This document shows, in pieces, positions 1 to 64,000 of a stretch of DNA of 64,000 bases. Each line of letters begins with the position of its first letter. Position 1 is the first letter of the stretch. The DNA comes from Candidatus Deferrimicrobiaceae bacterium (GTDB taxonomy: Bacteria > Desulfobacterota > Deferrimicrobia > Deferrimicrobiales > Deferrimicrobiaceae), in assembly GCA_963792415.1 (NCBI GenBank), contig CAWBVY010000004.1, positions 288,001 through 352,000 on the forward strand, read 5' to 3'. Under the pieces are notes generated by a model. The model saw only the letters and a list, made by a program, of their open reading frames with translations, did not search any database and had not been told where the DNA came from. A program made the translations under genes and the position numbers.

Positions 1-2670
1 GTGGAGTCGCTCTCCGCCTACGCCCGCCAGTTCCTCGAGCAGATGGAGAAGCCCGACGTCGACGTGATCGAGGGGCTTTCCCCCGCCATCTCGATCGAGC
101 AGAAGTCGGTCGGGAAGAATCCCCGCTCCACCGTCGGGACGGTCACGGAGATCTACGACTACCTGCGGCTGCTCTTCTCCTCGATCGGACGGGTCCACTG
201 TCCCTCCTGCGGGAAGGAGATCCGCCGCCAGACGGTGACGCAGATCGTCGACGCCGTGATGGCGATGGGAGACGGCGCGCGCGTCCAGCTGTGGGCGCCG
301 ATCGTCCGGGGGCGCAAGGGGGAGTACCGCAAGGAGCTCGCGAAGCTGTCCGGCGACGGCTTTTCCCGCGTGGTGGTGGACGGGGAGACGAGGGACCCCG
401 CGGAGCCGATCGCCCTCGACAAGCAGCGCAAGCACGACATCGACGTCGTCGTGGACCGCTTGAAGGTCTCGGAAGGATCCCGCGGCCGTTTGGCCGACTC
501 CGTCGCGCTCTGTCTCAAGCTGTCCGAGGGGCTGGTGCGCGTGGTCGACGGGCAGGGGAGCGGCACGATCTTCAGCGAGAAGTTCGCCTGCCCCGATTGC
601 GGCGTGAGCCTCCCCGAGGTCGTCCCGCGGCTGTTCTCCTTCAACAGTCCCCACGGCGCCTGCCCGGAGTGCGACGGGCTCGGGTCGACGATCTACTTCG
701 ACCCGGACCTCGTGGTCCCCGACCCCGGGAAGACGATCCACCAGGGGGCGATCGACCCGTGGAGCCGGCGCACCCAGATCTTCTACCGCCAGACGCTCGC
801 CTCCCTGGCGTCCCACTACCGATTTTCCCTCGACGTGCCGTTCGGAAAGCTCCCGGATCGGATCCGGCGCCTCGTCCTGTTCGGATCGGCCGGGGAGTCG
901 ATCCGGTTCGCCCTCGAGGAAGGTGACCGGCGCTTCTCCTTCACCAAGCCGTTCGAGGGGGTGGTGAACAACCTCGAGCGGCGCTTCCGGGAGACCGACT
1001 CCGAGGACGTGCGGGAAGAGCTCTCCCGGTACATGAACAACCGGCCGTGCCGGGCGTGCGGTGGGGCGCGCCTGAAAAAAGAGGCGCTGTGCGTCGCCGT
1101 GGGAGGGAAGGGGATCGACGGCGTGACCGCCCTGCCGGTCGAGGAGGCGCTCGCCTTCTTTCGCGGCCTTCCGCTGTCGGCCCGCGAGGAGGAGATCGCC
1201 TCCCGGATCCTGAAGGAGATCCGGTCGCGCCTCACCTTCCTCGCGAACGTCGGGCTCTCCTACCTCACGCTGTCGCGGGCCTCGGCGACCCTTTCCGGCG
1301 GCGAGGGGCAGCGGATCCGGCTGGCCACGCAGATCGGCGCGTCGCTGATGGGCGTCCTCTACATCCTCGACGAGCCGTCGATCGGGCTGCACCAGCGGGA
1401 CAACCGGCGGCTCCTGTCCACCCTTACCCGGCTGCGCGACCTGGGGAACACGGTGCTGGTGGTCGAGCACGACGAGGAGACGATCCGGACCGCGGATTAC
1501 GTGATCGACATGGGACCGGGGGCGGGGGAGCACGGCGGGCACGTGGTGGCGGCGGGCCCCCCGGAGGAGATCGTCCGGTGCGAGGCGTCGCTCACCGGGA
1601 GGTACCTCGCGGGGAAGAAGGAGATCCCCGTGCCGCGGGAGCGGCGCCGCTTCAACGGACACGCGCTGCGGCTCGAGGGGTGCCGGGCGAACAACCTGAA
1701 GGGGATCGACGTGTCGATCCCGCTCGGGGTCATCACGTGCGTCACCGGCGTCTCGGGCTCCGGCAAGTCGACGTTGATCCTCGACACCCTCTACAAGGCG
1801 CTCGCCCAGAAGCTCACCGGCGGACGGGAGCGGCCCGGGGAACACCGGTCGCTGTCGGGGCTGGAACACGTCGACAAGGTGATCCACATCGACCAGTCCC
1901 CCATCGGACGCACCCCGCGATCGAACCCGGCGACCTACTCCGGCGTCTTCACGCCGATCCGGGACCTGTTCGCGATGCTCCCCGAGAGCAAATCCCGCGG
2001 GTACCGTCCCGGGCGCTACTCCTTCAACGTGCGAGGGGGGCGGTGCGAGGCGTGCGAGGGGGACGGGATCATAAAGATCGAGATGCACTTCATGCCGGAC
2101 GTCTACGTCACGTGCGAGGAGTGCCGGGGGCGGCGGTACAATCGGGAGACGCTCGAGGTCGCCTACAAGGGGAAGAGCGTCGCGGACGTCCTCGAGATGA
2201 CGGTCGACCAGGCGCTGGCGTTCCTTTCCCCCATCCCGCCGATCCGGCACAAGCTGGAGACGCTGTCGCGCGTCGGGCTGGGGTACATCCGGCTGGGGCA
2301 GTCGGCCACCACGCTGTCGGGTGGGGAGGCGCAGCGGGTGAAGCTCGCACGGGAGCTGTCGCGCCGGGCGACGGGGAAGACGGTCTACCTGCTCGACGAG
2401 CCGACGACCGGGCTCCACTTCGACGACATCTCGAAGCTCCTCGCCGTCCTCCACCTCTTCGCGGACGCGGGGAACACGGTGATCATCATCGAGCACAACC
2501 TCGATGTCATCAAGTCGGCGGACCACATAATCGATCTGGGACCGGAAGGGGGCGACGCCGGCGGCGAGATCGTCGCGCGCGGCACCCCCGAGGAGGTTGC
2601 GGAAAACCCGCGCTCCTTCACCGGTCACTTCCTGCGCCGGGTTCTCCACCTCCCCGCCGCCGCGGGCTGA
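1..2670 (+). CDS. uvrA: Excinuclease ABC subunit A, 5'-truncated by window edge
   Basis: [20 protein letters not shown], two ABC signatures ([24 protein letters not shown]), Walker A GVSGSGKS, CxxC zinc fingers. Confidence 0.98.
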
Positions 2671-3525
2671 TCAGCGTTCCTCCCCCGGCCCCCGGAACCT
2701 GGCCCACTCCCAGGCGAGGATCGCCTTCTTCCGGGTCCCACCCCCGCCGTATCCCCCGAAGGCCCCCGTTTTCCGGAGGACCCGGTGGCACGGGATGAGG
2801 AAGGCGACGGGGTTCCGTCCCACGGCGTTTCCGACGGCGCGCACCGCTTTCGGCGTGCCGATTCGTGCGGCGACGTCCTCGTAGGCGACGACTCTGCCCG
2901 CAGGGATCCGGAGGAGGGCTTCCCAGACCTTGATCTGGAAGTTGGTTCCCTTGACGATCACGTTCAGCGGTGGGGTGCCCGCCTGCCCCGGGGAGGCGAA
3001 GATACGGTCCGCCACGGGTTTCGTGGCCTTCGGGTCTTCGACGAGCCTCGACCCCGCCCACTCCTTCCGGAGCGCTTCCACCGCTTCCCGGGCGCCGCGC
3101 TGCCCCAGGAACGACAGCGCGCAGATTCCCTTGCCGGTGATCGCGAGCAGGAAGTCTCCGAAGGGGCCCCGGTGGACTCCGTGGCGGATCGTGAGACCCG
3201 CTCCCTCCTCTTTCAATTCCCCCGGGGTGACGGCGTAGACGTTTACGATCAGGTCGTGAAGCCGTCCCGACCCCGAAAGCCCGGCCTCCCAGGCGGCCTC
3301 GAGCACGCTCGGCGACTCCCTGAGCAACCCCCTGGCGTACTCCGCGGTCAGAAACTGGAGGAACCGTTTCGGGCTGATTCCGGCCCACCTCGTGAAGAGG
3401 CGATGGAAGTGGTACTCGCTGAGCCCCGCCTTCCCGGCCACTTCCTTCAGGCTCGGCTGTCTTCGGAAGCCCTGGTCGAGAAAAAGGATCGCTTTTTCGA
3501 TCCGCGCGTAATCCATCGGGCGCAT
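2671..3525 (-). CDS. AraC-HTH / O6-methylguanine-DNA methyltransferase fusion (Ada-like, no N-terminal Zn domain)
   Basis: LSEYHFHRLFTRWAGISPK AraC HTH; active-site IPCHRV; GTNFQIKVWEAL. Confidence 0.92.
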   Translation of the reverse strand: MRPMDYARIEKAILFLDQGFRRQPSLKEVAGKAGLSEYHFHRLFTRWAGISPKRFLQFLTAEYARGLLRESPSVLEAAWEAGLSGSGRLHDLIVNVYAVTPGELKEEGAGLTIRHGVHRGPFGDFLLAITGKGICALSFLGQRGAREAVEALRKEWAGSRLVEDPKATKPVADRIFASPGQAGTPPLNVIVKGTNFQIKVWEALLRIPAGRVVAYEDVAARIGTPKAVRAVGNAVGRNPVAFLIPCHRVLRKTGAFGGYGGGGTRKKAILAWEWARFRGPGEER

Positions 3526-3643
3526 GATCCCCCTCCTCCCCGTTGTACGCTCCCGATTTCCACGATGACATCCGGAGGATGGGAGATCAATCCGGTTCTT
3601 GCGCTCCCGGAAATGCGAAGAGGGCGGGGGCGACCCGCCGGGA

Positions 3644-4195
3644 TCAGGCCGCGGACGGTTTCTTCGCGCCGCTCCCGTTGCCGTTGTGCAGCTTGCGAAC
3701 GATTTCCTCGGGGAAGAGGTGGTCCACTTCCTTCGCTACCACGTCGAGGATCGGGTGGGTCCGGTTCTCGTCCGCAAGGCACCACACCTCGTCCATGTCC
3801 TCGTCGACGGTCAGCACGCCCTCCGAGACCACGAGCGGGAACATGATGCAGAAGCGCGGCTTGAACTCCCACTCGTGTCTCCCCCGGTCGATCGCCGCCT
3901 TCTGCAGGGAGCAGCCGTGGGCCGGATGGAAGAAGACGCACGCGTCGCCGACCACGGTCGTCTCGACCGCCGTGCCGCTCGGGCAGTCGGAATCTTTCGT
4001 CGTCTCTCCGAACCAGAGGGAAGGGTTTCTCGCCTCCTCCCGGACGTACGGGAGGAAGAGGTCGGCGTGCCGCAGGATCAGTTCCCGCTCCCCGATGTCG
4101 GCCCATACGCCGTGCCGGCAGCATCGGCTCTTGCACCGGTCGAGCGCGCAGTGGTGGGGGAACTTCGCGTGAAATACGTGCGGGTCGATCTTCAT
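3644..4195 (-). CDS. Cys-cluster protein (DUF3109/YkgJ-like)
   Basis: ATG at 4195; CxxxCC..G, CVFF..GCSL and KPRFCIMFP motifs. Confidence 0.7.
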   Translation of the reverse strand: MKIDPHVFHAKFPHHCALDRCKSRCCRHGVWADIGERELILRHADLFLPYVREEARNPSLWFGETTKDSDCPSGTAVETTVVGDACVFFHPAHGCSLQKAAIDRGRHEWEFKPRFCIMFPLVVSEGVLTVDEDMDEVWCLADENRTHPILDVVAKEVDHLFPEEIVRKLHNGNGSGAKKPSAA

Positions 4196-4380
4196 CGGGG
4201 AACACCTTTCCAATGTCCGTAAAATTGTCCGCGCATGCGGCGTGCCTTTTTCCCATTCTATTCGCGCGAACGTCCGCGGGCAAGGCCGGGGGGAGTTTTT
4301 CCTCCCCCGAGCGTGAAAAAAAGTACGCCACTCGCGGCGGCGCCCGGCGCGAGGGGTTGCGGAAGAAGTCGGACGGCAAC

Positions 4381-4410
4381 GAAAAGGGGCTCCCGGAGGA
4401 GCCCCTTTTC
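4381..4410. terminator. Intrinsic terminator downstream of atpE
   Basis: Perfect inverted repeat GAAAAGGGGCTCC-CGGA-GGAGCCCCTTTTC. Confidence 0.85.
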
Positions 4411-4438
4411 GCAAGATCCGTTTTCGTCGCGCGCCGGG

Positions 4439-4771
4439 CTACAGCTTCCCGACGAGGACGAACGCGATGACCAGCGCGTAGATGACGAGGGACTCGATCA
4501 GCGCGAGTCCGACGATCATCGGGATGAAGATCTTGTTCTGGGCGGAAGGGTTGCGCGCGATCCCCTCCAGCCCGGCTGCGATGGCTTTGCCCTGGCCCAT
4601 CGCGCCGCCGAACGCGGCGATCGCGATGCCGAACCCTGCCGCCAGAGCGATGACGGCCTTCACGTTGGAATCGCCGCCCGCGGCGGGAGTGCCTTCCGCC
4701 GCCAAAGCCACCGACGCCACTGCCACGAAGAGCAGAGCGACGAGGAAAGAGAAAGTGAACCTGCGGAACAT
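4439..4771 (-). CDS. atpE: F0F1 ATP synthase subunit c with N-terminal signal-like extension
   Basis: GQGK..ARNP loop and LALIESLVIY with the ion-binding Glu. Confidence 0.95.
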   Translation of the reverse strand: MFRRFTFSFLVALLFVAVASVALAAEGTPAAGGDSNVKAVIALAAGFGIAIAAFGGAMGQGKAIAAGLEGIARNPSAQNKIFIPMIVGLALIESLVIYALVIAFVLVGKL

Positions 4772-4864
4772 TGGGTGTTCCCCCTTTCAGGATGTCCCCG
4801 GGAGCCGGTTCCGCCCGGCGGCCGGGGTGAAGCCTTTATCATCGACCGGGGGGTCACCCCCGGA

Positions 4865-5620
4865 TCAATGCTCCTCCGCGTGCGTCACGGCCCCCGAAAT
4901 GTAGATCATCGAGAGCACGGTGAAGATGAACGCCTGCATGAACGAAACGAAGACGCCGAGGCCCATGAAGACCGAGGGGACGACGATGGGGATGAGCGCC
5001 ATGAAACCGGCCACCACCGCGTGGTCGCCCGTGATGTTCCCGAAGAGACGGAGGGAGAGCGACATCGGCCGCGCCAGGTGGGAGATGATCTCGATCGGAA
5101 GCATGATCGGCGCCATCCACCACACGGGGCCGAGGAAATGCTTGAGGTAGGCGATCCCGTTCTCCCGCAGCCCGAAGTAGTGGGTCGACAGGAAGATGAC
5201 GAGCGCGAGGCCGAGGGTGATGTTCATCTTCTGCGTGGGCGGGAGGAACCCCGGGATGAGCCCGATGAGGTTCATGAACAGGATGAAGAGGAAGCAGGTC
5301 CCCAGGAGCGGGAGGTACTTTCTGTAATGGTGCCCGATGATGTCCTCGGCCAGTTGCTGGAGGAACCCCAGGATCAGCTCGAAGAGGTTGCGCAGCGTGA
5401 ACCGGGTGTCGGGGATCACCATCTCTTCCGTCTTCTTCCCCCCGACGACCACCGCCGCCGCGACGAGCAGGAAGACGGCGATGAAGACCGCCGCGTATAT
5501 GTAGAAGAGGTGTTCCCCTCCAGGCAGCATCATGAACCAGGAGAACCCGTGGCCTCCCGCCGCCAGCGCCGTCGTCGGCAGCGCCGCGACGGCCAGGAGC
5601 CCGAGAATTGCTTTCCGCAT
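4865..5620 (-). CDS. atpB: F0F1 ATP synthase subunit a
   Basis: ARPMSLSLRLFGNI and QAFIFTVLSMIYI motifs; start set at MRKAIL. Confidence 0.95.
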   Translation of the reverse strand: MRKAILGLLAVAALPTTALAAGGHGFSWFMMLPGGEHLFYIYAAVFIAVFLLVAAAVVVGGKKTEEMVIPDTRFTLRNLFELILGFLQQLAEDIIGHHYRKYLPLLGTCFLFILFMNLIGLIPGFLPPTQKMNITLGLALVIFLSTHYFGLRENGIAYLKHFLGPVWWMAPIMLPIEIISHLARPMSLSLRLFGNITGDHAVVAGFMALIPIVVPSVFMGLGVFVSFMQAFIFTVLSMIYISGAVTHAEEH

Positions 5621-5649
5621 CGTTCCTACCCCCGTCGATCGCGAAACGA

Positions 5650-6045
5650 TCACGCGTTTGGTTCGAACGACCTCGCCAGCGCCTCGAGGAGGATCCCGAG
5701 GAAGAGCGAGGAGAGCCCGAGCAGAAACCCCAAAAGGTCGAACCCGCCGTACCGGACGACGAGGTAGACGACACCGATCAACCCCAGGAACTTCAGCGCG
5801 TACTGGACGACGAACCCCTTGGAGACCGCCCCCCCGCCCGAGAACGCCCTCTCCAGGATCTTCCTTATGAGGAAGAAGTTTCCGCACGCGATGCCGGCCC
5901 CGCAAACCGCTCCGGGGAGCATCGAGACGCTCGCCGCTCCCGTCGCGACCGCGACCCCGATCCCCGCGAGGATCAGCCCCGCCGAGAGGAAGATCCGGTT
6001 CGTCAGCGCCCGCAGCGACAACCGGTCCGGGGCGTCACGACCCAC
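5650..6045 (-). CDS. atpI: ATP synthase protein I
   Basis: Four hydrophobic segments; located upstream of atpB. Confidence 0.75.
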   Translation of the reverse strand: MGRDAPDRLSLRALTNRIFLSAGLILAGIGVAVATGAASVSMLPGAVCGAGIACGNFFLIRKILERAFSGGGAVSKGFVVQYALKFLGLIGVVYLVVRYGGFDLLGFLLGLSSLFLGILLEALARSFEPNA

Positions 6046-6301
6046 CGGGCTTCCTCCGCCGCTCCTCTTCCCGCTCCAGGTCTTTCCCGGACCGCACGGC
6101 GGCGCGGTAGAGGCTGCGCACCCCGGCGGCGAACCCGAGACCGATCCAGACGATCATCAGCCACGGCTCCGTCCCGAGCCAGCGGTCGAGGTAGTACCCG
6201 ATCCCCATCCCGATCACGACCGACAGCGCCATCTCGAGCCCGAGGGCGCTGTACTTCCCCAGTTCCCGGAAGAACGCCTTTCGGTCCTGTCGGTCGGTCA
6301 T
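6035..6301 (-). CDS. AtpZ/AtpI family protein
   Basis: GYYLDRWLGTEPW motif, two TM helices. Confidence 0.85.
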   Translation of the reverse strand: MTDRQDRKAFFRELGKYSALGLEMALSVVIGMGIGYYLDRWLGTEPWLMIVWIGLGFAAGVRSLYRAAVRSGKDLEREEERRRKPGGS

Positions 6302-6353
6302 GAGGGCAAACGCCGGATATTTATCACAGGATCCGGGAACGCGTCAACGGAAA

Positions 6354-7646
6354 TCAGAGCGTGGCCAGGACGGCTTTGGCGGCGGCGATCGTCCGGTCGA
6401 GGTCCCGCTTCGTGTGCGCCAGGGAGACGAACCCCGCCTCGAACTGGGACGGCGCGAGGTAGACCCCGCGGGAGAGCATCCCGTGGAACCAGGCCGCGTA
6501 CCGTTTCGTGTCGCTCCGCTTCGCCGAGGCGTAGTCCGTCACCGGGCCCTTCTGAAAGAAGGTCGTCCCCATCGAGCCCACGCGGTTCGTCCAGGTCGGG
6601 ACGCCGGAGGCTTTGATCGCCTTCGCCATCCCCTCCGCGAGGTAATCCGCCTTCGCGTTCAGTTCCTTGTAGGCCCCCCTGCGGGAAAGTTCCGTGAGCG
6701 CGGCGATCCCCGCCGCCACGGCGAGCGGATTCCCGGAAAGGGTCCCCGCCTGGTAGACCGGGCCGACCGGCGAGAGGGCGTCCATGATCTCCTTCCGCCC
6801 GCCGAAGGCCCCCACCGGGAGGCCGCCGCCGATGATCTTGCCGAGGATCGTCAGGTCGGGAACGACACCGAGCAGTTCCTGCGCCCCGCCGAACGCGACG
6901 CGGAACCCCGAGATCACCTCGTCGAAGACGAGGAGCGCCCCATGCTTCTTCGCAAGCGCCTGCAGTTCGGCCAGGAAGCCGGGCTCGGGGGGGACCACTC
7001 CCATGTTGCCGGGAATCGGCTCCACGAAGATCGCCGCGACCTGCTTCCGGTTTTTCTCGAGGAGCCTCCGCACGGAGGCGATGTCGTTGAAGGCGGCGGT
7101 CAAGGTGAGTTTCGCCAGCACCGCCGGGACGCCGGGGGAGTCGGGCTGGCCGAAGGTGAGGACCCCCGAGCCGGCTTTCACCAGCATCGAATCGGCGTGG
7201 CCGTGGTACCCGCCTTCGAACTTGATGATCTTGTCCCTCCCCGTGTACCCCCGTGCCAGCCGCATCGCGCTCATCGCCGCCTCGGTCCCGGAGGAGACGA
7301 GGCGGACCTTCTCGACGGAGGGGAACGCCTTGCGGATCAGGTGCGCGAGCCCCACCTCTCCCGGCGTGGGAGCCCCGTAGCTCGTTCCCCGGCCGGCGGC
7401 CTTCTTGATGGCGGAGACGACCGCGGGGGGAGCGTGCCCGAGGATCATCGGGCCCCACGACCCGACGTAGTCGATGAAGGTGTTCCCGTCCACGTCGCGG
7501 ACGGAGGAGCCCTTCGCGCTCTCTATGAACAGGGGGGTCCCCCCGACGGAGCCGAACGCGCGGACGGGGGAGTTCACGCCTCCGGGGATCATCGTTTTCG
7601 CAAGGGCGAACAGCTTGCTCGAGGTGCTCGTCGTCAGGCGGGGCAC
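6354..7646 (-). CDS. hemL: Glutamate-1-semialdehyde 2,1-aminomutase
   Basis: PGGVNSPVRAF, GKIIGGGLPVGA (PLP Lys), YQAGTLSGNP. Confidence 0.98.
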   Translation of the reverse strand: MPRLTTSTSSKLFALAKTMIPGGVNSPVRAFGSVGGTPLFIESAKGSSVRDVDGNTFIDYVGSWGPMILGHAPPAVVSAIKKAAGRGTSYGAPTPGEVGLAHLIRKAFPSVEKVRLVSSGTEAAMSAMRLARGYTGRDKIIKFEGGYHGHADSMLVKAGSGVLTFGQPDSPGVPAVLAKLTLTAAFNDIASVRRLLEKNRKQVAAIFVEPIPGNMGVVPPEPGFLAELQALAKKHGALLVFDEVISGFRVAFGGAQELLGVVPDLTILGKIIGGGLPVGAFGGRKEIMDALSPVGPVYQAGTLSGNPLAVAAGIAALTELSRRGAYKELNAKADYLAEGMAKAIKASGVPTWTNRVGSMGTTFFQKGPVTDYASAKRSDTKRYAAWFHGMLSRGVYLAPSQFEAGFVSLAHTKRDLDRTIAAAKAVLATL

Positions 7647-7694
7647 GGGGGGATCGGCCTCCTTCGCGGGATGGGATGCGTCGCAGGAGGTGGA

Positions 7695-7723
7695 ATTCTA
7701 GCCCCACGGGATCGAAGTGTCAA
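7695..7723 (-). promoter_or_regulatory. sigma70 promoter for hemL
   Basis: Minus-strand TTGACA-17 nt-TAGAAT. Confidence 0.8.
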
Positions 7724-7891
7724 GGTAAACCGCGGGATTTCCGCAGGATTCTCCAATATTGCAAAACGCCATTATAGAATCGCTTGACACGATGGGTGGC
7801 CAGGAGGTACAAGAGGAGTTTCCCCCCCGTTTCCGCAGTTTCATGTTTTATTCTCTGTCTTCCCAAGGGACGGGGTGAAAGGGGTGTCCGT

Positions 7892-8290
7892 GTGAGCATC
7901 GAGGACAAGGAGTTGATCGAAACGCGTTTCGGGCCGCTCTGGTCCGGGAAGACCGAGATCGCCTCCCGTGGCGGGGTGCGGACGTTCCGCGACGTGAGAC
8001 GCGCGCTCGACCTGGCGGGAGAGGACGTGATGTCGATCGACCTCCACGAATTGCCTGACGGGAACTTCGCCTACCGCTACTATGACGGCGACGACCGCCG
8101 GGTCGTGGTCCTGGTCTGCGACGCGGAAGGGGGGATCCTCGAGGAGCACCGGGCGCACATCGCGGAGTGGCTGGGGGATCTCTACTACGAAAGCGGCGCA
8201 CTCGCCTACGACGCGGACGCGATGCTCCACCTCCTCCGGAAAAAGAGCGAGGAGGGCGGGGCGCCCTCCGGGGAGGCGGGCCAATGTTGA
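7892..8290 (+). CDS. Hypothetical protein (132 aa)
   Basis: GTG start after a purine-rich tract; protein-like composition; overlaps the next gene. Confidence 0.7.
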   Translation: MSIEDKELIETRFGPLWSGKTEIASRGGVRTFRDVRRALDLAGEDVMSIDLHELPDGNFAYRYYDGDDRRVVVLVCDAEGGILEEHRAHIAEWLGDLYYESGALAYDADAMLHLLRKKSEEGGAPSGEAGQC

Positions 8291-8658
8291 TCTGCCGCAA
8301 GACCCAACTGCGGGAGTCCGCCGCCCAGTGGAACCTCGACGCGCTGGTAGAGAAGCAGGGGAGCGGCACGCTCCCCTGCTTTGTCGCCGTGCTCACCTCG
8401 TATTGCACCGTCCAGGCCCCCAACACGGAGGACGGAGAGGCGATCCTCGGGGACGTGGCCGGGGCGCTGGGCGTCCCCCCGTCTTCTCCCCCGCAGATGG
8501 GGAAGGGCGGCTCGTGCGGCGGGGAGGACGAGGACGGGGAGTTCGCCTTCACGGGGTCGATGATCTCCGCCACCTGGGAATTCCCGAAGGAGCGAAGAAA
8601 TGCCGTTCTCGCCTCCTTCCGCGGGCTCTTCGCCCTGGCGAAAGTGGCCTCAAGATGA
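8284..8658 (+). CDS. Hypothetical Cys-containing protein (124 aa)
   Basis: ATG after GGAGG; overlaps both neighbours. Confidence 0.65.
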   Translation: MLICRKTQLRESAAQWNLDALVEKQGSGTLPCFVAVLTSYCTVQAPNTEDGEAILGDVAGALGVPPSSPPQMGKGGSCGGEDEDGEFAFTGSMISATWEFPKERRNAVLASFRGLFALAKVASR

Positions 8659-10022
8659 ACTCGTACGTCGAGCTCGTGCGCCGCCGCCTCGAGGACCGGG
8701 GGAACAACATCGTCGGGAACCTCGAACGATTCATGGAACCGCAGCTGCGGTTCACGATGCGGATCTTCGGCGACTGCCTCGACGAGGAGACCCGCGGGAA
8801 GATGTTCGAAGGGTACAGCGAGCACATGTCCGAGAAGGAGCTGCGCTCGTTCGCAGGTGATTTCGTCCCCGCCTACACCGCATATGCGATCGCCGAGCTC
8901 GAGGAGAAAAAGAAGGACGGCGAGCGGCACGAACCCCCCTTCCTTACCCAGGAGGAGTACCAGGAGATGGCGGTCCGGGAGAAGTGGCCCCGGATCGCGG
9001 CGCACATGGACTTTGTTCCCCCCCTCCAGCTGCGCCGCGAGGTCGCGCGCGCGGCGATGCTGTTCCTCCCCGGGATGCTCTCCGACCCCGGGTTCAACGA
9101 GGGGGTCCTCGAGTTCTCCCTCTATTTCGACCTCCTGCAGCGGCTGCGCCCCGTCCCCGAACCGCGGCTGTGGGAAGCGGCCGGGGAGATCGCCCCGCGG
9201 ATCGCCGCGGCCGTCGCGGCGGCGTCGGAGGGGGAGCGGGAGACGCTCCTCCGGGAGATCCGCACCGCGGCGGCGGGGGCGGCGGGGCTGCCCGCCGATC
9301 CGGAGACGCTGCTGGGCCCCCCGATGGAGAAGTACCCGCGGGAGGTCCCGCCGGAATACCGCCTCAGGGAACTGAAGAACACCCTTGCCACGATGACCCT
9401 GAAGGACCTTCGCCTCACCGCGCTGGTCCACCTCGACCTGCTGACCGTCGAGGAGACCCGGCGGATCGTTCTCCCCTTCCTCGCGAAGTTCCCCTCCTTC
9501 TATGAAATGCCTTCGAAGGGGCTGCGGGAGATGATCCTGGCCGTCGCGGCGGGCGTGGACGGCCGGTCGATCACGTACTTCATCGAGCGGTACGGCTCCG
9601 GCTGGCTGGCGATGACGAAGCCGGTCGACTACATCGTATGGAAGCTGATGCCCGAGGAGGAGCGGGTCGACGCGCTCCGGCGGGACAACGAGCGGATGGA
9701 CGCCGCGATGATGGCGCGCCACCTGGCCCGGTACCTCCATTCGGAGAGCGAGCAGGACCTGTCGGACGCCGGGAAGCAGATCGCCCTGCTGACGGACGCG
9801 CGCTTCGTATCGGACCACGGGGCGATCCTCACGCGCCTGGGGGCGGAAAGGGAGGGGGAGCGGATCAAGCGGCTCTACGACACCGTGACGCTGTCGTCCG
9901 CCCGGATGGCGGGGAAACGCGCGGAAGAACGCGAGTCGGCGTACCAGGCGATCCGCGGTTTGATCGCCGACGCGGCGGGAGTCTCCGCCGCGACCAATGA
10001 GGAGGAGGGCAGCGACGGATGA
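8655..10022 (+). CDS. Hypothetical alpha-helical protein (455 aa)
   Basis: ATGA overlap with the upstream gene; strong GC3 coding pattern; no family recognised. Confidence 0.8.
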   Translation: MNSYVELVRRRLEDRGNNIVGNLERFMEPQLRFTMRIFGDCLDEETRGKMFEGYSEHMSEKELRSFAGDFVPAYTAYAIAELEEKKKDGERHEPPFLTQEEYQEMAVREKWPRIAAHMDFVPPLQLRREVARAAMLFLPGMLSDPGFNEGVLEFSLYFDLLQRLRPVPEPRLWEAAGEIAPRIAAAVAAASEGERETLLREIRTAAAGAAGLPADPETLLGPPMEKYPREVPPEYRLRELKNTLATMTLKDLRLTALVHLDLLTVEETRRIVLPFLAKFPSFYEMPSKGLREMILAVAAGVDGRSITYFIERYGSGWLAMTKPVDYIVWKLMPEEERVDALRRDNERMDAAMMARHLARYLHSESEQDLSDAGKQIALLTDARFVSDHGAILTRLGAEREGERIKRLYDTVTLSSARMAGKRAEERESAYQAIRGLIADAAGVSAATNEEEGSDG

Positions 10023-10225
10023 TCTTCGAATATATGGACAGGATGGTGATGTTCCAGGACACGCCGGAAGGGTTGACGGCGGACATGGCGTGGCTGAAGG
10101 AGGCCGGGGAGAACGGCTGGGAGCTTGTGACCTCCGTCCCCCTGATCGCCCCGAACCGGGACGGGATCGCCTACGGGACGGTGGGGTGCCAGATGGTCCT
10201 GAAACGTTCCAAACAGACGCAATGA
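10019..10225 (+). CDS. Small DUF4177-like protein
   Basis: ATGA overlap; LKEAGENGWELVT motif. Confidence 0.65.
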   Translation: MIFEYMDRMVMFQDTPEGLTADMAWLKEAGENGWELVTSVPLIAPNRDGIAYGTVGCQMVLKRSKQTQ

Positions 10226-10265
10226 GCGGAGAGATCAAAATGTGTTTTATCTGCAAAAAAAGGGC

Positions 10266-10296
10266 TTGACACAAAACGGCGTGTTGCTGTATTAAT
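10266..10296 (+). promoter_or_regulatory. Probable sigma70 promoter of the CoA-transferase operon
   Basis: TTGACA at 10266 then AT-rich TATTAAT about 18 nt downstream, in an AT-rich intergenic region. Confidence 0.55.
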
Positions 10297-10511
10297 AAAA
10301 CACGTTTATAAAGCCACGCCGGCCATATCGTGGAACATCCCGATTTTCGGCGGTTTTTTCTACCCGCCAAATCGCTCCATCCAAGGAGATGGCGTCCTTG
10401 AAAATTTACGGGAAGGGGGGATAACGGCGAGAGAAAAAAATATCGTTCATCGGTTCTCAACGTTTCATGCGTTACAGGCACGGAAAGCAAATTTCTAGAA
10501 GGAGGGGAAGC

Positions 10512-11939
10512 ATGGCTGAAAAGTGGCGCACGGAAAAGAAGCGGCCCAAAATCAAGGTTCTCCCCTGGCCCGCAATTCCCCCACCGACGGTGGAAGAGGT
10601 TTACGCCGGCGTGGACGAGAAGCGGAAAGAGTACAACCTCTGGGTGGAGTCGGCCGTCCGGCAGCAGTTCAACGCCAACAAGCCGGAGTCGCTGAACGGA
10701 ATCCGCGTCCTCGACATGACGACGAACCAGATCATGGGGCACTGGTGCTCCTCGCACTTCTCGGAGCTCGGCGCCGAGGTCATAATGGTGGAGCCGCCCG
10801 GCGGCGACCCGCTGCGGAAACTCACCCCCTTCGGCCGGGAGGAGTACATGTTCGCCGCCCAGAACGGGGAGAAGTGCGGCATCCGGTTCCTGGCGGAGGC
10901 CCGGAACAAGTTCTCCGTCACCCTCAACATCGATACCGACGAAGGGCGCAACCTGCTGAAGGCGATCATCCCGCAGGTCGACATCCTCATCGAGAACGGC
11001 GCCCCGGGCCATTACGACAGCCTGGGGATCGGCTACCGTCAGCTCTCAGAGATCAACCCGCGGCTGATCTACCTATGGGTCGGCCAGCGCGGCCAGTGGG
11101 GGCCCCTCAAGGATCAGCCCGGCGCCATGGACCCGGTCGCCCAATGCTCGATGGGCTTCGTCCACGGCACCGGCGCCCCCGTGTCGTTCGGCGGCACCCC
11201 GACCCGGTCGGGGTGGTGGCTGTGCGACCAGGTCGGCGGCACCTTCGCGGCGATGGGCGCGATGGCGGCCCTCTACGCCCGGGAGAAGTTCCTCGGGCAC
11301 GGCCAGTTCGTCGAGTGCACGGGGGCCGAGGCGGTCATCCGGATCATCGACTACAACTGGGCGTGGAACGGGATGGACGGCTCCGTCCGTCCCCGCTACG
11401 GGAACTGGGACCTCGCGATCAACATCTACGCGGTCAACCCGTGCGCCGACGGCCAGATCATGGTGGGCGGCGGGCACGACCGGCTCTGGTTCCGGATCTG
11501 GCGGGCCGCCGGGAAGGCGAAGCCGTACCTCGAGCAGCACATCTGCGAGGACCCGAAGCTGCGGGTCGTCACCGACCGGCTTCCGCACTACCAGCAGGTC
11601 GAGACGTACACCACCCTGGTCGAGTGGATGAAGGACTGCACCCGGTTCCAGTGCGAGACGGCGCTGCAGGAAGAGGAAGTCGCCTCGGGCGGCGTGTCGT
11701 TCCTCGACGAGGTCTGCGAGTTCCCGCACTACAAGTACCGCGGCCACGTGCGGCTGCTCGATGACGGCGAGTACGGCCAGGTCCTCCTCGGGGGCTCCAG
11801 CTTCATCGGATCCAACACCCCGGGCCGGATCAAGTGGATCGGCCGGCCGGTCGGCAAGGACAACGAGGACGTGTACCGCGGCCTCGCGGGCCTGAACCGG
11901 CACGAGTTGGCGAGCCTGAAGAAGGGAGGTGTCATCTAA
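10512..11939 (+). CDS. Class III (CaiB/BaiF) CoA-transferase, protein A
   Basis: LNGIRVLD, LGAEVIMVEPPGGDPLR, INPRLIY; Asp in LCDQVGG; SD AAGGAGG. Confidence 0.9.
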   Translation: MAEKWRTEKKRPKIKVLPWPAIPPPTVEEVYAGVDEKRKEYNLWVESAVRQQFNANKPESLNGIRVLDMTTNQIMGHWCSSHFSELGAEVIMVEPPGGDPLRKLTPFGREEYMFAAQNGEKCGIRFLAEARNKFSVTLNIDTDEGRNLLKAIIPQVDILIENGAPGHYDSLGIGYRQLSEINPRLIYLWVGQRGQWGPLKDQPGAMDPVAQCSMGFVHGTGAPVSFGGTPTRSGWWLCDQVGGTFAAMGAMAALYAREKFLGHGQFVECTGAEAVIRIIDYNWAWNGMDGSVRPRYGNWDLAINIYAVNPCADGQIMVGGGHDRLWFRIWRAAGKAKPYLEQHICEDPKLRVVTDRLPHYQQVETYTTLVEWMKDCTRFQCETALQEEEVASGGVSFLDEVCEFPHYKYRGHVRLLDDGEYGQVLLGGSSFIGSNTPGRIKWIGRPVGKDNEDVYRGLAGLNRHELASLKKGGVI

Positions 11940-13297
11940 TGGTCGACAAGGCCTTGAAGGACATGACGTTCGAGGATTTCTGCCGCACCGTCTTCAACAC
12001 AAAGGACACGTTCCACAAGCCCGAGGTCCTGAAAGGGATCCGGGCCATCTCCACCACCCAGTACATCCTCGGCCCCTCCTGCGCGGCGTACCTGGCCGAG
12101 CTGGGCGCCGAGACGATCAAGGTCGAGCTGCCGAAGCGGGGCGAGCCGATGCGGCACACCACCCCGTTCAACGAGCCGTTCCTCTACCCCCTCTCCCGGT
12201 GGATGCCGGACAAGGGGACGGGGCTCGGCTTCTTCGGCGCGAACCCGAACGAGCTCTTCATGTCGCTCGACTTCCACAAGCCGGAAGCGATCGAGATCAT
12301 GAAGCGGCTCGCCGCCAAGAGCGACGTCTTCTGCGAGAACTACCGCGCGGGCACGTTCGACCGGTGGGGGATCGGGTACCGGCAGCACGCAGAGATCAAC
12401 CCCCGCGTCATCTATCAATGGATGGGCGGGTTCGGCGGCTGGGGCCCGGGGCGGAACCGCGCCTCGTACGACATCCTCGGCCAGGCGCAGGGCGGCTGCT
12501 TCTCCGTCACCGGGTGGCCGAAGGAGTACGGCGGGATGCCGTCCAAGCAGACGATCTGGATCATGGACTACTGGGGCGGCGCGATCTCCGCGTTCAACAT
12601 CCTCGCCTGCCTCTACTGGCGCGACAACGTGTCGAACAAGGGGAACTTCCTCGAGTACTCCCAGGTGCACGGCGCCCAGCGGCACCTGACCGACTTCATC
12701 GCCCTCTACGGCCGCACGGGCATCGTCGCCCAGCGGTGGGGGAACTGGGAGCCGCTGCTGTGCGTCCACGGGATCCTCAAGTGCGGGAAGTCGTCGTACC
12801 CGAACTCGAAGAACCCGCAGGAGCAGGAAGTCGGCTTCTGCTTCGTCTCCGCCTACAAGGACGACGATTTCAAGAAGCTGTGCGGCGTCGTCGGCAACGC
12901 CGAGCTCGCCAAGAAGTACCCGACCCACGCGGACCGCGTAGGGTCGGATGCCCAGATGGCGATCTACCCCGAGTTGGAGAAGTGGGCCGCCGACAAGACC
13001 AAGGAGCAGGTCTGGAAAGCGTTCACCGATGCCGGCCTGGTCTCCCAGCCGGTGTGGAACTCCAACGAGGCGGCGGAACAGGAGCACTGGCACCTTCGGG
13101 GCTCGATGCTGTGGCTCGACGACCCGACCTTCGGGGACGTCCTGACCCAGGGAGTTCCGTACCGGCTGTCCGAGACGCCGGGCCGGATCAAGAACGTCTT
13201 CAAGCCGGTCGGCGCGGACAACGAGTACGTCCTGGCCAAGCTGTGCGGCTACGGCGGCTCCGAGATCGCCGCGCTCGAGAAGAACGAGATCATCTAA
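11939..13297 (+). CDS. Class III (CaiB/BaiF) CoA-transferase, protein B
   Basis: LGAETIKVELP, ENYRAG, INPRVIY; Asp in IMDYWGG; TAATG overlap. Confidence 0.9.
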   Translation: MVDKALKDMTFEDFCRTVFNTKDTFHKPEVLKGIRAISTTQYILGPSCAAYLAELGAETIKVELPKRGEPMRHTTPFNEPFLYPLSRWMPDKGTGLGFFGANPNELFMSLDFHKPEAIEIMKRLAAKSDVFCENYRAGTFDRWGIGYRQHAEINPRVIYQWMGGFGGWGPGRNRASYDILGQAQGGCFSVTGWPKEYGGMPSKQTIWIMDYWGGAISAFNILACLYWRDNVSNKGNFLEYSQVHGAQRHLTDFIALYGRTGIVAQRWGNWEPLLCVHGILKCGKSSYPNSKNPQEQEVGFCFVSAYKDDDFKKLCGVVGNAELAKKYPTHADRVGSDAQMAIYPELEKWAADKTKEQVWKAFTDAGLVSQPVWNSNEAAEQEHWHLRGSMLWLDDPTFGDVLTQGVPYRLSETPGRIKNVFKPVGADNEYVLAKLCGYGGSEIAALEKNEII

Positions 13298-13313
13298 CAA
13301 GAATAAGGAGGTA

Positions 13314-13712
13314 ATGATGAGCAGTCCTTTCCGCGAGACGTCGCTCATACTTGAATGTCCGAAGTGCGAGACATTGAACTACCTTGATCCGTTCACCTTC
13401 TGGAACTTCAAGGGGAAGATCAAGTGCGCCGGCTGCGATGCCGTCTGGGCATACGAGCTGGTGAACGGGACCCGGACCGCCGCGCCGGCCGCCGCCACGG
13501 GGCCGCACGACAAGATGCCCGGGTACGCCCAGAGCAAGGACTGGAAGTCGATCACGGACCCCACGAAGGTCAACAAGGGGCCGCAGGCCCGCGAGGACTT
13601 CCAGGGGAAGCCGATCGCGATCACCAAGAGCAAGCGCGGCAACCCGGTGTCGGGCGCTCCGCTGAAGCCGGAAGATCTGGTCGGAAGCCGCCCGAAGCAG
13701 TTCGCGAAGTAA
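13314..13712 (+). CDS. Zinc-ribbon hypothetical protein
   Basis: CPKC-x19-CAGC; SD TAAGGAGG. Confidence 0.8.
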   Translation: MMSSPFRETSLILECPKCETLNYLDPFTFWNFKGKIKCAGCDAVWAYELVNGTRTAAPAAATGPHDKMPGYAQSKDWKSITDPTKVNKGPQAREDFQGKPIAITKSKRGNPVSGAPLKPEDLVGSRPKQFAK

Positions 13713-13760
13713 CGGTCGGTTCGCGGCGAAAGAACCAGGAATCTACAAAGGAGGAGAACC

Positions 13761-13949
13761 GTGGCAACTATTCCGAACTGTGCGAAGTGCAACAACTTCG
13801 TGCCCGCGACCGACCCGCATATCTCCAAGGTCTACTCGGGCCAGTGCACGAAGCTCGAATGGCCGTACAATATCAACATCCCGAAGGTCGACGGGATCGA
13901 GGGGGAGTGCGGTTTCTACGAGGGGCCCGGACCCGCGACCCTGAAGTAG
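13761..13949 (+). CDS. Small four-Cys protein, HiPIP/BssB-BssC-like putative Fe-S protein
   Basis: C7-x2-C10-x18-C29-x20-C50; SD AAGGAGGAG before GTG. Confidence 0.7.
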   Translation: MATIPNCAKCNNFVPATDPHISKVYSGQCTKLEWPYNINIPKVDGIEGECGFYEGPGPATLK

Positions 13950-13998
13950 GAAAAAGGTCCTTGAACCGACCGTCGCCGGTCTGATAGATTAGCGACGC

Positions 13999-14051
13999 GG
14001 CAAATCCACGGCCGCCCTGTGGTTTTCACAAGCGCGGCCGTGGATTTTGCC
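13999..14051 (+). other. Long intergenic stem-loop (attenuator, terminator or mRNA processing site)
   Basis: AAATCCACGGCCGC...GCGGCCGTGGATTT arms with an inner TGTG/CACA pair. Confidence 0.6.
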
Positions 14052-14105
14052 TTTCAGGGGCTCCATGTCTTCCAAAATACACACCACGAAGGAGGGTTCA
14101 CAGCG

Positions 14106-14480
14106 ATGAAGGTGGAATTCTACTACGACAGTACGGTACCGCCCGGGTCCGCGTTCCCCTGCGACAACGCCAAAGCCGTCGAGCTGATCGGACAGCTGGC
14201 GGCCAAGGGGGTCAACGCCAAGGCCACCGACCTCAAGGGCCAGCAGGTCGGGTTCATGACGTACAACGCCGCTGTGACGGGACCCAAGTCCCAGGTCCGC
14301 GCCGTGTTCGGCGCGAAAGGCGCCTTGCAGGAAGACTTCGGGAAGAACGTCCCGGCCCTCCTCCTGTTCGAGAAGGACGACGACCGTTATCCCAACGAGG
14401 CGTTTCCCCGCAGCGACAAGGAGCTGATGAAGCTGATCAGCTGCGAGGAGATGCTCCAGACGCTCCTGGCGAAGGCGTAA
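14106..14480 (+). CDS. Hypothetical protein (124 aa)
   Basis: SD AAGGAGG; FGKNVPALLLFE..YP; no family recognised. Confidence 0.75.
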   Translation: MKVEFYYDSTVPPGSAFPCDNAKAVELIGQLAAKGVNAKATDLKGQQVGFMTYNAAVTGPKSQVRAVFGAKGALQEDFGKNVPALLLFEKDDDRYPNEAFPRSDKELMKLISCEEMLQTLLAKA

Positions 14481-14550
14481 CACCGCATACCCACACGAGG
14501 ACCGCCGGGCCGTTCCCGGCCCGGCGGGCCCTCTCACGAAGGGGGGAGTG

Positions 14551-16191
14551 ATGGCAAAGATACCCGAGAGCTACCTGCCGCCGCCCGAGCTGCGGCCCCA
14601 GCGGATCTACACGCTTGATGAGTTCAAGAACATCCCGCAGAAGTTCAACTCCACCGAAGTCCTCCTCGACCAGACGGCAGCGAAATACGGCGACAAGGTC
14701 GCGATCTACTTCGACGAGCAGCGGGTCACCTACAAGCAGCTCCAGGCGAGCGTCAACCGCGTCGCCAACGGGCTGAAGAAGCTCGGCGTCGAGGAGGGGG
14801 ACCGCGTCCTGATGCGGATGCCCAACATCGTGCCGATCATCGTGTGCAACTTCGCGATCATCAAGATCGGCGCCGTCTCCCTTCCGACCTCGGTCCTCTT
14901 CTCCCGGTCGGAGATCGCGCATGTCGCGAACGTGTCGGAAGCGAAAGTGATCATCGTCGCGGCGGTGATGCTGGCAGAGCTGGAGGCCGCGAAGGCCGAC
15001 CTGAAGTTCGCCAAGACGATCGTCGTGGTGGGCGGCGACGAGAACGAGGTCCGGGCGAAGGGGTACGTCCCGTACGCCGACCTGATGAAGAACCCCGACC
15101 AGTGCGAGGCGGTCAAGCGCGACCGGATGGACGTTTCCGTCCTCCTCTTCACCTCGGGGACGACGGGGCTCCCCAAGGGGACGGCCCACTTCATGGAAGA
15201 GTCGCTGATCGTCGCCGACGGGTTCGGGAAGTATTGCTGGGAGGTGTCCGACAAGGACGTGATCGGCGGCCCGGCGCCCCTCGCGATGGCGGCGGGGTAC
15301 TCCACCGTCGGTGTCATCCCGTTCCGGTTCGGCGCGGCCGTCTCCCTCATCGGGAAGTTCGACCCGGTCGCGATGTTCAAGAACATCCAGAACCACAGGA
15401 TCACGATCATGACGGCCCTTCCGACCGCGTACCGGAAGATGCTGGTCGACATCAACCCGAAAGAGTGGGACTACTCCTCCCTGCGGTTCTGCACCGGCGG
15501 CGGCGAGGCGCTCACCGCCAAGACGTACCTCGACTGGAAGGAGAAGTTCGGGCTGGAGATCTACGAGGGGCTCGGCACCACCGAGATGATGTTCGTGTTC
15601 ATCTCCGCGGCGGTGACGAAGAAGGTCAAGCCAGGACCGATCGGGACGGCGTGCCCCGGCTACGACGTCCGCGTGGTGAACGAGAGCTTCGAGCAGGTCA
15701 AGCCCGGCGAGGTCGGCAAGATGATCGTCCGGGGACCCACGGGGACGATCTACTGGAAGGACAACGAGAAGCAGAAGTCGTCGGTCCGCGACGGCTGGTG
15801 CCTGGCGGGCGACGTCGTCACGATGGACGAGGACGGGTACGTCCAGTTCCTCTCCCGCGAGGACGACCTGATCAAGTCGTCCGGCTACCGGATCGGGCCC
15901 GAGGAGATCGAGGAGGCCCTGGTGATGCACCCGTCCGTCGCCGACGCCGGGGTGGTCGGCGTTCCCGACCCGGTGATCGGGCAGAAGACCAAGGCGTTCG
16001 TGCAGCTCAAGCCCGGCGTCGCGCCGTCCGAGGAGCTGAAGAAGGAGCTCGTCGAGCATTGCAAGGGGAAGGTCGCCGTGTACAAACTGCCGCGGGAGAT
16101 CGAGTTCATCGACGCGATGCCCCGGACGGCGGTCGGCAAGCTGCTTCGCCGCATCCTGCGCCAGCAGGAGATCGACAAGGCGAAGAAGTAA
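14551..16191 (+). CDS. Acyl/aryl-CoA ligase, 2-aminobenzoate/benzoate-CoA ligase-like
   Basis: FTSGTTGLPKG, YEGLGTTE, SGYRIGPEEIEE, PRTAVGK; N-terminal YLPPPEL. Confidence 0.88.
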   Translation: MAKIPESYLPPPELRPQRIYTLDEFKNIPQKFNSTEVLLDQTAAKYGDKVAIYFDEQRVTYKQLQASVNRVANGLKKLGVEEGDRVLMRMPNIVPIIVCNFAIIKIGAVSLPTSVLFSRSEIAHVANVSEAKVIIVAAVMLAELEAAKADLKFAKTIVVVGGDENEVRAKGYVPYADLMKNPDQCEAVKRDRMDVSVLLFTSGTTGLPKGTAHFMEESLIVADGFGKYCWEVSDKDVIGGPAPLAMAAGYSTVGVIPFRFGAAVSLIGKFDPVAMFKNIQNHRITIMTALPTAYRKMLVDINPKEWDYSSLRFCTGGGEALTAKTYLDWKEKFGLEIYEGLGTTEMMFVFISAAVTKKVKPGPIGTACPGYDVRVVNESFEQVKPGEVGKMIVRGPTGTIYWKDNEKQKSSVRDGWCLAGDVVTMDEDGYVQFLSREDDLIKSSGYRIGPEEIEEALVMHPSVADAGVVGVPDPVIGQKTKAFVQLKPGVAPSEELKKELVEHCKGKVAVYKLPREIEFIDAMPRTAVGKLLRRILRQQEIDKAKK

Positions 16192-16230
16192 CGGGGGATA
16201 CCGCGCTTCACGGCGCGGTGGCGGGACCGG

Positions 16231-16268
16231 AGCCCGGGGGCGTGCCGCCCCCGGGCTTTCTTCGTTTC
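16231..16268 (+). terminator. Intrinsic terminator of the CoA operon
   Basis: 12-bp stem AGCCCGGGGGCG-TGC-CGCCCCCGGGCT followed by a T-rich tail. Confidence 0.8.
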
Positions 16269-16275
16269 CGCCCCG

Positions 16276-17565
16276 TCATTCCCCGAGGAACATCCCGATC
16301 CGCCGCGTGGACGGGACGTTGTCGAAGATGCATTTCAGGACGGCCAGGATCGGGATCCCCAGCACCAGCCCCATCCCCCCCCACAGCCAGCCGAAGAAGA
16401 GCAGGGCCATCGTCGAGGCGGTCGCGTTCAGCCGCACCCCCCTGCCCACCAGCCTCGGCGTCAGGTAGTTCGCCGCCACGACGTGGAAAACGGTCACCGA
16501 GGCGACCAGGACCACAAAGGGCCCCCCCGACTCGAAGGAGACGAGGCCGACGACGACGCCCGGGAGCAGCGCGAGCGGCAGGCCGAGGTAGGGGACGATG
16601 CTGAGCGTCCCGCTCAGGATTCCCAGCACCACCGGGTACGGGAGCCCCACGAGCAGGTAGACCAGGACGGTCGCCACGGAGAGGAGGATGGCAATCACGG
16701 CGTTTCCGAGGAGGAACTTCCGCATCATCCACTCGATGTCCAGGAGGATCCCCCCCACCGTCGCGCGCTGCACTTCCGGGAAGAGCTCCCGCGTCCGCCG
16801 GGTGAGCGGTTCCCGGTCCGCGAGGATGAAGTAGACGAGGAAGGGGATGAAGCCGAAGGCGAAGAGGACGCCGGTCAGGGACCCGAGGCCGTGGAGCAGC
16901 GACTCCGTGAACGGTTCCGCATCCTGCATGAGGACGGGCGGGGCGGATTTCGGGCTCGCGGAGGCCGCTGCCGGGGGTGCGATGCGGCGGCCCGCCTCGG
17001 CGACGACGCGGTTGAGCTCCTCGGCCCTGTCCGCCAGGCTCGCGACGATCGGGGCGGCGCGGATCTTTTCGGCGATCGCGGGGATCTCCGCGAAAAAGCT
17101 TTCCGCGCGCAGGTACGTGCCGTAGAAAATCCCGTAGAGCATCGCGACGAACAGGAAGACCACGATGCCGCTGGCGTGAGGACGCCGCAAGGGGGTCCGT
17201 TCGCAGAGCAGGTGGACCAGCGGTTCGAGGGCGAAGGCCAGCAGCATGGAGGAGAACAGGGTGATGAAGACGGAGGCGGCGTAGTGCAGGAGGGCGATGA
17301 CGCCGAGGATCGCGATGACGGTCGCACTCGCCCGGATGAGTTTCAGATCCGGCCCGGGCGGCCGCGCTTCCTCCTTCGTCCCCGAAATCGGGACCTCCGC
17401 AGGGGCGTCGGCCCCCCGGGCTCCGGCGGCTCGCGCCGCTTCCTCCTTCGCGGCTCGCGCCGCTTCCTCCTTCGCGGCTCGCGCCGCTTCCTCCTTCGCG
17501 GCTCGCGCCGCTTCGGAGGACAAGTCGGAGGACAAGCCCTGGTTCTTTTCTTGCGGTGGCGTCAT
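16276..17565 (-). CDS. AI-2E (PerM) family transporter with repeat-derived N-terminus
   Basis: LSIVPYLG, NYLTPRLVG, GWLWGGMGLVLGIP motifs. Confidence 0.9.
   Translation of the reverse strand: MTPPQEKNQGLSSDLSSEAARAAKEEAARAAKEEAARAAKEEAARAAGARGADAPAEVPISGTKEEARPPGPDLKLIRASATVIAILGVIALLHYAASVFITLFSSMLLAFALEPLVHLLCERTPLRRPHASGIVVFLFVAMLYGIFYGTYLRAESFFAEIPAIAEKIRAAPIVASLADRAEELNRVVAEAGRRIAPPAAASASPKSAPPVLMQDAEPFTESLLHGLGSLTGVLFAFGFIPFLVYFILADREPLTRRTRELFPEVQRATVGGILLDIEWMMRKFLLGNAVIAILLSVATVLVYLLVGLPYPVVLGILSGTLSIVPYLGLPLALLPGVVVGLVSFESGGPFVVLVASVTVFHVVAANYLTPRLVGRGVRLNATASTMALLFFGWLWGGMGLVLGIPILAVLKCIFDNVPSTRRIGMFLGE
17374..17537 (-). repeat. In-frame palindromic elements plus 24-bp tandem array (3 full units and 1 partial)
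   Basis: (GCGGCTCGCGCCGCTTCCTCCTTC)n at 17426-17514; shares 36 bp exactly with 23388-23423. Confidence 0.92.
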
Positions 17566-17645
17566 CGTCTCACTTTACCGTTTTTCCGGTACCCCGCCTA
17601 CGCCCGTTTGACATCCGGCCGGGGAGAGGCGATCCTGACGAAGAG

Positions 17646-18071
17646 ATGGCGGCTCCCCTCTCGCACACGATCGAGATCCGCGTCCGGTTCGGCGAGACCG
17701 ACCCGTACGGCGTGGCGTACTTCGCCGCGATCCTCGACTACTTCAAGCGCGGGATGGACGAGTTCCTCCGGTCCCGCGGACTCTCTCCCGACCTCGCGTA
17801 CCGGAACCCGAAGCGGAACTACGGGTTCCCCGTCGTGGCTACCGCCTGCCGCTACAGGGCCCCGGTCCGGTTCGACGACCTGCTGATGCTGCGGACCCGC
17901 GTCGTGCGGGTGGAGAAAAGCGGGGCCACGTTCGGCTTCTCCCTGTTCCGCACGGAGGCGGGGAAGGATATCCTGGCGGCGGAGGGACGGATCTCCTGCC
18001 GCTCCATCGACTCCTCCTGGACGCCGATCCCCCTGCCGGCGGAGCTGATAAACATCTTATCCGCCCGCTGA
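17646..18071 (+). CDS. Acyl-CoA thioesterase (4HBT/YbgC hotdog fold)
   Basis: VRFGETDPYGVAYF, CRYRAPVRFDD. Confidence 0.88.
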   Translation: MAAPLSHTIEIRVRFGETDPYGVAYFAAILDYFKRGMDEFLRSRGLSPDLAYRNPKRNYGFPVVATACRYRAPVRFDDLLMLRTRVVRVEKSGATFGFSLFRTEAGKDILAAEGRISCRSIDSSWTPIPLPAELINILSAR

Positions 18072-18860
18072 GGCGGCGCGTGCAGCGTCCAGCTTCCTCC
18101 GGAAGCGGTTGACCAGCGCCGCCACCGCCGGCGGGGAAAGTTCCCTCCCCTCGATCTTGAAGACATCCGCCCCCGCGGCGATCCAGACCGGGAGTTCGTC
18201 CTCGAGGGAGTTGGGCGCTTCCGGGACCGGCAGGGTCCGGCAAACCAGGCGGCAGCTCCCCCCCCGTTTCGCGGAGGCCGTCCCGCCCCCGATCCCCTCG
18301 ACGACGTATCCGGTCAACCCGCACTTTCCGTGAAGGAGGAACTCCGGGCGGGAGTACGCGAAGACCTCGATCCGAAGCCCCGACGCCTTCTTGATGGGGG
18401 GAATCTCCCCGGGCCGGACCGCCGAGGGGAGGACGACGGCGACGACCCCCAGGTCCCGGTACGCACGGGCATCCTCGGGGTTGAGGACGGAGAGTCCGAC
18501 CGAGGCGCAGAGCGGCCAGCCGGGGAACTCCCGCCGCGCGAGCGCGATCACCCCGGGATCGTTCAGGATCACCTCGTCGACCCCTGCGTCCCGGAGCCGA
18601 TGGAGGTACACCAGGAAGGCGGGGAGATCGCCGGACGACGGAACGGCGTTGATCGCGGCGTGAAGCCGCGCCCCCGCCCGCAGGCAGACGGAAACCGCCG
18701 CCCCGACTTCCTCCGGGGAGAGCCCCGTCCTGCCGCCACGGGAGAGGGAACGGACCCCGACGTAGACGGCGTCGGCCCCCGCCGACAGCGCCGCCTCGAC
18801 CGCGGGGAGGGATCCCGCCGGCGCGAGGAGGGTCGGTGATGGGGGGGACGCCAGGGCCAT
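18057..18860 (-). CDS. Peptidase U32 family protein (short, atypical Cys set)
   Basis: LLAPAGS..AGADAVYVG, GSCRLVCR, FKIEGR. Confidence 0.88.
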   Translation of the reverse strand: MALASPPSPTLLAPAGSLPAVEAALSAGADAVYVGVRSLSRGGRTGLSPEEVGAAVSVCLRAGARLHAAINAVPSSGDLPAFLVYLHRLRDAGVDEVILNDPGVIALARREFPGWPLCASVGLSVLNPEDARAYRDLGVVAVVLPSAVRPGEIPPIKKASGLRIEVFAYSRPEFLLHGKCGLTGYVVEGIGGGTASAKRGGSCRLVCRTLPVPEAPNSLEDELPVWIAAGADVFKIEGRELSPPAVAALVNRFRRKLDAARAASAGG

Positions 18861-18932
18861 GCGCCATTATATCGCGGCCGTTCATCGCTTGCTTCGGCGT
18901 GGCGCACGATCGAGGTGCTGTTTATTTTTTGG

Positions 18933-18960
18933 TTGACTTGAAAATATTCCTGAGTATCGT
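18933..18960 (+). promoter_or_regulatory. Probable sigma70 promoter of the nuo cluster
   Basis: TTGACT-16 nt-TATCGT with an upstream T-tract. Confidence 0.55.
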
Positions 18961-19087
18961 AGTGTCGATTGTATGCAAGCCGCACCCCCGAGGCATGAAG
19001 CCGTTCCGCTCGGCACAACGTAAATAAAACGCGCCGGGCGGCGGTTTCGTCGCCATCTTCCGGCCTAGGACGGGACAAGAAGAGACG

Positions 19088-19483
19088 ATGCTGGTCGAAT
19101 ACGCAACCGTTCTTGTGTTCATCGTACTTGGGGCGGTCACCGTCGCCTTGATGCTCGGGCTCTCGCGCTGGTTCGCCCCGACCGCCCCCTCGGCCGCGAA
19201 GTCCTCCACCTACGAGTGCGGGGAGGTCCCGTACGGCTCCTCATGGGTGCAGTTCAACATCCGATTCTACGTGGTGGCGCTCATCTTCATCATCTTCGAC
19301 GTCGAAGTGGCGCTCCTGTACCCCTGGGCCGTGGTCTTCCAGCGGCTGGGCTGGCTCGCCTTCATCGAGGCGTTCATCTTCATCGTGATTCTGCTCGCCG
19401 GGCTGGCGTACCTGTGGAAGGAGGGGGACCTCGAGTGGGTCCGCACAATGCAGGACGCCCCGGCGAAGAAGGGTGCGAAATGA
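19088..19483 (+). CDS. nuoA: Complex I subunit A (copy 1)
   Basis: [19 protein letters not shown]. Confidence 0.95.
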
Positions 19484-20013
19484 GTTCTGATCCGGCGCAC
19501 GCCCAGCCCCCGGGACACGGGAGTGCCCCGGTTCCGGGGCTCGGGCCCGAGGCGCACGTCATGGTGGGCAACGCGGACCTGTTCGTCAACTGGGCTCGAA
19601 AATCCTCGCTCTGGTACCTCCTGTTCGCCACGGCGTGCTGCGGCATCGAGCTGATGCAGGCGGGCGCGTCGCGGTACGACATGGACCGGTTCGGCGCGGT
19701 CTTCCGCGCCACCCCCCGCCAGGCGGACCTGATGCTGGTGGCCGGCACGATCACCCACAAGATGGCGGAGCGGGTAAAGCGCCTCTACGACCAGATGCCC
19801 GAGCCCAAGTACGTGATCTCCATGGGATCGTGCGCCAACACCGGGGGCCCGTTCTTCAAGGACTCGTACTGCGTGGTCAAGGGCGTGGACCTGATCATCC
19901 CGGTGGACGTCTACATCCCCGGCTGCCCCCCTCGCCCCGAGGCGCTGATCGACGGGATCATGAAGTTGCAGAAGATCATCATGCAGCGCAAAAATTACGG
20001 CGCCAAGGCGTGA
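19480..20013 (+). CDS. nuoB: Complex I subunit B (copy 1)
   Basis: [23 protein letters not shown]. Confidence 0.95.
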
Positions 20014-20029
20014 GGCGAAGGGAAACCGG

Positions 20030-20500
20030 TTGGAAGGCCAGGCGATTTTCGACACATTGAAGGGGAAGTTCGGCGACGCCGTCGTCGAGCTGCAGGGGGA
20101 GGGCTATTCCCCCGCCTTCGTGGTCGTCGCCGCGGCGGCGGTGAAAGAGGTCTCCCGGTTCCTAAAGGAGGACCCGAGCCTCTCCTTCGACGTCCTCATG
20201 TGCCTTTCCGGGGTGGATTACAAGGAGAAGTTCGCCGTCGCCTACCATCTCCACTCCCTGAAACACCGCCACGCGATCGGTCTCAAGGCGATGCTCCCCC
20301 GCGAGAACCCGTCCCTCCCGACGGTGGACGACGTCTGGCCCGCCGCCAATTTCAACGAGCGGGAGGCGTTCGACCTGTTCGGGATCGTGTTCGAGGGCTC
20401 GAAGGACCTCCGCCGGATCCTTCTCCCGCCGGACTGGGAGGGGCACCCGCTGCGGAAGGATTACAAGTATCCCGACTTCTACCACGGGATCAAGGTATGA
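20030..20500 (+). CDS. nuoC: Complex I subunit C (copy 1)
   Basis: EREAFDLFGI, GHPLRKDY. Confidence 0.93.
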   Translation: MEGQAIFDTLKGKFGDAVVELQGEGYSPAFVVVAAAAVKEVSRFLKEDPSLSFDVLMCLSGVDYKEKFAVAYHLHSLKHRHAIGLKAMLPRENPSLPTVDDVWPAANFNEREAFDLFGIVFEGSKDLRRILLPPDWEGHPLRKDYKYPDFYHGIKV

Positions 20501-21627
20501 CGACCCGGTCCAACGCGCTCCCCACGCAGGAGATGACGATCAACATGGGGCCGCAGCACCCGAGCACCCACGGGGTGCTCCGGGTGATCCTCACCACCGA
20601 CGGCGAGGTGGTGACCCGCGCGGTGCCCGACGTCGGCTACCTGCACCGGGGGCTCGAGAAGATCGGCGAGCGCGTCACCTACGCCCAGTTCATGCCGTTC
20701 ACGGACCGCCTCGACTACCTCGCGGCGATGAACTGCAACTGCGCCTGGGCGTGGGCGGTCGAGAAGCTGGCGAAGATCGAGGTTCCCGAGCGCGCCGAGT
20801 TCCTGCGCGTCATCGTCTCCGAGCTGAACCGGATCTCCTCCCACCTGATCGCGTTCGGGTCGTACACCGCGGACATGGGGGCGTTCACCCCGTTCCTGTA
20901 CGCCATCCGGGAGCGGGAGCAGGTCAACGACCTTTTCGAGATGCTCTGCGGGAACCGCCTGACGTACAACTACGCCCGCGTCGGCGGCGTCTCGGGCGAT
21001 GCCCCTCCGGGCTTTCTCGAGAAGACGAAGGAGTTCCTCGACTACTTCGAGCCGAAGCTCGACGAGTACAACAACCTCATCTCCTACAACAAGATCTTCG
21101 TCCACCGGCTGGCGAACGTCGCCGTGATCCCCGCGGAGGAGGCGGTCGCCTACGGGCTGACGGGCCCCAACCTGCGCGGCTCCGGCGTCCACTTCGACCT
21201 TCGGAAGGACGAGCCGTACTCCGTCTACCCGAAGTTCGATTTCAAGGTCTGCGTCGGCACCGGGGAGCGCGGCACGCTCGGCGACTGCTTCGACCGGTAC
21301 ATGGTGCGGATCAACGAGATGCGCGAGAGCGTCAAGATCGTCCGGCAGGCGGTCGCGCAGATCCCCGACGGGCCCGTGCTGGCGAAGGTCCCCCGCGTCT
21401 TCAAGCCGCCGGTCGGCGAGACGTACTTCCGCTCCGAGTGCCCGCGCGGGGAGACGGGGATCTACCTGATCAGCGACGGCTCGGTGAACCCGTACCGGCT
21501 GAAGATCCGCACCGGCTCCTTCGTGTCGATGAACATCTTCGAGAAGATCACGAGAGGGCTGATGATCGCGGACATCGTCGCCGTCATCGGCAGCTTCGAC
21601 ATCATCCTTCCGGAGATCGATCGATAG
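20497..21627 (+). CDS. nuoD: Complex I subunit D (copy 1)
   Basis: NMGPQHPSTHGVLR, GYLHRG, ends EIDR; no NiFe CxxC motifs. Confidence 0.96.
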   Translation: MTTRSNALPTQEMTINMGPQHPSTHGVLRVILTTDGEVVTRAVPDVGYLHRGLEKIGERVTYAQFMPFTDRLDYLAAMNCNCAWAWAVEKLAKIEVPERAEFLRVIVSELNRISSHLIAFGSYTADMGAFTPFLYAIREREQVNDLFEMLCGNRLTYNYARVGGVSGDAPPGFLEKTKEFLDYFEPKLDEYNNLISYNKIFVHRLANVAVIPAEEAVAYGLTGPNLRGSGVHFDLRKDEPYSVYPKFDFKVCVGTGERGTLGDCFDRYMVRINEMRESVKIVRQAVAQIPDGPVLAKVPRVFKPPVGETYFRSECPRGETGIYLISDGSVNPYRLKIRTGSFVSMNIFEKITRGLMIADIVAVIGSFDIILPEIDR

Positions 21628-22742
21628 TGGAAGCCCTGGCGATATCCCTCGTGAACGCCATCCCGCTGCTGGCGGGCGTCCCCCTGTGGACGGTGACGCT
21701 GCTGCTGATGGTGGTGGTGGCGGCGGTCATCCTCGTGTTCGCCCTGACGTTCGAAGGGGTCGGGTCGCTGGTTCTGCGCAAGGTCGCAGGCGACATCCAG
21801 GCCCGGATCGGACCGAACCGGGTCGGCCCCAACGGGATGCTCCAGTTCCTGGCCGACGGCGTGAAGCTGGTCCTCAAGGAGGACCTCATCCCGGCGAGCG
21901 CGGACCGGCTCCTCTTCAAGCTGGCGCCGTACTTCGCCTTCGTAGGCTCCTTCGCCGCCTTCGTGGTCGTCCCCTTCGGCGTGGGACTGATCGCCGCCGA
22001 CCTGAACATCGGCATCTACTACGTGATGGCGGTCACCTCCCTGGTGGTGATCGGGGTCCTGCTCGCGGGGTGGTCCTCCAACAACAAGTGGGCGCTCCTC
22101 GGAGGCATGCGGGCCGCCGCGCAGATCGTCTCCTACGAGATCCCGGTGGGGATGGCCCTGATCCCCGCGGTGCTCATCGCCGGCTCCCTGTCGCTGCAGG
22201 ACATCGTCCGTTCCCAGGGGGGACTGTTCGGTGTCTTCGGGTGGAACCTGTTCCACAACCCCTTCACCTTCTTCTCCTTCTTCCTCTACTTCACGGCGGC
22301 GCAGGCCGAGACCAACCAGACCCCGTTCGACCTCCCCGAGGCCGAGTCGGAGCTGGTCTCCGGCTACAACGTGGAGTACTCCGGGATCCGCTTCGGCCTC
22401 TTCTTCCTGTCGGAGTTCGGCGACATGTTCATCGTGGCGGCGCTGGCCACCGCCTGCTTCCTGGGAGGGTGGAACGTCCCGTACTTCAACGCCGCGACGC
22501 TTCCGTGGATCTGGGGGAACCTCCTCTCCCTCGGCGTCTTCCTCGGGAAGGCGTTCACGATGGTGCTGATCATGATGTGGGTCCGCTGGACGCTGCCCCG
22601 CCTGCGCGTGGACCAGTTGATGCGGATGGCGTGGAAATACCTGGTGCCGCTTACGTTCGTCAACCTCCTCGGCGTCTCCCTCTGGCTCCTGGTCTTCCAG
22701 GGCAAGGGGATCCCCGGGATGATCGCCTCGCTGTTCGGATGA
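21627..22742 (+). CDS. nuoH: Complex I subunit H (copy 1)
   Basis: RIGPNRVG, PFDLPEAESELVSG, PRLRVDQL. Confidence 0.95.
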   Translation: MEALAISLVNAIPLLAGVPLWTVTLLLMVVVAAVILVFALTFEGVGSLVLRKVAGDIQARIGPNRVGPNGMLQFLADGVKLVLKEDLIPASADRLLFKLAPYFAFVGSFAAFVVVPFGVGLIAADLNIGIYYVMAVTSLVVIGVLLAGWSSNNKWALLGGMRAAAQIVSYEIPVGMALIPAVLIAGSLSLQDIVRSQGGLFGVFGWNLFHNPFTFFSFFLYFTAAQAETNQTPFDLPEAESELVSGYNVEYSGIRFGLFFLSEFGDMFIVAALATACFLGGWNVPYFNAATLPWIWGNLLSLGVFLGKAFTMVLIMMWVRWTLPRLRVDQLMRMAWKYLVPLTFVNLLGVSLWLLVFQGKGIPGMIASLFG

Positions 22743-22746
22743 GACC

Positions 22747-23529
22747 ATGGGCCTGAAGGCATACATGAACGACATCGTCGAGGCCGTGGTCACCACGGCG
22801 AAGGGGATGCGGATCACCGCGCGCTACGGCGTGAACCCGAAGGAAGAGGTCACGCTGCAGTACCCCGAGGAGCGGTGGGAAATTCCCGAGGGGTACCGCG
22901 GCTTCCTCCACAACGATGTCAAGAAATGCACCGCGTGCACGATGTGCGTGAAGGTGTGCCCTATCGACTGCATCTCCCTCGAGTCGGTGCGGGGGGCGGA
23001 CAAGAAGATGGTTCTCGCCTCCTACGACATCAACATCGGGCGGTGCATGTACTGCGGGCTGTGCGTCGAGGTGTGCCCCCCGAAGTCCCTGAAGCACACG
23101 GCCGGCTACGAGATGGCGTCGGTGGCCCGCGGGGAGCTGATCCTGAACTTCATCGCGGAGGACGCGGCGGAGATCAAGGCCAGGGTGGCGCGCCAGGTGG
23201 CCGAGGCGGCGGCCAAGGAGGCCGAAGCCAAGAAAGCCGCCGAAGCCCAGGCCGCCGAAGCCCAGGCCGCGGGAAAACCTGCGCAGGCCCCCCTTTCGGG
23301 GGCTGCCAAAGTGGCGGAGGTCCCTTCATCGGGGACGGCGGAGGTCCCCTCTTCGGGGACGAAGTCCGCGGACCTGTCCTCCGACCCGTCCTCCGAAGCG
23401 GCGCGAGCCGCGAAGGAGGAAGCCGGCAAGGCCGCTGGTGTGGAGCCGAAGCCGGCGAAGGAAGAAGCTGCCAAGGCCCCGGTCGTGGAGCCGAAGGCCG
23501 CGAAGGAGGAGGAGAAGAAACCGGAATGA
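22747..23529 (+). CDS. nuoI: Complex I subunit I (copy 1) with long Ala/Lys/Glu repeat tail
   Basis: Two CxxCxxCxxxCP motifs; about 120-aa low-complexity C-terminus. Confidence 0.93.
   Translation: MGLKAYMNDIVEAVVTTAKGMRITARYGVNPKEEVTLQYPEERWEIPEGYRGFLHNDVKKCTACTMCVKVCPIDCISLESVRGADKKMVLASYDINIGRCMYCGLCVEVCPPKSLKHTAGYEMASVARGELILNFIAEDAAEIKARVARQVAEAAAKEAEAKKAAEAQAAEAQAAGKPAQAPLSGAAKVAEVPSSGTAEVPSSGTKSADLSSDPSSEAARAAKEEAGKAAGVEPKPAKEEAAKAPVVEPKAAKEEEKKPE
23313..23423 (+). repeat. In-frame palindromic elements in the nuoI tail (element A x2, element B x1)
   Basis: 24-bp tandem GGCGGAGGTCCC-n7-GGGAC x2; TCCTCC-GAA-GCGGC-GCGA-GCCGC-GAA-GGAGGA hairpin. Confidence 0.92.
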
Positions 23530-24059
23530 GCGGACCCGCGGAATACATCTTCTACGCCGCGGCGGCGATGACCGTGGGGGCGGCCATACTGGTGGCCATC
23601 CTCCCGAACATCCTCTACGCGGCCGTGGCGCTCCTGTTCTCCTTCGCCGGCGTGGCGGGGCTGTACGTCCTCCTTTCCGCGGATTTCCTCGCCGCGACCC
23701 AGATCCTGGTCTACGTGGGGGGGATCATCGTCCTGCTCCTGTTCGCCGTCTTCCTGTCGAACCGGATCTCCGAGGCGAAGATCACCAACCCCACCCACTT
23801 CCGCCTTCCCGCCGCGGCGATCTGCCTGGTCCTGTTCGGCGTTCTCTCGTACGCCGCCGTGTCGACGCCCTACGCCGTAAAGCAGGGGGTCTATCTCCCC
23901 ACCACCGCGGACATCGGCGAACTGCTGATGACCCGCTACCTGCTCCCCTTCGAGGTCGCGTCGGTGCTGCTGCTGGCGGCGCTCATCGGCGCGGCGCTGC
24001 TGTCCCGGCCGGACCGGGCGGCTCCGGATACGGGAGAGATGGAGGAAGGGAAGCGATGA
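23526..24059 (+). CDS. nuoJ: Complex I subunit J (copy 1)
   Basis: QILVYVGGI, YLLPFEVASVLLL. Confidence 0.93.
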   Translation: MSGPAEYIFYAAAAMTVGAAILVAILPNILYAAVALLFSFAGVAGLYVLLSADFLAATQILVYVGGIIVLLLFAVFLSNRISEAKITNPTHFRLPAAAICLVLFGVLSYAAVSTPYAVKQGVYLPTTADIGELLMTRYLLPFEVASVLLLAALIGAALLSRPDRAAPDTGEMEEGKR

Positions 24060-24358
24060 CGCTCGACAAGCTCCTCGTCATCGCCGCCGCTCTCTTCTGC
24101 TGCGGCCTCTACACCGTGATGACCCGCCGCAACGCCGTGGCGGTGCTGATGGGGGTCGAGCTGATCCTGAACGCGACCAACATCAACTTCGTCGCGTTTT
24201 CCTTCTTCCTCAACCGGGTGATGGGCGGGCAGATCTTCGCCGTCTTCGTCATCGTGCTCGCTGCGGCCGAGGCGGCGGTGGCGCTGGCCATTTTCCTGCG
24301 GATGTTCTCGACCACGGGGACCGTGGAAGTCGACGCCGCGGACCAGTTGAAGGGGTAG
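24056..24358 (+). CDS. nuoK: Complex I subunit K (copy 1)
   Basis: GVELILNA, AAAEAAVALA. Confidence 0.94.
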   Translation: MTLDKLLVIAAALFCCGLYTVMTRRNAVAVLMGVELILNATNINFVAFSFFLNRVMGGQIFAVFVIVLAAAEAAVALAIFLRMFSTTGTVEVDAADQLKG

Positions 24359-24361
24359 CCG

Positions 24362-26491
24362 GTGATCCGATACGCCTACATCATCCCGTTCCTCCCGCTG
24401 CTGTCCTTCTTCATCAACATCGCGGTCGGCAAGCGGCTGCCGCGCAAGGGGGACTGGCTCTGTCTGGGCACGATCGCCGTGGCCCTCGCGATGTCGATCG
24501 GGATCTTCTACGAGGTCTTCGGGGCGTACGACCCGAACTTCCGGTACCATGTCGTCTTCCCCTGGATCACGGTAGGGGACCGCGCGCTGCTCAACACCGG
24601 AATCCTCATCGACAACCTCACCGCGGTCATGCTCCTGGTGGTCACCATCGTGTCGACGCTGGTCCACCTGTTCTCCATCGGGTACATGCACGGCGACCCA
24701 AGGTACAGCCGGTACTTCGCCTACCTGTCGATCTTCTCCTTCTCGATGCTGGGGCTGGTCCTCGCCGAAAGCTTCCTGTTCATCTACATCTTCTGGGAAC
24801 TGGTGGGGCTTTCCTCCTACCTCCTGATCGGCTTCTGGTTCGAGAAGAAGTCGGCGTCCGACGCGGGGAAGAAGGCGTTCATCGTCAACCGGGTGGGCGA
24901 CTTCGGGTTCCTCGTCGGTATCCTGATCATCTACGCCACCTGCGGCGTGCTGGGATACGACCAGGTGTTCCTGGCGATCGGGGAGGGGAAGCTCTCCGGG
25001 ACGCTGCTGACCCTTGCGGGAATCGGGGTCTTCTGCGGCGCCATCGGCAAATCCGCGCAGTTCCCGCTGCACGTCTGGCTCCCCGACGCGATGGAAGGCC
25101 CCACGCCGGTCTCCGCGTTGATCCACGCGGCCACCATGGTCGCCGCGGGCGTCTACCTCGTGGGGCGGGTCTACCCGATGTTCACCCCCGACGCGTTCCT
25201 GGTCATCGCCTACTTCGGCCTGATCACCCTGTTCCTCACCGCAACGATCGCCCTGGCCCAGAACGACATCAAGAAGGTGCTGGCGTACTCGACCTGTTCC
25301 CAGCTCGGCTACATGGTCATGGGGCTCGGGGTCGGGGGCTACACGGCGGGACTCGCGCACCTGGCCACCCACGCGGCGTTCAAGGCGTGCCTCTTCCTCG
25401 GATCGGGCTCCGTGATCCACGCCGTCCACAGCCAGGACATCCAGGAGATGGGCGGCCTCCGGAAGAAGATGCCGATCACGTTCGTCACCTTCCTGATCGC
25501 CACGCTGGCGATCTCGGGAGTCCCCGGCTTCTCCGGCTTCTACTCCAAGGACATGATCCTGGGAGCGGCGCTTGAATTCGGCATGAAGAGCGCGAACCCG
25601 CTGCACATGGTCTTTTTCCTCGGTGCGCTGTTCACCGCCGGGTTGACCGCCTTCTACATGTTCCGCCTGGTGATCCTCACCTTCTTCGGCCCGCCGAAAG
25701 ACCACCACAAGTACGACCACGCACACGAGTCGCCAGCGAACATGTGGGTCCCCCTCGTGATCCTGGCGGGCCTCTCCTTCTCCTTCTGGTACTCCGGGTG
25801 GTTCGGGACGCTGATCCAGAAGCCGACGTCGGTCGCCAACCTGGCCGCGATTTCGGCTCCGGCGAAGGTCGCCACGATGGAGCACGCCGCCGTCATGGCG
25901 CCCGCGCCGCACGGAGAAGCGGAGAAGACCCCGCATGCAGCGGCTCCGCCCGTTCACGGAGAGGTGCACGGCGAGGCTCCGGCAACGCACGGGGGGGCCG
26001 GGGACGAAGCCTCGCACGATGCCCATATCGCGCACACGGCCCACACGTATGCGATGTACTCCTCGGTGGCGGTGGGCACCCTCGGGATCTTCCTCGCCTT
26101 CGTGGTGTACTCCTTCGGGTGGATCAACCCGGACCGCGTCATGAACGCGTTGAAGCCGCTCCACACCTTCCTGCAGAACAAGTGGTACTTCGACGAACTG
26201 TACGAAGCGACGGTGATCAACGGCTCCAAGGCGTTCTCCAGGGGGCTGTACTGGTTCGACCTGCACGTGGTGGACGGCCTGGTGAATCTCACCGCGCAGC
26301 TCGGGGTCTTTGTCTCGTTCCTCGTCGGGAAGTTCGACGATTACGTCGTCGACGGGGCCGTCAACGGCCTGGCCAGCGCGACGACCGGCAGCGGATCGGT
26401 CCTGCGCCGGCTCCAGACCGGAAAGCTGTACCACTACGTGTTCGTGCTGGCAGGCGGTGCGCTCATCATATTCCTGATCAAGGCGTTCTAA
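24362..26491 (+). CDS. nuoL: Complex I subunit L (copy 1)
   Basis: WLPDAMEGPTPVSALIHAATMV; His-rich insertion. Confidence 0.96.
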   Translation: MIRYAYIIPFLPLLSFFINIAVGKRLPRKGDWLCLGTIAVALAMSIGIFYEVFGAYDPNFRYHVVFPWITVGDRALLNTGILIDNLTAVMLLVVTIVSTLVHLFSIGYMHGDPRYSRYFAYLSIFSFSMLGLVLAESFLFIYIFWELVGLSSYLLIGFWFEKKSASDAGKKAFIVNRVGDFGFLVGILIIYATCGVLGYDQVFLAIGEGKLSGTLLTLAGIGVFCGAIGKSAQFPLHVWLPDAMEGPTPVSALIHAATMVAAGVYLVGRVYPMFTPDAFLVIAYFGLITLFLTATIALAQNDIKKVLAYSTCSQLGYMVMGLGVGGYTAGLAHLATHAAFKACLFLGSGSVIHAVHSQDIQEMGGLRKKMPITFVTFLIATLAISGVPGFSGFYSKDMILGAALEFGMKSANPLHMVFFLGALFTAGLTAFYMFRLVILTFFGPPKDHHKYDHAHESPANMWVPLVILAGLSFSFWYSGWFGTLIQKPTSVANLAAISAPAKVATMEHAAVMAPAPHGEAEKTPHAAAPPVHGEVHGEAPATHGGAGDEASHDAHIAHTAHTYAMYSSVAVGTLGIFLAFVVYSFGWINPDRVMNALKPLHTFLQNKWYFDELYEATVINGSKAFSRGLYWFDLHVVDGLVNLTAQLGVFVSFLVGKFDDYVVDGAVNGLASATTGSGSVLRRLQTGKLYHYVFVLAGGALIIFLIKAF

Positions 26492-26509
26492 GAACGGAGG
26501 TGGTCGTCC

Positions 26510-28039
26510 GTGGGGTTCATCGATAGTCACATTCTCTCGTTCATGACGTTCCTGCCGCTCCTCGGTGCGGCGGTGATCCTCTGCGTGCCGAAGGGGAAGG
26601 ACGAGACGATCAAGTGGATCGCCGCCGCCGCCTCCTTCCTGCCGGTGCTGCTGGCGGTTCGCCTCTGGTTCATCTACGACCGGACCCTGGCCGGCGTCAA
26701 CGTGGCCAGCCAGTTCCAGTTCGTGGAGCACTACTCCTGGATCCCCTCGATCAACGTGGAGTACTTCGTGGGGGCGGACGGCATCTCGATGCCCATGCTC
26801 CTCCTGACGGCCCTCCTGTCGTTCCTGGCGGTCATCGGCTCCTGGGGGATCGACAAGAAGATCCGGGGGTACATGGCTCTGTTCCTCCTCCTCGAGACCG
26901 GCATGATGGGCACCTTCATCGCCCTCGACTTCTTCCTCTTCTACGTCTTCTGGGAAGTGATGCTGCTGCCGATGTACTTCCTCATCGGCGTCTGGGGCGG
27001 ACCGCGGAAGGAGTACGCGGCGATCAAGTTCTTCCTGTACACCCTGGCCGGCTCGATCCTGATGCTGATCGTGCTGCTGGCCCTCTACTTCAACACGACG
27101 AATCCCGAGACCGGAGCGCACACCTTCAACCTGCTCCACTACATGTCCCAGGGCACGCACAACGGCTGGCTGAAGGGGTTCGACGTCCGCATCCTCCTGT
27201 TCCTCGGCCTGTTCATCGGCTTCGCCATCAAGGTGCCGCTCTTCCCGTTCCACACCTGGCTCCCCGACGCCCACGTCGAGGCGCCCACCGCCATTTCGGT
27301 CATCCTGGCGGGCGTCCTCCTGAAGATGGGGACGTACGGCCTGATGCGGATCTCCTTCCCGATCTTCCCCGACGTGACGGTGTATTTCGCCCTCCCGATG
27401 GCGATCCTCGGCGTGATCAACATCATCTACGGCGCCCTGTGCGCGATGGCGCAGTCCGACCTGAAGAAGCTGGTCGCCTACTCCTCCGTCAGCCACATGG
27501 GCTTCTGCCTCCTCGGCATGGCGGCGCTGACGCCGCTGGGGATGGTCGGCGCGTCGATGCAGATGTTCTCCCACGGCATGATCACCGCCATGCTCTTCTT
27601 CCTGGTCGGCGTGGTCTACGACCGGGCGCACCACCGCCAGATCGACGGCTTCGGCGGCCTGGGCGTCGTGGTTCCCATCTATACCGCCTTCATCGGCTTC
27701 GCGTTCTTCGCGTCCCTGGGGCTGCCCGGGCTGTCGGGCTTCATCGCCGAGCAGTTGGTCTTCCTCGGCTCCTTCCCGGTGTTCCGGACGCTGGTGATCA
27801 TCGGCGCCGTGGGGATCATCTTCGTCGCGGCGTTCCATCTCTGGGCGCTGCAGCGGGTCTTCCTCGGTCCGCTGAACCCGAAGTACACCACCCTCGAGGA
27901 GATCAACGCTCGGGAGATCTTCTGCCTGGCGCCCCTGGTGGTCCTGATCCTGATCGTCGGCGTCTGGCCGATGCCGGTGATGAATCTCATGAACGCCTCC
28001 CTGGTGCGGCTGGTCGACCTCGTGAAGGCGGTGATCTAA
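26510..28039 (+). CDS. nuoM: Complex I subunit M (copy 1)
   Basis: [22 protein letters not shown]. Confidence 0.96.
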   Translation: MGFIDSHILSFMTFLPLLGAAVILCVPKGKDETIKWIAAAASFLPVLLAVRLWFIYDRTLAGVNVASQFQFVEHYSWIPSINVEYFVGADGISMPMLLLTALLSFLAVIGSWGIDKKIRGYMALFLLLETGMMGTFIALDFFLFYVFWEVMLLPMYFLIGVWGGPRKEYAAIKFFLYTLAGSILMLIVLLALYFNTTNPETGAHTFNLLHYMSQGTHNGWLKGFDVRILLFLGLFIGFAIKVPLFPFHTWLPDAHVEAPTAISVILAGVLLKMGTYGLMRISFPIFPDVTVYFALPMAILGVINIIYGALCAMAQSDLKKLVAYSSVSHMGFCLLGMAALTPLGMVGASMQMFSHGMITAMLFFLVGVVYDRAHHRQIDGFGGLGVVVPIYTAFIGFAFFASLGLPGLSGFIAEQLVFLGSFPVFRTLVIIGAVGIIFVAAFHLWALQRVFLGPLNPKYTTLEEINAREIFCLAPLVVLILIVGVWPMPVMNLMNASLVRLVDLVKAVI

Positions 28040-28084
28040 GTGGCCACTTTCACCAATACGGCTGCATTCGAAAGGGGCCGCTAG

Positions 28085-29563
28085 ATGTTCCTGGGCAACC
28101 TCGCCAGCGTGGGGTACTTCCTGCCGGAGTTCGCCGTCACGGCGACGATCCTCCTGCTGGTCGTGCTCCACGTGGTCACGAAGAGCCCGCAGTCCACCGC
28201 GTCCGGGTTCCTGTCGCTTCTCGGGGTGGGGGCCGCGATCCTCCTCGCGGGGGTCGCGCCTGCGGGCGCGGGCCGGTCGATCTTCGAGGGGATGGTGGCC
28301 CACGACGGTTTCGCGGTTTTCTTCAAGGTCCTGACCGCCCTGGCCACCCTCGTGGTGATCTTCATGTCGATGGACAGCAGGGACCTGGCCGGCCGGAGCC
28401 AGGCGGAGTACTACATCTTCCTGCTCTCCACCCTGCTCGGGATGTTCCTGCTCTCCTCGGCGACCGACATCGTGATGCTGTACCTGGCGCTGGAACTGGT
28501 CTCCATCCCGTCGTACCTGCTGGCGGGATACCTCAAGGGGCAGGAGCATTCCACCGAGGCCGCGATGAAATACGTGGTGTACGGGGCCACGGCGTCGGGC
28601 GTCATGATCTACGGCTTCTCCATCCTTTTCGGGCTGACCGGGTCCACCCAGGTCGCGGAGATCGGGCGGAGCCTGGCGGCCGGGAAGGCGACGCTGCCCA
28701 TGCTGCTGGCCGCCGTGATGGTGGCCGTGGGGTTCGGGTACAAGATCGCCGCGGTGCCGTTCCATATGTGGAGCCCCGACGTGTACGAGGGGGCCCCCAC
28801 GCCCGCGACCGCCTTCTTCTCCGTCGGGCCGAAGGCGGCCGGGTTCGCCGTCCTCGTCCGCTTCTACTACACGGTGTTCGCCGCCGCGGACCCCGGGACG
28901 GGCCTGTGGAGCCTGACCTCCGCGGTGGACTGGCCGTTCCTGTTCGCCGCGTTGTCGGCGCTGACGATGACCGTCGGGAACCTGGTCGCCGTCAAGCAGA
29001 ACAACGTGAAGCGGCTTCTGGCCTACTCCTCGATCGCCCACGCGGGATACATGCTCATGGGGTTCGTGCTTCTGACTTCCGCGGGAATCGAGGCGATCCT
29101 GTTCTACCTCGTGGTCTACCTCTTCATGAATCTGGGCGCCTTCTACGTCGTGGTCCTGGTGAGCAACGCGACCCTCGGGGAGGAGATCTCCGACTTCACG
29201 GGACTGGGGAGCCGCGCCCCCTTCGCGGCGGTCGTGCTCGCCATCTTCCTCTTCGCCCTGACCGGGATCCCCCCGTTCTCCGGCTTCATCGGAAAGGTCT
29301 ATCTGTTTGCCGAGGTCATCCACCGTGGCGTATACTGGCTCGCGGTCGTCGCGGGCCTGAACAGCGTGGTGTCGCTCTATTACTACGCGCGGATCGTCCG
29401 GGCGATGTTCCTCGAGGAACCGAAGGATGCGTCGGCGATCCCCGTTCCCGCGGTCTCCATGGCGATGCTCGTCCTGCTCGCGGCGCCGACGATGATCCTC
29501 GGCGTATACTGGGAGCCGGTGGCACGGATCGCCGCCGATTCCGTCCGGATGCTGGCGTTCTGA
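28085..29563 (+). CDS. nuoN: Complex I subunit N (copy 1)
   Basis: PFHMWSPDVYEGAP, KRLLAYSSIAHAGY. Confidence 0.96.
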   Translation: MFLGNLASVGYFLPEFAVTATILLLVVLHVVTKSPQSTASGFLSLLGVGAAILLAGVAPAGAGRSIFEGMVAHDGFAVFFKVLTALATLVVIFMSMDSRDLAGRSQAEYYIFLLSTLLGMFLLSSATDIVMLYLALELVSIPSYLLAGYLKGQEHSTEAAMKYVVYGATASGVMIYGFSILFGLTGSTQVAEIGRSLAAGKATLPMLLAAVMVAVGFGYKIAAVPFHMWSPDVYEGAPTPATAFFSVGPKAAGFAVLVRFYYTVFAAADPGTGLWSLTSAVDWPFLFAALSALTMTVGNLVAVKQNNVKRLLAYSSIAHAGYMLMGFVLLTSAGIEAILFYLVVYLFMNLGAFYVVVLVSNATLGEEISDFTGLGSRAPFAAVVLAIFLFALTGIPPFSGFIGKVYLFAEVIHRGVYWLAVVAGLNSVVSLYYYARIVRAMFLEEPKDASAIPVPAVSMAMLVLLAAPTMILGVYWEPVARIAADSVRMLAF

Positions 29564-29590
29564 CCCACCGAAAGGCGTGAGGGGGCTCCC

Positions 29591-29974
29591 ATGGTCGGAT
29601 TTCCCGCAACCGTGGACTTCTCGAACCCGTACTTCGCGGTTCTCCTGCTTCTAATCATCGCGCTGGTGATGTCGGTGGGATTCGTCCTCCTCTCCCAGGC
29701 GCTGGGCCCGAAGCGGTACGACCGGGTCAAGTACGGCGTGTACGAGTGCGGCGTCGACCCCCTCACCCCGGCCGCCGTGCGCGTCTCCGTCAAGTTCTAC
29801 CTGATCGCGATCCTGTTCATCCTCTTCGACCTCGAGGTGACCTTCCTCTACCCGTGGGCGGTCCTGTTCCGTTCGCTCGGGTTGTTCGGCTTCATCGAGA
29901 TGGCCGTCTTCGTCGGAATCCTGCTGGTCGGGCTGGTCTACGCGTGGAAAAAGGGAGCCCTCGAATGGCAGTGA
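29591..29974 (+). CDS. nuoA: Complex I subunit A (copy 2)
   Basis: [19 protein letters not shown]. Confidence 0.95.
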
Positions 29975-30465
29975 AGCGCGGGAAGGACGGCGCCTCCGGC
30001 TACGCGCTCACGACCCTCGAGTCGCTGATCGCCTGGGGGAGGAAATACTCCCTCTACCCGTTCACCTTCGCCACGGCGTGCTGCGGCATCGAGGTGATGG
30101 GGGCGTTCGGGACCCACTACGACCTGTCCCGCTTCGGCGCCGAGGTCGTCCGTTTCTCTCCCCGGCAGGCGGATGTGCTTCTGGTGGCGGGGACGATCAA
30201 CTACAAGATGGCTCCCGTGCTGAAGCGGATCTACGACCAGATGCTCGAGCCGAAGTGGGTGATCTCGATGGGCGCGTGCGCCTGCTCCGGCGGCTTCTAC
30301 AACAACTACACGGTCCTGCAGGGGATCGACAAGATCGTTCCGGTCGACGTCTACATCCCCGGGTGCCCGCCGAACCCCGAGGGGATCATCGACGCCGTTG
30401 TGCAGATCCAGAAGATCATCGAGACCGGCGCGCCCCGCGCGGCGGAACGGTGGCCGTTGAAATGA
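29965..30465 (+). CDS. nuoB: Complex I subunit B (copy 2)
   Basis: [22 protein letters not shown]; start may be GTG 29971. Confidence 0.95.
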
Positions 30466-30481
30466 AGGGGCGGGAAGCGGC

Positions 30482-30958
30482 GTGAGCATCGTCCTCGAGA
30501 GGCTGCGGGAGCGGTTCCCGGCGGAAGTGGAGTCCACCCACTCGGACTTCGGGGACGACACGGCCTTAGTGCGGCGGGAGCGGATCGTCGAGATCCTCGC
30601 GTTCCTGCGGGACGACCCGGAGCTGCTTTTCGACTTCGCGATGGACCTGACCGGCGTCGACTATCTCGGGGAGGAGCCCCGCTTCGAGGTGGTCTACCAC
30701 CTCTACTCGCTGGAGAAGAAGCGCCGCGTCCGGATCAAGGCGCGGCTCCACGAGGACGACCCGGTGATCGACACGGCCGTCCCGGTGTGGCCCGGAATCG
30801 ACTGGTACGAGCGGGAGGCGTGGGACATGTACGGGATCGTCTTCCGCGGCCACCCGAACCTGAAGCGGATCCTGATGTACGAGGCGTTCGAGGGGCACCC
30901 GTTGCGCAAGGATTACCCGAAGGCGAAGCGTCAGCCCACGATCGGGCCGGAGGAGTAG
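30482..30958 (+). CDS. nuoC: Complex I subunit C (copy 2)
   Basis: EREAWDMYGI, GHPLRKDY. Confidence 0.95.
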   Translation: MSIVLERLRERFPAEVESTHSDFGDDTALVRRERIVEILAFLRDDPELLFDFAMDLTGVDYLGEEPRFEVVYHLYSLEKKRRVRIKARLHEDDPVIDTAVPVWPGIDWYEREAWDMYGIVFRGHPNLKRILMYEAFEGHPLRKDYPKAKRQPTIGPEE

Positions 30959-30965
30959 GAAGGCG

Positions 30966-32183
30966 ATGGCGGAACCGGTACAAGTCACGGCGAAGGTCGG
31001 GAGGCCCGACCTGCAGGCCGAGCCGATGCTCATCAACATCGGCCCGTCCCACCCGGCGACGCACGCGACGCTGCGGTTCCAGGCGACGCTCGACGGGGAG
31101 ACGATCCTGGACCTGGTGCCGGAGTTCGGCTACCTGCACCGCGGGTTCGAGAAGGAGTCCGAGGCCGCCACCTGGACCCAGGTGGTCCCGTACACCGACC
31201 GGCTGAACTACGTCTCGCCGCTCATGAACAACGTAGGGTACGCGATGGCGGTGGAGAAACTGTGCGGCATCGAGATCACGGAGCGGTGCAAATACGTCCG
31301 CGTCATCATCTCGGAGCTCTCCCGGATCATCGACCACATGGTGTGCGTCGGGACGAACATGGTCGACCTCGGCGCGTTGACGAACTTCTGGTACTTCTGG
31401 AAGCCGCGCGAGGAGGTCTACTTCCTGATCGAGGAGCTGTGCGGGCAGCGGCTGACCACTTCCTACACCCGGATCGGCGGGGCGATGGCGGACCTGCCGG
31501 AGGGGTGGACCGACCGGGTCCTCGCGGTCTGCCGCGGCGTGATCCCCGAGTGCATCGCGGACGTGAACGCCCTCCTGACGAAGAACCGGATCTTCATCGA
31601 GCGGACGATGGGCGTGGGGCCGATTTCCGCGAAGGACGCCGTCGCCCTTGGGTTCACCGGACCGTGCCTGCGGGCGGCGGGGGTCCCCCTCGACCTGCGG
31701 AAGGACGAGCCGTACCTCGTGTACGACCGGTTCGACTTCGACGTGGCCATCGGCGAGGCGGGCGACACGTGCGACCGGTACATGGTGCGCATGGAGGAGA
31801 TGCGGCAGTCGCTCCGGATCATCGAACAGGCGGTAGCGCAACTCCCCGGCGGCCCCATCAACATCGACGACCCCCGGTTCCTCCTTCCGGAGAAACCGCA
31901 GGTGTACGAGAACATCGAGGCGCTGATGAACCACTTCAAGTTCATCATGGAGGGGGTCAAGGTCCCGGCCGGCGAGGTGTACTCGGCGACGGAGGCGGCG
32001 AACGGCGAGCTCGGGTTCTACATCGTGAGCCGGGGCGGGGGCGGGCCGTACAAGATCAAGGTCCGGCCGCCGTGCTTCCCGCTGTTCCAGGGGATTCCGC
32101 ACCTCGTGAAGGGGCAGATGATCGCGGATCTCATCGCGGTTCTGGGAAGCGTCAACATCATCGCGGGGGAGCTGGACCGGTGA
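30966..32183 (+). CDS. nuoD: Complex I subunit D (copy 2)
   Basis: NIGPSHPATH, GYLHRG, ends GELDR. Confidence 0.96.
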   Translation: MAEPVQVTAKVGRPDLQAEPMLINIGPSHPATHATLRFQATLDGETILDLVPEFGYLHRGFEKESEAATWTQVVPYTDRLNYVSPLMNNVGYAMAVEKLCGIEITERCKYVRVIISELSRIIDHMVCVGTNMVDLGALTNFWYFWKPREEVYFLIEELCGQRLTTSYTRIGGAMADLPEGWTDRVLAVCRGVIPECIADVNALLTKNRIFIERTMGVGPISAKDAVALGFTGPCLRAAGVPLDLRKDEPYLVYDRFDFDVAIGEAGDTCDRYMVRMEEMRQSLRIIEQAVAQLPGGPINIDDPRFLLPEKPQVYENIEALMNHFKFIMEGVKVPAGEVYSATEAANGELGFYIVSRGGGGPYKIKVRPPCFPLFQGIPHLVKGQMIADLIAVLGSVNIIAGELDR

Positions 32184-32653
32184 GCGCCGTCTTTTCCGAG
32201 ACCGGGCGCGCGGAGTTCGAGCGCCTGCTGACCCGCTACCCCGACAGGAAGGCGGTGGTCCTGCCCGCCCTTCACCTGGCGCAGAAGGAGTTCGGCTACG
32301 TCTCCGAGGAGGCGATCGTCTACATCGCCGGACTGGTGGGCACCTCTCCCGCGGAGATCGAGGGGGTCGCCACCTTCTACACGATGTACAACCGGAAGCC
32401 CGTGGGGAAGTACCACGTGCAGATCTGCCGGAACATCTCCTGCTCCCTCCTCGGGGCGGAGCACCTGATCGAGCACGTGTCGAAGAAGCTCGGCGTCCGG
32501 CCCGGGGAAACGACCCCGGACGGGAAGTTCACCCTGGCGAAGGTCGAGTGCCTGGGCTCCTGCGGCACGGCGCCGGTGATGCAGGTGAACGACGAGTATC
32601 ACGAGAACCTGACCGTCGAGTCGATCGACCGGATCCTCGACCAACTCCCGTGA
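32180..32653 (+). CDS. nuoE: Complex I subunit E
   Basis: CRNISC and CLGSC [2Fe-2S] motifs; GTGA overlap. Confidence 0.95.
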   Translation: MSAVFSETGRAEFERLLTRYPDRKAVVLPALHLAQKEFGYVSEEAIVYIAGLVGTSPAEIEGVATFYTMYNRKPVGKYHVQICRNISCSLLGAEHLIEHVSKKLGVRPGETTPDGKFTLAKVECLGSCGTAPVMQVNDEYHENLTVESIDRILDQLP

Positions 32654-32672
32654 GGGGCTGACGCGGACGGCC

Positions 32673-33941
32673 ATGGAAAAGGTCCTCACCACGCATTTCG
32701 CCAACGAGCGGTACCGCCGGCTGGACACGTACCGGCAGTACGGCGGCTACGACGCGTTGAAAAAAGCGTTCGCGATGACGCCCGAGGCGATCATCGACGA
32801 GGTGAAGAAGGCGAACCTCCGCGGCCGCGGAGGCGCCGGGTTCCCGGCGGGGGTCAAGTGGGGGTTCCTCCCGAAGGATCTCTCCCGCCCCCGCGTGCTG
32901 GTCATCAACGCCGACGAGGGGGAGCCGGGGACGTTCAAGGACCGGGTCATCATGACCCGCGGACCGCACCTCCTGATCGAGGGGATCGTGATCTCCTCCT
33001 TCGCCCTGCGGGCCCACGCCTGCTGGATCTACATCCGGGGCGAGTTCGTCCGCGAGGCGCGGATCCTGGACGAGGCGGTCGCCGAGGCCTACGCGGCGGG
33101 GTTCCTCGGGAAGAACATCCTGGGGTCGGGGTTCGATCTCGACGTGACGGTCCATCGCGGCGCGGGCGCCTACATCTGCGGCGAGGAGACCTCCCTGATC
33201 AACTCCCTCGAGGGGAAGCGCGGATGGCCGAGGCTGAAGCCCCCCTTCCCGGCATCCGTGGGGGCCTTCGGGCTGCCGACGATCGTGAACAACGTGGAGA
33301 CCATCGCGGACATCCCCTGGATCGTCACCCACGGCGGGGAGACGTTCGCCGCCCTCGGAGTGGAGAAGAACGGCGGGACGCGCCTGGTCGGCGTCAGCGG
33401 CGCCGTCAACCGCCCCGGCGTCTACGAGCTTTCCGCGGGGGTGAACCTCAAGGACGTCATCTTCAATGTCGCCGGGGGCTTGCGGGACGGGAAGAAACTC
33501 AAGGCCGTCATCCCCGGGGGGTCGTCCACGCCGGTGCTGCGGGCCGACGAGATCGACGTGACCTTCGACATCGAGTCGATGGCCAAGGTCGGCACGATGT
33601 CGGGGACCAGCGGTATCATCGTCATCCCGGAGGGGACCTGCATGGTGCGCGCCCTCTCGGTCCTCATGAACTTCTACGCGCACGAGTCGTGCGGTCAGTG
33701 CACGCCGTGCCGCGAGGGGACGGGGTGGCTCAAGAAGCTCGTTGGGAGGATCGAGGCGGGAGAGGGGCGGCAGGGCGACGTCGAGCTGATCCTCGACCTG
33801 TGCGACAACATGGGAGGGCGCACCATCTGTGCGCTGGCGGACGCCGCGGTGATGCCGGCGCAGTCGTTCATCTGGAAGTTCCGGGAAGAGTTCGACCGCC
33901 ACATCGGCGAGCAGAAGTGCCCGTACGGGAACCGGTTCTGA
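32673..33941 (+). CDS. nuoF: Complex I subunit F
   Basis: GRGGAGFP, GAYICGEET, SCGQCTPCREG. Confidence 0.97.
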   Translation: MEKVLTTHFANERYRRLDTYRQYGGYDALKKAFAMTPEAIIDEVKKANLRGRGGAGFPAGVKWGFLPKDLSRPRVLVINADEGEPGTFKDRVIMTRGPHLLIEGIVISSFALRAHACWIYIRGEFVREARILDEAVAEAYAAGFLGKNILGSGFDLDVTVHRGAGAYICGEETSLINSLEGKRGWPRLKPPFPASVGAFGLPTIVNNVETIADIPWIVTHGGETFAALGVEKNGGTRLVGVSGAVNRPGVYELSAGVNLKDVIFNVAGGLRDGKKLKAVIPGGSSTPVLRADEIDVTFDIESMAKVGTMSGTSGIIVIPEGTCMVRALSVLMNFYAHESCGQCTPCREGTGWLKKLVGRIEAGEGRQGDVELILDLCDNMGGRTICALADAAVMPAQSFIWKFREEFDRHIGEQKCPYGNRF

Positions 33942-33949
33942 ACGAGACG

Positions 33950-35527
33950 ATGCCGACCCTGACCTTGAATGGAATGACCGTGGACGTCCCGCAGGGGACG
34001 TCGATCCTCGACGCCGCGAAAGAGGTCGGCGTCGAGATCCCGCACTACTGCTACCACCCGAAGCTTTCGATCGCCGGGAACTGCCGGATGTGCCTCGTGG
34101 AGATCGAGAAGTTTCCGAAGCTGCAGACCGCCTGCTCCACGGTGGTCAATGACGGTATGGTCGTGCGCACCGACACCGAGAAGGTGCGCAAGGCGGTCAC
34201 CGGCGTCCTCGAGCTGATGCTCATCCACCATCCGATCGACTGCCCCATCTGCGACCAGGCCGGGGAGTGCGGACTGCAGAACTACTACATGAAGTTCGGG
34301 CTCCACAAGAGCCGGTACGCCCTCGAGGACAAGGTCCACAAGAAGAAGGTGCAGGACATCGGCGGCCAGATCGTGCTCGACGCCGAGCGGTGCATCCTCT
34401 GCTCCCGGTGCGTGCGGTTCCTCGACGAGGTGACCGGCACCCGGGAACTGCACTTCTTCAACCGCGGCGACCACTCCGAGATTTCGATCTTCCCGGGCCG
34501 GCCGCTCGACAACAACTACACGGGCAACCTTGCCGACATCTGCCCGGTCGGGGCGCTGACGAGCAAGGATTTCCGGTTCAAGTGCCGCGTCTGGTTCCTC
34601 AATGCGTTCGACTCGATCTGCACCGGCTGCTCGAAAGGGTGCAACGTCGACGCGCACCACAAGGGCGACATCCTGTACCGGCTGAAGCCCCGCTGGAACG
34701 ACGCGGTCAACCAGGCGTGGATGTGCGACTTCGGGCGGCTCACCTACAAGGAGATGAACGAGGCGAGGCTGCTCACGCCGTTCGTGCGGGAAGGGGGCGC
34801 GCAGAAGGTTGCCGCGTGGGGATCGCTCCTGCCCGACGTGGCGTTCCGCCTGAAGGCGGCGGCGGACCGGGGAGGGCCGGACCGGGTCGCCGTGATCGCC
34901 TCCCCGCAATCGTCCAACGAGGAGCTGTACCTCCTTCGGCGCCTTGCGACGGAGCTTCTCGGCACGAGGAACCTCGCCTTCACCCACCGGGTCGCAGGGG
35001 ACGGCTTCGCAGACGACTTCCTGATCCAGGCGGACAAGAACCCGAACAGCCGCGGCGCGCGGCTCCTCGGGATCCCCGACGGGGCGGCGTTCGACGCGCT
35101 GGTGTCGAAGATCTCCGCCGGAGGGATCGACGCCCTCCTCGTCTTCGGCAACGTCGTCGGCCCCCTTTCGGAGGAGGAGACGGCGGCGCTGCTGGCCAAG
35201 GTCCCGTTCGTCGCCCAGGTGGGGACGAACGAGGGGCCCGTCTCGAAGGCGGCGACCGCCGTCCTTCCGTCGGCCTCCGTCGCCGAGCGGGCCGGGACCT
35301 TCACCAGCCACGCCGGCCGCGTGCAGCGGTTCCGGTTCGGATTCCCGGCGCGCGGGAAGGCGAAGAACCCGGTCGAGATCCTCGTGGCGCTGGGGAACCG
35401 GCTGGGAGCGGAGTGGGCGTTCGCCGGAGAGGCGTCCGTCTTCCGGGCGCTGGCGGAATCCGAGGCGCCCTTCGCGGGGATGAGCTACGATTCGCTCGGC
35501 ATGTTCGGGCAGGAGGTCAAGGGATGA
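33950..35527 (+). CDS. nuoG: Complex I subunit G (short, 525 aa)
   Basis: CYHP..GNCRMC, HPIDCPICDQAGEC, RCILCSRC..CPVG, CTGCSKGC (N7-type). Confidence 0.93.
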   Translation: MPTLTLNGMTVDVPQGTSILDAAKEVGVEIPHYCYHPKLSIAGNCRMCLVEIEKFPKLQTACSTVVNDGMVVRTDTEKVRKAVTGVLELMLIHHPIDCPICDQAGECGLQNYYMKFGLHKSRYALEDKVHKKKVQDIGGQIVLDAERCILCSRCVRFLDEVTGTRELHFFNRGDHSEISIFPGRPLDNNYTGNLADICPVGALTSKDFRFKCRVWFLNAFDSICTGCSKGCNVDAHHKGDILYRLKPRWNDAVNQAWMCDFGRLTYKEMNEARLLTPFVREGGAQKVAAWGSLLPDVAFRLKAAADRGGPDRVAVIASPQSSNEELYLLRRLATELLGTRNLAFTHRVAGDGFADDFLIQADKNPNSRGARLLGIPDGAAFDALVSKISAGGIDALLVFGNVVGPLSEEETAALLAKVPFVAQVGTNEGPVSKAATAVLPSASVAERAGTFTSHAGRVQRFRFGFPARGKAKNPVEILVALGNRLGAEWAFAGEASVFRALAESEAPFAGMSYDSLGMFGQEVKG

Positions 35528-36621
35528 CCGGGCCTCTTTTCGACATCGCGGTGACCGTCGCGCGGATCGCGGTCTTCTTCGCGTTCTGCTTCGGCCTGGT
35601 CGTCGTGATGACCTGGGTCGAGCGGAAGGGGGCGGCGTATATCCAGGACCGCCGCGGGCCGAACCGGGCCGACATTTTCGGCATCCGGGCGTGGGGGCTC
35701 TTCCACCCGCTGGCCGACGCGCTGAAGTTCCTCTTCAAGGAGGACTTCATCCCCGACAACGCCCACCGGCTCTTCTACCAGATGGCCCCGATGTTCTCGC
35801 TGGCGCCGGCGATCCTGGGGATCGCCATCATCCCGTTCGGACCCGACGTCACCGTGATGGGACGCACGATCGCGCTGCAGATCGCCGATCTCAACGTCGG
35901 CATCCTTTACCTGTTCGCCGTCTCGGGGATGACCGTGTACGGCGTCGTTCTCGCCGGGTGGGCCAGCGGGAGCAAGTACCCCCTCCTCGGCGGGCTGCGG
36001 TCGTCCGCCCAGATGCTGTCGTACGAGGTCTCCATGGGGCTCTCCCTCATCGGGATCTTCATGGTGTTCGAGGCCGTCCGGATGTCCCAGATCGTGGCGG
36101 GGCAGGGGGGGCTCCTCTTCGGCGTCCTGCCGAAGTGGGGCGTCTTCGTCCAGCCGCTCGGGTTCATCCTCTTCCTCGTGGCGCAGTACGCGGAGGCGAA
36201 CCGGACCCCCTTCGACCTCCCGGAGGGCGAATCGGAGCTGGTGGCCGGGTACCACACGGAGTACGGTTCGTTCAAGTTCTCCATGTTCATGATGGCGGAA
36301 TACCTCCACATGGTGGTGGGCGCGGCCGTCGTCGCGACCCTCTTCTTCGGCGGGTGGCAGTTCCCGTATTTGGGCGACGCCGGGTTCCTCTTCCCCGGCG
36401 GTTTCGCGGTGGCCGTGCCGCCGGCGGTCGTGCTGCTCCTGCGGATCGGGGCGTTCGTCGGGAAGGTCCTGTTCTTCGCGTGGCTATACGTCTGGGTCCG
36501 GTGGACGATTCCCCGGTTCCGGTACGACCAGGTGATGCGGCTGGGGTGGAAGGTCATGCTCCCCCTCTCGCTGCTCAACATCTTCGCGACGGGGCTGATC
36601 CTGCTCCTTCTGAAAAAGTAG
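35524..36621 (+). CDS. nuoH: Complex I subunit H (copy 2)
   Basis: QDRRGPNR, PFDLPEGESELVAG, PRFRYDQ. Confidence 0.95.
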   Translation: MTGPLFDIAVTVARIAVFFAFCFGLVVVMTWVERKGAAYIQDRRGPNRADIFGIRAWGLFHPLADALKFLFKEDFIPDNAHRLFYQMAPMFSLAPAILGIAIIPFGPDVTVMGRTIALQIADLNVGILYLFAVSGMTVYGVVLAGWASGSKYPLLGGLRSSAQMLSYEVSMGLSLIGIFMVFEAVRMSQIVAGQGGLLFGVLPKWGVFVQPLGFILFLVAQYAEANRTPFDLPEGESELVAGYHTEYGSFKFSMFMMAEYLHMVVGAAVVATLFFGGWQFPYLGDAGFLFPGGFAVAVPPAVVLLLRIGAFVGKVLFFAWLYVWVRWTIPRFRYDQVMRLGWKVMLPLSLLNIFATGLILLLLKK

Positions 36622-36637
36622 AGGCGGAAACCGGACG

Positions 36638-37123
36638 ATGACGATCGGTGTGATAAAAGTGGCGCGGCCGCGGGAGATGTCGTTCTCCGAGGCGCTGTAC
36701 CTCGTGGAGATCGTGAAGGGGCTCGGGGTGACGATGGGGCACATGCTGAGCAACATCGTCCGCCAGGAGGGGATCAAGACGATCGAGTACCCAGAGGTGC
36801 GTCGGCCGATGCCCCCGCGATTCCGGGGGAAACACCGGCTGATGAAACGGGAGAACGGCGCCCCCCGGTGCGTGGCGTGCTACTGCTGCTCGACGGCGTG
36901 CCCGGCCAAGTGCATCACGATCGTGGCGGGGGAGTCGCCCGATCCGGCCGTCGAGAAGTACCCGGTCCGGTTCGACATCGACATGCTCCGGTGCGTCTTC
37001 TGCGGCATGTGCGTCGAGGCGTGCCCGTGCGACGCGATCCGGATGGACACCGGGTGGTTCACCCCGCCGGACGACACCCGCGAGAAGCTCATCTTCACGA
37101 TCGACACGCTGCTGGAGAAGTAG
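36638..37123 (+). CDS. nuoI: Complex I subunit I (copy 2)
   Basis: Two CxxCxxCxxxCP motifs. Confidence 0.95.
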   Translation: MTIGVIKVARPREMSFSEALYLVEIVKGLGVTMGHMLSNIVRQEGIKTIEYPEVRRPMPPRFRGKHRLMKRENGAPRCVACYCCSTACPAKCITIVAGESPDPAVEKYPVRFDIDMLRCVFCGMCVEACPCDAIRMDTGWFTPPDDTREKLIFTIDTLLEK

Positions 37124-37130
37124 GGGGGCG

Positions 37131-37619
37131 ATGGAAGCGGTTCTCTTCATCCTGTTCGGCGCGATCGCGGTCTGCGGGGCGATCATGGTTGTGACGCGGA
37201 AGCACCCGATGGCGTCCGCGCTCTACCTGATCCTCACGCTGTTCGCCGTCGCGGCGCTGTTCGTGCTGCGCCAGGCCCACTTCCTCGCGGCGATCCAGGT
37301 GATCATCTACGCGGGGGCGGTCGTCGTCCTGTTCGTCTTCGTCATCATGCTGATCAACGTGCCGGAGAACCGGCTCCCCGTGGAGCGGGCGACGACGATG
37401 CGCGTGCTGGGGGTCCTCGCCGCGGGGATCTTCATCCTCGAATCCGCCGTGCTGGCGCGCCGGTACTGGATGCCGAAGGGCCCCGCGGCGGAGGTGGGGA
37501 CGGTCGAGGCCGTGGGACGGGCGCTTTTCACCGACTACCTGCTCGCCTTCGAGATCACCTCGGTGCTTCTCCTGGCCGCGGTGATCGGGGCGATCGCCCT
37601 GGCGAAGAGGAAGATATGA
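37131..37619 (+). CDS. nuoJ: Complex I subunit J (copy 2)
   Basis: [22 protein letters not shown]. Confidence 0.94.
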
Positions 37620-37635
37620 AGATGCGGAGCGCCGG

Positions 37636-37931
37636 ATGATCGCACCGTCGGCATACCTGCTCCTCTCTGCGATCCTGTTCGGGATCGGGGTCGTCGGGGT
37701 GGTGGCGCGGAAGAACGTCCTCATCATCCTGATGAGCGTCGAGCTGATGCTGAACGGCGTGAACGTGGCGTTCGTGGCGGCCGGCTCGTACCTGGGCGAC
37801 GCCACCGGCGGGGTCTTCGCTTTCATGGTGATGACCGTGGCGGCCGCCGAGGCGGCGGTGGGGCTCGCGCTTCTGATCGCGCTCTACCGGCTGAAGGAAA
37901 CGGTCGACATCACGGAACTCAAGGTTCTCAA

Positions 37932-37938
<7 letters not shown>
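37636..37938 (+). CDS. nuoK: Complex I subunit K (copy 2)
   Basis: [17 protein letters not shown]. Confidence 0.95.
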
Positions 37939-40085
<2,147 letters not shown>

Positions 40086-40089
<4 letters not shown>

Positions 40090-41659
40090 CCGGCGTCGCG
40101 CTGCTCGACCAGCATCTCCTGTCGGTCCTGATCGCGCTGCCGATGATCGGCGCGGCGCTGCTCCTCTTCTTCCCGCGGGGAGCGGACGGCGCGATCCGGA
40201 ATGTTCACGCTCCTCGTGACGATCGCGGAGTTCCTCCTCTCCCTTGCGGTGGTGGCGCGCTTCGACACCGCGACCGCCGGGATGCAGCTGGTGGAGCGGG
40301 TCCCCTGGATCCCGCAATACGGGATCTCCTACATCGTCGGGGTGGACGGGATCTCCCTCTGGATCCTGATGCTCACGATCTTCATCATGCCGATCACGAT
40401 CCTCTCGACCTGGTCGGCGGTGGACGAAGAACGTGAAGGAGTTCATGGTCTTCATGCTCGTCCTCGAGACCGCGATGGTCGGCGTGTTCCTCGCCACCGA
40501 CCTGTTCCTGTTCTACATCTTCTGGGAGCTGGTCCTCATCCCGATGTACTTCCTGATCGGCGTGTGGGGGGGCGAGCGGCGGATCTACGCGGCGATCAAG
40601 TTCTTCCTGTACACCTTCGCCGGCTCGGTCCTGATGCTGGTCGCGATCATCGCCCTCTACTTCCACCATTACGCCGTCACCGGGGTCTACACGATGGACC
40701 TCATGAAGCTCTACGAGCTGACGATCCCGGTGAAGCTGCAGCTGTGGCTCTTCGCGGCCTTCTTCCTCGCCTTCGCCTTCAAGGTGCCGATGTTCCCGTT
40801 CCACACGTGGCTCCCGGACGCGCACGTCGAGGCGCCCACGGCGGGCTCGGTGATCCTGGCGGCCGTCCTCCTGAAGATGGGGACGTACGGCTTCCTGCGG
40901 TTCGCCATGGCCCTGTTCCCCGTCGCCGCCGCCGACTGGACGCCGCTGATCGCGGTCCTCGCCGTCGTCGGGGTCATCTACGGCGCCCTGGTGGCGATGG
41001 TCCAGAAGGACGTGAAGAAGCTGGTCGCCTACTCCTCCGTGTCGCACCTGGGCTTCGTCATGCTGGGGCTCTTCGCCCTCAACCTGCAGGGGATCGAGGG
41101 CGCCATCCTCCAGATGGTCAACCACGGAGTCTCCACCGGGGCGCTCTTCCTCATCGTCGGGATCATCTACGAGCGGCGCCACACCCGCCTCATCTCCGAG
41201 TTCGGGGGGGTCGCGAAGGTGGTCCCGGTCTTCGCCGTCTGCTTCATGATCGTCACCCTCTCCTCGATCGGCGTCCCCGGCACGAACGGCTTCGTCGGCG
41301 AATTCCTGATCCTGCTGGGGGCGTTCAAGGTCCACAAATGGTTCGCCGTCGTCGCCGCGACCGGGGTCATCTTTGCCGCCGTCTACATGCTCTGGATGTT
41401 CCAGCGGGTGATGTACGGAAAGATCACGAACGAGGAGAACCTCCGCCTCGCCGACATGAGCGGGCGGGAGGTCGCGTACATGCTCCCGCTGCTCCTGTTC
41501 ATCCTGTGGATCGGTGTCTACCCGCAGCCGTTCCTGCGGCGGATGGACGCCTCCGTGAACGCGTTCGTCACGCGCTTCGAGGCGAAGAAACAGGCGGCGC
41601 TCGCCGGCTCCCCCGCGGGGGAGACGATGCTCGTCCGCTACTTCGACGGGCAGAAATGA
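40086..41659 (+). CDS. nuoM: Complex I subunit M (copy 2), 2 frameshifts in the 5' part
   Basis: ATGA overlap [12 protein letters not shown]; frame changes near 40200 and 40425; [14 protein letters not shown]. Confidence 0.88.
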
Positions 41660-41666
41660 GCGCGCG

Positions 41667-43142
41667 ATGACGCCGATCCTCTTCGACAAGGCCGCCCTGA
41701 TCCAGGGGCTCTACAGCATCCTCCCCGAGCTGGTCGTGATCGCCACGGCGATCGCGGTCCTGCTGGCCGACCTGCTCCTTCCGGAGCGCGGGAAGAGGAG
41801 CTTGTGCCACCTCGCGATCGCGGGCACGGCGGTCGCGATCCTGGCCACGCTGTCGCTCGGCCCCGGGCGGATCGAAGGGTTCTCCGGGATGATCGTCCAC
41901 GACGGGACGGGCCTGTTCATCACCCTGACGATCCTCGTCACCGTGCTGCTCACCCTGCTGATGGCGACCGGCTACTCCGAGTGGGAGGGGACGCAGAAAG
42001 GGGAGTTCTACGCCCTGCTCCTCTTCTCCACCGCCGGGATGCTCTTCATGGCGAAGGGGACGGATCTCATGACCGTCTTCCTCGGGCTGGAGACGATGTC
42101 GATCCCCATCTACTGCCTGGTCGGGTTCCACCGGAACCGGATGACGTCGCTCGAGGGGGCGCTGAAATATTTCCTCCTCGGGGCGTTCGCCTCGGGGTTC
42201 CTGCTCTACGGGATCGCCCTGATCTACTCGGTGACCGGGACCACGAAGATCCCGGCGATCGCGGGGATGATCGGCGACCTGCGTCTCTTCGGGAACCCGG
42301 TGTTCATGGTGGGCGTGGGGATGCTCCTCGTCGGGTTCGCCTTCAAGGTGTCGCTCGTCCCCTTCCACATGTGGACCCCCGACGCGTACCAGGGGGCGCC
42401 CACGCTGGTGACGTCGTTCATGGCCGCCGGCGTGAAGGCGGCCGCGTTCGCGGCGCTCCTGCGCGTGACGCTGCTGACCTTCCCGGCGCTCGGGCCGGTG
42501 ATGACGAACATCCTATGGGTCCTGGCGTTCCTCACGATGACGGTGGGGAACCTGTCGGCCCTGCTCCAGGACAACGTGAAGCGGATGCTCGCCTACTCCT
42601 CGATCGCCCACGCGGGGTACATCCTCGTGGGATTCGTCGCCGGGGACGTCGCCGGCGGGCAGGCGGCCCTCTTCTACCTGCTGGTGTACGCCTTCATGAA
42701 CCTGGGCGCCTTCGGCGTGGTGATGCTCCTCGCGCACAGGGAGGACGACGGGTACGACATCGGGAACTTCAAGGGGATCGGCTTCCGCTACCCCGTGCTC
42801 GGCGGCCTGCTCACGCTGTTTCTCGTTTCGCTGGCCGGGATCCCGCCCACCGCGGGGTTCATCGGGAAGTTCTACCTGTTCAGCGCCGCGGTGAAAAACG
42901 GCTACGTCGGGCTGGCCGTCCTCGGCGTCCTGAACAGCGCCGTCTCGATCTACTACTACCTGCGGCCGGTCGTCTACATGTACATGCTCCCGGCGCCGGC
43001 CGAGGTCCCGGTTCCCCGGCCCCCGCGCACCGCCTTCTCCCTCGCCCTGTGCATCTCCGCGGCGGCGGTCCTGGTCCTCGGGATCATGCCCGGCTCCGTC
43101 CTCGCGTTCGCCGAGCGGTCGATCCTCTCCCTCCTGATGTAA
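41667..43142 (+). CDS. nuoN: Complex I subunit N (copy 2)
   Basis: PFHMWTPDAYQGAP, KRMLAYSSIAHAGY. Confidence 0.96.
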   Translation: MTPILFDKAALIQGLYSILPELVVIATAIAVLLADLLLPERGKRSLCHLAIAGTAVAILATLSLGPGRIEGFSGMIVHDGTGLFITLTILVTVLLTLLMATGYSEWEGTQKGEFYALLLFSTAGMLFMAKGTDLMTVFLGLETMSIPIYCLVGFHRNRMTSLEGALKYFLLGAFASGFLLYGIALIYSVTGTTKIPAIAGMIGDLRLFGNPVFMVGVGMLLVGFAFKVSLVPFHMWTPDAYQGAPTLVTSFMAAGVKAAAFAALLRVTLLTFPALGPVMTNILWVLAFLTMTVGNLSALLQDNVKRMLAYSSIAHAGYILVGFVAGDVAGGQAALFYLLVYAFMNLGAFGVVMLLAHREDDGYDIGNFKGIGFRYPVLGGLLTLFLVSLAGIPPTAGFIGKFYLFSAAVKNGYVGLAVLGVLNSAVSIYYYLRPVVYMYMLPAPAEVPVPRPPRTAFSLALCISAAAVLVLGIMPGSVLAFAERSILSLLM

Positions 43143-43149
43143 CGGTTTC

Positions 43150-43755
43150 CTACGGCCGGGGGAGCGGGAAGAGCCGCGGCACGCGTTTTTGGTACTCCCG
43201 GTACTCCTCGCCGAACTTCCGCTCCATCCTGCGCTCCTCGAAGAAGGTCCCGATGTAGAAGTAGGCGACGACGGCCGCCGCCGTGGCGGCGCTGTTTCCC
43301 GTCTGGACCGGGTGGAAGGCGAGAAGCAGCGAGCAACCGAGGTAGAGCGGGTGGCGGACCAGCCCGTACGCCTTCCCGGTGAAGAGGCCCTCGTTGCGGC
43401 CCGCGGCGTCCCCTTCCCCCTTCCGGTGCCGCTCCCATTGGCGGAGTCCGACGAACTCCTTCAGGTCCCACGGCGTCCACAGGAGCAGGCCTGCGCCGAG
43501 GATCTGCACCCCGTGGAAGAGGAAGCGGATCCAACCGTCGAGGCGGTAGAGCGGGGCGTCCGGGAGGGAGCGTACGTAAAGGAGGGCCGCGGCCGTGGCG
43601 GCGGCGGAGTAGAGCGTGAAGAGGAGCCGGTGGTACGCCCGATAGCGGTCCTCGCCCATCACGCGCCGGGCCCACCGCTCGTACGGTTCCGACACGGTCA
43701 CGCTGTGGAAGAGCGCGAACGCCCCCCACGCGACGATCACCTTCAGCGGGTTCAC
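43150..43755 (-). CDS. Isoprenylcysteine carboxyl methyltransferase/NnrU-like membrane protein
   Basis: YGLVRHPLY, EERRM..FGEEYREYQKRVP. Confidence 0.82.
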   Translation of the reverse strand: MNPLKVIVAWGAFALFHSVTVSEPYERWARRVMGEDRYRAYHRLLFTLYSAAATAAALLYVRSLPDAPLYRLDGWIRFLFHGVQILGAGLLLWTPWDLKEFVGLRQWERHRKGEGDAAGRNEGLFTGKAYGLVRHPLYLGCSLLLAFHPVQTGNSAATAAAVVAYFYIGTFFEERRMERKFGEEYREYQKRVPRLFPLPRP

Positions 43756-43786
43756 GGCCCCATGGTACACCGGTATACTGATCCCC

Positions 43787-44932
43787 GTGAATTGCCCGTG
43801 CTGCAAGATTCCTTCGATGACCGCGATGAAGGCCGGGGAGGTCGAGGTCGACCGTTGCCGCACGTGCGGGGCCGCCTGGTTCGACCCCGGCGAGATCCGC
43901 GAACTGACGCAGGGGCGGCTGTCGGCCGAAGAGGATTACGCGCCCGTTGGGGATGCCACCCCCCCACCGAGGGAGGAGAAGGGCGCCGCCCTGCGGCTCG
44001 CCTGGGGCGAGGCCCGGGGTCTTTCCTGCCCCCGGTGCGCCGAGCCGCTTCACCCCGAAGACTTCCAGCTCACGGGGGTCCCGGTCTTCCGGTGCGCGGG
44101 GTGCGGCGGGATGCTCGTCTCCCGGCGCTCGGCGAACGCCCTGTCCGCACGCTTCAAGTTCCAGCGCGACCACGCGCAACTCTATGAATCCCTCGGCGCC
44201 TCGATGGCGGAGGAGGTCCGGGGTCGAATGAACCGCCGGTTCGGCCCGGACGTTGCCGAGGTGCGTCCCGGGCAGATCCCGCTGCCGGTTCTCGTCCCCC
44301 TCGCGGACGGGTCGTCTCCCGGGTCGCGTCCGCCCCTGGTGATGTACGGGATCCTCTTCCTCACCGTGGCCCTCTATCTCCTATCCACGATCGGCGCGGG
44401 AGGCGTGGCAGGTCTGCAGGGGCGCCTGGCCCTCCCCTCCGGGACGGGATTTTCCGGGGTGCCGAAGCTCGCGCTGCTGTTGACCCCTTTCCTCAACGGA
44501 GGAATTATCCCGCTCGTCGTCGCGTGCCTCTTCCTCCTCGTGCTGGGGGACAACGTGGAAGACCGGCTCGGGCGGGTTCCGTTCCTCCTCTTCTACCTCT
44601 TCTGCGGCGCGGTCGCGGGTACGGCGCACGTCGTGTTCGGAAAGGCGGGGATGCCCGCCGCGCTCGGCTCCGCCGGCGCCGTGGCGGGGGTGCTGGGCGC
44701 CTACCTCGTCTTCTTCCCGGACGTTCCGATCGAGATGTACGGGATGGGAAAGACCACGACCGTCCCCGCCTACCTCTTCGCGTGCGCCTGGGCGGTCGCC
44801 GTCTTCCTGTGGGGGTGGGGCCCGGGCCCCCTGTCGAACCTGCTCAATCCCGCTCCGTACTCCCTCCCGGGGCACCTCGCGGGGTTTGCCGCCGGAGCGC
44901 TCGGCGCGGTCCTCTGCCGTTCCATCGAGTAA
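43787..44932 (+). CDS. Two zf-TFIIB-like zinc ribbons fused to a rhomboid-like domain (probably inactive)
   Basis: CPCC/CRTC and CPRC/CAGC pairs; GDNVEDRLG, FLLFYL, GHLAGF. Confidence 0.82.
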   Translation: MNCPCCKIPSMTAMKAGEVEVDRCRTCGAAWFDPGEIRELTQGRLSAEEDYAPVGDATPPPREEKGAALRLAWGEARGLSCPRCAEPLHPEDFQLTGVPVFRCAGCGGMLVSRRSANALSARFKFQRDHAQLYESLGASMAEEVRGRMNRRFGPDVAEVRPGQIPLPVLVPLADGSSPGSRPPLVMYGILFLTVALYLLSTIGAGGVAGLQGRLALPSGTGFSGVPKLALLLTPFLNGGIIPLVVACLFLLVLGDNVEDRLGRVPFLLFYLFCGAVAGTAHVVFGKAGMPAALGSAGAVAGVLGAYLVFFPDVPIEMYGMGKTTTVPAYLFACAWAVAVFLWGWGPGPLSNLLNPAPYSLPGHLAGFAAGALGAVLCRSIE

Positions 44933-44938
44933 CCGCGG

Positions 44939-46858
44939 CTACTTCTTCCGCAACACCCGCTTGTCCCCCACCCGCAAGGTGACTTTCGTCGCGTCGAAGT
45001 GCTCGAGGAGCGGGATGATGTACTTCCGGGAGAGGCCGGTCATCTCCTTGAACTCCGGAACGGTGATCTCGCCGCGCTTCGTGAGGAACGCGACGAGCTT
45101 CTCCTGGATCCCCCGCAGCGCCGCTCCGTCGAAGAGGAGCTCCTTCACCCGGACGATCTCCCCGCTCCGGGCGAGGCCGTCGATCACCTTCTCCACCGCC
45201 TTCGGGTCCGCCGAAATCCCTTTGACCGCCTCCAGGAGCTCGGCGCGCCCCGGCGGGGCGTCCCCCGCCGCGCGGAGGAACTCCGCGATCCTGCGGGCCA
45301 GCGGGCTTCCCAGCTCCACCGCCTTCGGCTTGCGGGCCGGGAGGAGGTAAAGCTCCCCCTCGCGGGCGATGGAGGCGTTTCCCTCCAGGGCGAGGGAGAG
45401 GAAGGCCGGGTCGGGGGGGACGGGGAAGAGGGAGGCGATCTCCTCCCGCGGGAACCCGTTCCGTTCGGGAGCGCGGTCGTGCAACTGCTTCAGGGCCTGG
45501 CCGCAGGTGGACGACGCCGCGGAAATGGCGGAACGGGACCATAATTTTCCGGATACGGGGACATGGGCCATCAACCCTTTGGCGGCGAGCTCCTTCAGGA
45601 TCCCTCGGGTCCGCTCCGCCCCGATCCCGGCGACGGCCGCCGCGTCCGCGGCGGTGGCGCCCGCCGCGCCGGCGTCCTCCACCGCGGCCAGGACGCGCTC
45701 CGCGGGGTCTTCCGACCGCAGCCGGGGGAGCGCCTCCGGGACCGCCTTCCCGGCCCCCCGCCGAGCGGGCGGTTTCGGGTGCAGCACGGCCCCGCCGCCG
45801 ATCGTGTACCCGAAGTTCGCCAGCGGGGAGAACCCCCGCAGGATGAACCGGTCGCCGCCCGCGAGGACCGTCTCCTCGGAGAGGAGGACCCGGCCGTACC
45901 CGGAGCCCCCGGGAGGGATCTCGGCCTGCCCGTAGAGGAGGATCCTCCCGACGCAGGAGAAGGTCCCCGCGTGGAAGGAGATCTGGCCGCGGTTGCGCAG
46001 CGGCTTCGGGACCAGCGGTAGGTACTCGACGAAGACTTCCGCGGACTTCGTGGGGGAGAACGTCCCGGGGTGGCACAGGACCGACCCGCGCGGGGCGCTC
46101 TCCTTCTCCAGCCCCTGCAGGTTGACCGCCGTGCGGGTCCCCGCGGAGGCCCGTTCCACGGGGCCGCCGTGGACCTGGAGCCCGCGCACCTTCGCGACGG
46201 TCCCCCCGGGGAGGATCGCCACCTCCTCGCCCGTCGCGACCGTCCCGCCGATCAGCGTCCCGGTGACGACGGTGCCGAACCCCTTCATCGAGAAGGAGCG
46301 GTCGACGGGGAGCCGGAACAGGTTCGACGCGTCTTTTCCCGGGATCCCGGCGGCGATCCGGTCGATGGCGGATACCAGTTCGGGGAGCCCCTCGCCGGTG
46401 GCGGCGGAAACCCGGACGATCGGGGCCCCCTCGAGGAACGTTCCGCGGACCAGCGCGCCGATCTCCTCCTCCTGGAGGTCCATCCACTCGCTCTCCGCCC
46501 TGTCGCACTTGTTGAGGACCACGATCCCGTGGCGCACCGCGAGAAGCCGGCAGATGTCGAGATGCTCGCGCGTCTGCGGCATCACCCCCTCGTCCGCGGC
46601 GACGACGAGCAGGACGATGTCGACCCCCGCGGCGCCGGCCACCATCGTCCGGACGAACCGCTCGTGTCCCGGCACGTCGACGATGCCGGCGAGCGTCCCC
46701 GACGGGAGGGAGAGGCGGGCGAACCCGAGCTCGATCGTGATCCCCCGCTCCTTCTCCTCCTTCAGCCGGTCGGGGTCGGTGCCGGTCAGCGCGCGCACGA
46801 GGGAGCTCTTCCCGTGGTCGATGTGCCCGGCCGTCCCGAGGATCACGGTTTTCGACAT
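44939..46858 (-). CDS. selB: Selenocysteine-specific elongation factor
   Basis: [20 protein letters not shown]-terminal winged helix [14 protein letters not shown]. Confidence 0.96.
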
Positions 46859-46903
46859 GAGAGGTATCTTATCGTAATCGACCGGCTGCGGTATCATGCG
46901 GCC

Positions 46904-47236
46904 ATGGACGAGCACACCCGGAAGGAGTCGCCCCACGGATGTTCCGGGCCGGAGGGGGAACCGCCCCCTTTCCGCGTGCCGGTGGAGGGGAGCATCGACC
47001 TCCACGCTTTCCTGCCGCGGGATGTGGTCTCCGTCGTCGAGGAGTATATCGAGGCGGCGGCGCGGAAAGGGCAGCGGGAGGTGCGGCTGATCCACGGAAA
47101 GGGAACGGGAGCACAGCGGGCCGCGGTGCGCGCGCTCCTCTCGCGGCATCCGCGCGTCGAGAGCTACTCGGATGCCCCGCCCGAAGCCGGCGGGTGGGGG
47201 GCGACGCGGGTGACCCTCAAACGGGAACCGGGGTAG
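46904..47236 (+). CDS. Smr/MutS2 domain protein
   Basis: IDLHAF, IHGKGTG, GGWGAT. Confidence 0.9.
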   Translation: MDEHTRKESPHGCSGPEGEPPPFRVPVEGSIDLHAFLPRDVVSVVEEYIEAAARKGQREVRLIHGKGTGAQRAAVRALLSRHPRVESYSDAPPEAGGWGATRVTLKREPG

Positions 47237-47242
47237 CCGGCG

Positions 47243-47590
47243 CTACTTCCGGAGGGCGATCTCGATCCGGTTGACGCTTTTCACGACGGCCCGGTCCTTC
47301 TTCACCCGGTCGTCGTTTTTCAGCGAGCGGCGAAGGAGCGCCAGCGCGGCTGCGTGCACCGGGGTTTCCGGCGTGTCCGCGATCCGGTAGGCGATCCACA
47401 GCCCGTCCCGTTGCGAATCGACCAATCCCGCGTCGGCGAGCGTCTTCAGGTGATGGGACACGTTCGGCTGGGACCCCTTCAGCACGTGCTGGATCTCACA
47501 CACGCACAGGGGCCTCGCCTCCAGCATCTTCAGGATCCGCAGGCGGGTCTCGTCGGAGAGCGCCTTGAACAGTTTCGATGTTTTCTTCAA
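47243..47590 (-). CDS. ArsR/SmtB transcriptional regulator
   Basis: FKALSDETRLRIL, LCVCEI, SQPNVSHHLK. Confidence 0.92.
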   Translation of the reverse strand: MKKTSKLFKALSDETRLRILKMLEARPLCVCEIQHVLKGSQPNVSHHLKTLADAGLVDSQRDGLWIAYRIADTPETPVHAAALALLRRSLKNDDRVKKDRAVVKSVNRIEIALRK

Positions 47591-47802
47591 TTCGAATATC
47601 CCCCTGCATCAAGCCTACGCCTCCCGTCCGTACGGGGTCAAGGTGGGGAGACGTTTTTTCCACCGGGTTTCCCGCCTGCGGGGAGCCGTTTCGGGAGGCA
47701 GGCCTGTCGGAGGATGTTATGATGTTCCAATGGTGCGGCGGCGCTCGAATGCCGGGGTATTCGCGAGACGCTGCGCCAGCCTTCCCGGGGAAAGGAGAGA
47801 CG

Positions 47803-49245
47803 ATGGCGTTTCGCGACCTTCGCGACTATCTCGCCGCCCTTGAAGCGCGCGGCGAGCTCAAGCGCATCCCGTCCGAGGTCTCCCCGGAGCTCGAGGCGGC
47901 GGAGATCGCGGATCGCGCGGTGAAGGCCGGGGGGCCGGCGATCCTCTTCGAGAACGTCCGGGGGACGTCGGTGCCGCTCGCGATGAACCTCTTCGGAACG
48001 ATGGAGCGGATGTGCTTCGCGCTGGGAGTATCCCGCCTCGACGACATCGCGGAGCGCGTCCAGGAGGTGGCCGAACCGGAGATCCCCACGAATTTCCTCG
48101 AGAAGCTCAAGATGCTCCCGAAGCTCGCGCGGCTCGCCGACTTCGTCCCGAAGACCGTCTCCTCGGCCCCGTGCCAGGAGGTGGTCGAGGTGGACCGTCC
48201 CTCCCTGTCGTTCCTCCCCGTGGTGAAGACGTGGCCCGGCGACGGCGGGCCGTTCATCACGCTTCCCCTGGTCTTCACGAAGGACCCGAAGACGGGACGG
48301 CGGAACGTCGGGATGTACCGGATGCACGTCTACGACGAGAAGACGACGGGAATGCACTGGCACGTGCACAAGGGGGGGGCGCAGCATTACCGGGGCTTCC
48401 GGGGGAAGCGGGAACGGATGCCCGTGGCGGTCGCCCTCGGAGGCGATCCGGCGACGATCTACGCGGCATCCGCGCCGCTGCCCGAGGACATGGACGAGAT
48501 GATGTTCTCCGGTTTTCTGAGGAAGGAGCCGGTCGAGCTTGTCCGCTGCAGGACGATCGACATCGAGGTCCCCGCGCACGCCGAGGTGATCCTCGAGGGG
48601 TACGTCGACCCGGACGAGCTGCGCGTCGAGGGCCCCTTCGGCGACCACACGGGATACTACTCCCTCGCCGACCCGTATCCCGTCTTCCACCTGACGTGCG
48701 TCACCCGGAGGAAGGATCCCGTCTACCCGGCGACGATCGTCGGGAAGCCGCCGATGGAGGACGTCTACCTCGGGAAGGCGACGGAGCGGATCTTCCTCCC
48801 GCTCCTCCGGAAGATCGTTCCCGAGGTGACGGACATGAACCTCCCGATCGAGGGGATCTTCCACAACTACGCCTTCTTCTCCATCGACAAGCGGTACCCC
48901 GGCCACGCGCGGAAGGTGATGTGCGCCGTGTGGGGGCTGGGTCTGCTCATGTTCTCCAAGTTCGTCGTGATCTTCGACTCCGACGTGAACATCCAGGACA
49001 TGAGCGAAGCGCTCTGGCGGATCGGGAACAACGTCGACCCGCGACGGGACACGATGATCGTGGACGGACCCGTCGACGCCCTCGAGCACGCCTCCCCGAT
49101 CCCGCACTACGGGTCGAAGATGGGGATCGACGCGACGCGGAAATGGGCTACGGAAGGGTTCGCGCGCGAGTGGCCCGGGGACATCGCGATGCCCCGGGAG
49201 ATCATCGACCTCGTCACCCGACGGTGGAAGGAGTACGGGTTCTGA
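47803..49245 (+). CDS. ubiD: UbiD-family decarboxylase, menaquinone-biosynthesis type
   Basis: RNVGMYR, EGPFGDHTGYY, KMGIDAT; clustered with ubiA and ubiX. Confidence 0.92.
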   Translation: MAFRDLRDYLAALEARGELKRIPSEVSPELEAAEIADRAVKAGGPAILFENVRGTSVPLAMNLFGTMERMCFALGVSRLDDIAERVQEVAEPEIPTNFLEKLKMLPKLARLADFVPKTVSSAPCQEVVEVDRPSLSFLPVVKTWPGDGGPFITLPLVFTKDPKTGRRNVGMYRMHVYDEKTTGMHWHVHKGGAQHYRGFRGKRERMPVAVALGGDPATIYAASAPLPEDMDEMMFSGFLRKEPVELVRCRTIDIEVPAHAEVILEGYVDPDELRVEGPFGDHTGYYSLADPYPVFHLTCVTRRKDPVYPATIVGKPPMEDVYLGKATERIFLPLLRKIVPEVTDMNLPIEGIFHNYAFFSIDKRYPGHARKVMCAVWGLGLLMFSKFVVIFDSDVNIQDMSEALWRIGNNVDPRRDTMIVDGPVDALEHASPIPHYGSKMGIDATRKWATEGFAREWPGDIAMPREIIDLVTRRWKEYGF

Positions 49246-50129
49246 GCGTCTTCCGGCGCATCGGCGTCTACCTCGAGATGGTCAAGGTGGCGCACACCGT
49301 CTTCGCGCTCCCCTTCGCCCTGACGGGGATGTTCCTCGCGGCCCGGGAGCTCGGCGCGCGGAACGCGCTCCCCCCGGCCCGGACCGTCTTCTACATCGTC
49401 CTCGCGATGGTGGGGGCACGCAGCGCCTCCATGGGATTCAACCGGCTGGTGGACGCCGAGATCGACGCGAAGAACCCCCGGACGATGGGCCGCGCGATCC
49501 CCTCGGGCCAGGTCAGCCGTCCGATGGCGCGCGTCTTCATCCTGATGTCCGTGGCGCTGCTCGCCCTTTCCGCCGCGAAGCTGAATCCGCTCTGCCTCCT
49601 GCTGACTCCCGTCCTGCTCCTGGTGCTCTTCTCCTACTCGTACATGAAGCGGTTCACGTGGGCGTCGCACCTCGTCCTCGGGGCGTGCCTGGGGGCGGCG
49701 CCGCTGGCGGCGTGGATCGCCGTGACGGGCGGGGTGGACGCGCGGGTGCTCTGGATCTGCCTTGCCGTCCTGTTCTGGGTGGGCGGGTTCGACGTCCTCT
49801 ACGCGCTGCAGGACGTCGAGTTCGACCGGCGGGAGGGCCTCCACTCGATCCCGCGGTCCCTCGGAGTGGGCCCCTCGCTGTGGGTCGCACGGGCGTTCCA
49901 CCTGGCGATGGCGGGCTTCCTCCTGGTGGGGTATCATGTGTTCGGGCTCGGCGGGTGGTATCTTGCGGGGCTCGTCCTGTGCGCTGCCGTGCTGGGGTAC
50001 GAGCACGCGATCGTCCGGAAGAACGACCTCTCGCGGCTGAATATGGCGTTCTTCAACCTGAACGGGGTCGTGAGCATCGCGTTCTGCCTGTTCACCTACC
50101 TCGACCTGGTGTTGCGGGGCCGCCCATGA
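49242..50129 (+). CDS. ubiA: UbiA-like polyprenyltransferase (MqnP type); start CTG 49242 or ATG 49278
   Basis: HTVFALPF, NRLVDAEID.KNPRT, FDVLYALQD. Confidence 0.9.
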   Translation: MSVFRRIGVYLEMVKVAHTVFALPFALTGMFLAARELGARNALPPARTVFYIVLAMVGARSASMGFNRLVDAEIDAKNPRTMGRAIPSGQVSRPMARVFILMSVALLALSAAKLNPLCLLLTPVLLLVLFSYSYMKRFTWASHLVLGACLGAAPLAAWIAVTGGVDARVLWICLAVLFWVGGFDVLYALQDVEFDRREGLHSIPRSLGVGPSLWVARAFHLAMAGFLLVGYHVFGLGGWYLAGLVLCAAVLGYEHAIVRKNDLSRLNMAFFNLNGVVSIAFCLFTYLDLVLRGRP

Positions 50130-50734
50130 AGGTTCTCCTCGGCATTTCGGGCGCCAGCGGCGCGGTGTACGGCGTCCGTACCCTCTCCCTGCTCCTTGCG
50201 CGCGGCGCGGACCTCCACGTTCTGGTCACGAAGACGGCGTGGGGGATCCTCGCGGCGGAGGTCTGGGACGGCAACCTCCCCGGCGGCATGGCCGCGCGGC
50301 GGAAGGGACTCGCGCGCCTCTCCTCCTCCTCCCGGCCGTTCCGCCTGTACGCCGAGGACGACTTCGGGATTCCGTTCGCCTCCGGGTCGAACCCGCCCGA
50401 CGCGATGATCGTCGCCCCCTGCTCCATGGGGACCCTCGGGCGGATCGCCCACGGGGTGTCGTCGTCGGTGCTGACCCGGTGCGCCGACGTGGCCCTCAAG
50501 GAACGCAAGCCGCTGGTCCTCGTGGCCCGGGAAACGCCGCTGTCCGTCATCCATCTGGAAAACATGCTGACGCTGGCCCGCGCGGGGGCGCACGTCCTCC
50601 CCGCGTGCCCGGGGTTCTACCATCGCCCGGAGACGGTCTCCGGCCTGGTCGATTTCGTCGTGTCCCGCGCGCTCTCCTGCATCGGCGTCGACGCCGGGGT
50701 CCTCCCGCGATGGGGGGAGGGAAAGGAGGAGTGA
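50126..50734 (+). CDS. ubiX: Flavin prenyltransferase
   Basis: GISGASG, APCSMGT, RETP, PGFYHRP. Confidence 0.94.
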   Translation: MKVLLGISGASGAVYGVRTLSLLLARGADLHVLVTKTAWGILAAEVWDGNLPGGMAARRKGLARLSSSSRPFRLYAEDDFGIPFASGSNPPDAMIVAPCSMGTLGRIAHGVSSSVLTRCADVALKERKPLVLVARETPLSVIHLENMLTLARAGAHVLPACPGFYHRPETVSGLVDFVVSRALSCIGVDAGVLPRWGEGKEE

Positions 50735-50738
50735 GACG

Positions 50739-51095
50739 ATGAAGAAGGTCCTTGTGGTCGACGACGAGGAGAGCATCCGCGAGCTGTACCGGGCGGACCT
50801 CTCCGACGAGGGGTACGAGGTGGTACTGGCCGTGGACGGGCGGCAGGCGCTCGTCCTCCTCGAATCCTTCCTGCCGAACCTCGTGACGCTCGACATCAAG
50901 CTGCCGGACATCGACGGGATCGAGGTGCTCCGCCGGATCCGGGAGAAGAACGCGACGATCCCGGTCATCCTGCTCACCGCCTTCGGCGAATTCCGGCAGG
51001 ACTTCAACACGTGGGCCTCCGACGCCTACATCGTGAAGTCCCACGACACGACGGAGCTGAAGGATACCGTCCGCAGGCTGCTGGGGGAGGGATGA
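50739..51095 (+). CDS. Single-domain response regulator
   Basis: VVDDE, LDIKLP, LTA, VKS. Confidence 0.92.
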   Translation: MKKVLVVDDEESIRELYRADLSDEGYEVVLAVDGRQALVLLESFLPNLVTLDIKLPDIDGIEVLRRIREKNATIPVILLTAFGEFRQDFNTWASDAYIVKSHDTTELKDTVRRLLGEG

Positions 51096-52198
51096 GCGTC
51101 CTGTCGGTTCTCGCCGCCGCCCTGCGCGGGGGGAGAAGGCCCCCCGGCAGCGCGAAGGAGGTTTCGCTGGCCGCCGCGCTGACCTCGGGCCTGTACGAGG
51201 TGTCGCAGGCGATGAGCGCGCCGGCGGGGGACGTCCAGCACAGCCTCGACCTCATCACCTCCGCCGCCGCGTCGATCCTTCGCGTCGAGCGGTGCGTTCT
51301 CCTCCTTCCGGAGCCCGGGGTGGAGCACCTGGTCGTCCGGTCGATGGCGGGGATTCCGCGGGGGCGGCAGTTCGAGAAGTACCGGCAGGAGATCTACAAG
51401 ATGCTCATCCATCCGGTCCTCTCCTCAGGGACCGGGATGATCGTCTCGGAGGGGAGACCGGCGACGGACCGCTCCCTCCTGCGGCTGATGCGCCGCCTGG
51501 AGGTGAAGGGGTTGCTCGTCGCGCAGGTGAAGAGCCCCACGGCCGCGATCGGGATCATGGCCGCCGCGACGCCGCTGGACGGGCGGGATCTGCAGGACGT
51601 GGACCTGAAGCTCCTCTCCGTCCTGGCGAATTTCGCGGCGATCGCCCTCGAGAACGCTGCGCTGATCGGGCACCTCGGCAAGAAAGCGCGCAAGCTGACC
51701 GCGATCTTCGAGATCAGCAAGGCGTTGAACGAGCAGAGCGACCCGGCCGTCCTGTTCCAGCTGATCGTCGACCGGGCGACGGAACTGATGGGTGCCTCTT
51801 CCGGGTCGGTCATCCGGATGGACCCCGACACGAAGACGCTCCTCATCGAGGCGGAGCGGGGCCTGGGCCCCGAGGTGAAGAGCGCGATGCGGCTGCGCGT
51901 CGGGGAGGGGGTCACCGGGTGGGTGGCGCGGGAAGGGGAGCCGCTGCTCGTTCCCGACGTCCGGGAAGACCCCCGCTACGTCCAGGCGAATCCCGCGGTG
52001 ATGTCCGAGATGGCGGTGCCGGTGAAATGGGGATCCGAGGTGATGGGCGTCATCAACCTCGACCATTATCAGGTGGGAGGATTCACCGAGGAGGACCTCG
52101 AGCTGCTCACGGCGTTCGCCAACGCGGCGGCGGTGGCGCTGCGCAATGCCAACGCCCTCTGTGGATGGCCGCTGAAGGCGGACCCAGGGAAAGAATGA
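51092..52198 (+). CDS. Tandem GAF domain protein with no output domain
   Basis: GEGVTGWVA..VPDVREDPRY, SEMAVP, FTEEDLELL. Confidence 0.85.
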   Translation: MSVLSVLAAALRGGRRPPGSAKEVSLAAALTSGLYEVSQAMSAPAGDVQHSLDLITSAAASILRVERCVLLLPEPGVEHLVVRSMAGIPRGRQFEKYRQEIYKMLIHPVLSSGTGMIVSEGRPATDRSLLRLMRRLEVKGLLVAQVKSPTAAIGIMAAATPLDGRDLQDVDLKLLSVLANFAAIALENAALIGHLGKKARKLTAIFEISKALNEQSDPAVLFQLIVDRATELMGASSGSVIRMDPDTKTLLIEAERGLGPEVKSAMRLRVGEGVTGWVAREGEPLLVPDVREDPRYVQANPAVMSEMAVPVKWGSEVMGVINLDHYQVGGFTEEDLELLTAFANAAAVALRNANALCGWPLKADPGKE

Positions 52199-53139
52199 CC
52201 CCGGTGCATGGAACCGTCCTCGTCGCCCGCACATTATGGCCCGTCCTCGGGCGCGTAGGGGACCTGTTGTCCCACCGCGGGTACTCGGTGGAGACGGCCG
52301 GTTCCTGGAGCGCTCTCCTCGCGGAACCGGGAAGGAGGGCGGAGCTCGCGGCGGTCCTGCTGGGGGAGTATGGCGCCGTCTCCGAGGAGGAGGAGATCCT
52401 GCGGCGGTTCCGCGCCGCCGGCGGACCCGGGGTTCCCGTGTTCCTCATCGGCGGACAGAGCGCTGTCCTCAGGACCCGCCGGTTCCGGGAGGCGGGGGCG
52501 GACATGGTCTTCTCCGCGGATCTCCCGGAAGAGGAGATCCTCGACCGTGCGCAGCCGCTCCTCGCGTACGGGGAGATGTACCGGAAAGCCGTTCTCGCGG
52601 GACGGGAACTTTCGGACTGCGCCATGCTGGACGGACTGACCGGATTGCCCGACCGGCGCCGTTTCTCTCTCGATCTCGACCGGTGCGCCGAGACGGCACG
52701 GCGCATCGGGCAGCCCCTCTCCTGCATCGTATCGGATATCGACGACCTCCGGCGCGTCAACGAGGCGCACGGACCGGGGGTGGGGGACAGCGTGATCCGG
52801 CAATTCGGCGGCGTCCTGGCGCGGGCGAAAAGGAGTTACGACACCTTGGCCCGCCTGGGGGGTGACGAGTTCGTCTGGCTCCTTCTGGGCGTCCGCCGCG
52901 ACGACGCGTTGCGGGCCGCGGAGAGGGCCCAGCGCCTCGTTTCCGCGAGCGTCTTCAACGGGACCCACGAACCGGTCCGCGTGACCGCGACCTTCGGCGT
53001 GGCGTCGCTTTCCCCCGGGAGGGAGTGGAACGCGCAGACCCTCGTGGAAAACGCCGACCGGGCCCTCTACTGGGGGAAGGAGAGCGGAAAGAACATGGTG
53101 CGGTTCTACCCCCCGGGGAAGGAGGTTGACGATGCGTAG
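52195..53139 (+). CDS. GGDEF domain protein with degenerate REC-like N-terminus
   Basis: DGLTGL, RSYD I-site, RLGGDEF. Confidence 0.88.
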   Translation: MTPVHGTVLVARTLWPVLGRVGDLLSHRGYSVETAGSWSALLAEPGRRAELAAVLLGEYGAVSEEEEILRRFRAAGGPGVPVFLIGGQSAVLRTRRFREAGADMVFSADLPEEEILDRAQPLLAYGEMYRKAVLAGRELSDCAMLDGLTGLPDRRRFSLDLDRCAETARRIGQPLSCIVSDIDDLRRVNEAHGPGVGDSVIRQFGGVLARAKRSYDTLARLGGDEFVWLLLGVRRDDALRAAERAQRLVSASVFNGTHEPVRVTATFGVASLSPGREWNAQTLVENADRALYWGKESGKNMVRFYPPGKEVDDA

Positions 53140-53605
53140 GGAGATCCTGGTTTTCCCCGATCCGTTCCTGGCGCGGAAGGCGGCCCCCGTGGCCGCGGTG
53201 GACGACCGGATCCGCGCCCTCGTCCGCGACATGTTCGAGACGATGTACGCCGCCGAGGGGGTCGGGCTCGCCGCGACCCAGGTGGGGGTGGGGAAACGGG
53301 TCGTCGTCCTCGACGTCTCTCCGGTGGACGAGACGCTCGGCCCCATGGCCGTCGTCAACCCCGTGATCGTCTCGCGGAAAGGATCGGTGACGGGCCTCGA
53401 GGGGTGCCTGAGCGTCCCCGGGGTCCAGGGCGAGGTGTGCCGCGCCGAAACCGTCGAGGTGCGCGGCATGGACGAGCACGGGAATCCGCTTCGGATCCAG
53501 GCCGCCGGGATCCTCTCCCGCGCGCTGCAGCACGAGATCGACCACCTGGACGGGGTTCTTTTCATCGAGCGCGCTTCCTCCTCCGCGGCGGCCTCCGCGA
53601 AGTGA
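53132..53605 (+). CDS. def: Peptide deformylase
   Basis: GVGLAATQ, EGCLS, QHEIDHLDG. Confidence 0.97.
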   Translation: MRREILVFPDPFLARKAAPVAAVDDRIRALVRDMFETMYAAEGVGLAATQVGVGKRVVVLDVSPVDETLGPMAVVNPVIVSRKGSVTGLEGCLSVPGVQGEVCRAETVEVRGMDEHGNPLRIQAAGILSRALQHEIDHLDGVLFIERASSSAAASAK

Positions 53606-54567
53606 TCCGCCTGTCGGCAGGCCCCGGGGCCGACCGGTTGCGCACGGTGTTCATGGGTACGCCGTGGTTCGCCGTCTCTTCCCTCGCCGCCCTCGCGGAA
53701 GCGGTGGACGTGACCCTTGTCCTGTGCAACCCGGACCGGCCTGCTGGACGTGGACGATCGATGGCGTCGCCCCCGGTAAAGGATGAGGCGGTACGTCGCG
53801 GGATCCCGGTCTTCCAGCCGGAAAAGGCACGCCATCCCGACGCCGTCGCCCGGATCGCCGCCGAGGCGCCCGACCTGATCGTCGTCGTGGCGTACGGCCA
53901 CATCCTGCCGAAATCGATCCTCGACATCCCCCGTATCGGGTGCATCAACGTCCACGCGTCCCTGCTTCCGAAGTACCGCGGGGCGGCCCCGATCAACTGG
54001 GCGGTGGCGCGGGGCGAAACGGTGACGGGGGTCACGATCATGCGGATGGACGAGGGAATGGACACGGGTCCCATGCTGCACGTCCGGGAGATGCCGATCG
54101 GCGAAGAAGACACCGCGGAGACGATGTTCGCGAAACTGTCGACCCTCGGGGCCGAGGCGCTGCGCGAGGCGCTGAGCAGGCTGCGGGAGGGGACGCTCGG
54201 CGAGACGCCGCAGGACGCCGCCCTTGCGACGTACGCCCCGATGCTGAAGAAGGAGCACGGCCGGATCGACTGGAGGCGTCCGGCGGGAGAGATCCGCAAC
54301 CTGGTCCGCGGGATGACGCCGTGGCCCTCCGCGTTCGCGCTTCACGCCGGGAAGACGCTCAAGGTCCTTTCGTCGGTCCTCGCCGCGGAATCCGGACCGG
54401 CGGGGGAGTCCGGCGAGATCGTCGCCCTCGGGCGCGACGGGATCTCGGTCGCCTGCGGGGATGGGGTCCTCCGCCTCCGGTCCGTCCAGCCGGAGGGCGG
54501 AAAGGCGATGGACGCGTGGGCGTACGCCCAGGGCCGGCGCGCGGCGGTGGGGGAACGGCTATCGTAA
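53602..54567 (+). CDS. fmt: Methionyl-tRNA formyltransferase
   Basis: FMGTP, NVHASLLPKYRGAAP, MDTG. Confidence 0.96.
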   Translation: MIRLSAGPGADRLRTVFMGTPWFAVSSLAALAEAVDVTLVLCNPDRPAGRGRSMASPPVKDEAVRRGIPVFQPEKARHPDAVARIAAEAPDLIVVVAYGHILPKSILDIPRIGCINVHASLLPKYRGAAPINWAVARGETVTGVTIMRMDEGMDTGPMLHVREMPIGEEDTAETMFAKLSTLGAEALREALSRLREGTLGETPQDAALATYAPMLKKEHGRIDWRRPAGEIRNLVRGMTPWPSAFALHAGKTLKVLSSVLAAESGPAGESGEIVALGRDGISVACGDGVLRLRSVQPEGGKAMDAWAYAQGRRAAVGERLS

Positions 54568-55892
54568 GGGACGCGGCGATCTCGGTCCTGGCCCGGGTGG
54601 ACCGCGACGAGGCCTTCGCCGACATCGTGCTCGACCGCGCGCTGCGCGACGCGGGCTTTTCCGATTTCCGCGACCGGGGGCTCCTGACGGAGCTCGTGAT
54701 GGGGACCTTGCGCCGGCGCGGCACGATCGATTTCGCCCTTCTGCCGTTCCTCTCCCGTCCCCTCGAACAGACCGACGCGTACGTCCGGAACGCCCTCCGG
54801 GTGGGGGCGTACCAGCTCTTCTACACCCGCATCCCCGACCGCGCGGCTCTGAACGAAACGGTGGCGGCCGTCAAGGCGGCGCGGGGCGGCGGCGCCGGCG
54901 GGTTCGTCAACGCGGTGCTGCGCGGGATCGTCCGGTCGGGGAAGATTCCCGTCCTTCCCCCGGAGGGAGACCCCCGCCGGCTTCCCGCGGAGGGATCGGC
55001 CCCGCGGGATCTCATCGACGCGTTGGCGGGGTCGCTGGGGGAGGCGGAGACGCGGGCGTTCCTCGCCGCGTGCCTCGAGAAACCGCCCTTCGCGGTGCGT
55101 GCCAACCCGTTCCGCGTCGCCACGGGTCCGCTGGCGGGGCGGTTCGCCGACGAAGGGAAAGACCCCGCCCCCTGCCGGTTCGCGCCGGACGGTTTCGTCC
55201 TCGGGAAGCCCTCTCCCGTCTTCTCCGACGCCGCGTTCCTCGAAGGGGCGTACCTCGTCATGGACGAGGGGGCGCAGTTGATCGCCCCGTTGCTTTGTCC
55301 CGGTCCGGGCGAGCGGATTCTCGACGCCTGCGCCGCCCCGGGGGGGAAGACGACGCACCTGTCCGCCCTCGCAGGCGGAAAGGCGGAGATCCTCGCGGCG
55401 GACGTCTCCGCCCTGCGGCTCCGCATGCTGCGCGAGGTGGTGACGCGGACCGGCGCCCCGGGGATCCGGACGGCACTCCACGACCTCTCCCGGGCTCCGA
55501 TGACGCCTTCCTCCGGGCTCTTCGACAAGGTCCTGGTGGATGCTCCGTGCACCGGGATGGGGGTGATCCGCCGGAACCCGGACGCCAAGTGGCGGTTCCG
55601 GCCGGACGGGCCGCGGCGGATGGCGCGGGTCCAGGCGGCGATCCTGCGGAACGCGTGGGAAGCCGTGCGCCCGGGCGGGCTCCTTCTCTATTGCACCTGT
55701 TCGCCGTTGAGGGAGGAAAACGAGGAGGTCGTCGCCGCGTTCCTCGCGGACCGGCCGGAGGCGGCCGTGGCGGCCCGTCCCGGCGATGGATCGGACCCCG
55801 CCGACGCCTGGACGGCGGACGGATTTCTTCGCGTGTACCCCCACCGGCACGGCACCGACGCCTTCTTCGCCGCGCTTCTGCGGAAGAGGTGA
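54516..55892 (+). CDS. rsmB: 16S rRNA m5C967 methyltransferase (start uncertain)
   Basis: NusB-like N-terminus, DACAAPGGKT, DAPCTG, YCTCS; follows fmt. Confidence 0.9.
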   Translation: MGVRPGPARGGGGTAIVRDAAISVLARVDRDEAFADIVLDRALRDAGFSDFRDRGLLTELVMGTLRRRGTIDFALLPFLSRPLEQTDAYVRNALRVGAYQLFYTRIPDRAALNETVAAVKAARGGGAGGFVNAVLRGIVRSGKIPVLPPEGDPRRLPAEGSAPRDLIDALAGSLGEAETRAFLAACLEKPPFAVRANPFRVATGPLAGRFADEGKDPAPCRFAPDGFVLGKPSPVFSDAAFLEGAYLVMDEGAQLIAPLLCPGPGERILDACAAPGGKTTHLSALAGGKAEILAADVSALRLRMLREVVTRTGAPGIRTALHDLSRAPMTPSSGLFDKVLVDAPCTGMGVIRRNPDAKWRFRPDGPRRMARVQAAILRNAWEAVRPGGLLLYCTCSPLREENEEVVAAFLADRPEAAVAARPGDGSDPADAWTADGFLRVYPHRHGTDAFFAALLRKR

Positions 55893-55948
55893 TCCGGTCA
55901 CCCGGAGGGCGGTGACGTGCTACTATCGAACCCGGGGAGGGGAACTTC

Positions 55949-56626
55949 ATGGAGTATTACATCGCGCCGTCGCTCCTTTCGGCGGACTTCGGCCGGCTGG
56001 CGGACGAGGTCCGGGCGGTCGAGAAGGCGGGCGCGGACCTGCTCCACGTCGACGTGATGGACGGCCGTTTCGTCCCCAACATCACCATCGGCCCGTCGGT
56101 GGTGGCGGCGATCCGGAAAGCGTCGACTGTGCCCCTCGACGTCCACCTGATGATCGTGGAGCCGGAGCGGTACGTCGACGACTTCGCGAAGGCGGGGGCC
56201 GACATCATCACCGTCCACGCCGAGGCGACCCCCCACCTCCAGCGCGTCGTCGCGCGCATCCGCGAGCTCGGGAAGAAGGCGGGCGTCGCCCTCAATCCCT
56301 CCACGTCGCTCTCTTCCGTCGAATGGGTCCTGACCGACGTGGACATGGTCCTTCTCATGAGCGTCAACCCGGGCTTCGGCGGCCAGGCGTTCCTGCCGTC
56401 CACGCTCGGCAAGACCGAGCTGCTCCGCTCCCAGCTCACCCGCGCGGGCATCGACGTCGACATCCAGGTCGACGGCGGGATCAAGGCGGAAAACGTCGGC
56501 GATGTGGCCGCCGCCGGGGCGAACGTGATCGTCTCCGGATCGGGGATCTTCGGGACTCCCGAGTACGGGAAGACGATCGCCCTGATGAAGCGGAATATCC
56601 GGAAGGCCGTCGGCGCGACGGCCTGA
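55949..56626 (+). CDS. rpe: Ribulose-phosphate 3-epimerase
   Basis: HVDVMDG, DVHLMI, MSVNPGFGGQ, VDGG. Confidence 0.97.
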   Translation: MEYYIAPSLLSADFGRLADEVRAVEKAGADLLHVDVMDGRFVPNITIGPSVVAAIRKASTVPLDVHLMIVEPERYVDDFAKAGADIITVHAEATPHLQRVVARIRELGKKAGVALNPSTSLSSVEWVLTDVDMVLLMSVNPGFGGQAFLPSTLGKTELLRSQLTRAGIDVDIQVDGGIKAENVGDVAAAGANVIVSGSGIFGTPEYGKTIALMKRNIRKAVGATA

Positions 56627-56652
56627 GGCGGGATCGGGAGAGGAGGCGGCAA

Positions 56653-57297
56653 ATGGCGGACCGTGTGCAGATCGGCCTGTGGCAGCTGGATCTCCGGGCC
56701 CGGAAGTGCGTCGAGGCCTTGAGGAAGAACGGCTTCGACGCCCACTTCCTGCCCGACCCGGAGGCGGTTCGCGCCCGCGTCCTCGCGGAGTGCGATCCGG
56801 CAGACTCCGTCGGTTTCGGGGGGTCGATGTCCGTCGCGGGATTGGGGATCTTCGAGGCCTTGTCGGGCCGGGGGAAGAAGCTGTACGACCACGGACGGGT
56901 TCCCCCGGAGGAGAGGGCCGCCACGCGCCTGGCCCAGCTCACCTGCGACCTGTTCCTCACCGGGACGAACGCGGTGACGCTGGAAGGGTGCCTCGTGAAC
57001 CTCGACATGAACGGGAACCGGACGAACGCGATGACCTTCGGCCCGAGGAAGGTCGTGGTGGTGGCGGGGGGCCAGAAGATCGTCGCGGACCTCCCGGAGG
57101 CGATCCGCAGGATCAAGACGGTATCGGCCCCGCGAAACGCGAAGCGCCTCAAGTTATCCACTCCGTGCGCCGCCACCGGCTTCTGCGAGGATTGCAACTC
57201 TCCCCAGCGGATCTGCCGCGTCTATTCCATCATCGAGCGCAGGCCGGCGAACTCGGACATCACGGTGCTGGTCTGCGGCGAGCCCCTGGGGCTATAG
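56653..57297 (+). CDS. LUD domain (lactate utilization/DUF1121-like) protein
   Basis: GFGGSMS, GTNAVT..G.LVN.D.NGNR, C-terminal Cys cluster. Confidence 0.8.
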   Translation: MADRVQIGLWQLDLRARKCVEALRKNGFDAHFLPDPEAVRARVLAECDPADSVGFGGSMSVAGLGIFEALSGRGKKLYDHGRVPPEERAATRLAQLTCDLFLTGTNAVTLEGCLVNLDMNGNRTNAMTFGPRKVVVVAGGQKIVADLPEAIRRIKTVSAPRNAKRLKLSTPCAATGFCEDCNSPQRICRVYSIIERRPANSDITVLVCGEPLGL

Positions 57298-57310
57298 GAG
57301 GATCCTTCCC

Positions 57311-57679
57311 TTGCCGCTTTCTTTCCTCGGCTTCCTCGCGATCGGCGCCGCGATCGGCGGCTTGTCCGGCATGTTCGGGATCGGCGGCGGCGCCTTCGTC
57401 GTGCCGGCGCTGGTGGTCCTTTGCGGATTCGACCAGAAGATGGCGGCCGGGACGACGCTGGGGATGCTCCTCCCCCCGATCGGCCTCGCCGCCTTCTGGC
57501 AATATTACAGGGCGGACCTGGTGAACGTTCCGGCCGCTCTGCTCCTCGTCGTGGGATTCCTGGCGGGCTCCTACCTGTCCGCGGGGTACGCGATCGGGCT
57601 CCCCTCGCTCCTCCTGAAGCGGGCGTTCGGGGTGCTGCTGATCGTGACCGGGGTGATCTATATATTGACGGCAAAATAG
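57311..57679 (+). CDS. TSUP/TauE-SafE family membrane protein (half size)
   Basis: GMFGIGGG, AAGTTL. Confidence 0.8.
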   Translation: MPLSFLGFLAIGAAIGGLSGMFGIGGGAFVVPALVVLCGFDQKMAAGTTLGMLLPPIGLAAFWQYYRADLVNVPAALLLVVGFLAGSYLSAGYAIGLPSLLLKRAFGVLLIVTGVIYILTAK

Positions 57680-57693
57680 GCCGTTGGTATCAT
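57665..57693 (+). promoter_or_regulatory. sigma70 promoter for tRNA-Pro
   Basis: TTGACG-17 nt-TATCAT. Confidence 0.75.
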
Positions 57694-57705
57694 GCCGGAT
57701 TACGT

Positions 57706-57782
57706 CGGGATGTGGCTCAGCCTGGTAGAGCACCTGGTTCGGGACCAGGGGGTCGCTGGTTCAAATCCAGTCATCCCGACCA
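57706..57782 (+). tRNA. tRNA-Pro (CGG)
   Basis: Acceptor stem CGGGATG/CATCCCG, anticodon arm CCTGG-TTCGGGA-CCAGG, TTCAAAT T-loop, encoded CCA, 77 nt. Confidence 0.96.
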
Positions 57783-57790
57783 TGAATTTC

Positions 57791-57827
57791 AGGGGGTTGC
57801 GGATTCCCGGTCCGTAGCCCCTTTTTC
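57791..57827 (+). terminator. Intrinsic terminator after tRNA-Pro
   Basis: AGGGGGTTGCGGA...TCCGTAGCCCCT stem followed by a T-tract. Confidence 0.75.
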
Positions 57828-57859
57828 GTTTCCCCTTTCCCGTCCGGAGGACAGAGACG

Positions 57860-59401
57860 ATGAACCTGGCCAGGCTGCTTTCCGAAACCGCGGCGAGGAA
57901 CCCCGGCAAGAACGCCGTCGTGTTCGAGGGGACCCCCTGCACGTACGGCGCCTTCGACCGGGAAGTGGAGCGGTACGCGGCCATGCTCCACGCCGCGGGG
58001 GTGGGGAAAGGGGACCGGGTCGCGATCCAGCTCCCGAAACGGATGGAATTCCTCTTCCTCCACTTCGCCACCCTCTCGGTCGGCGCCGTCACCCTGCCCC
58101 TAAACGCGGAGTACCGGCCCGAGGAGGTCGGGTATTTCCTCTCGGACTCGGGAAGTTCCCAGTTCATCACGGACGGCGAACGGTACGAGCGGGCGGCGGG
58201 GGCGCTCCGGGGATTGCGGGGAGTCCACACCTTCCTGGTGGACGGGGAAGGCGGAGGCGGAGCGGAGAGCCTCGCGGACCGGCTCTCCGCCGCACCTTCC
58301 GGCTTCCGTCGGAGCTGGCCGGCGGGCGGCGACGACCCGGCGATGATCTGCTACACCTCGGGGACGACCGGACGGTCCAAGGGAGCCGTGATCACGCACC
58401 GGAACCTGATATCGAACCTGCTGGCGCTGCACGACGCCTGGGAGTGGACCGGGGCCGACGTGCTCCTGCACGTGCTTCCCCTGTTCCACGTCCACGGGCT
58501 GAACGTCGCAACCCACGGGAGCCTGTACGCCGGCTCCACGATCGTCATGCACGGGAAGTTCGACCCGGGGAGGGCGTGGGACGCGCTGGAAGCGCGCGGG
58601 TGCACCCTGTTCATGGGGGTTCCCACGGTCTACCAGCGGATGATGGGGGAGTGGGAGAAGCGGGAGAGGAAACCCGACCTGCGCGGGATGCGGCTGTTCA
58701 TCTCCGGGTCCGCGCCGCTTTCCGACAGCCTCTTCCACCGGTTCGAGCGGGCCACGGGTTTCCGGATCCTGGAGCGGTACGGCATGACCGAGACGGGGAT
58801 GATCGCCTCCAACCGGGTCGACCCGGCGCACCGCAAGGCGAAGAGCGTGGGGTACCCCCTGGCGGGGGTGGACCTCCGGGTCACCGGGGAAAACGGCGCC
58901 GACGTCCGCCCGGGGGAAGTGGGAGAGGTCTGGATCCGGGGGGACAACGTCTTCCCGGGATACTGGGGGATGCCCGGGAAGTCGGCGGAGTCGTTCGTGG
59001 ACGGCTGGTTCCGGTCGGGGGATCTCGGGTTCCGGGACCCGGAAGACGGCGGGAGGCTGTACCTGGTCGGACGGGCGAAGGAACTGATCATCACCGGCGG
59101 CTACAACGTCTACCCGAAGGAGGTCGAGAACGTCCTGGAATCCCACGAGGCGGTGAAGGAGTCCGCGGTGGTCGGGCTTCCGGACGAGGAGTTCGGGGAG
59201 AAGGTCGTCGCCGTCGTCGTGCAGAAGGAGGGGTCGGCCCCCGTCGCGCCGGAAACCTTCGTGGCGCACTGCAGGACGCATCTCGCGTCGTACAAGTGCC
59301 CGAGGCAGGTCTTCATCGTCCCGGATCTCCCCCGGAACGCCATGGGGAAGATCCGGAAGAACCGGATCGTCGCGTCCCTTCGGGACGGCACGCCGCTCTG
59401 A
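57860..59401 (+). CDS. Acyl-CoA synthetase (MatB/malonyl-CoA synthetase-like)
   Basis: YTSGTTGRSKG, LPLFHVHG, ERYGMTE, PRNAMGK. Confidence 0.88.
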   Translation: MNLARLLSETAARNPGKNAVVFEGTPCTYGAFDREVERYAAMLHAAGVGKGDRVAIQLPKRMEFLFLHFATLSVGAVTLPLNAEYRPEEVGYFLSDSGSSQFITDGERYERAAGALRGLRGVHTFLVDGEGGGGAESLADRLSAAPSGFRRSWPAGGDDPAMICYTSGTTGRSKGAVITHRNLISNLLALHDAWEWTGADVLLHVLPLFHVHGLNVATHGSLYAGSTIVMHGKFDPGRAWDALEARGCTLFMGVPTVYQRMMGEWEKRERKPDLRGMRLFISGSAPLSDSLFHRFERATGFRILERYGMTETGMIASNRVDPAHRKAKSVGYPLAGVDLRVTGENGADVRPGEVGEVWIRGDNVFPGYWGMPGKSAESFVDGWFRSGDLGFRDPEDGGRLYLVGRAKELIITGGYNVYPKEVENVLESHEAVKESAVVGLPDEEFGEKVVAVVVQKEGSAPVAPETFVAHCRTHLASYKCPRQVFIVPDLPRNAMGKIRKNRIVASLRDGTPL

Positions 59402-59429
59402 ACCTCCCCCGTCCCCGCTTCGGGTCCGC

Positions 59430-60203
59430 CTACCGGAGCAGCGCGAGGAGCGCCTCCGCCTCCATGTAGCCGCTGACCATGCGCCCGTCCGGGAGGATCA
59501 GCGTCGGCGTCCCCTCGATCCTCAGCCGCTCGGTGAGCCGGATCGTCTCGTCCACCGCGTCGCTCTTGCACGACGGGGCCGGCAGCTCCTTCCCGGCGTA
59601 GGCGTCGTCGAGCATCTTCTCCGATTTCGAGCAGACGACCGTCTGGCACTTCCGGTATGTGGCCTTGTCGTTCCTGTTTCGCGGGTACGGCATCACGAGG
59701 AACGCCACGTCCGGATCCTTCGCCACCGCTTTCTTGATCTCCCCGTGAAGCTTCACGCAATAGGGGCACGTCGGGTCGGACAGGACGATCACCGTCTTCT
59801 TCGCCGTCTTGCTCCCGATCCGGATGGCGTCCTGGACCGGGATGGCGGCGACGTCCACGCGGTTGAGGTCCTGGTACCGGAGTCCTGTGAGGTTCGCCAT
59901 GTCGGACAGGCGGATGAACTGCCCGCTGATGAGGTACTTCAGGGAATAGTCGAGGTAGAGGGGATAGATTCTCCCGTTCCGGACGACGTCCACCTCCCAG
60001 ACGCCGGGGAACGGCCCCGGCGCGACGGCGACGACGTTGTCAACGATCTTCGCGAGCATCTTCCCCGCCTCTTCCTTCGAGAGTTTGTGGCACTCCGAGC
60101 AGTCCCCGGCGGCCCCGGCCTCTTTCCGGAACGCATCGGCGGGAGCGGAAAGGCACAGGGCGAGAAACGCGGCAAGAACACAGGCGGACAGGAACGGTTT
60201 CAT
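59430..60203 (-). CDS. DsbC-family thiol:disulfide isomerase with N-terminal CxxCH
   Basis: Signal peptide, CSECH, DPTCPYC active site, GTPT cis-Pro loop. Confidence 0.85.
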   Translation of the reverse strand: MKPFLSACVLAAFLALCLSAPADAFRKEAGAAGDCSECHKLSKEEAGKMLAKIVDNVVAVAPGPFPGVWEVDVVRNGRIYPLYLDYSLKYLISGQFIRLSDMANLTGLRYQDLNRVDVAAIPVQDAIRIGSKTAKKTVIVLSDPTCPYCVKLHGEIKKAVAKDPDVAFLVMPYPRNRNDKATYRKCQTVVCSKSEKMLDDAYAGKELPAPSCKSDAVDETIRLTERLRIEGTPTLILPDGRMVSGYMEAEALLALLR

Positions 60204-60437
60204 CCGGGGTCTCCTTGGACAGGGATCATTGCTACAAGAAAGCATTGGTCAATTGTACAACGCCCCGTGTGGCATCCCGCCGAATTTCAGAATGCGTCGA
60301 CGGGATCCGCCCGTTCGCCCCCCCGGACGGTCGAATTCCGGATCATCGGCGCTTGCAGGCGAAAAACGTTGTTGCCACGAACGCGATTTTTTTGAGATTA
60401 TGGTTCATCAAAATACCGTCTTGCCTTGGGGGTACGA

Positions 60438-61760
60438 ATGGGAATCCGGACGACCGGGGGAATCCTCCGGAAGAGCCTCTCCCCAACGTTCCTTGTGATC
60501 GCCTTTTCCCTGATCCTTTCCGCCTTCCCGACCGGTCCCGCCGCGGCGGCGGATGTGACCGCCTCCTCGAAGACCTATGGCCTGTTGTTCGAGCGGGAGC
60601 TCGCCGGGGGTCAGAAGGACACCTACGCCCCGCTGTACGAATACCTGTCGGCGGACGCGGCGAACCTGGGCGGCAAACCGCTCTCCTTGCACTTCTACGG
60701 CTGGGGGCGGGTCGACCTCGGGGAGCAGACCGGGACCGGCAGTACGTCGGGGGAAATCAGCAGCCTCTACCTCGAGTACCAGCACCCGGAGGGGAACGCC
60801 CAGGGGAAGCTGGGTCGATTCTTCCTCACGGAAGGGGCGGCGATGGATACGGTCGACGGGGTGTTCGTCAAGGCGACGACTCCCGTCGGGCTGGGGGTTT
60901 CCCTCTACGGCGGCGTCCCCGTGGAGTACTCCATCCTGGAGAATGCCGGGAAGGGGGACTCCCTCTACGGCGGCCGGATCTTCTTCGTCAAGTCCGGATT
61001 CGCCGAGATCGGCGCCTCGTACCTGAAGGAGAACAATTCGTCCGACGCGCTGGACCGCGAGCTGTACGGCGGCGATCTGTGGGTGCGCGTCGGGGGCCCG
61101 GTGGAGTTCACCGGGAAGGCGTACTACAACAACTCCGCGAGCGAGATGGCGTCGCAGCGGTACGCGGTCCGGATCGTTCCCAATGCGACCTTCGACATCA
61201 CCGCGGGGTACGAGGCGTATAGTTACAAGGGGCTCTTCCGGTCGGCGCTGAACCCGGCGTTCACATTCCCCTCGGTGGACAACAACGACAAAGTCCAGAC
61301 GATCTTCGGCATCGTGGATTGGGAGTTCACCCCCGGCTGGACCCTGGAGGTGGCGGGGAAGAACATCCGGCACGACCTGTCGGATCCCGGCGACGCCAAC
61401 CGCGGCGAGGTCGGGGTGCGGCACACGTACAACGACAAGAAGGACGTGGCGGGGCTCTCCGCCGCCTTCGTTTCGGCCGACAGCGCGGAAAACGAGTACC
61501 AGGAATACCGCGCTTTTGCCACCTATTCCCCCGACAAGCTCCGGGTGACGCTTGACGGACTCATCCAGAACTACAAGCAGGAGATCAACGGAAAGAAGAA
61601 CGCCTACCAGGTGGTCGCCACGGCGGGGTACCAGGTCCTCGCCGCGCTGCAGGTCTCCGGCAACCTGACCTACACGCAGAGCCCGAACTTCGATAACGAT
61701 TATGCAGGCTTGATCCGGCTGAGCTACGACCTCGCCACCAGCACGGGAGGGAAGAAATGA
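60438..61760 (+). CDS. Outer-membrane beta-barrel (porin of a porin-cytochrome conduit)
   Basis: Signal peptide, amphipathic Tyr/Gly-rich strands, terminal strand LIRLSYD; overlaps the cytochrome gene. Confidence 0.78.
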   Translation: MGIRTTGGILRKSLSPTFLVIAFSLILSAFPTGPAAAADVTASSKTYGLLFERELAGGQKDTYAPLYEYLSADAANLGGKPLSLHFYGWGRVDLGEQTGTGSTSGEISSLYLEYQHPEGNAQGKLGRFFLTEGAAMDTVDGVFVKATTPVGLGVSLYGGVPVEYSILENAGKGDSLYGGRIFFVKSGFAEIGASYLKENNSSDALDRELYGGDLWVRVGGPVEFTGKAYYNNSASEMASQRYAVRIVPNATFDITAGYEAYSYKGLFRSALNPAFTFPSVDNNDKVQTIFGIVDWEFTPGWTLEVAGKNIRHDLSDPGDANRGEVGVRHTYNDKKDVAGLSAAFVSADSAENEYQEYRAFATYSPDKLRVTLDGLIQNYKQEINGKKNAYQVVATAGYQVLAALQVSGNLTYTQSPNFDNDYAGLIRLSYDLATSTGGKK

Positions 61761-62227
61761 TGCGCCGCGCGCACGTCGCGAATATTCTCGGGGTGGCCCT
61801 TTTCGCCCTGCTGTTCGGTTGCTCCGCCGTTTCCCAGGCCCCTTCGGTGCCCCCGAAGCACCCGGAAGAGCTTCCGACCGGGCGGGTCAATTGCCTCGAA
61901 TGCCACGAGAACGTGTCCACCGGGGCGCTGAAGCCGTACGGGACGTTCCGCCACTCCCGCGTCTTCATCGATTCCCACGGCACGTACGCGCGGCAGGGGC
62001 AGAGCCTGTGCTCTTCCTGCCACAAGCCGGAGTTCTGCCAGACGTGCCACGCCGGGAAGGAGGAGCTGAAACCGAACACGAAGATGGGCGACCGGCCGGA
62101 CCGGAGGGCGCCGCACCGCGGCGACTACCTGGTCGCGCACCGGATCGACGGGCGCCTCGACCCCGGCTCGTGCTTCCAGTGCCACGGGAACAAGAACGAC
62201 GCGCGCTGCAGGCAGTGCCATCGGTAA
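61757..62227 (+). CDS. Pentaheme c-type cytochrome lipoprotein
   Basis: Lipobox LFGC; CLECH, CSSCH, CQTCH, CFQCH, CRQCH. Confidence 0.92.
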   Translation: MMRRAHVANILGVALFALLFGCSAVSQAPSVPPKHPEELPTGRVNCLECHENVSTGALKPYGTFRHSRVFIDSHGTYARQGQSLCSSCHKPEFCQTCHAGKEELKPNTKMGDRPDRRAPHRGDYLVAHRIDGRLDPGSCFQCHGNKNDARCRQCHR

Positions 62228-62302
62228 AGCGTCCCGCGTCCTTCGAACGGACGATCTCGGGGAGCGTGGCGGATTCCAAGCGGTAAGAAGGAGGAGCGAG
62301 AG

Positions 62303-64000
62303 ATGTCGGGATCCCGAAAGGAACGGCCGTTGAGGCCTTTCATATTGCTGTCGCTCCTCGCGGCGCTGGCGTTTGCCGCCGGCTGCTCGACCGCCAATAC
62401 CCCCGGCGGGGAGAGCCACATCGACGCGTCCGGCAATTCCGTCTCCGGGTGGGTCGTCGTCCCCACCGGCGGGTCGCATTCCACTGTCGCCACGCAGGAA
62501 TATCTCTCCGGCAGCGGGAGCTTCAGTTGCACGCAGTGCCACGGAGCGGACCTCTCGGGCGGAATTTCCGCGGCCTCCTGTTACGGCAACCCGGCGGGAT
62601 GCCACCACGGCCCGGTGGCCGGGTGGGTCGCCACCCCTCCCGCAGCCCAGAATCACGGGGTTACCGCGAAGAAAGCCCCCGGTAGCTCCGGGTTCGCCTC
62701 CTGCCAGATCTGCCACGGGAGTGGATTCTCGGGCGGCGGGTCCCAGGTTTCGTGCTTCACCTGTCACGGGGTGAGTGCTCCGCACGCGCCGAAGCCGTGG
62801 CGCGGCTCCCCCTACACGCACACGAACGTCGACAATGCGAATGTACCGGTCTGTGCGCAGTGCCATTTCCCGGGGTCCCCGAACAACCCGGCGGACCATC
62901 CGGCCACGCCTGCCCCGGCGGGAACGCCGCCGGGCTGCTACAACAACACCCTGTGCCACGGGGAGAACCCGGTCCCTCACCCGGTGGGCGCAACCTGGGT
63001 GGCGACGTCGCCCGCGGCCCAGCCGCACGGGAACGATGCGAAAGCGACCCCGGGCGGGACCACAGGGTTCTCCTACTGCCAGACCTGCCATGGGACGGGG
63101 ACGAACTTCTCGGGCGGCTCGTCGGGGGTCTCCTGCTACCCGTGCCATGTACCGACCGCGAGCTCGCCGCATGCGTCGAATTGGCGGACCGGCGACACCT
63201 ACGTCCACACGACCACGGCAGAGGGGAACGCCCCGGTGTGCGCCTTCTGTCACCTGAACGGGGCGAACTCCCCGATCGCGGCGCCGAGCCCGCCCGCCCC
63301 GGATAACACCGCTCCCGGATGCTTCAACAGCACGCTGTGTCACGGTGCGGGGGGGGTCCCTCACCCGGTGGGCGCAACCTGGGTGGCGACGTCGCCCGCG
63401 GCCCAGCCGCACGGGAACAGCGCAAAGGCGACCCCGGGCGCGACCGCCGGGTACGCCTACTGCCAGGTCTGCCACGGGACGGGGACGAACTTCTCGGGCG
63501 GCTCGTCGGGGGTCTCCTGCTACCCGTGCCACGGGGCGAGCGCGCCACATGCGTCGCAGTGGCGGACCGGCGACACCTACGTCCACACGACCACGGCGAC
63601 GGGGAACGCCCCGGTGTGCGCCTTCTGTCACCTGAACGGGGCGAACTCCCCGATCGCGGCGCCGAGCCCGCCCGCCCCTGCGGGGACGGCGCCCGGATGC
63701 TTCAACAGCACGCTGTGCCACGGATCGGGGGGCATCACGCATCTGGTCCCGTACAACGACGATTCCCACTACTCGGTGACGTCCACGACGTTCCCGGGGA
63801 GCTGCAGCGCCTGTCACGACGTTTCCACGCCGTCGGCGAAGGCCGGGCCCGTCTGCCAGACGTGCCATGTCGCGGCCTCGCCGCTCGCGGCCGCCAACTG
63901 CGCCTCCTGCCACTCCAGCCCGCCGGACGGCGGCGCTCCCGCGGGGGCGGCGTATGCGAACATCGCAGGGGCGCATGCCGCGCACATCGCCCTGACCAGC
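62303..64000 (+). CDS. Large multiheme c-type cytochrome lipoprotein, 3'-truncated by window (absent from the ORF track)
   Basis: SD AAGGAGGAG, ATG 62303, lipobox AAGC, 566 open codons; 13 CxxCH, 3 Cx5CH, 1 Cx6CH. Confidence 0.92.
   Translation, partial: MSGSRKERPLRPFILLSLLAALAFAAGCSTANTPGGESHIDASGNSVSGWVVVPTGGSHSTVATQEYLSGSGSFSCTQCHGADLSGGISAASCYGNPAGCHHGPVAGWVATPPAAQNHGVTAKKAPGSSGFASCQICHGSGFSGGGSQVSCFTCHGVSAPHAPKPWRGSPYTHTNVDNANVPVCAQCHFPGSPNNPADHPATPAPAGTPPGCYNNTLCHGENPVPHPVGATWVATSPAAQPHGNDAKATPGGTTGFSYCQTCHGTGTNFSGGSSGVSCYPCHVPTASSPHASNWRTGDTYVHTTTAEGNAPVCAFCHLNGANSPIAAPSPPAPDNTAPGCFNSTLCHGAGGVPHPVGATWVATSPAAQPHGNSAKATPGATAGYAYCQVCHGTGTNFSGGSSGVSCYPCHGASAPHASQWRTGDTYVHTTTATGNAPVCAFCHLNGANSPIAAPSPPAPAGTAPGCFNSTLCHGSGGITHLVPYNDDSHYSVTSTTFPGSCSACHDVSTPSAKAGPVCQTCHVAASPLAAANCASCHSSPPDGGAPAGAAYANIAGAHAAHIALTS
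62971..63723 (+). repeat. Intragenic tandem duplication, period 384 bp
   Basis: GGTCCCTCACCCGGTGGGCGCAACCTGGGTGGCG starts at 62971 and 63355; long identical blocks. Confidence 0.93.

Follow-up and report, generated by a model that had tools for sequence, protein, structure and literature searches.

Coding tandem repeats (in-frame minisatellites or VNTRs) in low-complexity protein tails, which evolve by replication slippage, are the closest known system to the protein tails described here. Non-allelic (ectopic) gene conversion between short inverted repeats within one chromosome, with tufA/tufB as an example, is a second point of reference. Helices are formed by EAAAK-type helical spacers and by single alpha-helix (ER/K) segments. 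Palindromic DNA has also been described inside genes: one review gives Rickettsia palindromic elements (RPEs) as about 150 bp long, with ten families and 44 integrations in unrelated genes of R. conorii (PMC10969869), and another account gives REPs as palindromes of 20-40 bp, some within genes, that are tagged at one end by GTAG or CGTC (PMC3733652).

The window is the whole 64-kb stretch of DNA analysed. A sequence-only reading of it had noted two palindromic elements, A and B, present in frame in an AI-2E transporter gene and in nuoI, and had taken them for a family of small mobile hairpins of the RPE or REP kind. We found that the observation itself is confirmed, and its interpretation is partly supported. 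It is likely that the "palindromes" are in-frame tandem repeat units inside two homologous hypervariable tails.

As in coding VNTRs, the units stand head to tail beyond the folded core, with periods of 12, 24 and 45 nt, which are divisible by 3; identity between units reaches 100%, and the copy number among relatives ranges from 0 to 4. At one collinear DNA site, B is present in 0 units (transporter of the related genome L006), 1 unit (window NuoI, L006 NuoI and L003), 2 units (L005) or 3.7 units (window transporter). However, two functionally unrelated genes on opposite strands, 5.8 kb apart, use one unit set here. In the case of ectopic gene conversion, the likeness is that two loci of one genome hold an identical tract in differing surroundings, but the hosts are not paralogous, their tails alone are related, and one of the two genomes with both tails is little homogenised.

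Like RPEs, palindromic DNA is read here in frame within protein-coding genes and adds peptide at a tolerated place. In contrast to the RPE size of ~100-150 bp given in PMC10969869, the units of A and B are 24 nt, the exact tract is 36 nt and the arrangement is tandem; in the window and the related DNA the copies are restricted to two host genes, whereas RPEs are scattered in large numbers over unrelated genes and intergenic DNA. The 32-nt palindrome of B falls within the 20-40 bp of REPs, although recoding of its peptide yields similar hairpins. REPs are high-copy and mostly extragenic, whereas all copies here are genic, and no RAYT-like (Y1/HUH) gene was found among the 50 window ORF translations. 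The palindrome is preceded by …GACCCG/GACTTG and followed by AGCCGG/AGCGGC, and these flanks lack the GTAG or CGTC tag described in PMC3733652.

Host genes and repeat architecture of the tails

The transporter carries Pfam PF01594 at residues 83-417 (E 2.1e-44), and its start, MTPPQE, is kept in most of the 120 listed orthologues, in which the N-termini vary in length and module content and the core is 74-90% identical. NuoI holds 4Fe-4S dicluster Pfam domains at residues 56-113, its orthologues are named NADH-quinone oxidoreductase subunit I in the source annotation, and nuo genes were identified adjoining it. Among the 120 listed NuoI orthologues, the tails are mosaics of common modules, 12 to 107 residues long. 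Both sites are thus hypervariable, in agreement with the earlier view that the elements occupy tolerant protein termini, and the tails are probably tolerated as extensions, flexible or helical, that face the cytoplasm.

Tandem repeats were called with TRF (Table 1). Element B of the transporter (17489-17520) is the first unit of the 24-nt array together with the preceding TCCTCC, and the units inside the array are without the outer stem of B. Units of the 45-nt tandem of nuoI recur in the transporter tails of other genomes (L005 and L006). The tandem repeat setting of A, B and the DLSS module was absent from the sequence-only reading.

Table 1. Features of the two genes and their tails in the window.
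Feature	Position	Strand	Description	Evidence
Transporter gene	16276..17565	-	AI-2E family (PerM-type), 429 aa	ORF and translation
Transporter tail	17341..17565	-	Hypervariable N-terminal tail, residues 1-75	Between conserved start and conserved RPGPDLxLIRA junction
Element A copy	17374..17400	-	AEVPISGTK	Pattern match
24-nt array	17426..17514	-	Perfect, in frame, (EAARAAKE)n, 3.7 copies	TRF, 100% matches
12-nt tandem	17513..17536	-	xLSS, 2.0 copies, carries TCCTCC strings	TRF, 100% matches
nuoI	22747..23529	+	260 aa, in 11-subunit nuoABCDHIJKLMN-type cluster	Pfam and orthologue names
NuoI tail	23206..23529	+	Hypervariable C-terminal tail after RQVAE, residues 154-260	Orthologue comparison
24-nt tandem	23313..23361	+	AEVPSSGT twice (element A), 2.0 copies	TRF, 92% matches
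12-nt tandem	23371..23396	+	DLSS/DPSS, 2.2 copies	TRF, 92% matches
Single B unit	23389..23420	+	TCCTCC/GGAGGA outer stem, SSEAARAAKEE	Exact 32-nt match; MFE -23 kcal/mol
45-nt tandem	23406..23507	+	2.3 copies (…EPKPAKEEAAKAPVVEPKAAKEE…)	TRF, 85% matches
nuoJ start region	23506..23528	+	Shine-Dalgarno-like GGAGGAGGAG, then nuoJ ATG overlapping nuoI stop (ATGA)	Sequence

For comparison across the Ca. Deferrimicrobiota relatives, the 120 listed orthologues of each gene and the window's own protein gave two sets of 121. Both sets carry mosaics of one module pool, and the tails are homologous beyond A and B. The modules are AEVPSSGT (24 nt), DLSS (12 nt), EAARAAKE (24 nt), xGKAxGxEPKPAKEEAA / KAPVVEPKAAKEE (45 nt) and ANLPSEAAKVAKEGEE. 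The tails are old in both genes: the two tail sets have 80 distinct 7-mers in common, against a mean of 6.4 and a maximum of 17 when the NuoI tails are residue-shuffled (200 shuffles). Modules shared between the two genes are 91-100% identical, as high as the orthologous cores (89-94%); the window NuoI tail, for example, has two 91% matches in the L005 transporter tail, of 68 nt and 56 nt, and a 96% match of 26 nt in that of L006. Both tails of one genome were available for the window and L006 only: the window tails have both B and A in common, and the L006 pair is little alike, with B in NuoI and none in the transporter.

A DNA alignment of six tails is collinear, with DLSS followed by 0-4 B units and then GKA…EPKPAKEE, and the B copies are always directly 3' of the DLSS module, in sense and in frame. 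Among the 121 transporter tails, 98 have no B-type unit, 20 have one and 3 have three; B is missing from 113 of the 121 NuoI proteins, and A-type units number 0 to 4 per NuoI tail. Gains and losses of module copies are shown to involve base numbers divisible by three, and the reading frame is therefore preserved.

Shared DNA and hairpin folding

The window holds two exact occurrences of the 32-nt string of B, 17489-17520 (-) and 23389-23420 (+), and the number stays at two when up to 3 mismatches are allowed; two matches arose in 0 of 100 dinucleotide shuffles. A 36-nt exact tract is common to the 5' end of the transporter gene and the 3' end of nuoI, and the match extends to 47/49 (23375-23423 vs 17534-17486), as first reported and now reproduced by blastn. 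Among the 95 inverted-repeat pairs in the window, the B pair is the longest (54 nt, 93%). The pattern of element A has three window matches, at 17374-17400 (-), 23314-23340 (+) and 23338-23364 (+), with 0.01 expected by chance, and the best pair (17374-17400 vs 23338-23364) is identical at 24 of 27 positions. The translations bear out that both elements lie in sense and in frame in the two genes, as AEVPxSGTK and DLSSxxSSEAARAAKEEA, and that their order is reversed between the transporter and nuoI.

The B copies have 11 codons in common, among them CGA, which makes up 2.7% of Arg codons, and two of GAA, which makes up 18% of Glu codons, and the probability of this exact coding, given the peptide and the codon usage of the window, is about 7.5e-6 by our own arithmetic. 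The flanks of B in the window differ at synonymous sites (TTG/CTG/CCG). The identical codons, the rare CGA and GAA among them, show that what passed between the tails was a copy of the DNA; judged by codon use, the sharing is DNA-level copying and not protein convergence, as had been argued from the outset. The B codons are also identical in all 5 DNA copies, but this identity across species is uninformative because the synonymous divergence of the cores is low: only 10-17% of same-residue codons differ, and 11 unchanged codons are expected by chance at ~0.25.

Low-complexity tails rich in Ala, Glu and Lys are common, and repeats can mislead assemblers. On these general grounds, an assembly chimera or an independent protein-level convergence on low-complexity peptides might be suspected, but either is extremely unlikely. 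Identical B DNA recurs in three other assemblies in the same two genes: two independent assemblies carry it in the transporter gene, and the third carries it in nuoI; the modules are present in dozens of independently predicted proteins, and 11 codons with so small a joint probability would not recur by convergence.

B is a 32-nt two-stem palindrome with a GNRA loop and a symmetric GAA/GAA internal loop, which folds as originally drawn at -23 kcal/mol (z -3.9 and -4.8 vs dinucleotide shuffles). For element A, the 24/27 match stands but the hairpin does not, as none of the three copies folds better than dinucleotide shuffles (z -1.1, -0.4 and -0.2). With GC-rich codons, repeat peptides rich in Ala, Ser, Glu and Lys are self-complementary by construction: GCN-GCN-x-GCN-GCN (Ala-Ala-x-Ala-Ala) pairs with itself, and TCC-TCC (Ser-Ser) with G-GAG-GA (Lys-Glu-Glu). 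Hairpin scores against nucleotide shuffles therefore overstate the structure, and recoding of the peptide is the fair control. By this control, 17.9% of the synonymous recodings of the B peptide (n=3000) fold at least as well, as do 19.5% and 52.7% for the two A copies tested; among 20000 B recodings, the commonest outcome retains 9 stem pairs out of 11, and 6% retain all 11. Because synonymous recodings fold comparably, the A and B hairpins can be regarded as a by-product of coding. Where NuoI orthologues read AEAPSSGT or AEIPSSGT, the Thr is unchanged, and from the codon table the A stem would lose a pair there without compensation.

The B hairpin might instead be a functional element selected at the RNA or DNA level, which may tune mRNA stability or ribosome traffic and to which the peptide is secondary. 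Such a role is suggested by its stability, by the anti-SD-like UCCUCC paired with the SD-like GGAGGA alongside the GNRA and internal loops, and by the identity of 5/5 DNA copies even at four third-codon positions in loops, where the rare codons CGA and GAA are exactly those required by the GCGA loop and the internal GAA loop. We consider this unlikely, since the low synonymous divergence of these genomes already predicts the invariance and 18% of synonymous recodings fold equally well. In addition, the units within the array are without the outer stem, no Rfam match was obtained on the element at E ≤ 1, its position is inconsistent, lying about 45 nt past the start in one ORF and about 110 nt short of the end in the other, and it is absent from the 98 transporters and 113 NuoI proteins counted above.

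Distribution of B and the question of mobility

Filled and empty B sites in the DNA of the tails differ by exactly 24 nt with GAAGC bounding both sides, and these bounds can be read as a target duplication or as a repeat boundary. The presence of B has almost no signal on the core trees, which were built with FastTree and are possibly poorly resolved: on the transporter tree, there are 19 changes for 23 carriers (shuffled mean 21.3, with 23 of 200 shuffles as good), and on the NuoI tree 7 changes for 8 carriers. Such patchiness would fit a mobile cassette; otherwise, B would have to have been lost many times independently or to have recombined, or the FastTree phylogeny would have to be poorly resolved.

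If A and B were small mobile palindromes, RPE- or REP-like, inserting in frame at tolerant termini with an enzyme encoded elsewhere, the patchiness on both trees and the GAAGC-bounded 24-nt difference would be accounted for, as would the exact 36-nt match, rare codons included, in two unrelated genes and the two-stem hairpin of B with its z scores. Nevertheless, we find this very unlikely. The hosts are always the same two genes across 4 genomes, and a degenerate B pattern scanned against the collection matched once in each of 3/3 related genomes, in the transporter, the transporter and NuoI, respectively. With blastn-short, all matches at E < 1e-3 in the 64-kb window and L003, L005 and L006 (~100 kb) were within these tails, and no copy of B or A was found outside them; this approaches one of the outcomes by which the sequence-only reading would be refuted, namely that just these two copies exist genome-wide. 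A tail query against 1.84 billion representative proteins gave just 1 match, a 42-aa tail-like fragment. Furthermore, the elements are tandem units, every copy is in sense and in frame and immediately follows the DLSS module, the hairpin stability is ordinary for the peptide, and the GTAG/CGTC tag is absent beside the palindrome. No transposase, HUH or GIY-YIG Pfam domain was detected in the 50 window ORF translations scanned, consistent with the earlier statement that the window holds no mobilising enzyme. The proposed family of small mobile hairpins is therefore not upheld, given tandem units, two host genes and recodings that fold alike, and a striking in-frame palindrome common to unrelated proteins can arise without a mobile element.

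Copy change, exchange and predicted structure

For tandem repeat tails, copy number would be altered by unequal exchange or by slippage during replication. The likeness of both genes could go back to an old event in which one tail was copied, inverted, into the other gene, and gene conversion between the inverted tails may possibly refresh it. Replication slippage is thus likely to have acted together with such an old inverted copy, with gene conversion between the two tails, or with both. Across a candidate phylum, two unrelated neighbouring genes draw on one pool of tail modules with very fast turnover.

It is improbable that the tails are maintained on either side of nuoA-nuoI as paired substrates for recombination, inverted and in frame, with templated exchange of cassettes (e.g., the 24-nt EAARAAKE unit bounded by GAAGC) between two unrelated proteins. 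If this were true, the tails could serve as a common docking or spacing module by which the 11-subunit complex-I-like enzyme is tied to the PerM-type transporter, and exchange between the tails could invert the 5.8-kb segment, giving in-frame NuoI-transporter chimeras. Should paired genomes show ongoing exchange, the locus would offer a compact case in nature of peptide modules being shuffled between different proteins by ectopic conversion.

The EAARAAKE repeats may be akin to helix-forming EAAAK-type spacers: similar to these and to ER/K segments, they are rich in Ala, with Glu and Lys/Arg spaced at 3-4 residues. The transporter array is predicted as one long helix at residues 15-49 (10-residue block mean pLDDT 59-93), but the single B unit in NuoI has no predicted helix and a low pLDDT; both structure models are poor overall, with mean pLDDT values of 45.9 and 56.8.

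The end of the NuoI tail, EEKKPE, is conserved, likely because the SD-like GGAGGAGGAG and the start of nuoJ overlap there. In the window, nuoJ reads MSGPAEYIFY… from 23526, and the nuoJ frame at the corresponding place in L006 reads …MSGPADYIFY….

Element copies and repeat units in the window

The palindrome element B, which reads (SS)EAARAAKE(E), and the hairpin element A, which reads AEVPxSGTK or AEVPSSGT, lie in the hypervariable N-terminus of an AI-2E/PerM-type transporter and in the C-terminus of NuoI. Exactly two copies of the 32-nt element B string are present in the window (G+C 67%); no third copy exists in the window with up to three mismatches, and 0 of 100 shuffles gave any match. 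The match extends to 47/49, and the pair (54 nt at 93%) is the longest among the 95 inverted-repeat pairs of the window. For element A, three pattern matches were found in the window against 0.01 expected, with the best pair at 24/27. All copies of both elements are translated in the sense direction, in a frame common to the two genes, and give the peptides SSEAARAAKEEA and AEVPxSGTK. On re-check, every coordinate, identity and frame given in the sequence-only reading was correct, as was the opposite element order.

Among the likely genes of the window, CGA makes up 2.7% of the Arg codons and GAA 18% of the Glu codons. The exact coding of SSEAARAAKEE, which includes CGA and GAA, has a probability of ~7.5e-6 computed from the window codon frequencies. 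With shared coding this improbable, the two genes hold common copied DNA, which bears out the earlier claim of DNA-level copying instead of protein convergence. The supposed elements are repeat units, as called with Tandem Repeats Finder.

Features of the two tails and their surroundings (window coordinates)
Feature	Position	Strand	Period (nt)	Copies	Matches (%)	Remarks
AI-2E/PerM-type transporter gene	16276-17565	-				Pfam PF01594, E 2.1e-44; left copies within first 75 codons
nuoI	22747-23529	+				4Fe-4S domains; right copies within last 70 codons
32-nt element B string, left	17489-17520	-				
32-nt element B string, right	23389-23420	+				
Element B array (EAARAAKE), transporter	17426-17514		24	3.7	100	
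Element A array (AEVPSSGT), nuoI	23313-23361		24	2.0	92	
DLSS repeat, transporter	17513-17536		12	2.0	100	
DLSS repeat, nuoI	23371-23396		12	2.2	92	
EPKxAKEE-type repeat, nuoI	23406-23507		45	2.3	85	
AAEAQ tandem, nuoI	23236-23270		15	2.3		Perfect; helical stalk of NuoI tail, upstream of element A
Thioesterase-like gene, longest ORF	17556-18071	+				4HBT domains from residue 43
First nuo cluster	19088-29563					nuoD directly to nuoH, without nuoEFG
Second nuo cluster	29591-43142					nuoF at 32673-33941
Second NuoI	36638-37123					Without such a tail
384-nt tandem repeat	62907-63732		384	2.2	86	Includes strings reading C-Q-x-C-H-G, a CxxCH haem-binding-like motif

Tails in related proteins and genomes

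Of the 446 matches to the transporter (E <= 0.001), the 120 listed have identities of 74-90%, and several carry the source names Ca. Deferrimicrobium or Deferrimicrobiota. In these listed orthologues the core is conserved and the first 20-75 residues form a mosaic of a few modules, namely DLSS repeats, EAA[RQN]AAKE, xGKxGSGEPKPAKEEAA, APVVEPKAAKEE, ANLPSEAAKVAKEGEE, and AEV[PH]xSGTKEERRPGPDL. P0007, the orthologue with the highest identity among the transporter matches listed (90% across the 91% of the query that aligned), lacks both element A and element B. NuoI gave 527 matches at E <= 0.001, of which the 120 listed were examined; their C-terminal tails of 12-107 residues are mosaics of the same modules. 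The two tail sets have 80 distinct 7-mers in common, compared with a mean of 6.4 and a maximum of 17 in 200 residue shuffles of the NuoI tails. At least one 7-mer is in common with the other set in 55/121 NuoI tails and in 40/121 transporter tails, with the 17/121 transporter tails that the junction pattern left unparsed counted as non-sharing. Because of these shared modules and 7-mers in the listed orthologues, the homology between the tails of the two genes is much wider than elements A and B and is spread across the clade.

A census of longer proteins, queried with the NuoI tail at E <= 10, yielded just four NuoI orthologues in 164 candidates and missed transporter orthologues with 15 identical residues, and is thus too insensitive for counting carriers. 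A phmmer search with the 75-residue NuoI tail against 1.84 billion representative proteins gave a single match (E <= 0.001), a tail-like fragment of 42 residues; this is a weak negative, since short low-complexity matches are poorly detected by such a search. An Fe-S domain was found in 0/120 of the listed transporter matches (235-751 aa), which speaks weakly against a NuoI-transporter fusion. A metagenomic protein of 380 aa, P0170, has a NuoI core and a short tail running directly into NuoJ, and represents either a fusion of the two subunits or a gene call frameshifted at the ATGA overlap. The number of AEAQ/AKAE-type units also differs between the listed NuoI orthologues.

A scan of genome contigs for a degenerate element B pattern returned eight loci, none with two pattern matches, which places the source genome outside the scanned collection. 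Three loci come from relatives, each matched once, in the transporter N-terminus (L003 and L005) or in the NuoI tail (L006, whose locus also includes a transporter gene, without element B). The codons are identical in all five element B copies. The aligned tails are collinear, with DLSS units, then 0, 1, 2 or 3.7 B units, and then GKA…EPKPAKEE. Similarity is high even between different genes of different genomes: aligned with transporter tails of the relatives, the NuoI tail of the window shows 91% identity over 68 nt to that of L005 and 96% over 26 nt to that of L006. The orthologous cores have a nucleotide identity of 89-94%. Every blastn-short match (E < 1e-3) among the window, L003, L005, and L006 lies inside these tails. 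Nucleotide-level constraint, considered for the identical B codons in the three relatives, was dropped, as the cores of these genomes differ at only 10-17% of same-residue codons; 11 unchanged codons have a chance of ~0.25, and hence the cross-species identity of B is not evidence of constraint.

The other five loci lie outside the clade (two in Brevibacterium and one each in Phycisphaerae, a betaproteobacterium, and Zhouia) and fold as hairpins. We treated them as chance matches with a meaningless hairpin shape because the search pattern alone fixes 8/11 stem pairs. Two of them, in the Phycisphaerae (L002, 6977-7007) and betaproteobacterial (L004, 10001-10031) contigs, have a same-shaped hairpin with the central stem pair flipped (GCCGC…GCGGC); they sit in stretches with stop codons nearby, and the MAGs are unrelated.

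Hairpin folding and mobility

Compared with dinucleotide shuffles, the element B copies fold with z of -3.9 and -4.8, and the element A copies fold no better than shuffles. A fair null for folding keeps the peptide and draws the codons from the usage of the genome; 17.9% of 3000 synonymous recodings of B folded at least as well, as did 19.5% and 52.7% of the recodings of the two A copies tested. Among 20000 recodings of SSEAARAAKEE, all 11 stem pairs were present in 6% and the commonest outcome was 9/11. The hairpin is frequent in recodings because TCC-TCC pairs with G-GAG-GA and because GCN-GCN-x-GCN-GCN is self-complementary at all but one third-position pair. Thr is retained in NuoI orthologues that read AEAPSSGT or AEIPSSGT, so from the codon table an A stem pair would be lost without compensation. 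No Rfam family lies on element A or B (16000-25000, E <= 1), and the sole match in this interval is a sub-threshold sRNA at 16135-16263.

The sequence-only reading regarded the elements as a family of small mobile hairpins inserted in tolerant protein termini. On a FastTree of the transporter cores (n = 121), B presence takes 19 changes for 23 carriers (shuffled mean 21.3, with 23/200 shuffles as good), and on that of the NuoI cores, 7 changes for 8 carriers; B presence on the core trees is nearly random. Filled B sites are longer than empty ones by exactly 24 nt, with GAAGC at both bounds. The patchiness and the 24-nt difference fit a cassette that is gained and lost, and they fit changes within a repeat by slippage, deletion, and recombination as well; the core trees, built from closely similar sequences, may also lack resolution. 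Phylogenetic signal on the core trees is carried by the A, DLSS, and EPKxAKE modules, with 0-4/200 shuffles reaching the observed value. Scanning 50 ORF translations from the window detected no transposase, HUH or GIY-YIG domain, and neither GTAG nor CGTC, the REP tags according to PMC3733652, stands beside element B. RPEs, as described in the review PMC10969869, are ~150 bp long, and a single genome had 44 of them in genes unrelated to one another; unlike these, the units here are 24-36 nt and occur in two genes. The earlier interpretation is thus partly supported: its DNA copying and tolerant termini stand, but its mobile-hairpin family lacks support.

Tail organization and genomic surroundings

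The transporter tail is anchored by the start MTPxQ and the junction RPGPDLxLIRA, both conserved, and the NuoI tail by a helix that ends in …RQVAEAA and by the terminal EEKKPE. Within the final nuoI codons, GGAGGAGGAG is located 10 nt before the nuoJ ATG, and the nuoJ start overlaps the nuoI stop (ATGA; 23506-23529). The EEKKPE end is probably conserved because it also serves as the ribosome-binding region of nuoJ. In-frame units gain and lose copies between the anchors, most likely through slippage; we conclude that the tails are repeat-built and tolerant. The shared DNA probably derives from an old inverted copy, possibly refreshed by gene conversion, as the two tails lie inverted to each other at a distance of 5.8 kb. 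Both tails are available from two genomes, the window and L006, and the L006 tails show little homogenization.

One helix, spanning residues 15-49, is predicted for the EAARAAKE array (10-residue block mean pLDDT 59-93), and the remainder of both tails is predicted without regular structure. The models of both proteins are poor (mean pLDDT 45.9 and 56.8) and were used, as weak evidence, for the array helix only. The tails are in-frame coding tandem repeats in low-complexity tails, a known kind; the unusual point is that one module pool serves two unrelated neighboring genes. We found no description of a shared NuoI/transporter tail in the titles and abstracts listed by full-text searches, and do not claim its absence.

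The window contains two nuo clusters in tandem, and the tailed NuoI is a member of an 11-subunit cluster. Tandem clusters, the first without nuoEFG, have also been described in Ca. Deferrimicrobium borealis SHF-111 (PMC9386147). The longest ORF of the thioesterase-like gene starts 10 nt inside the divergent transporter gene; because there is almost no intergenic DNA (17556-17611), the promoters of the two genes must sit in each other's coding or leader regions. Judged from its sequence, the 384-nt tandem repeat may encode a multihaem cytochrome with repeated domains.
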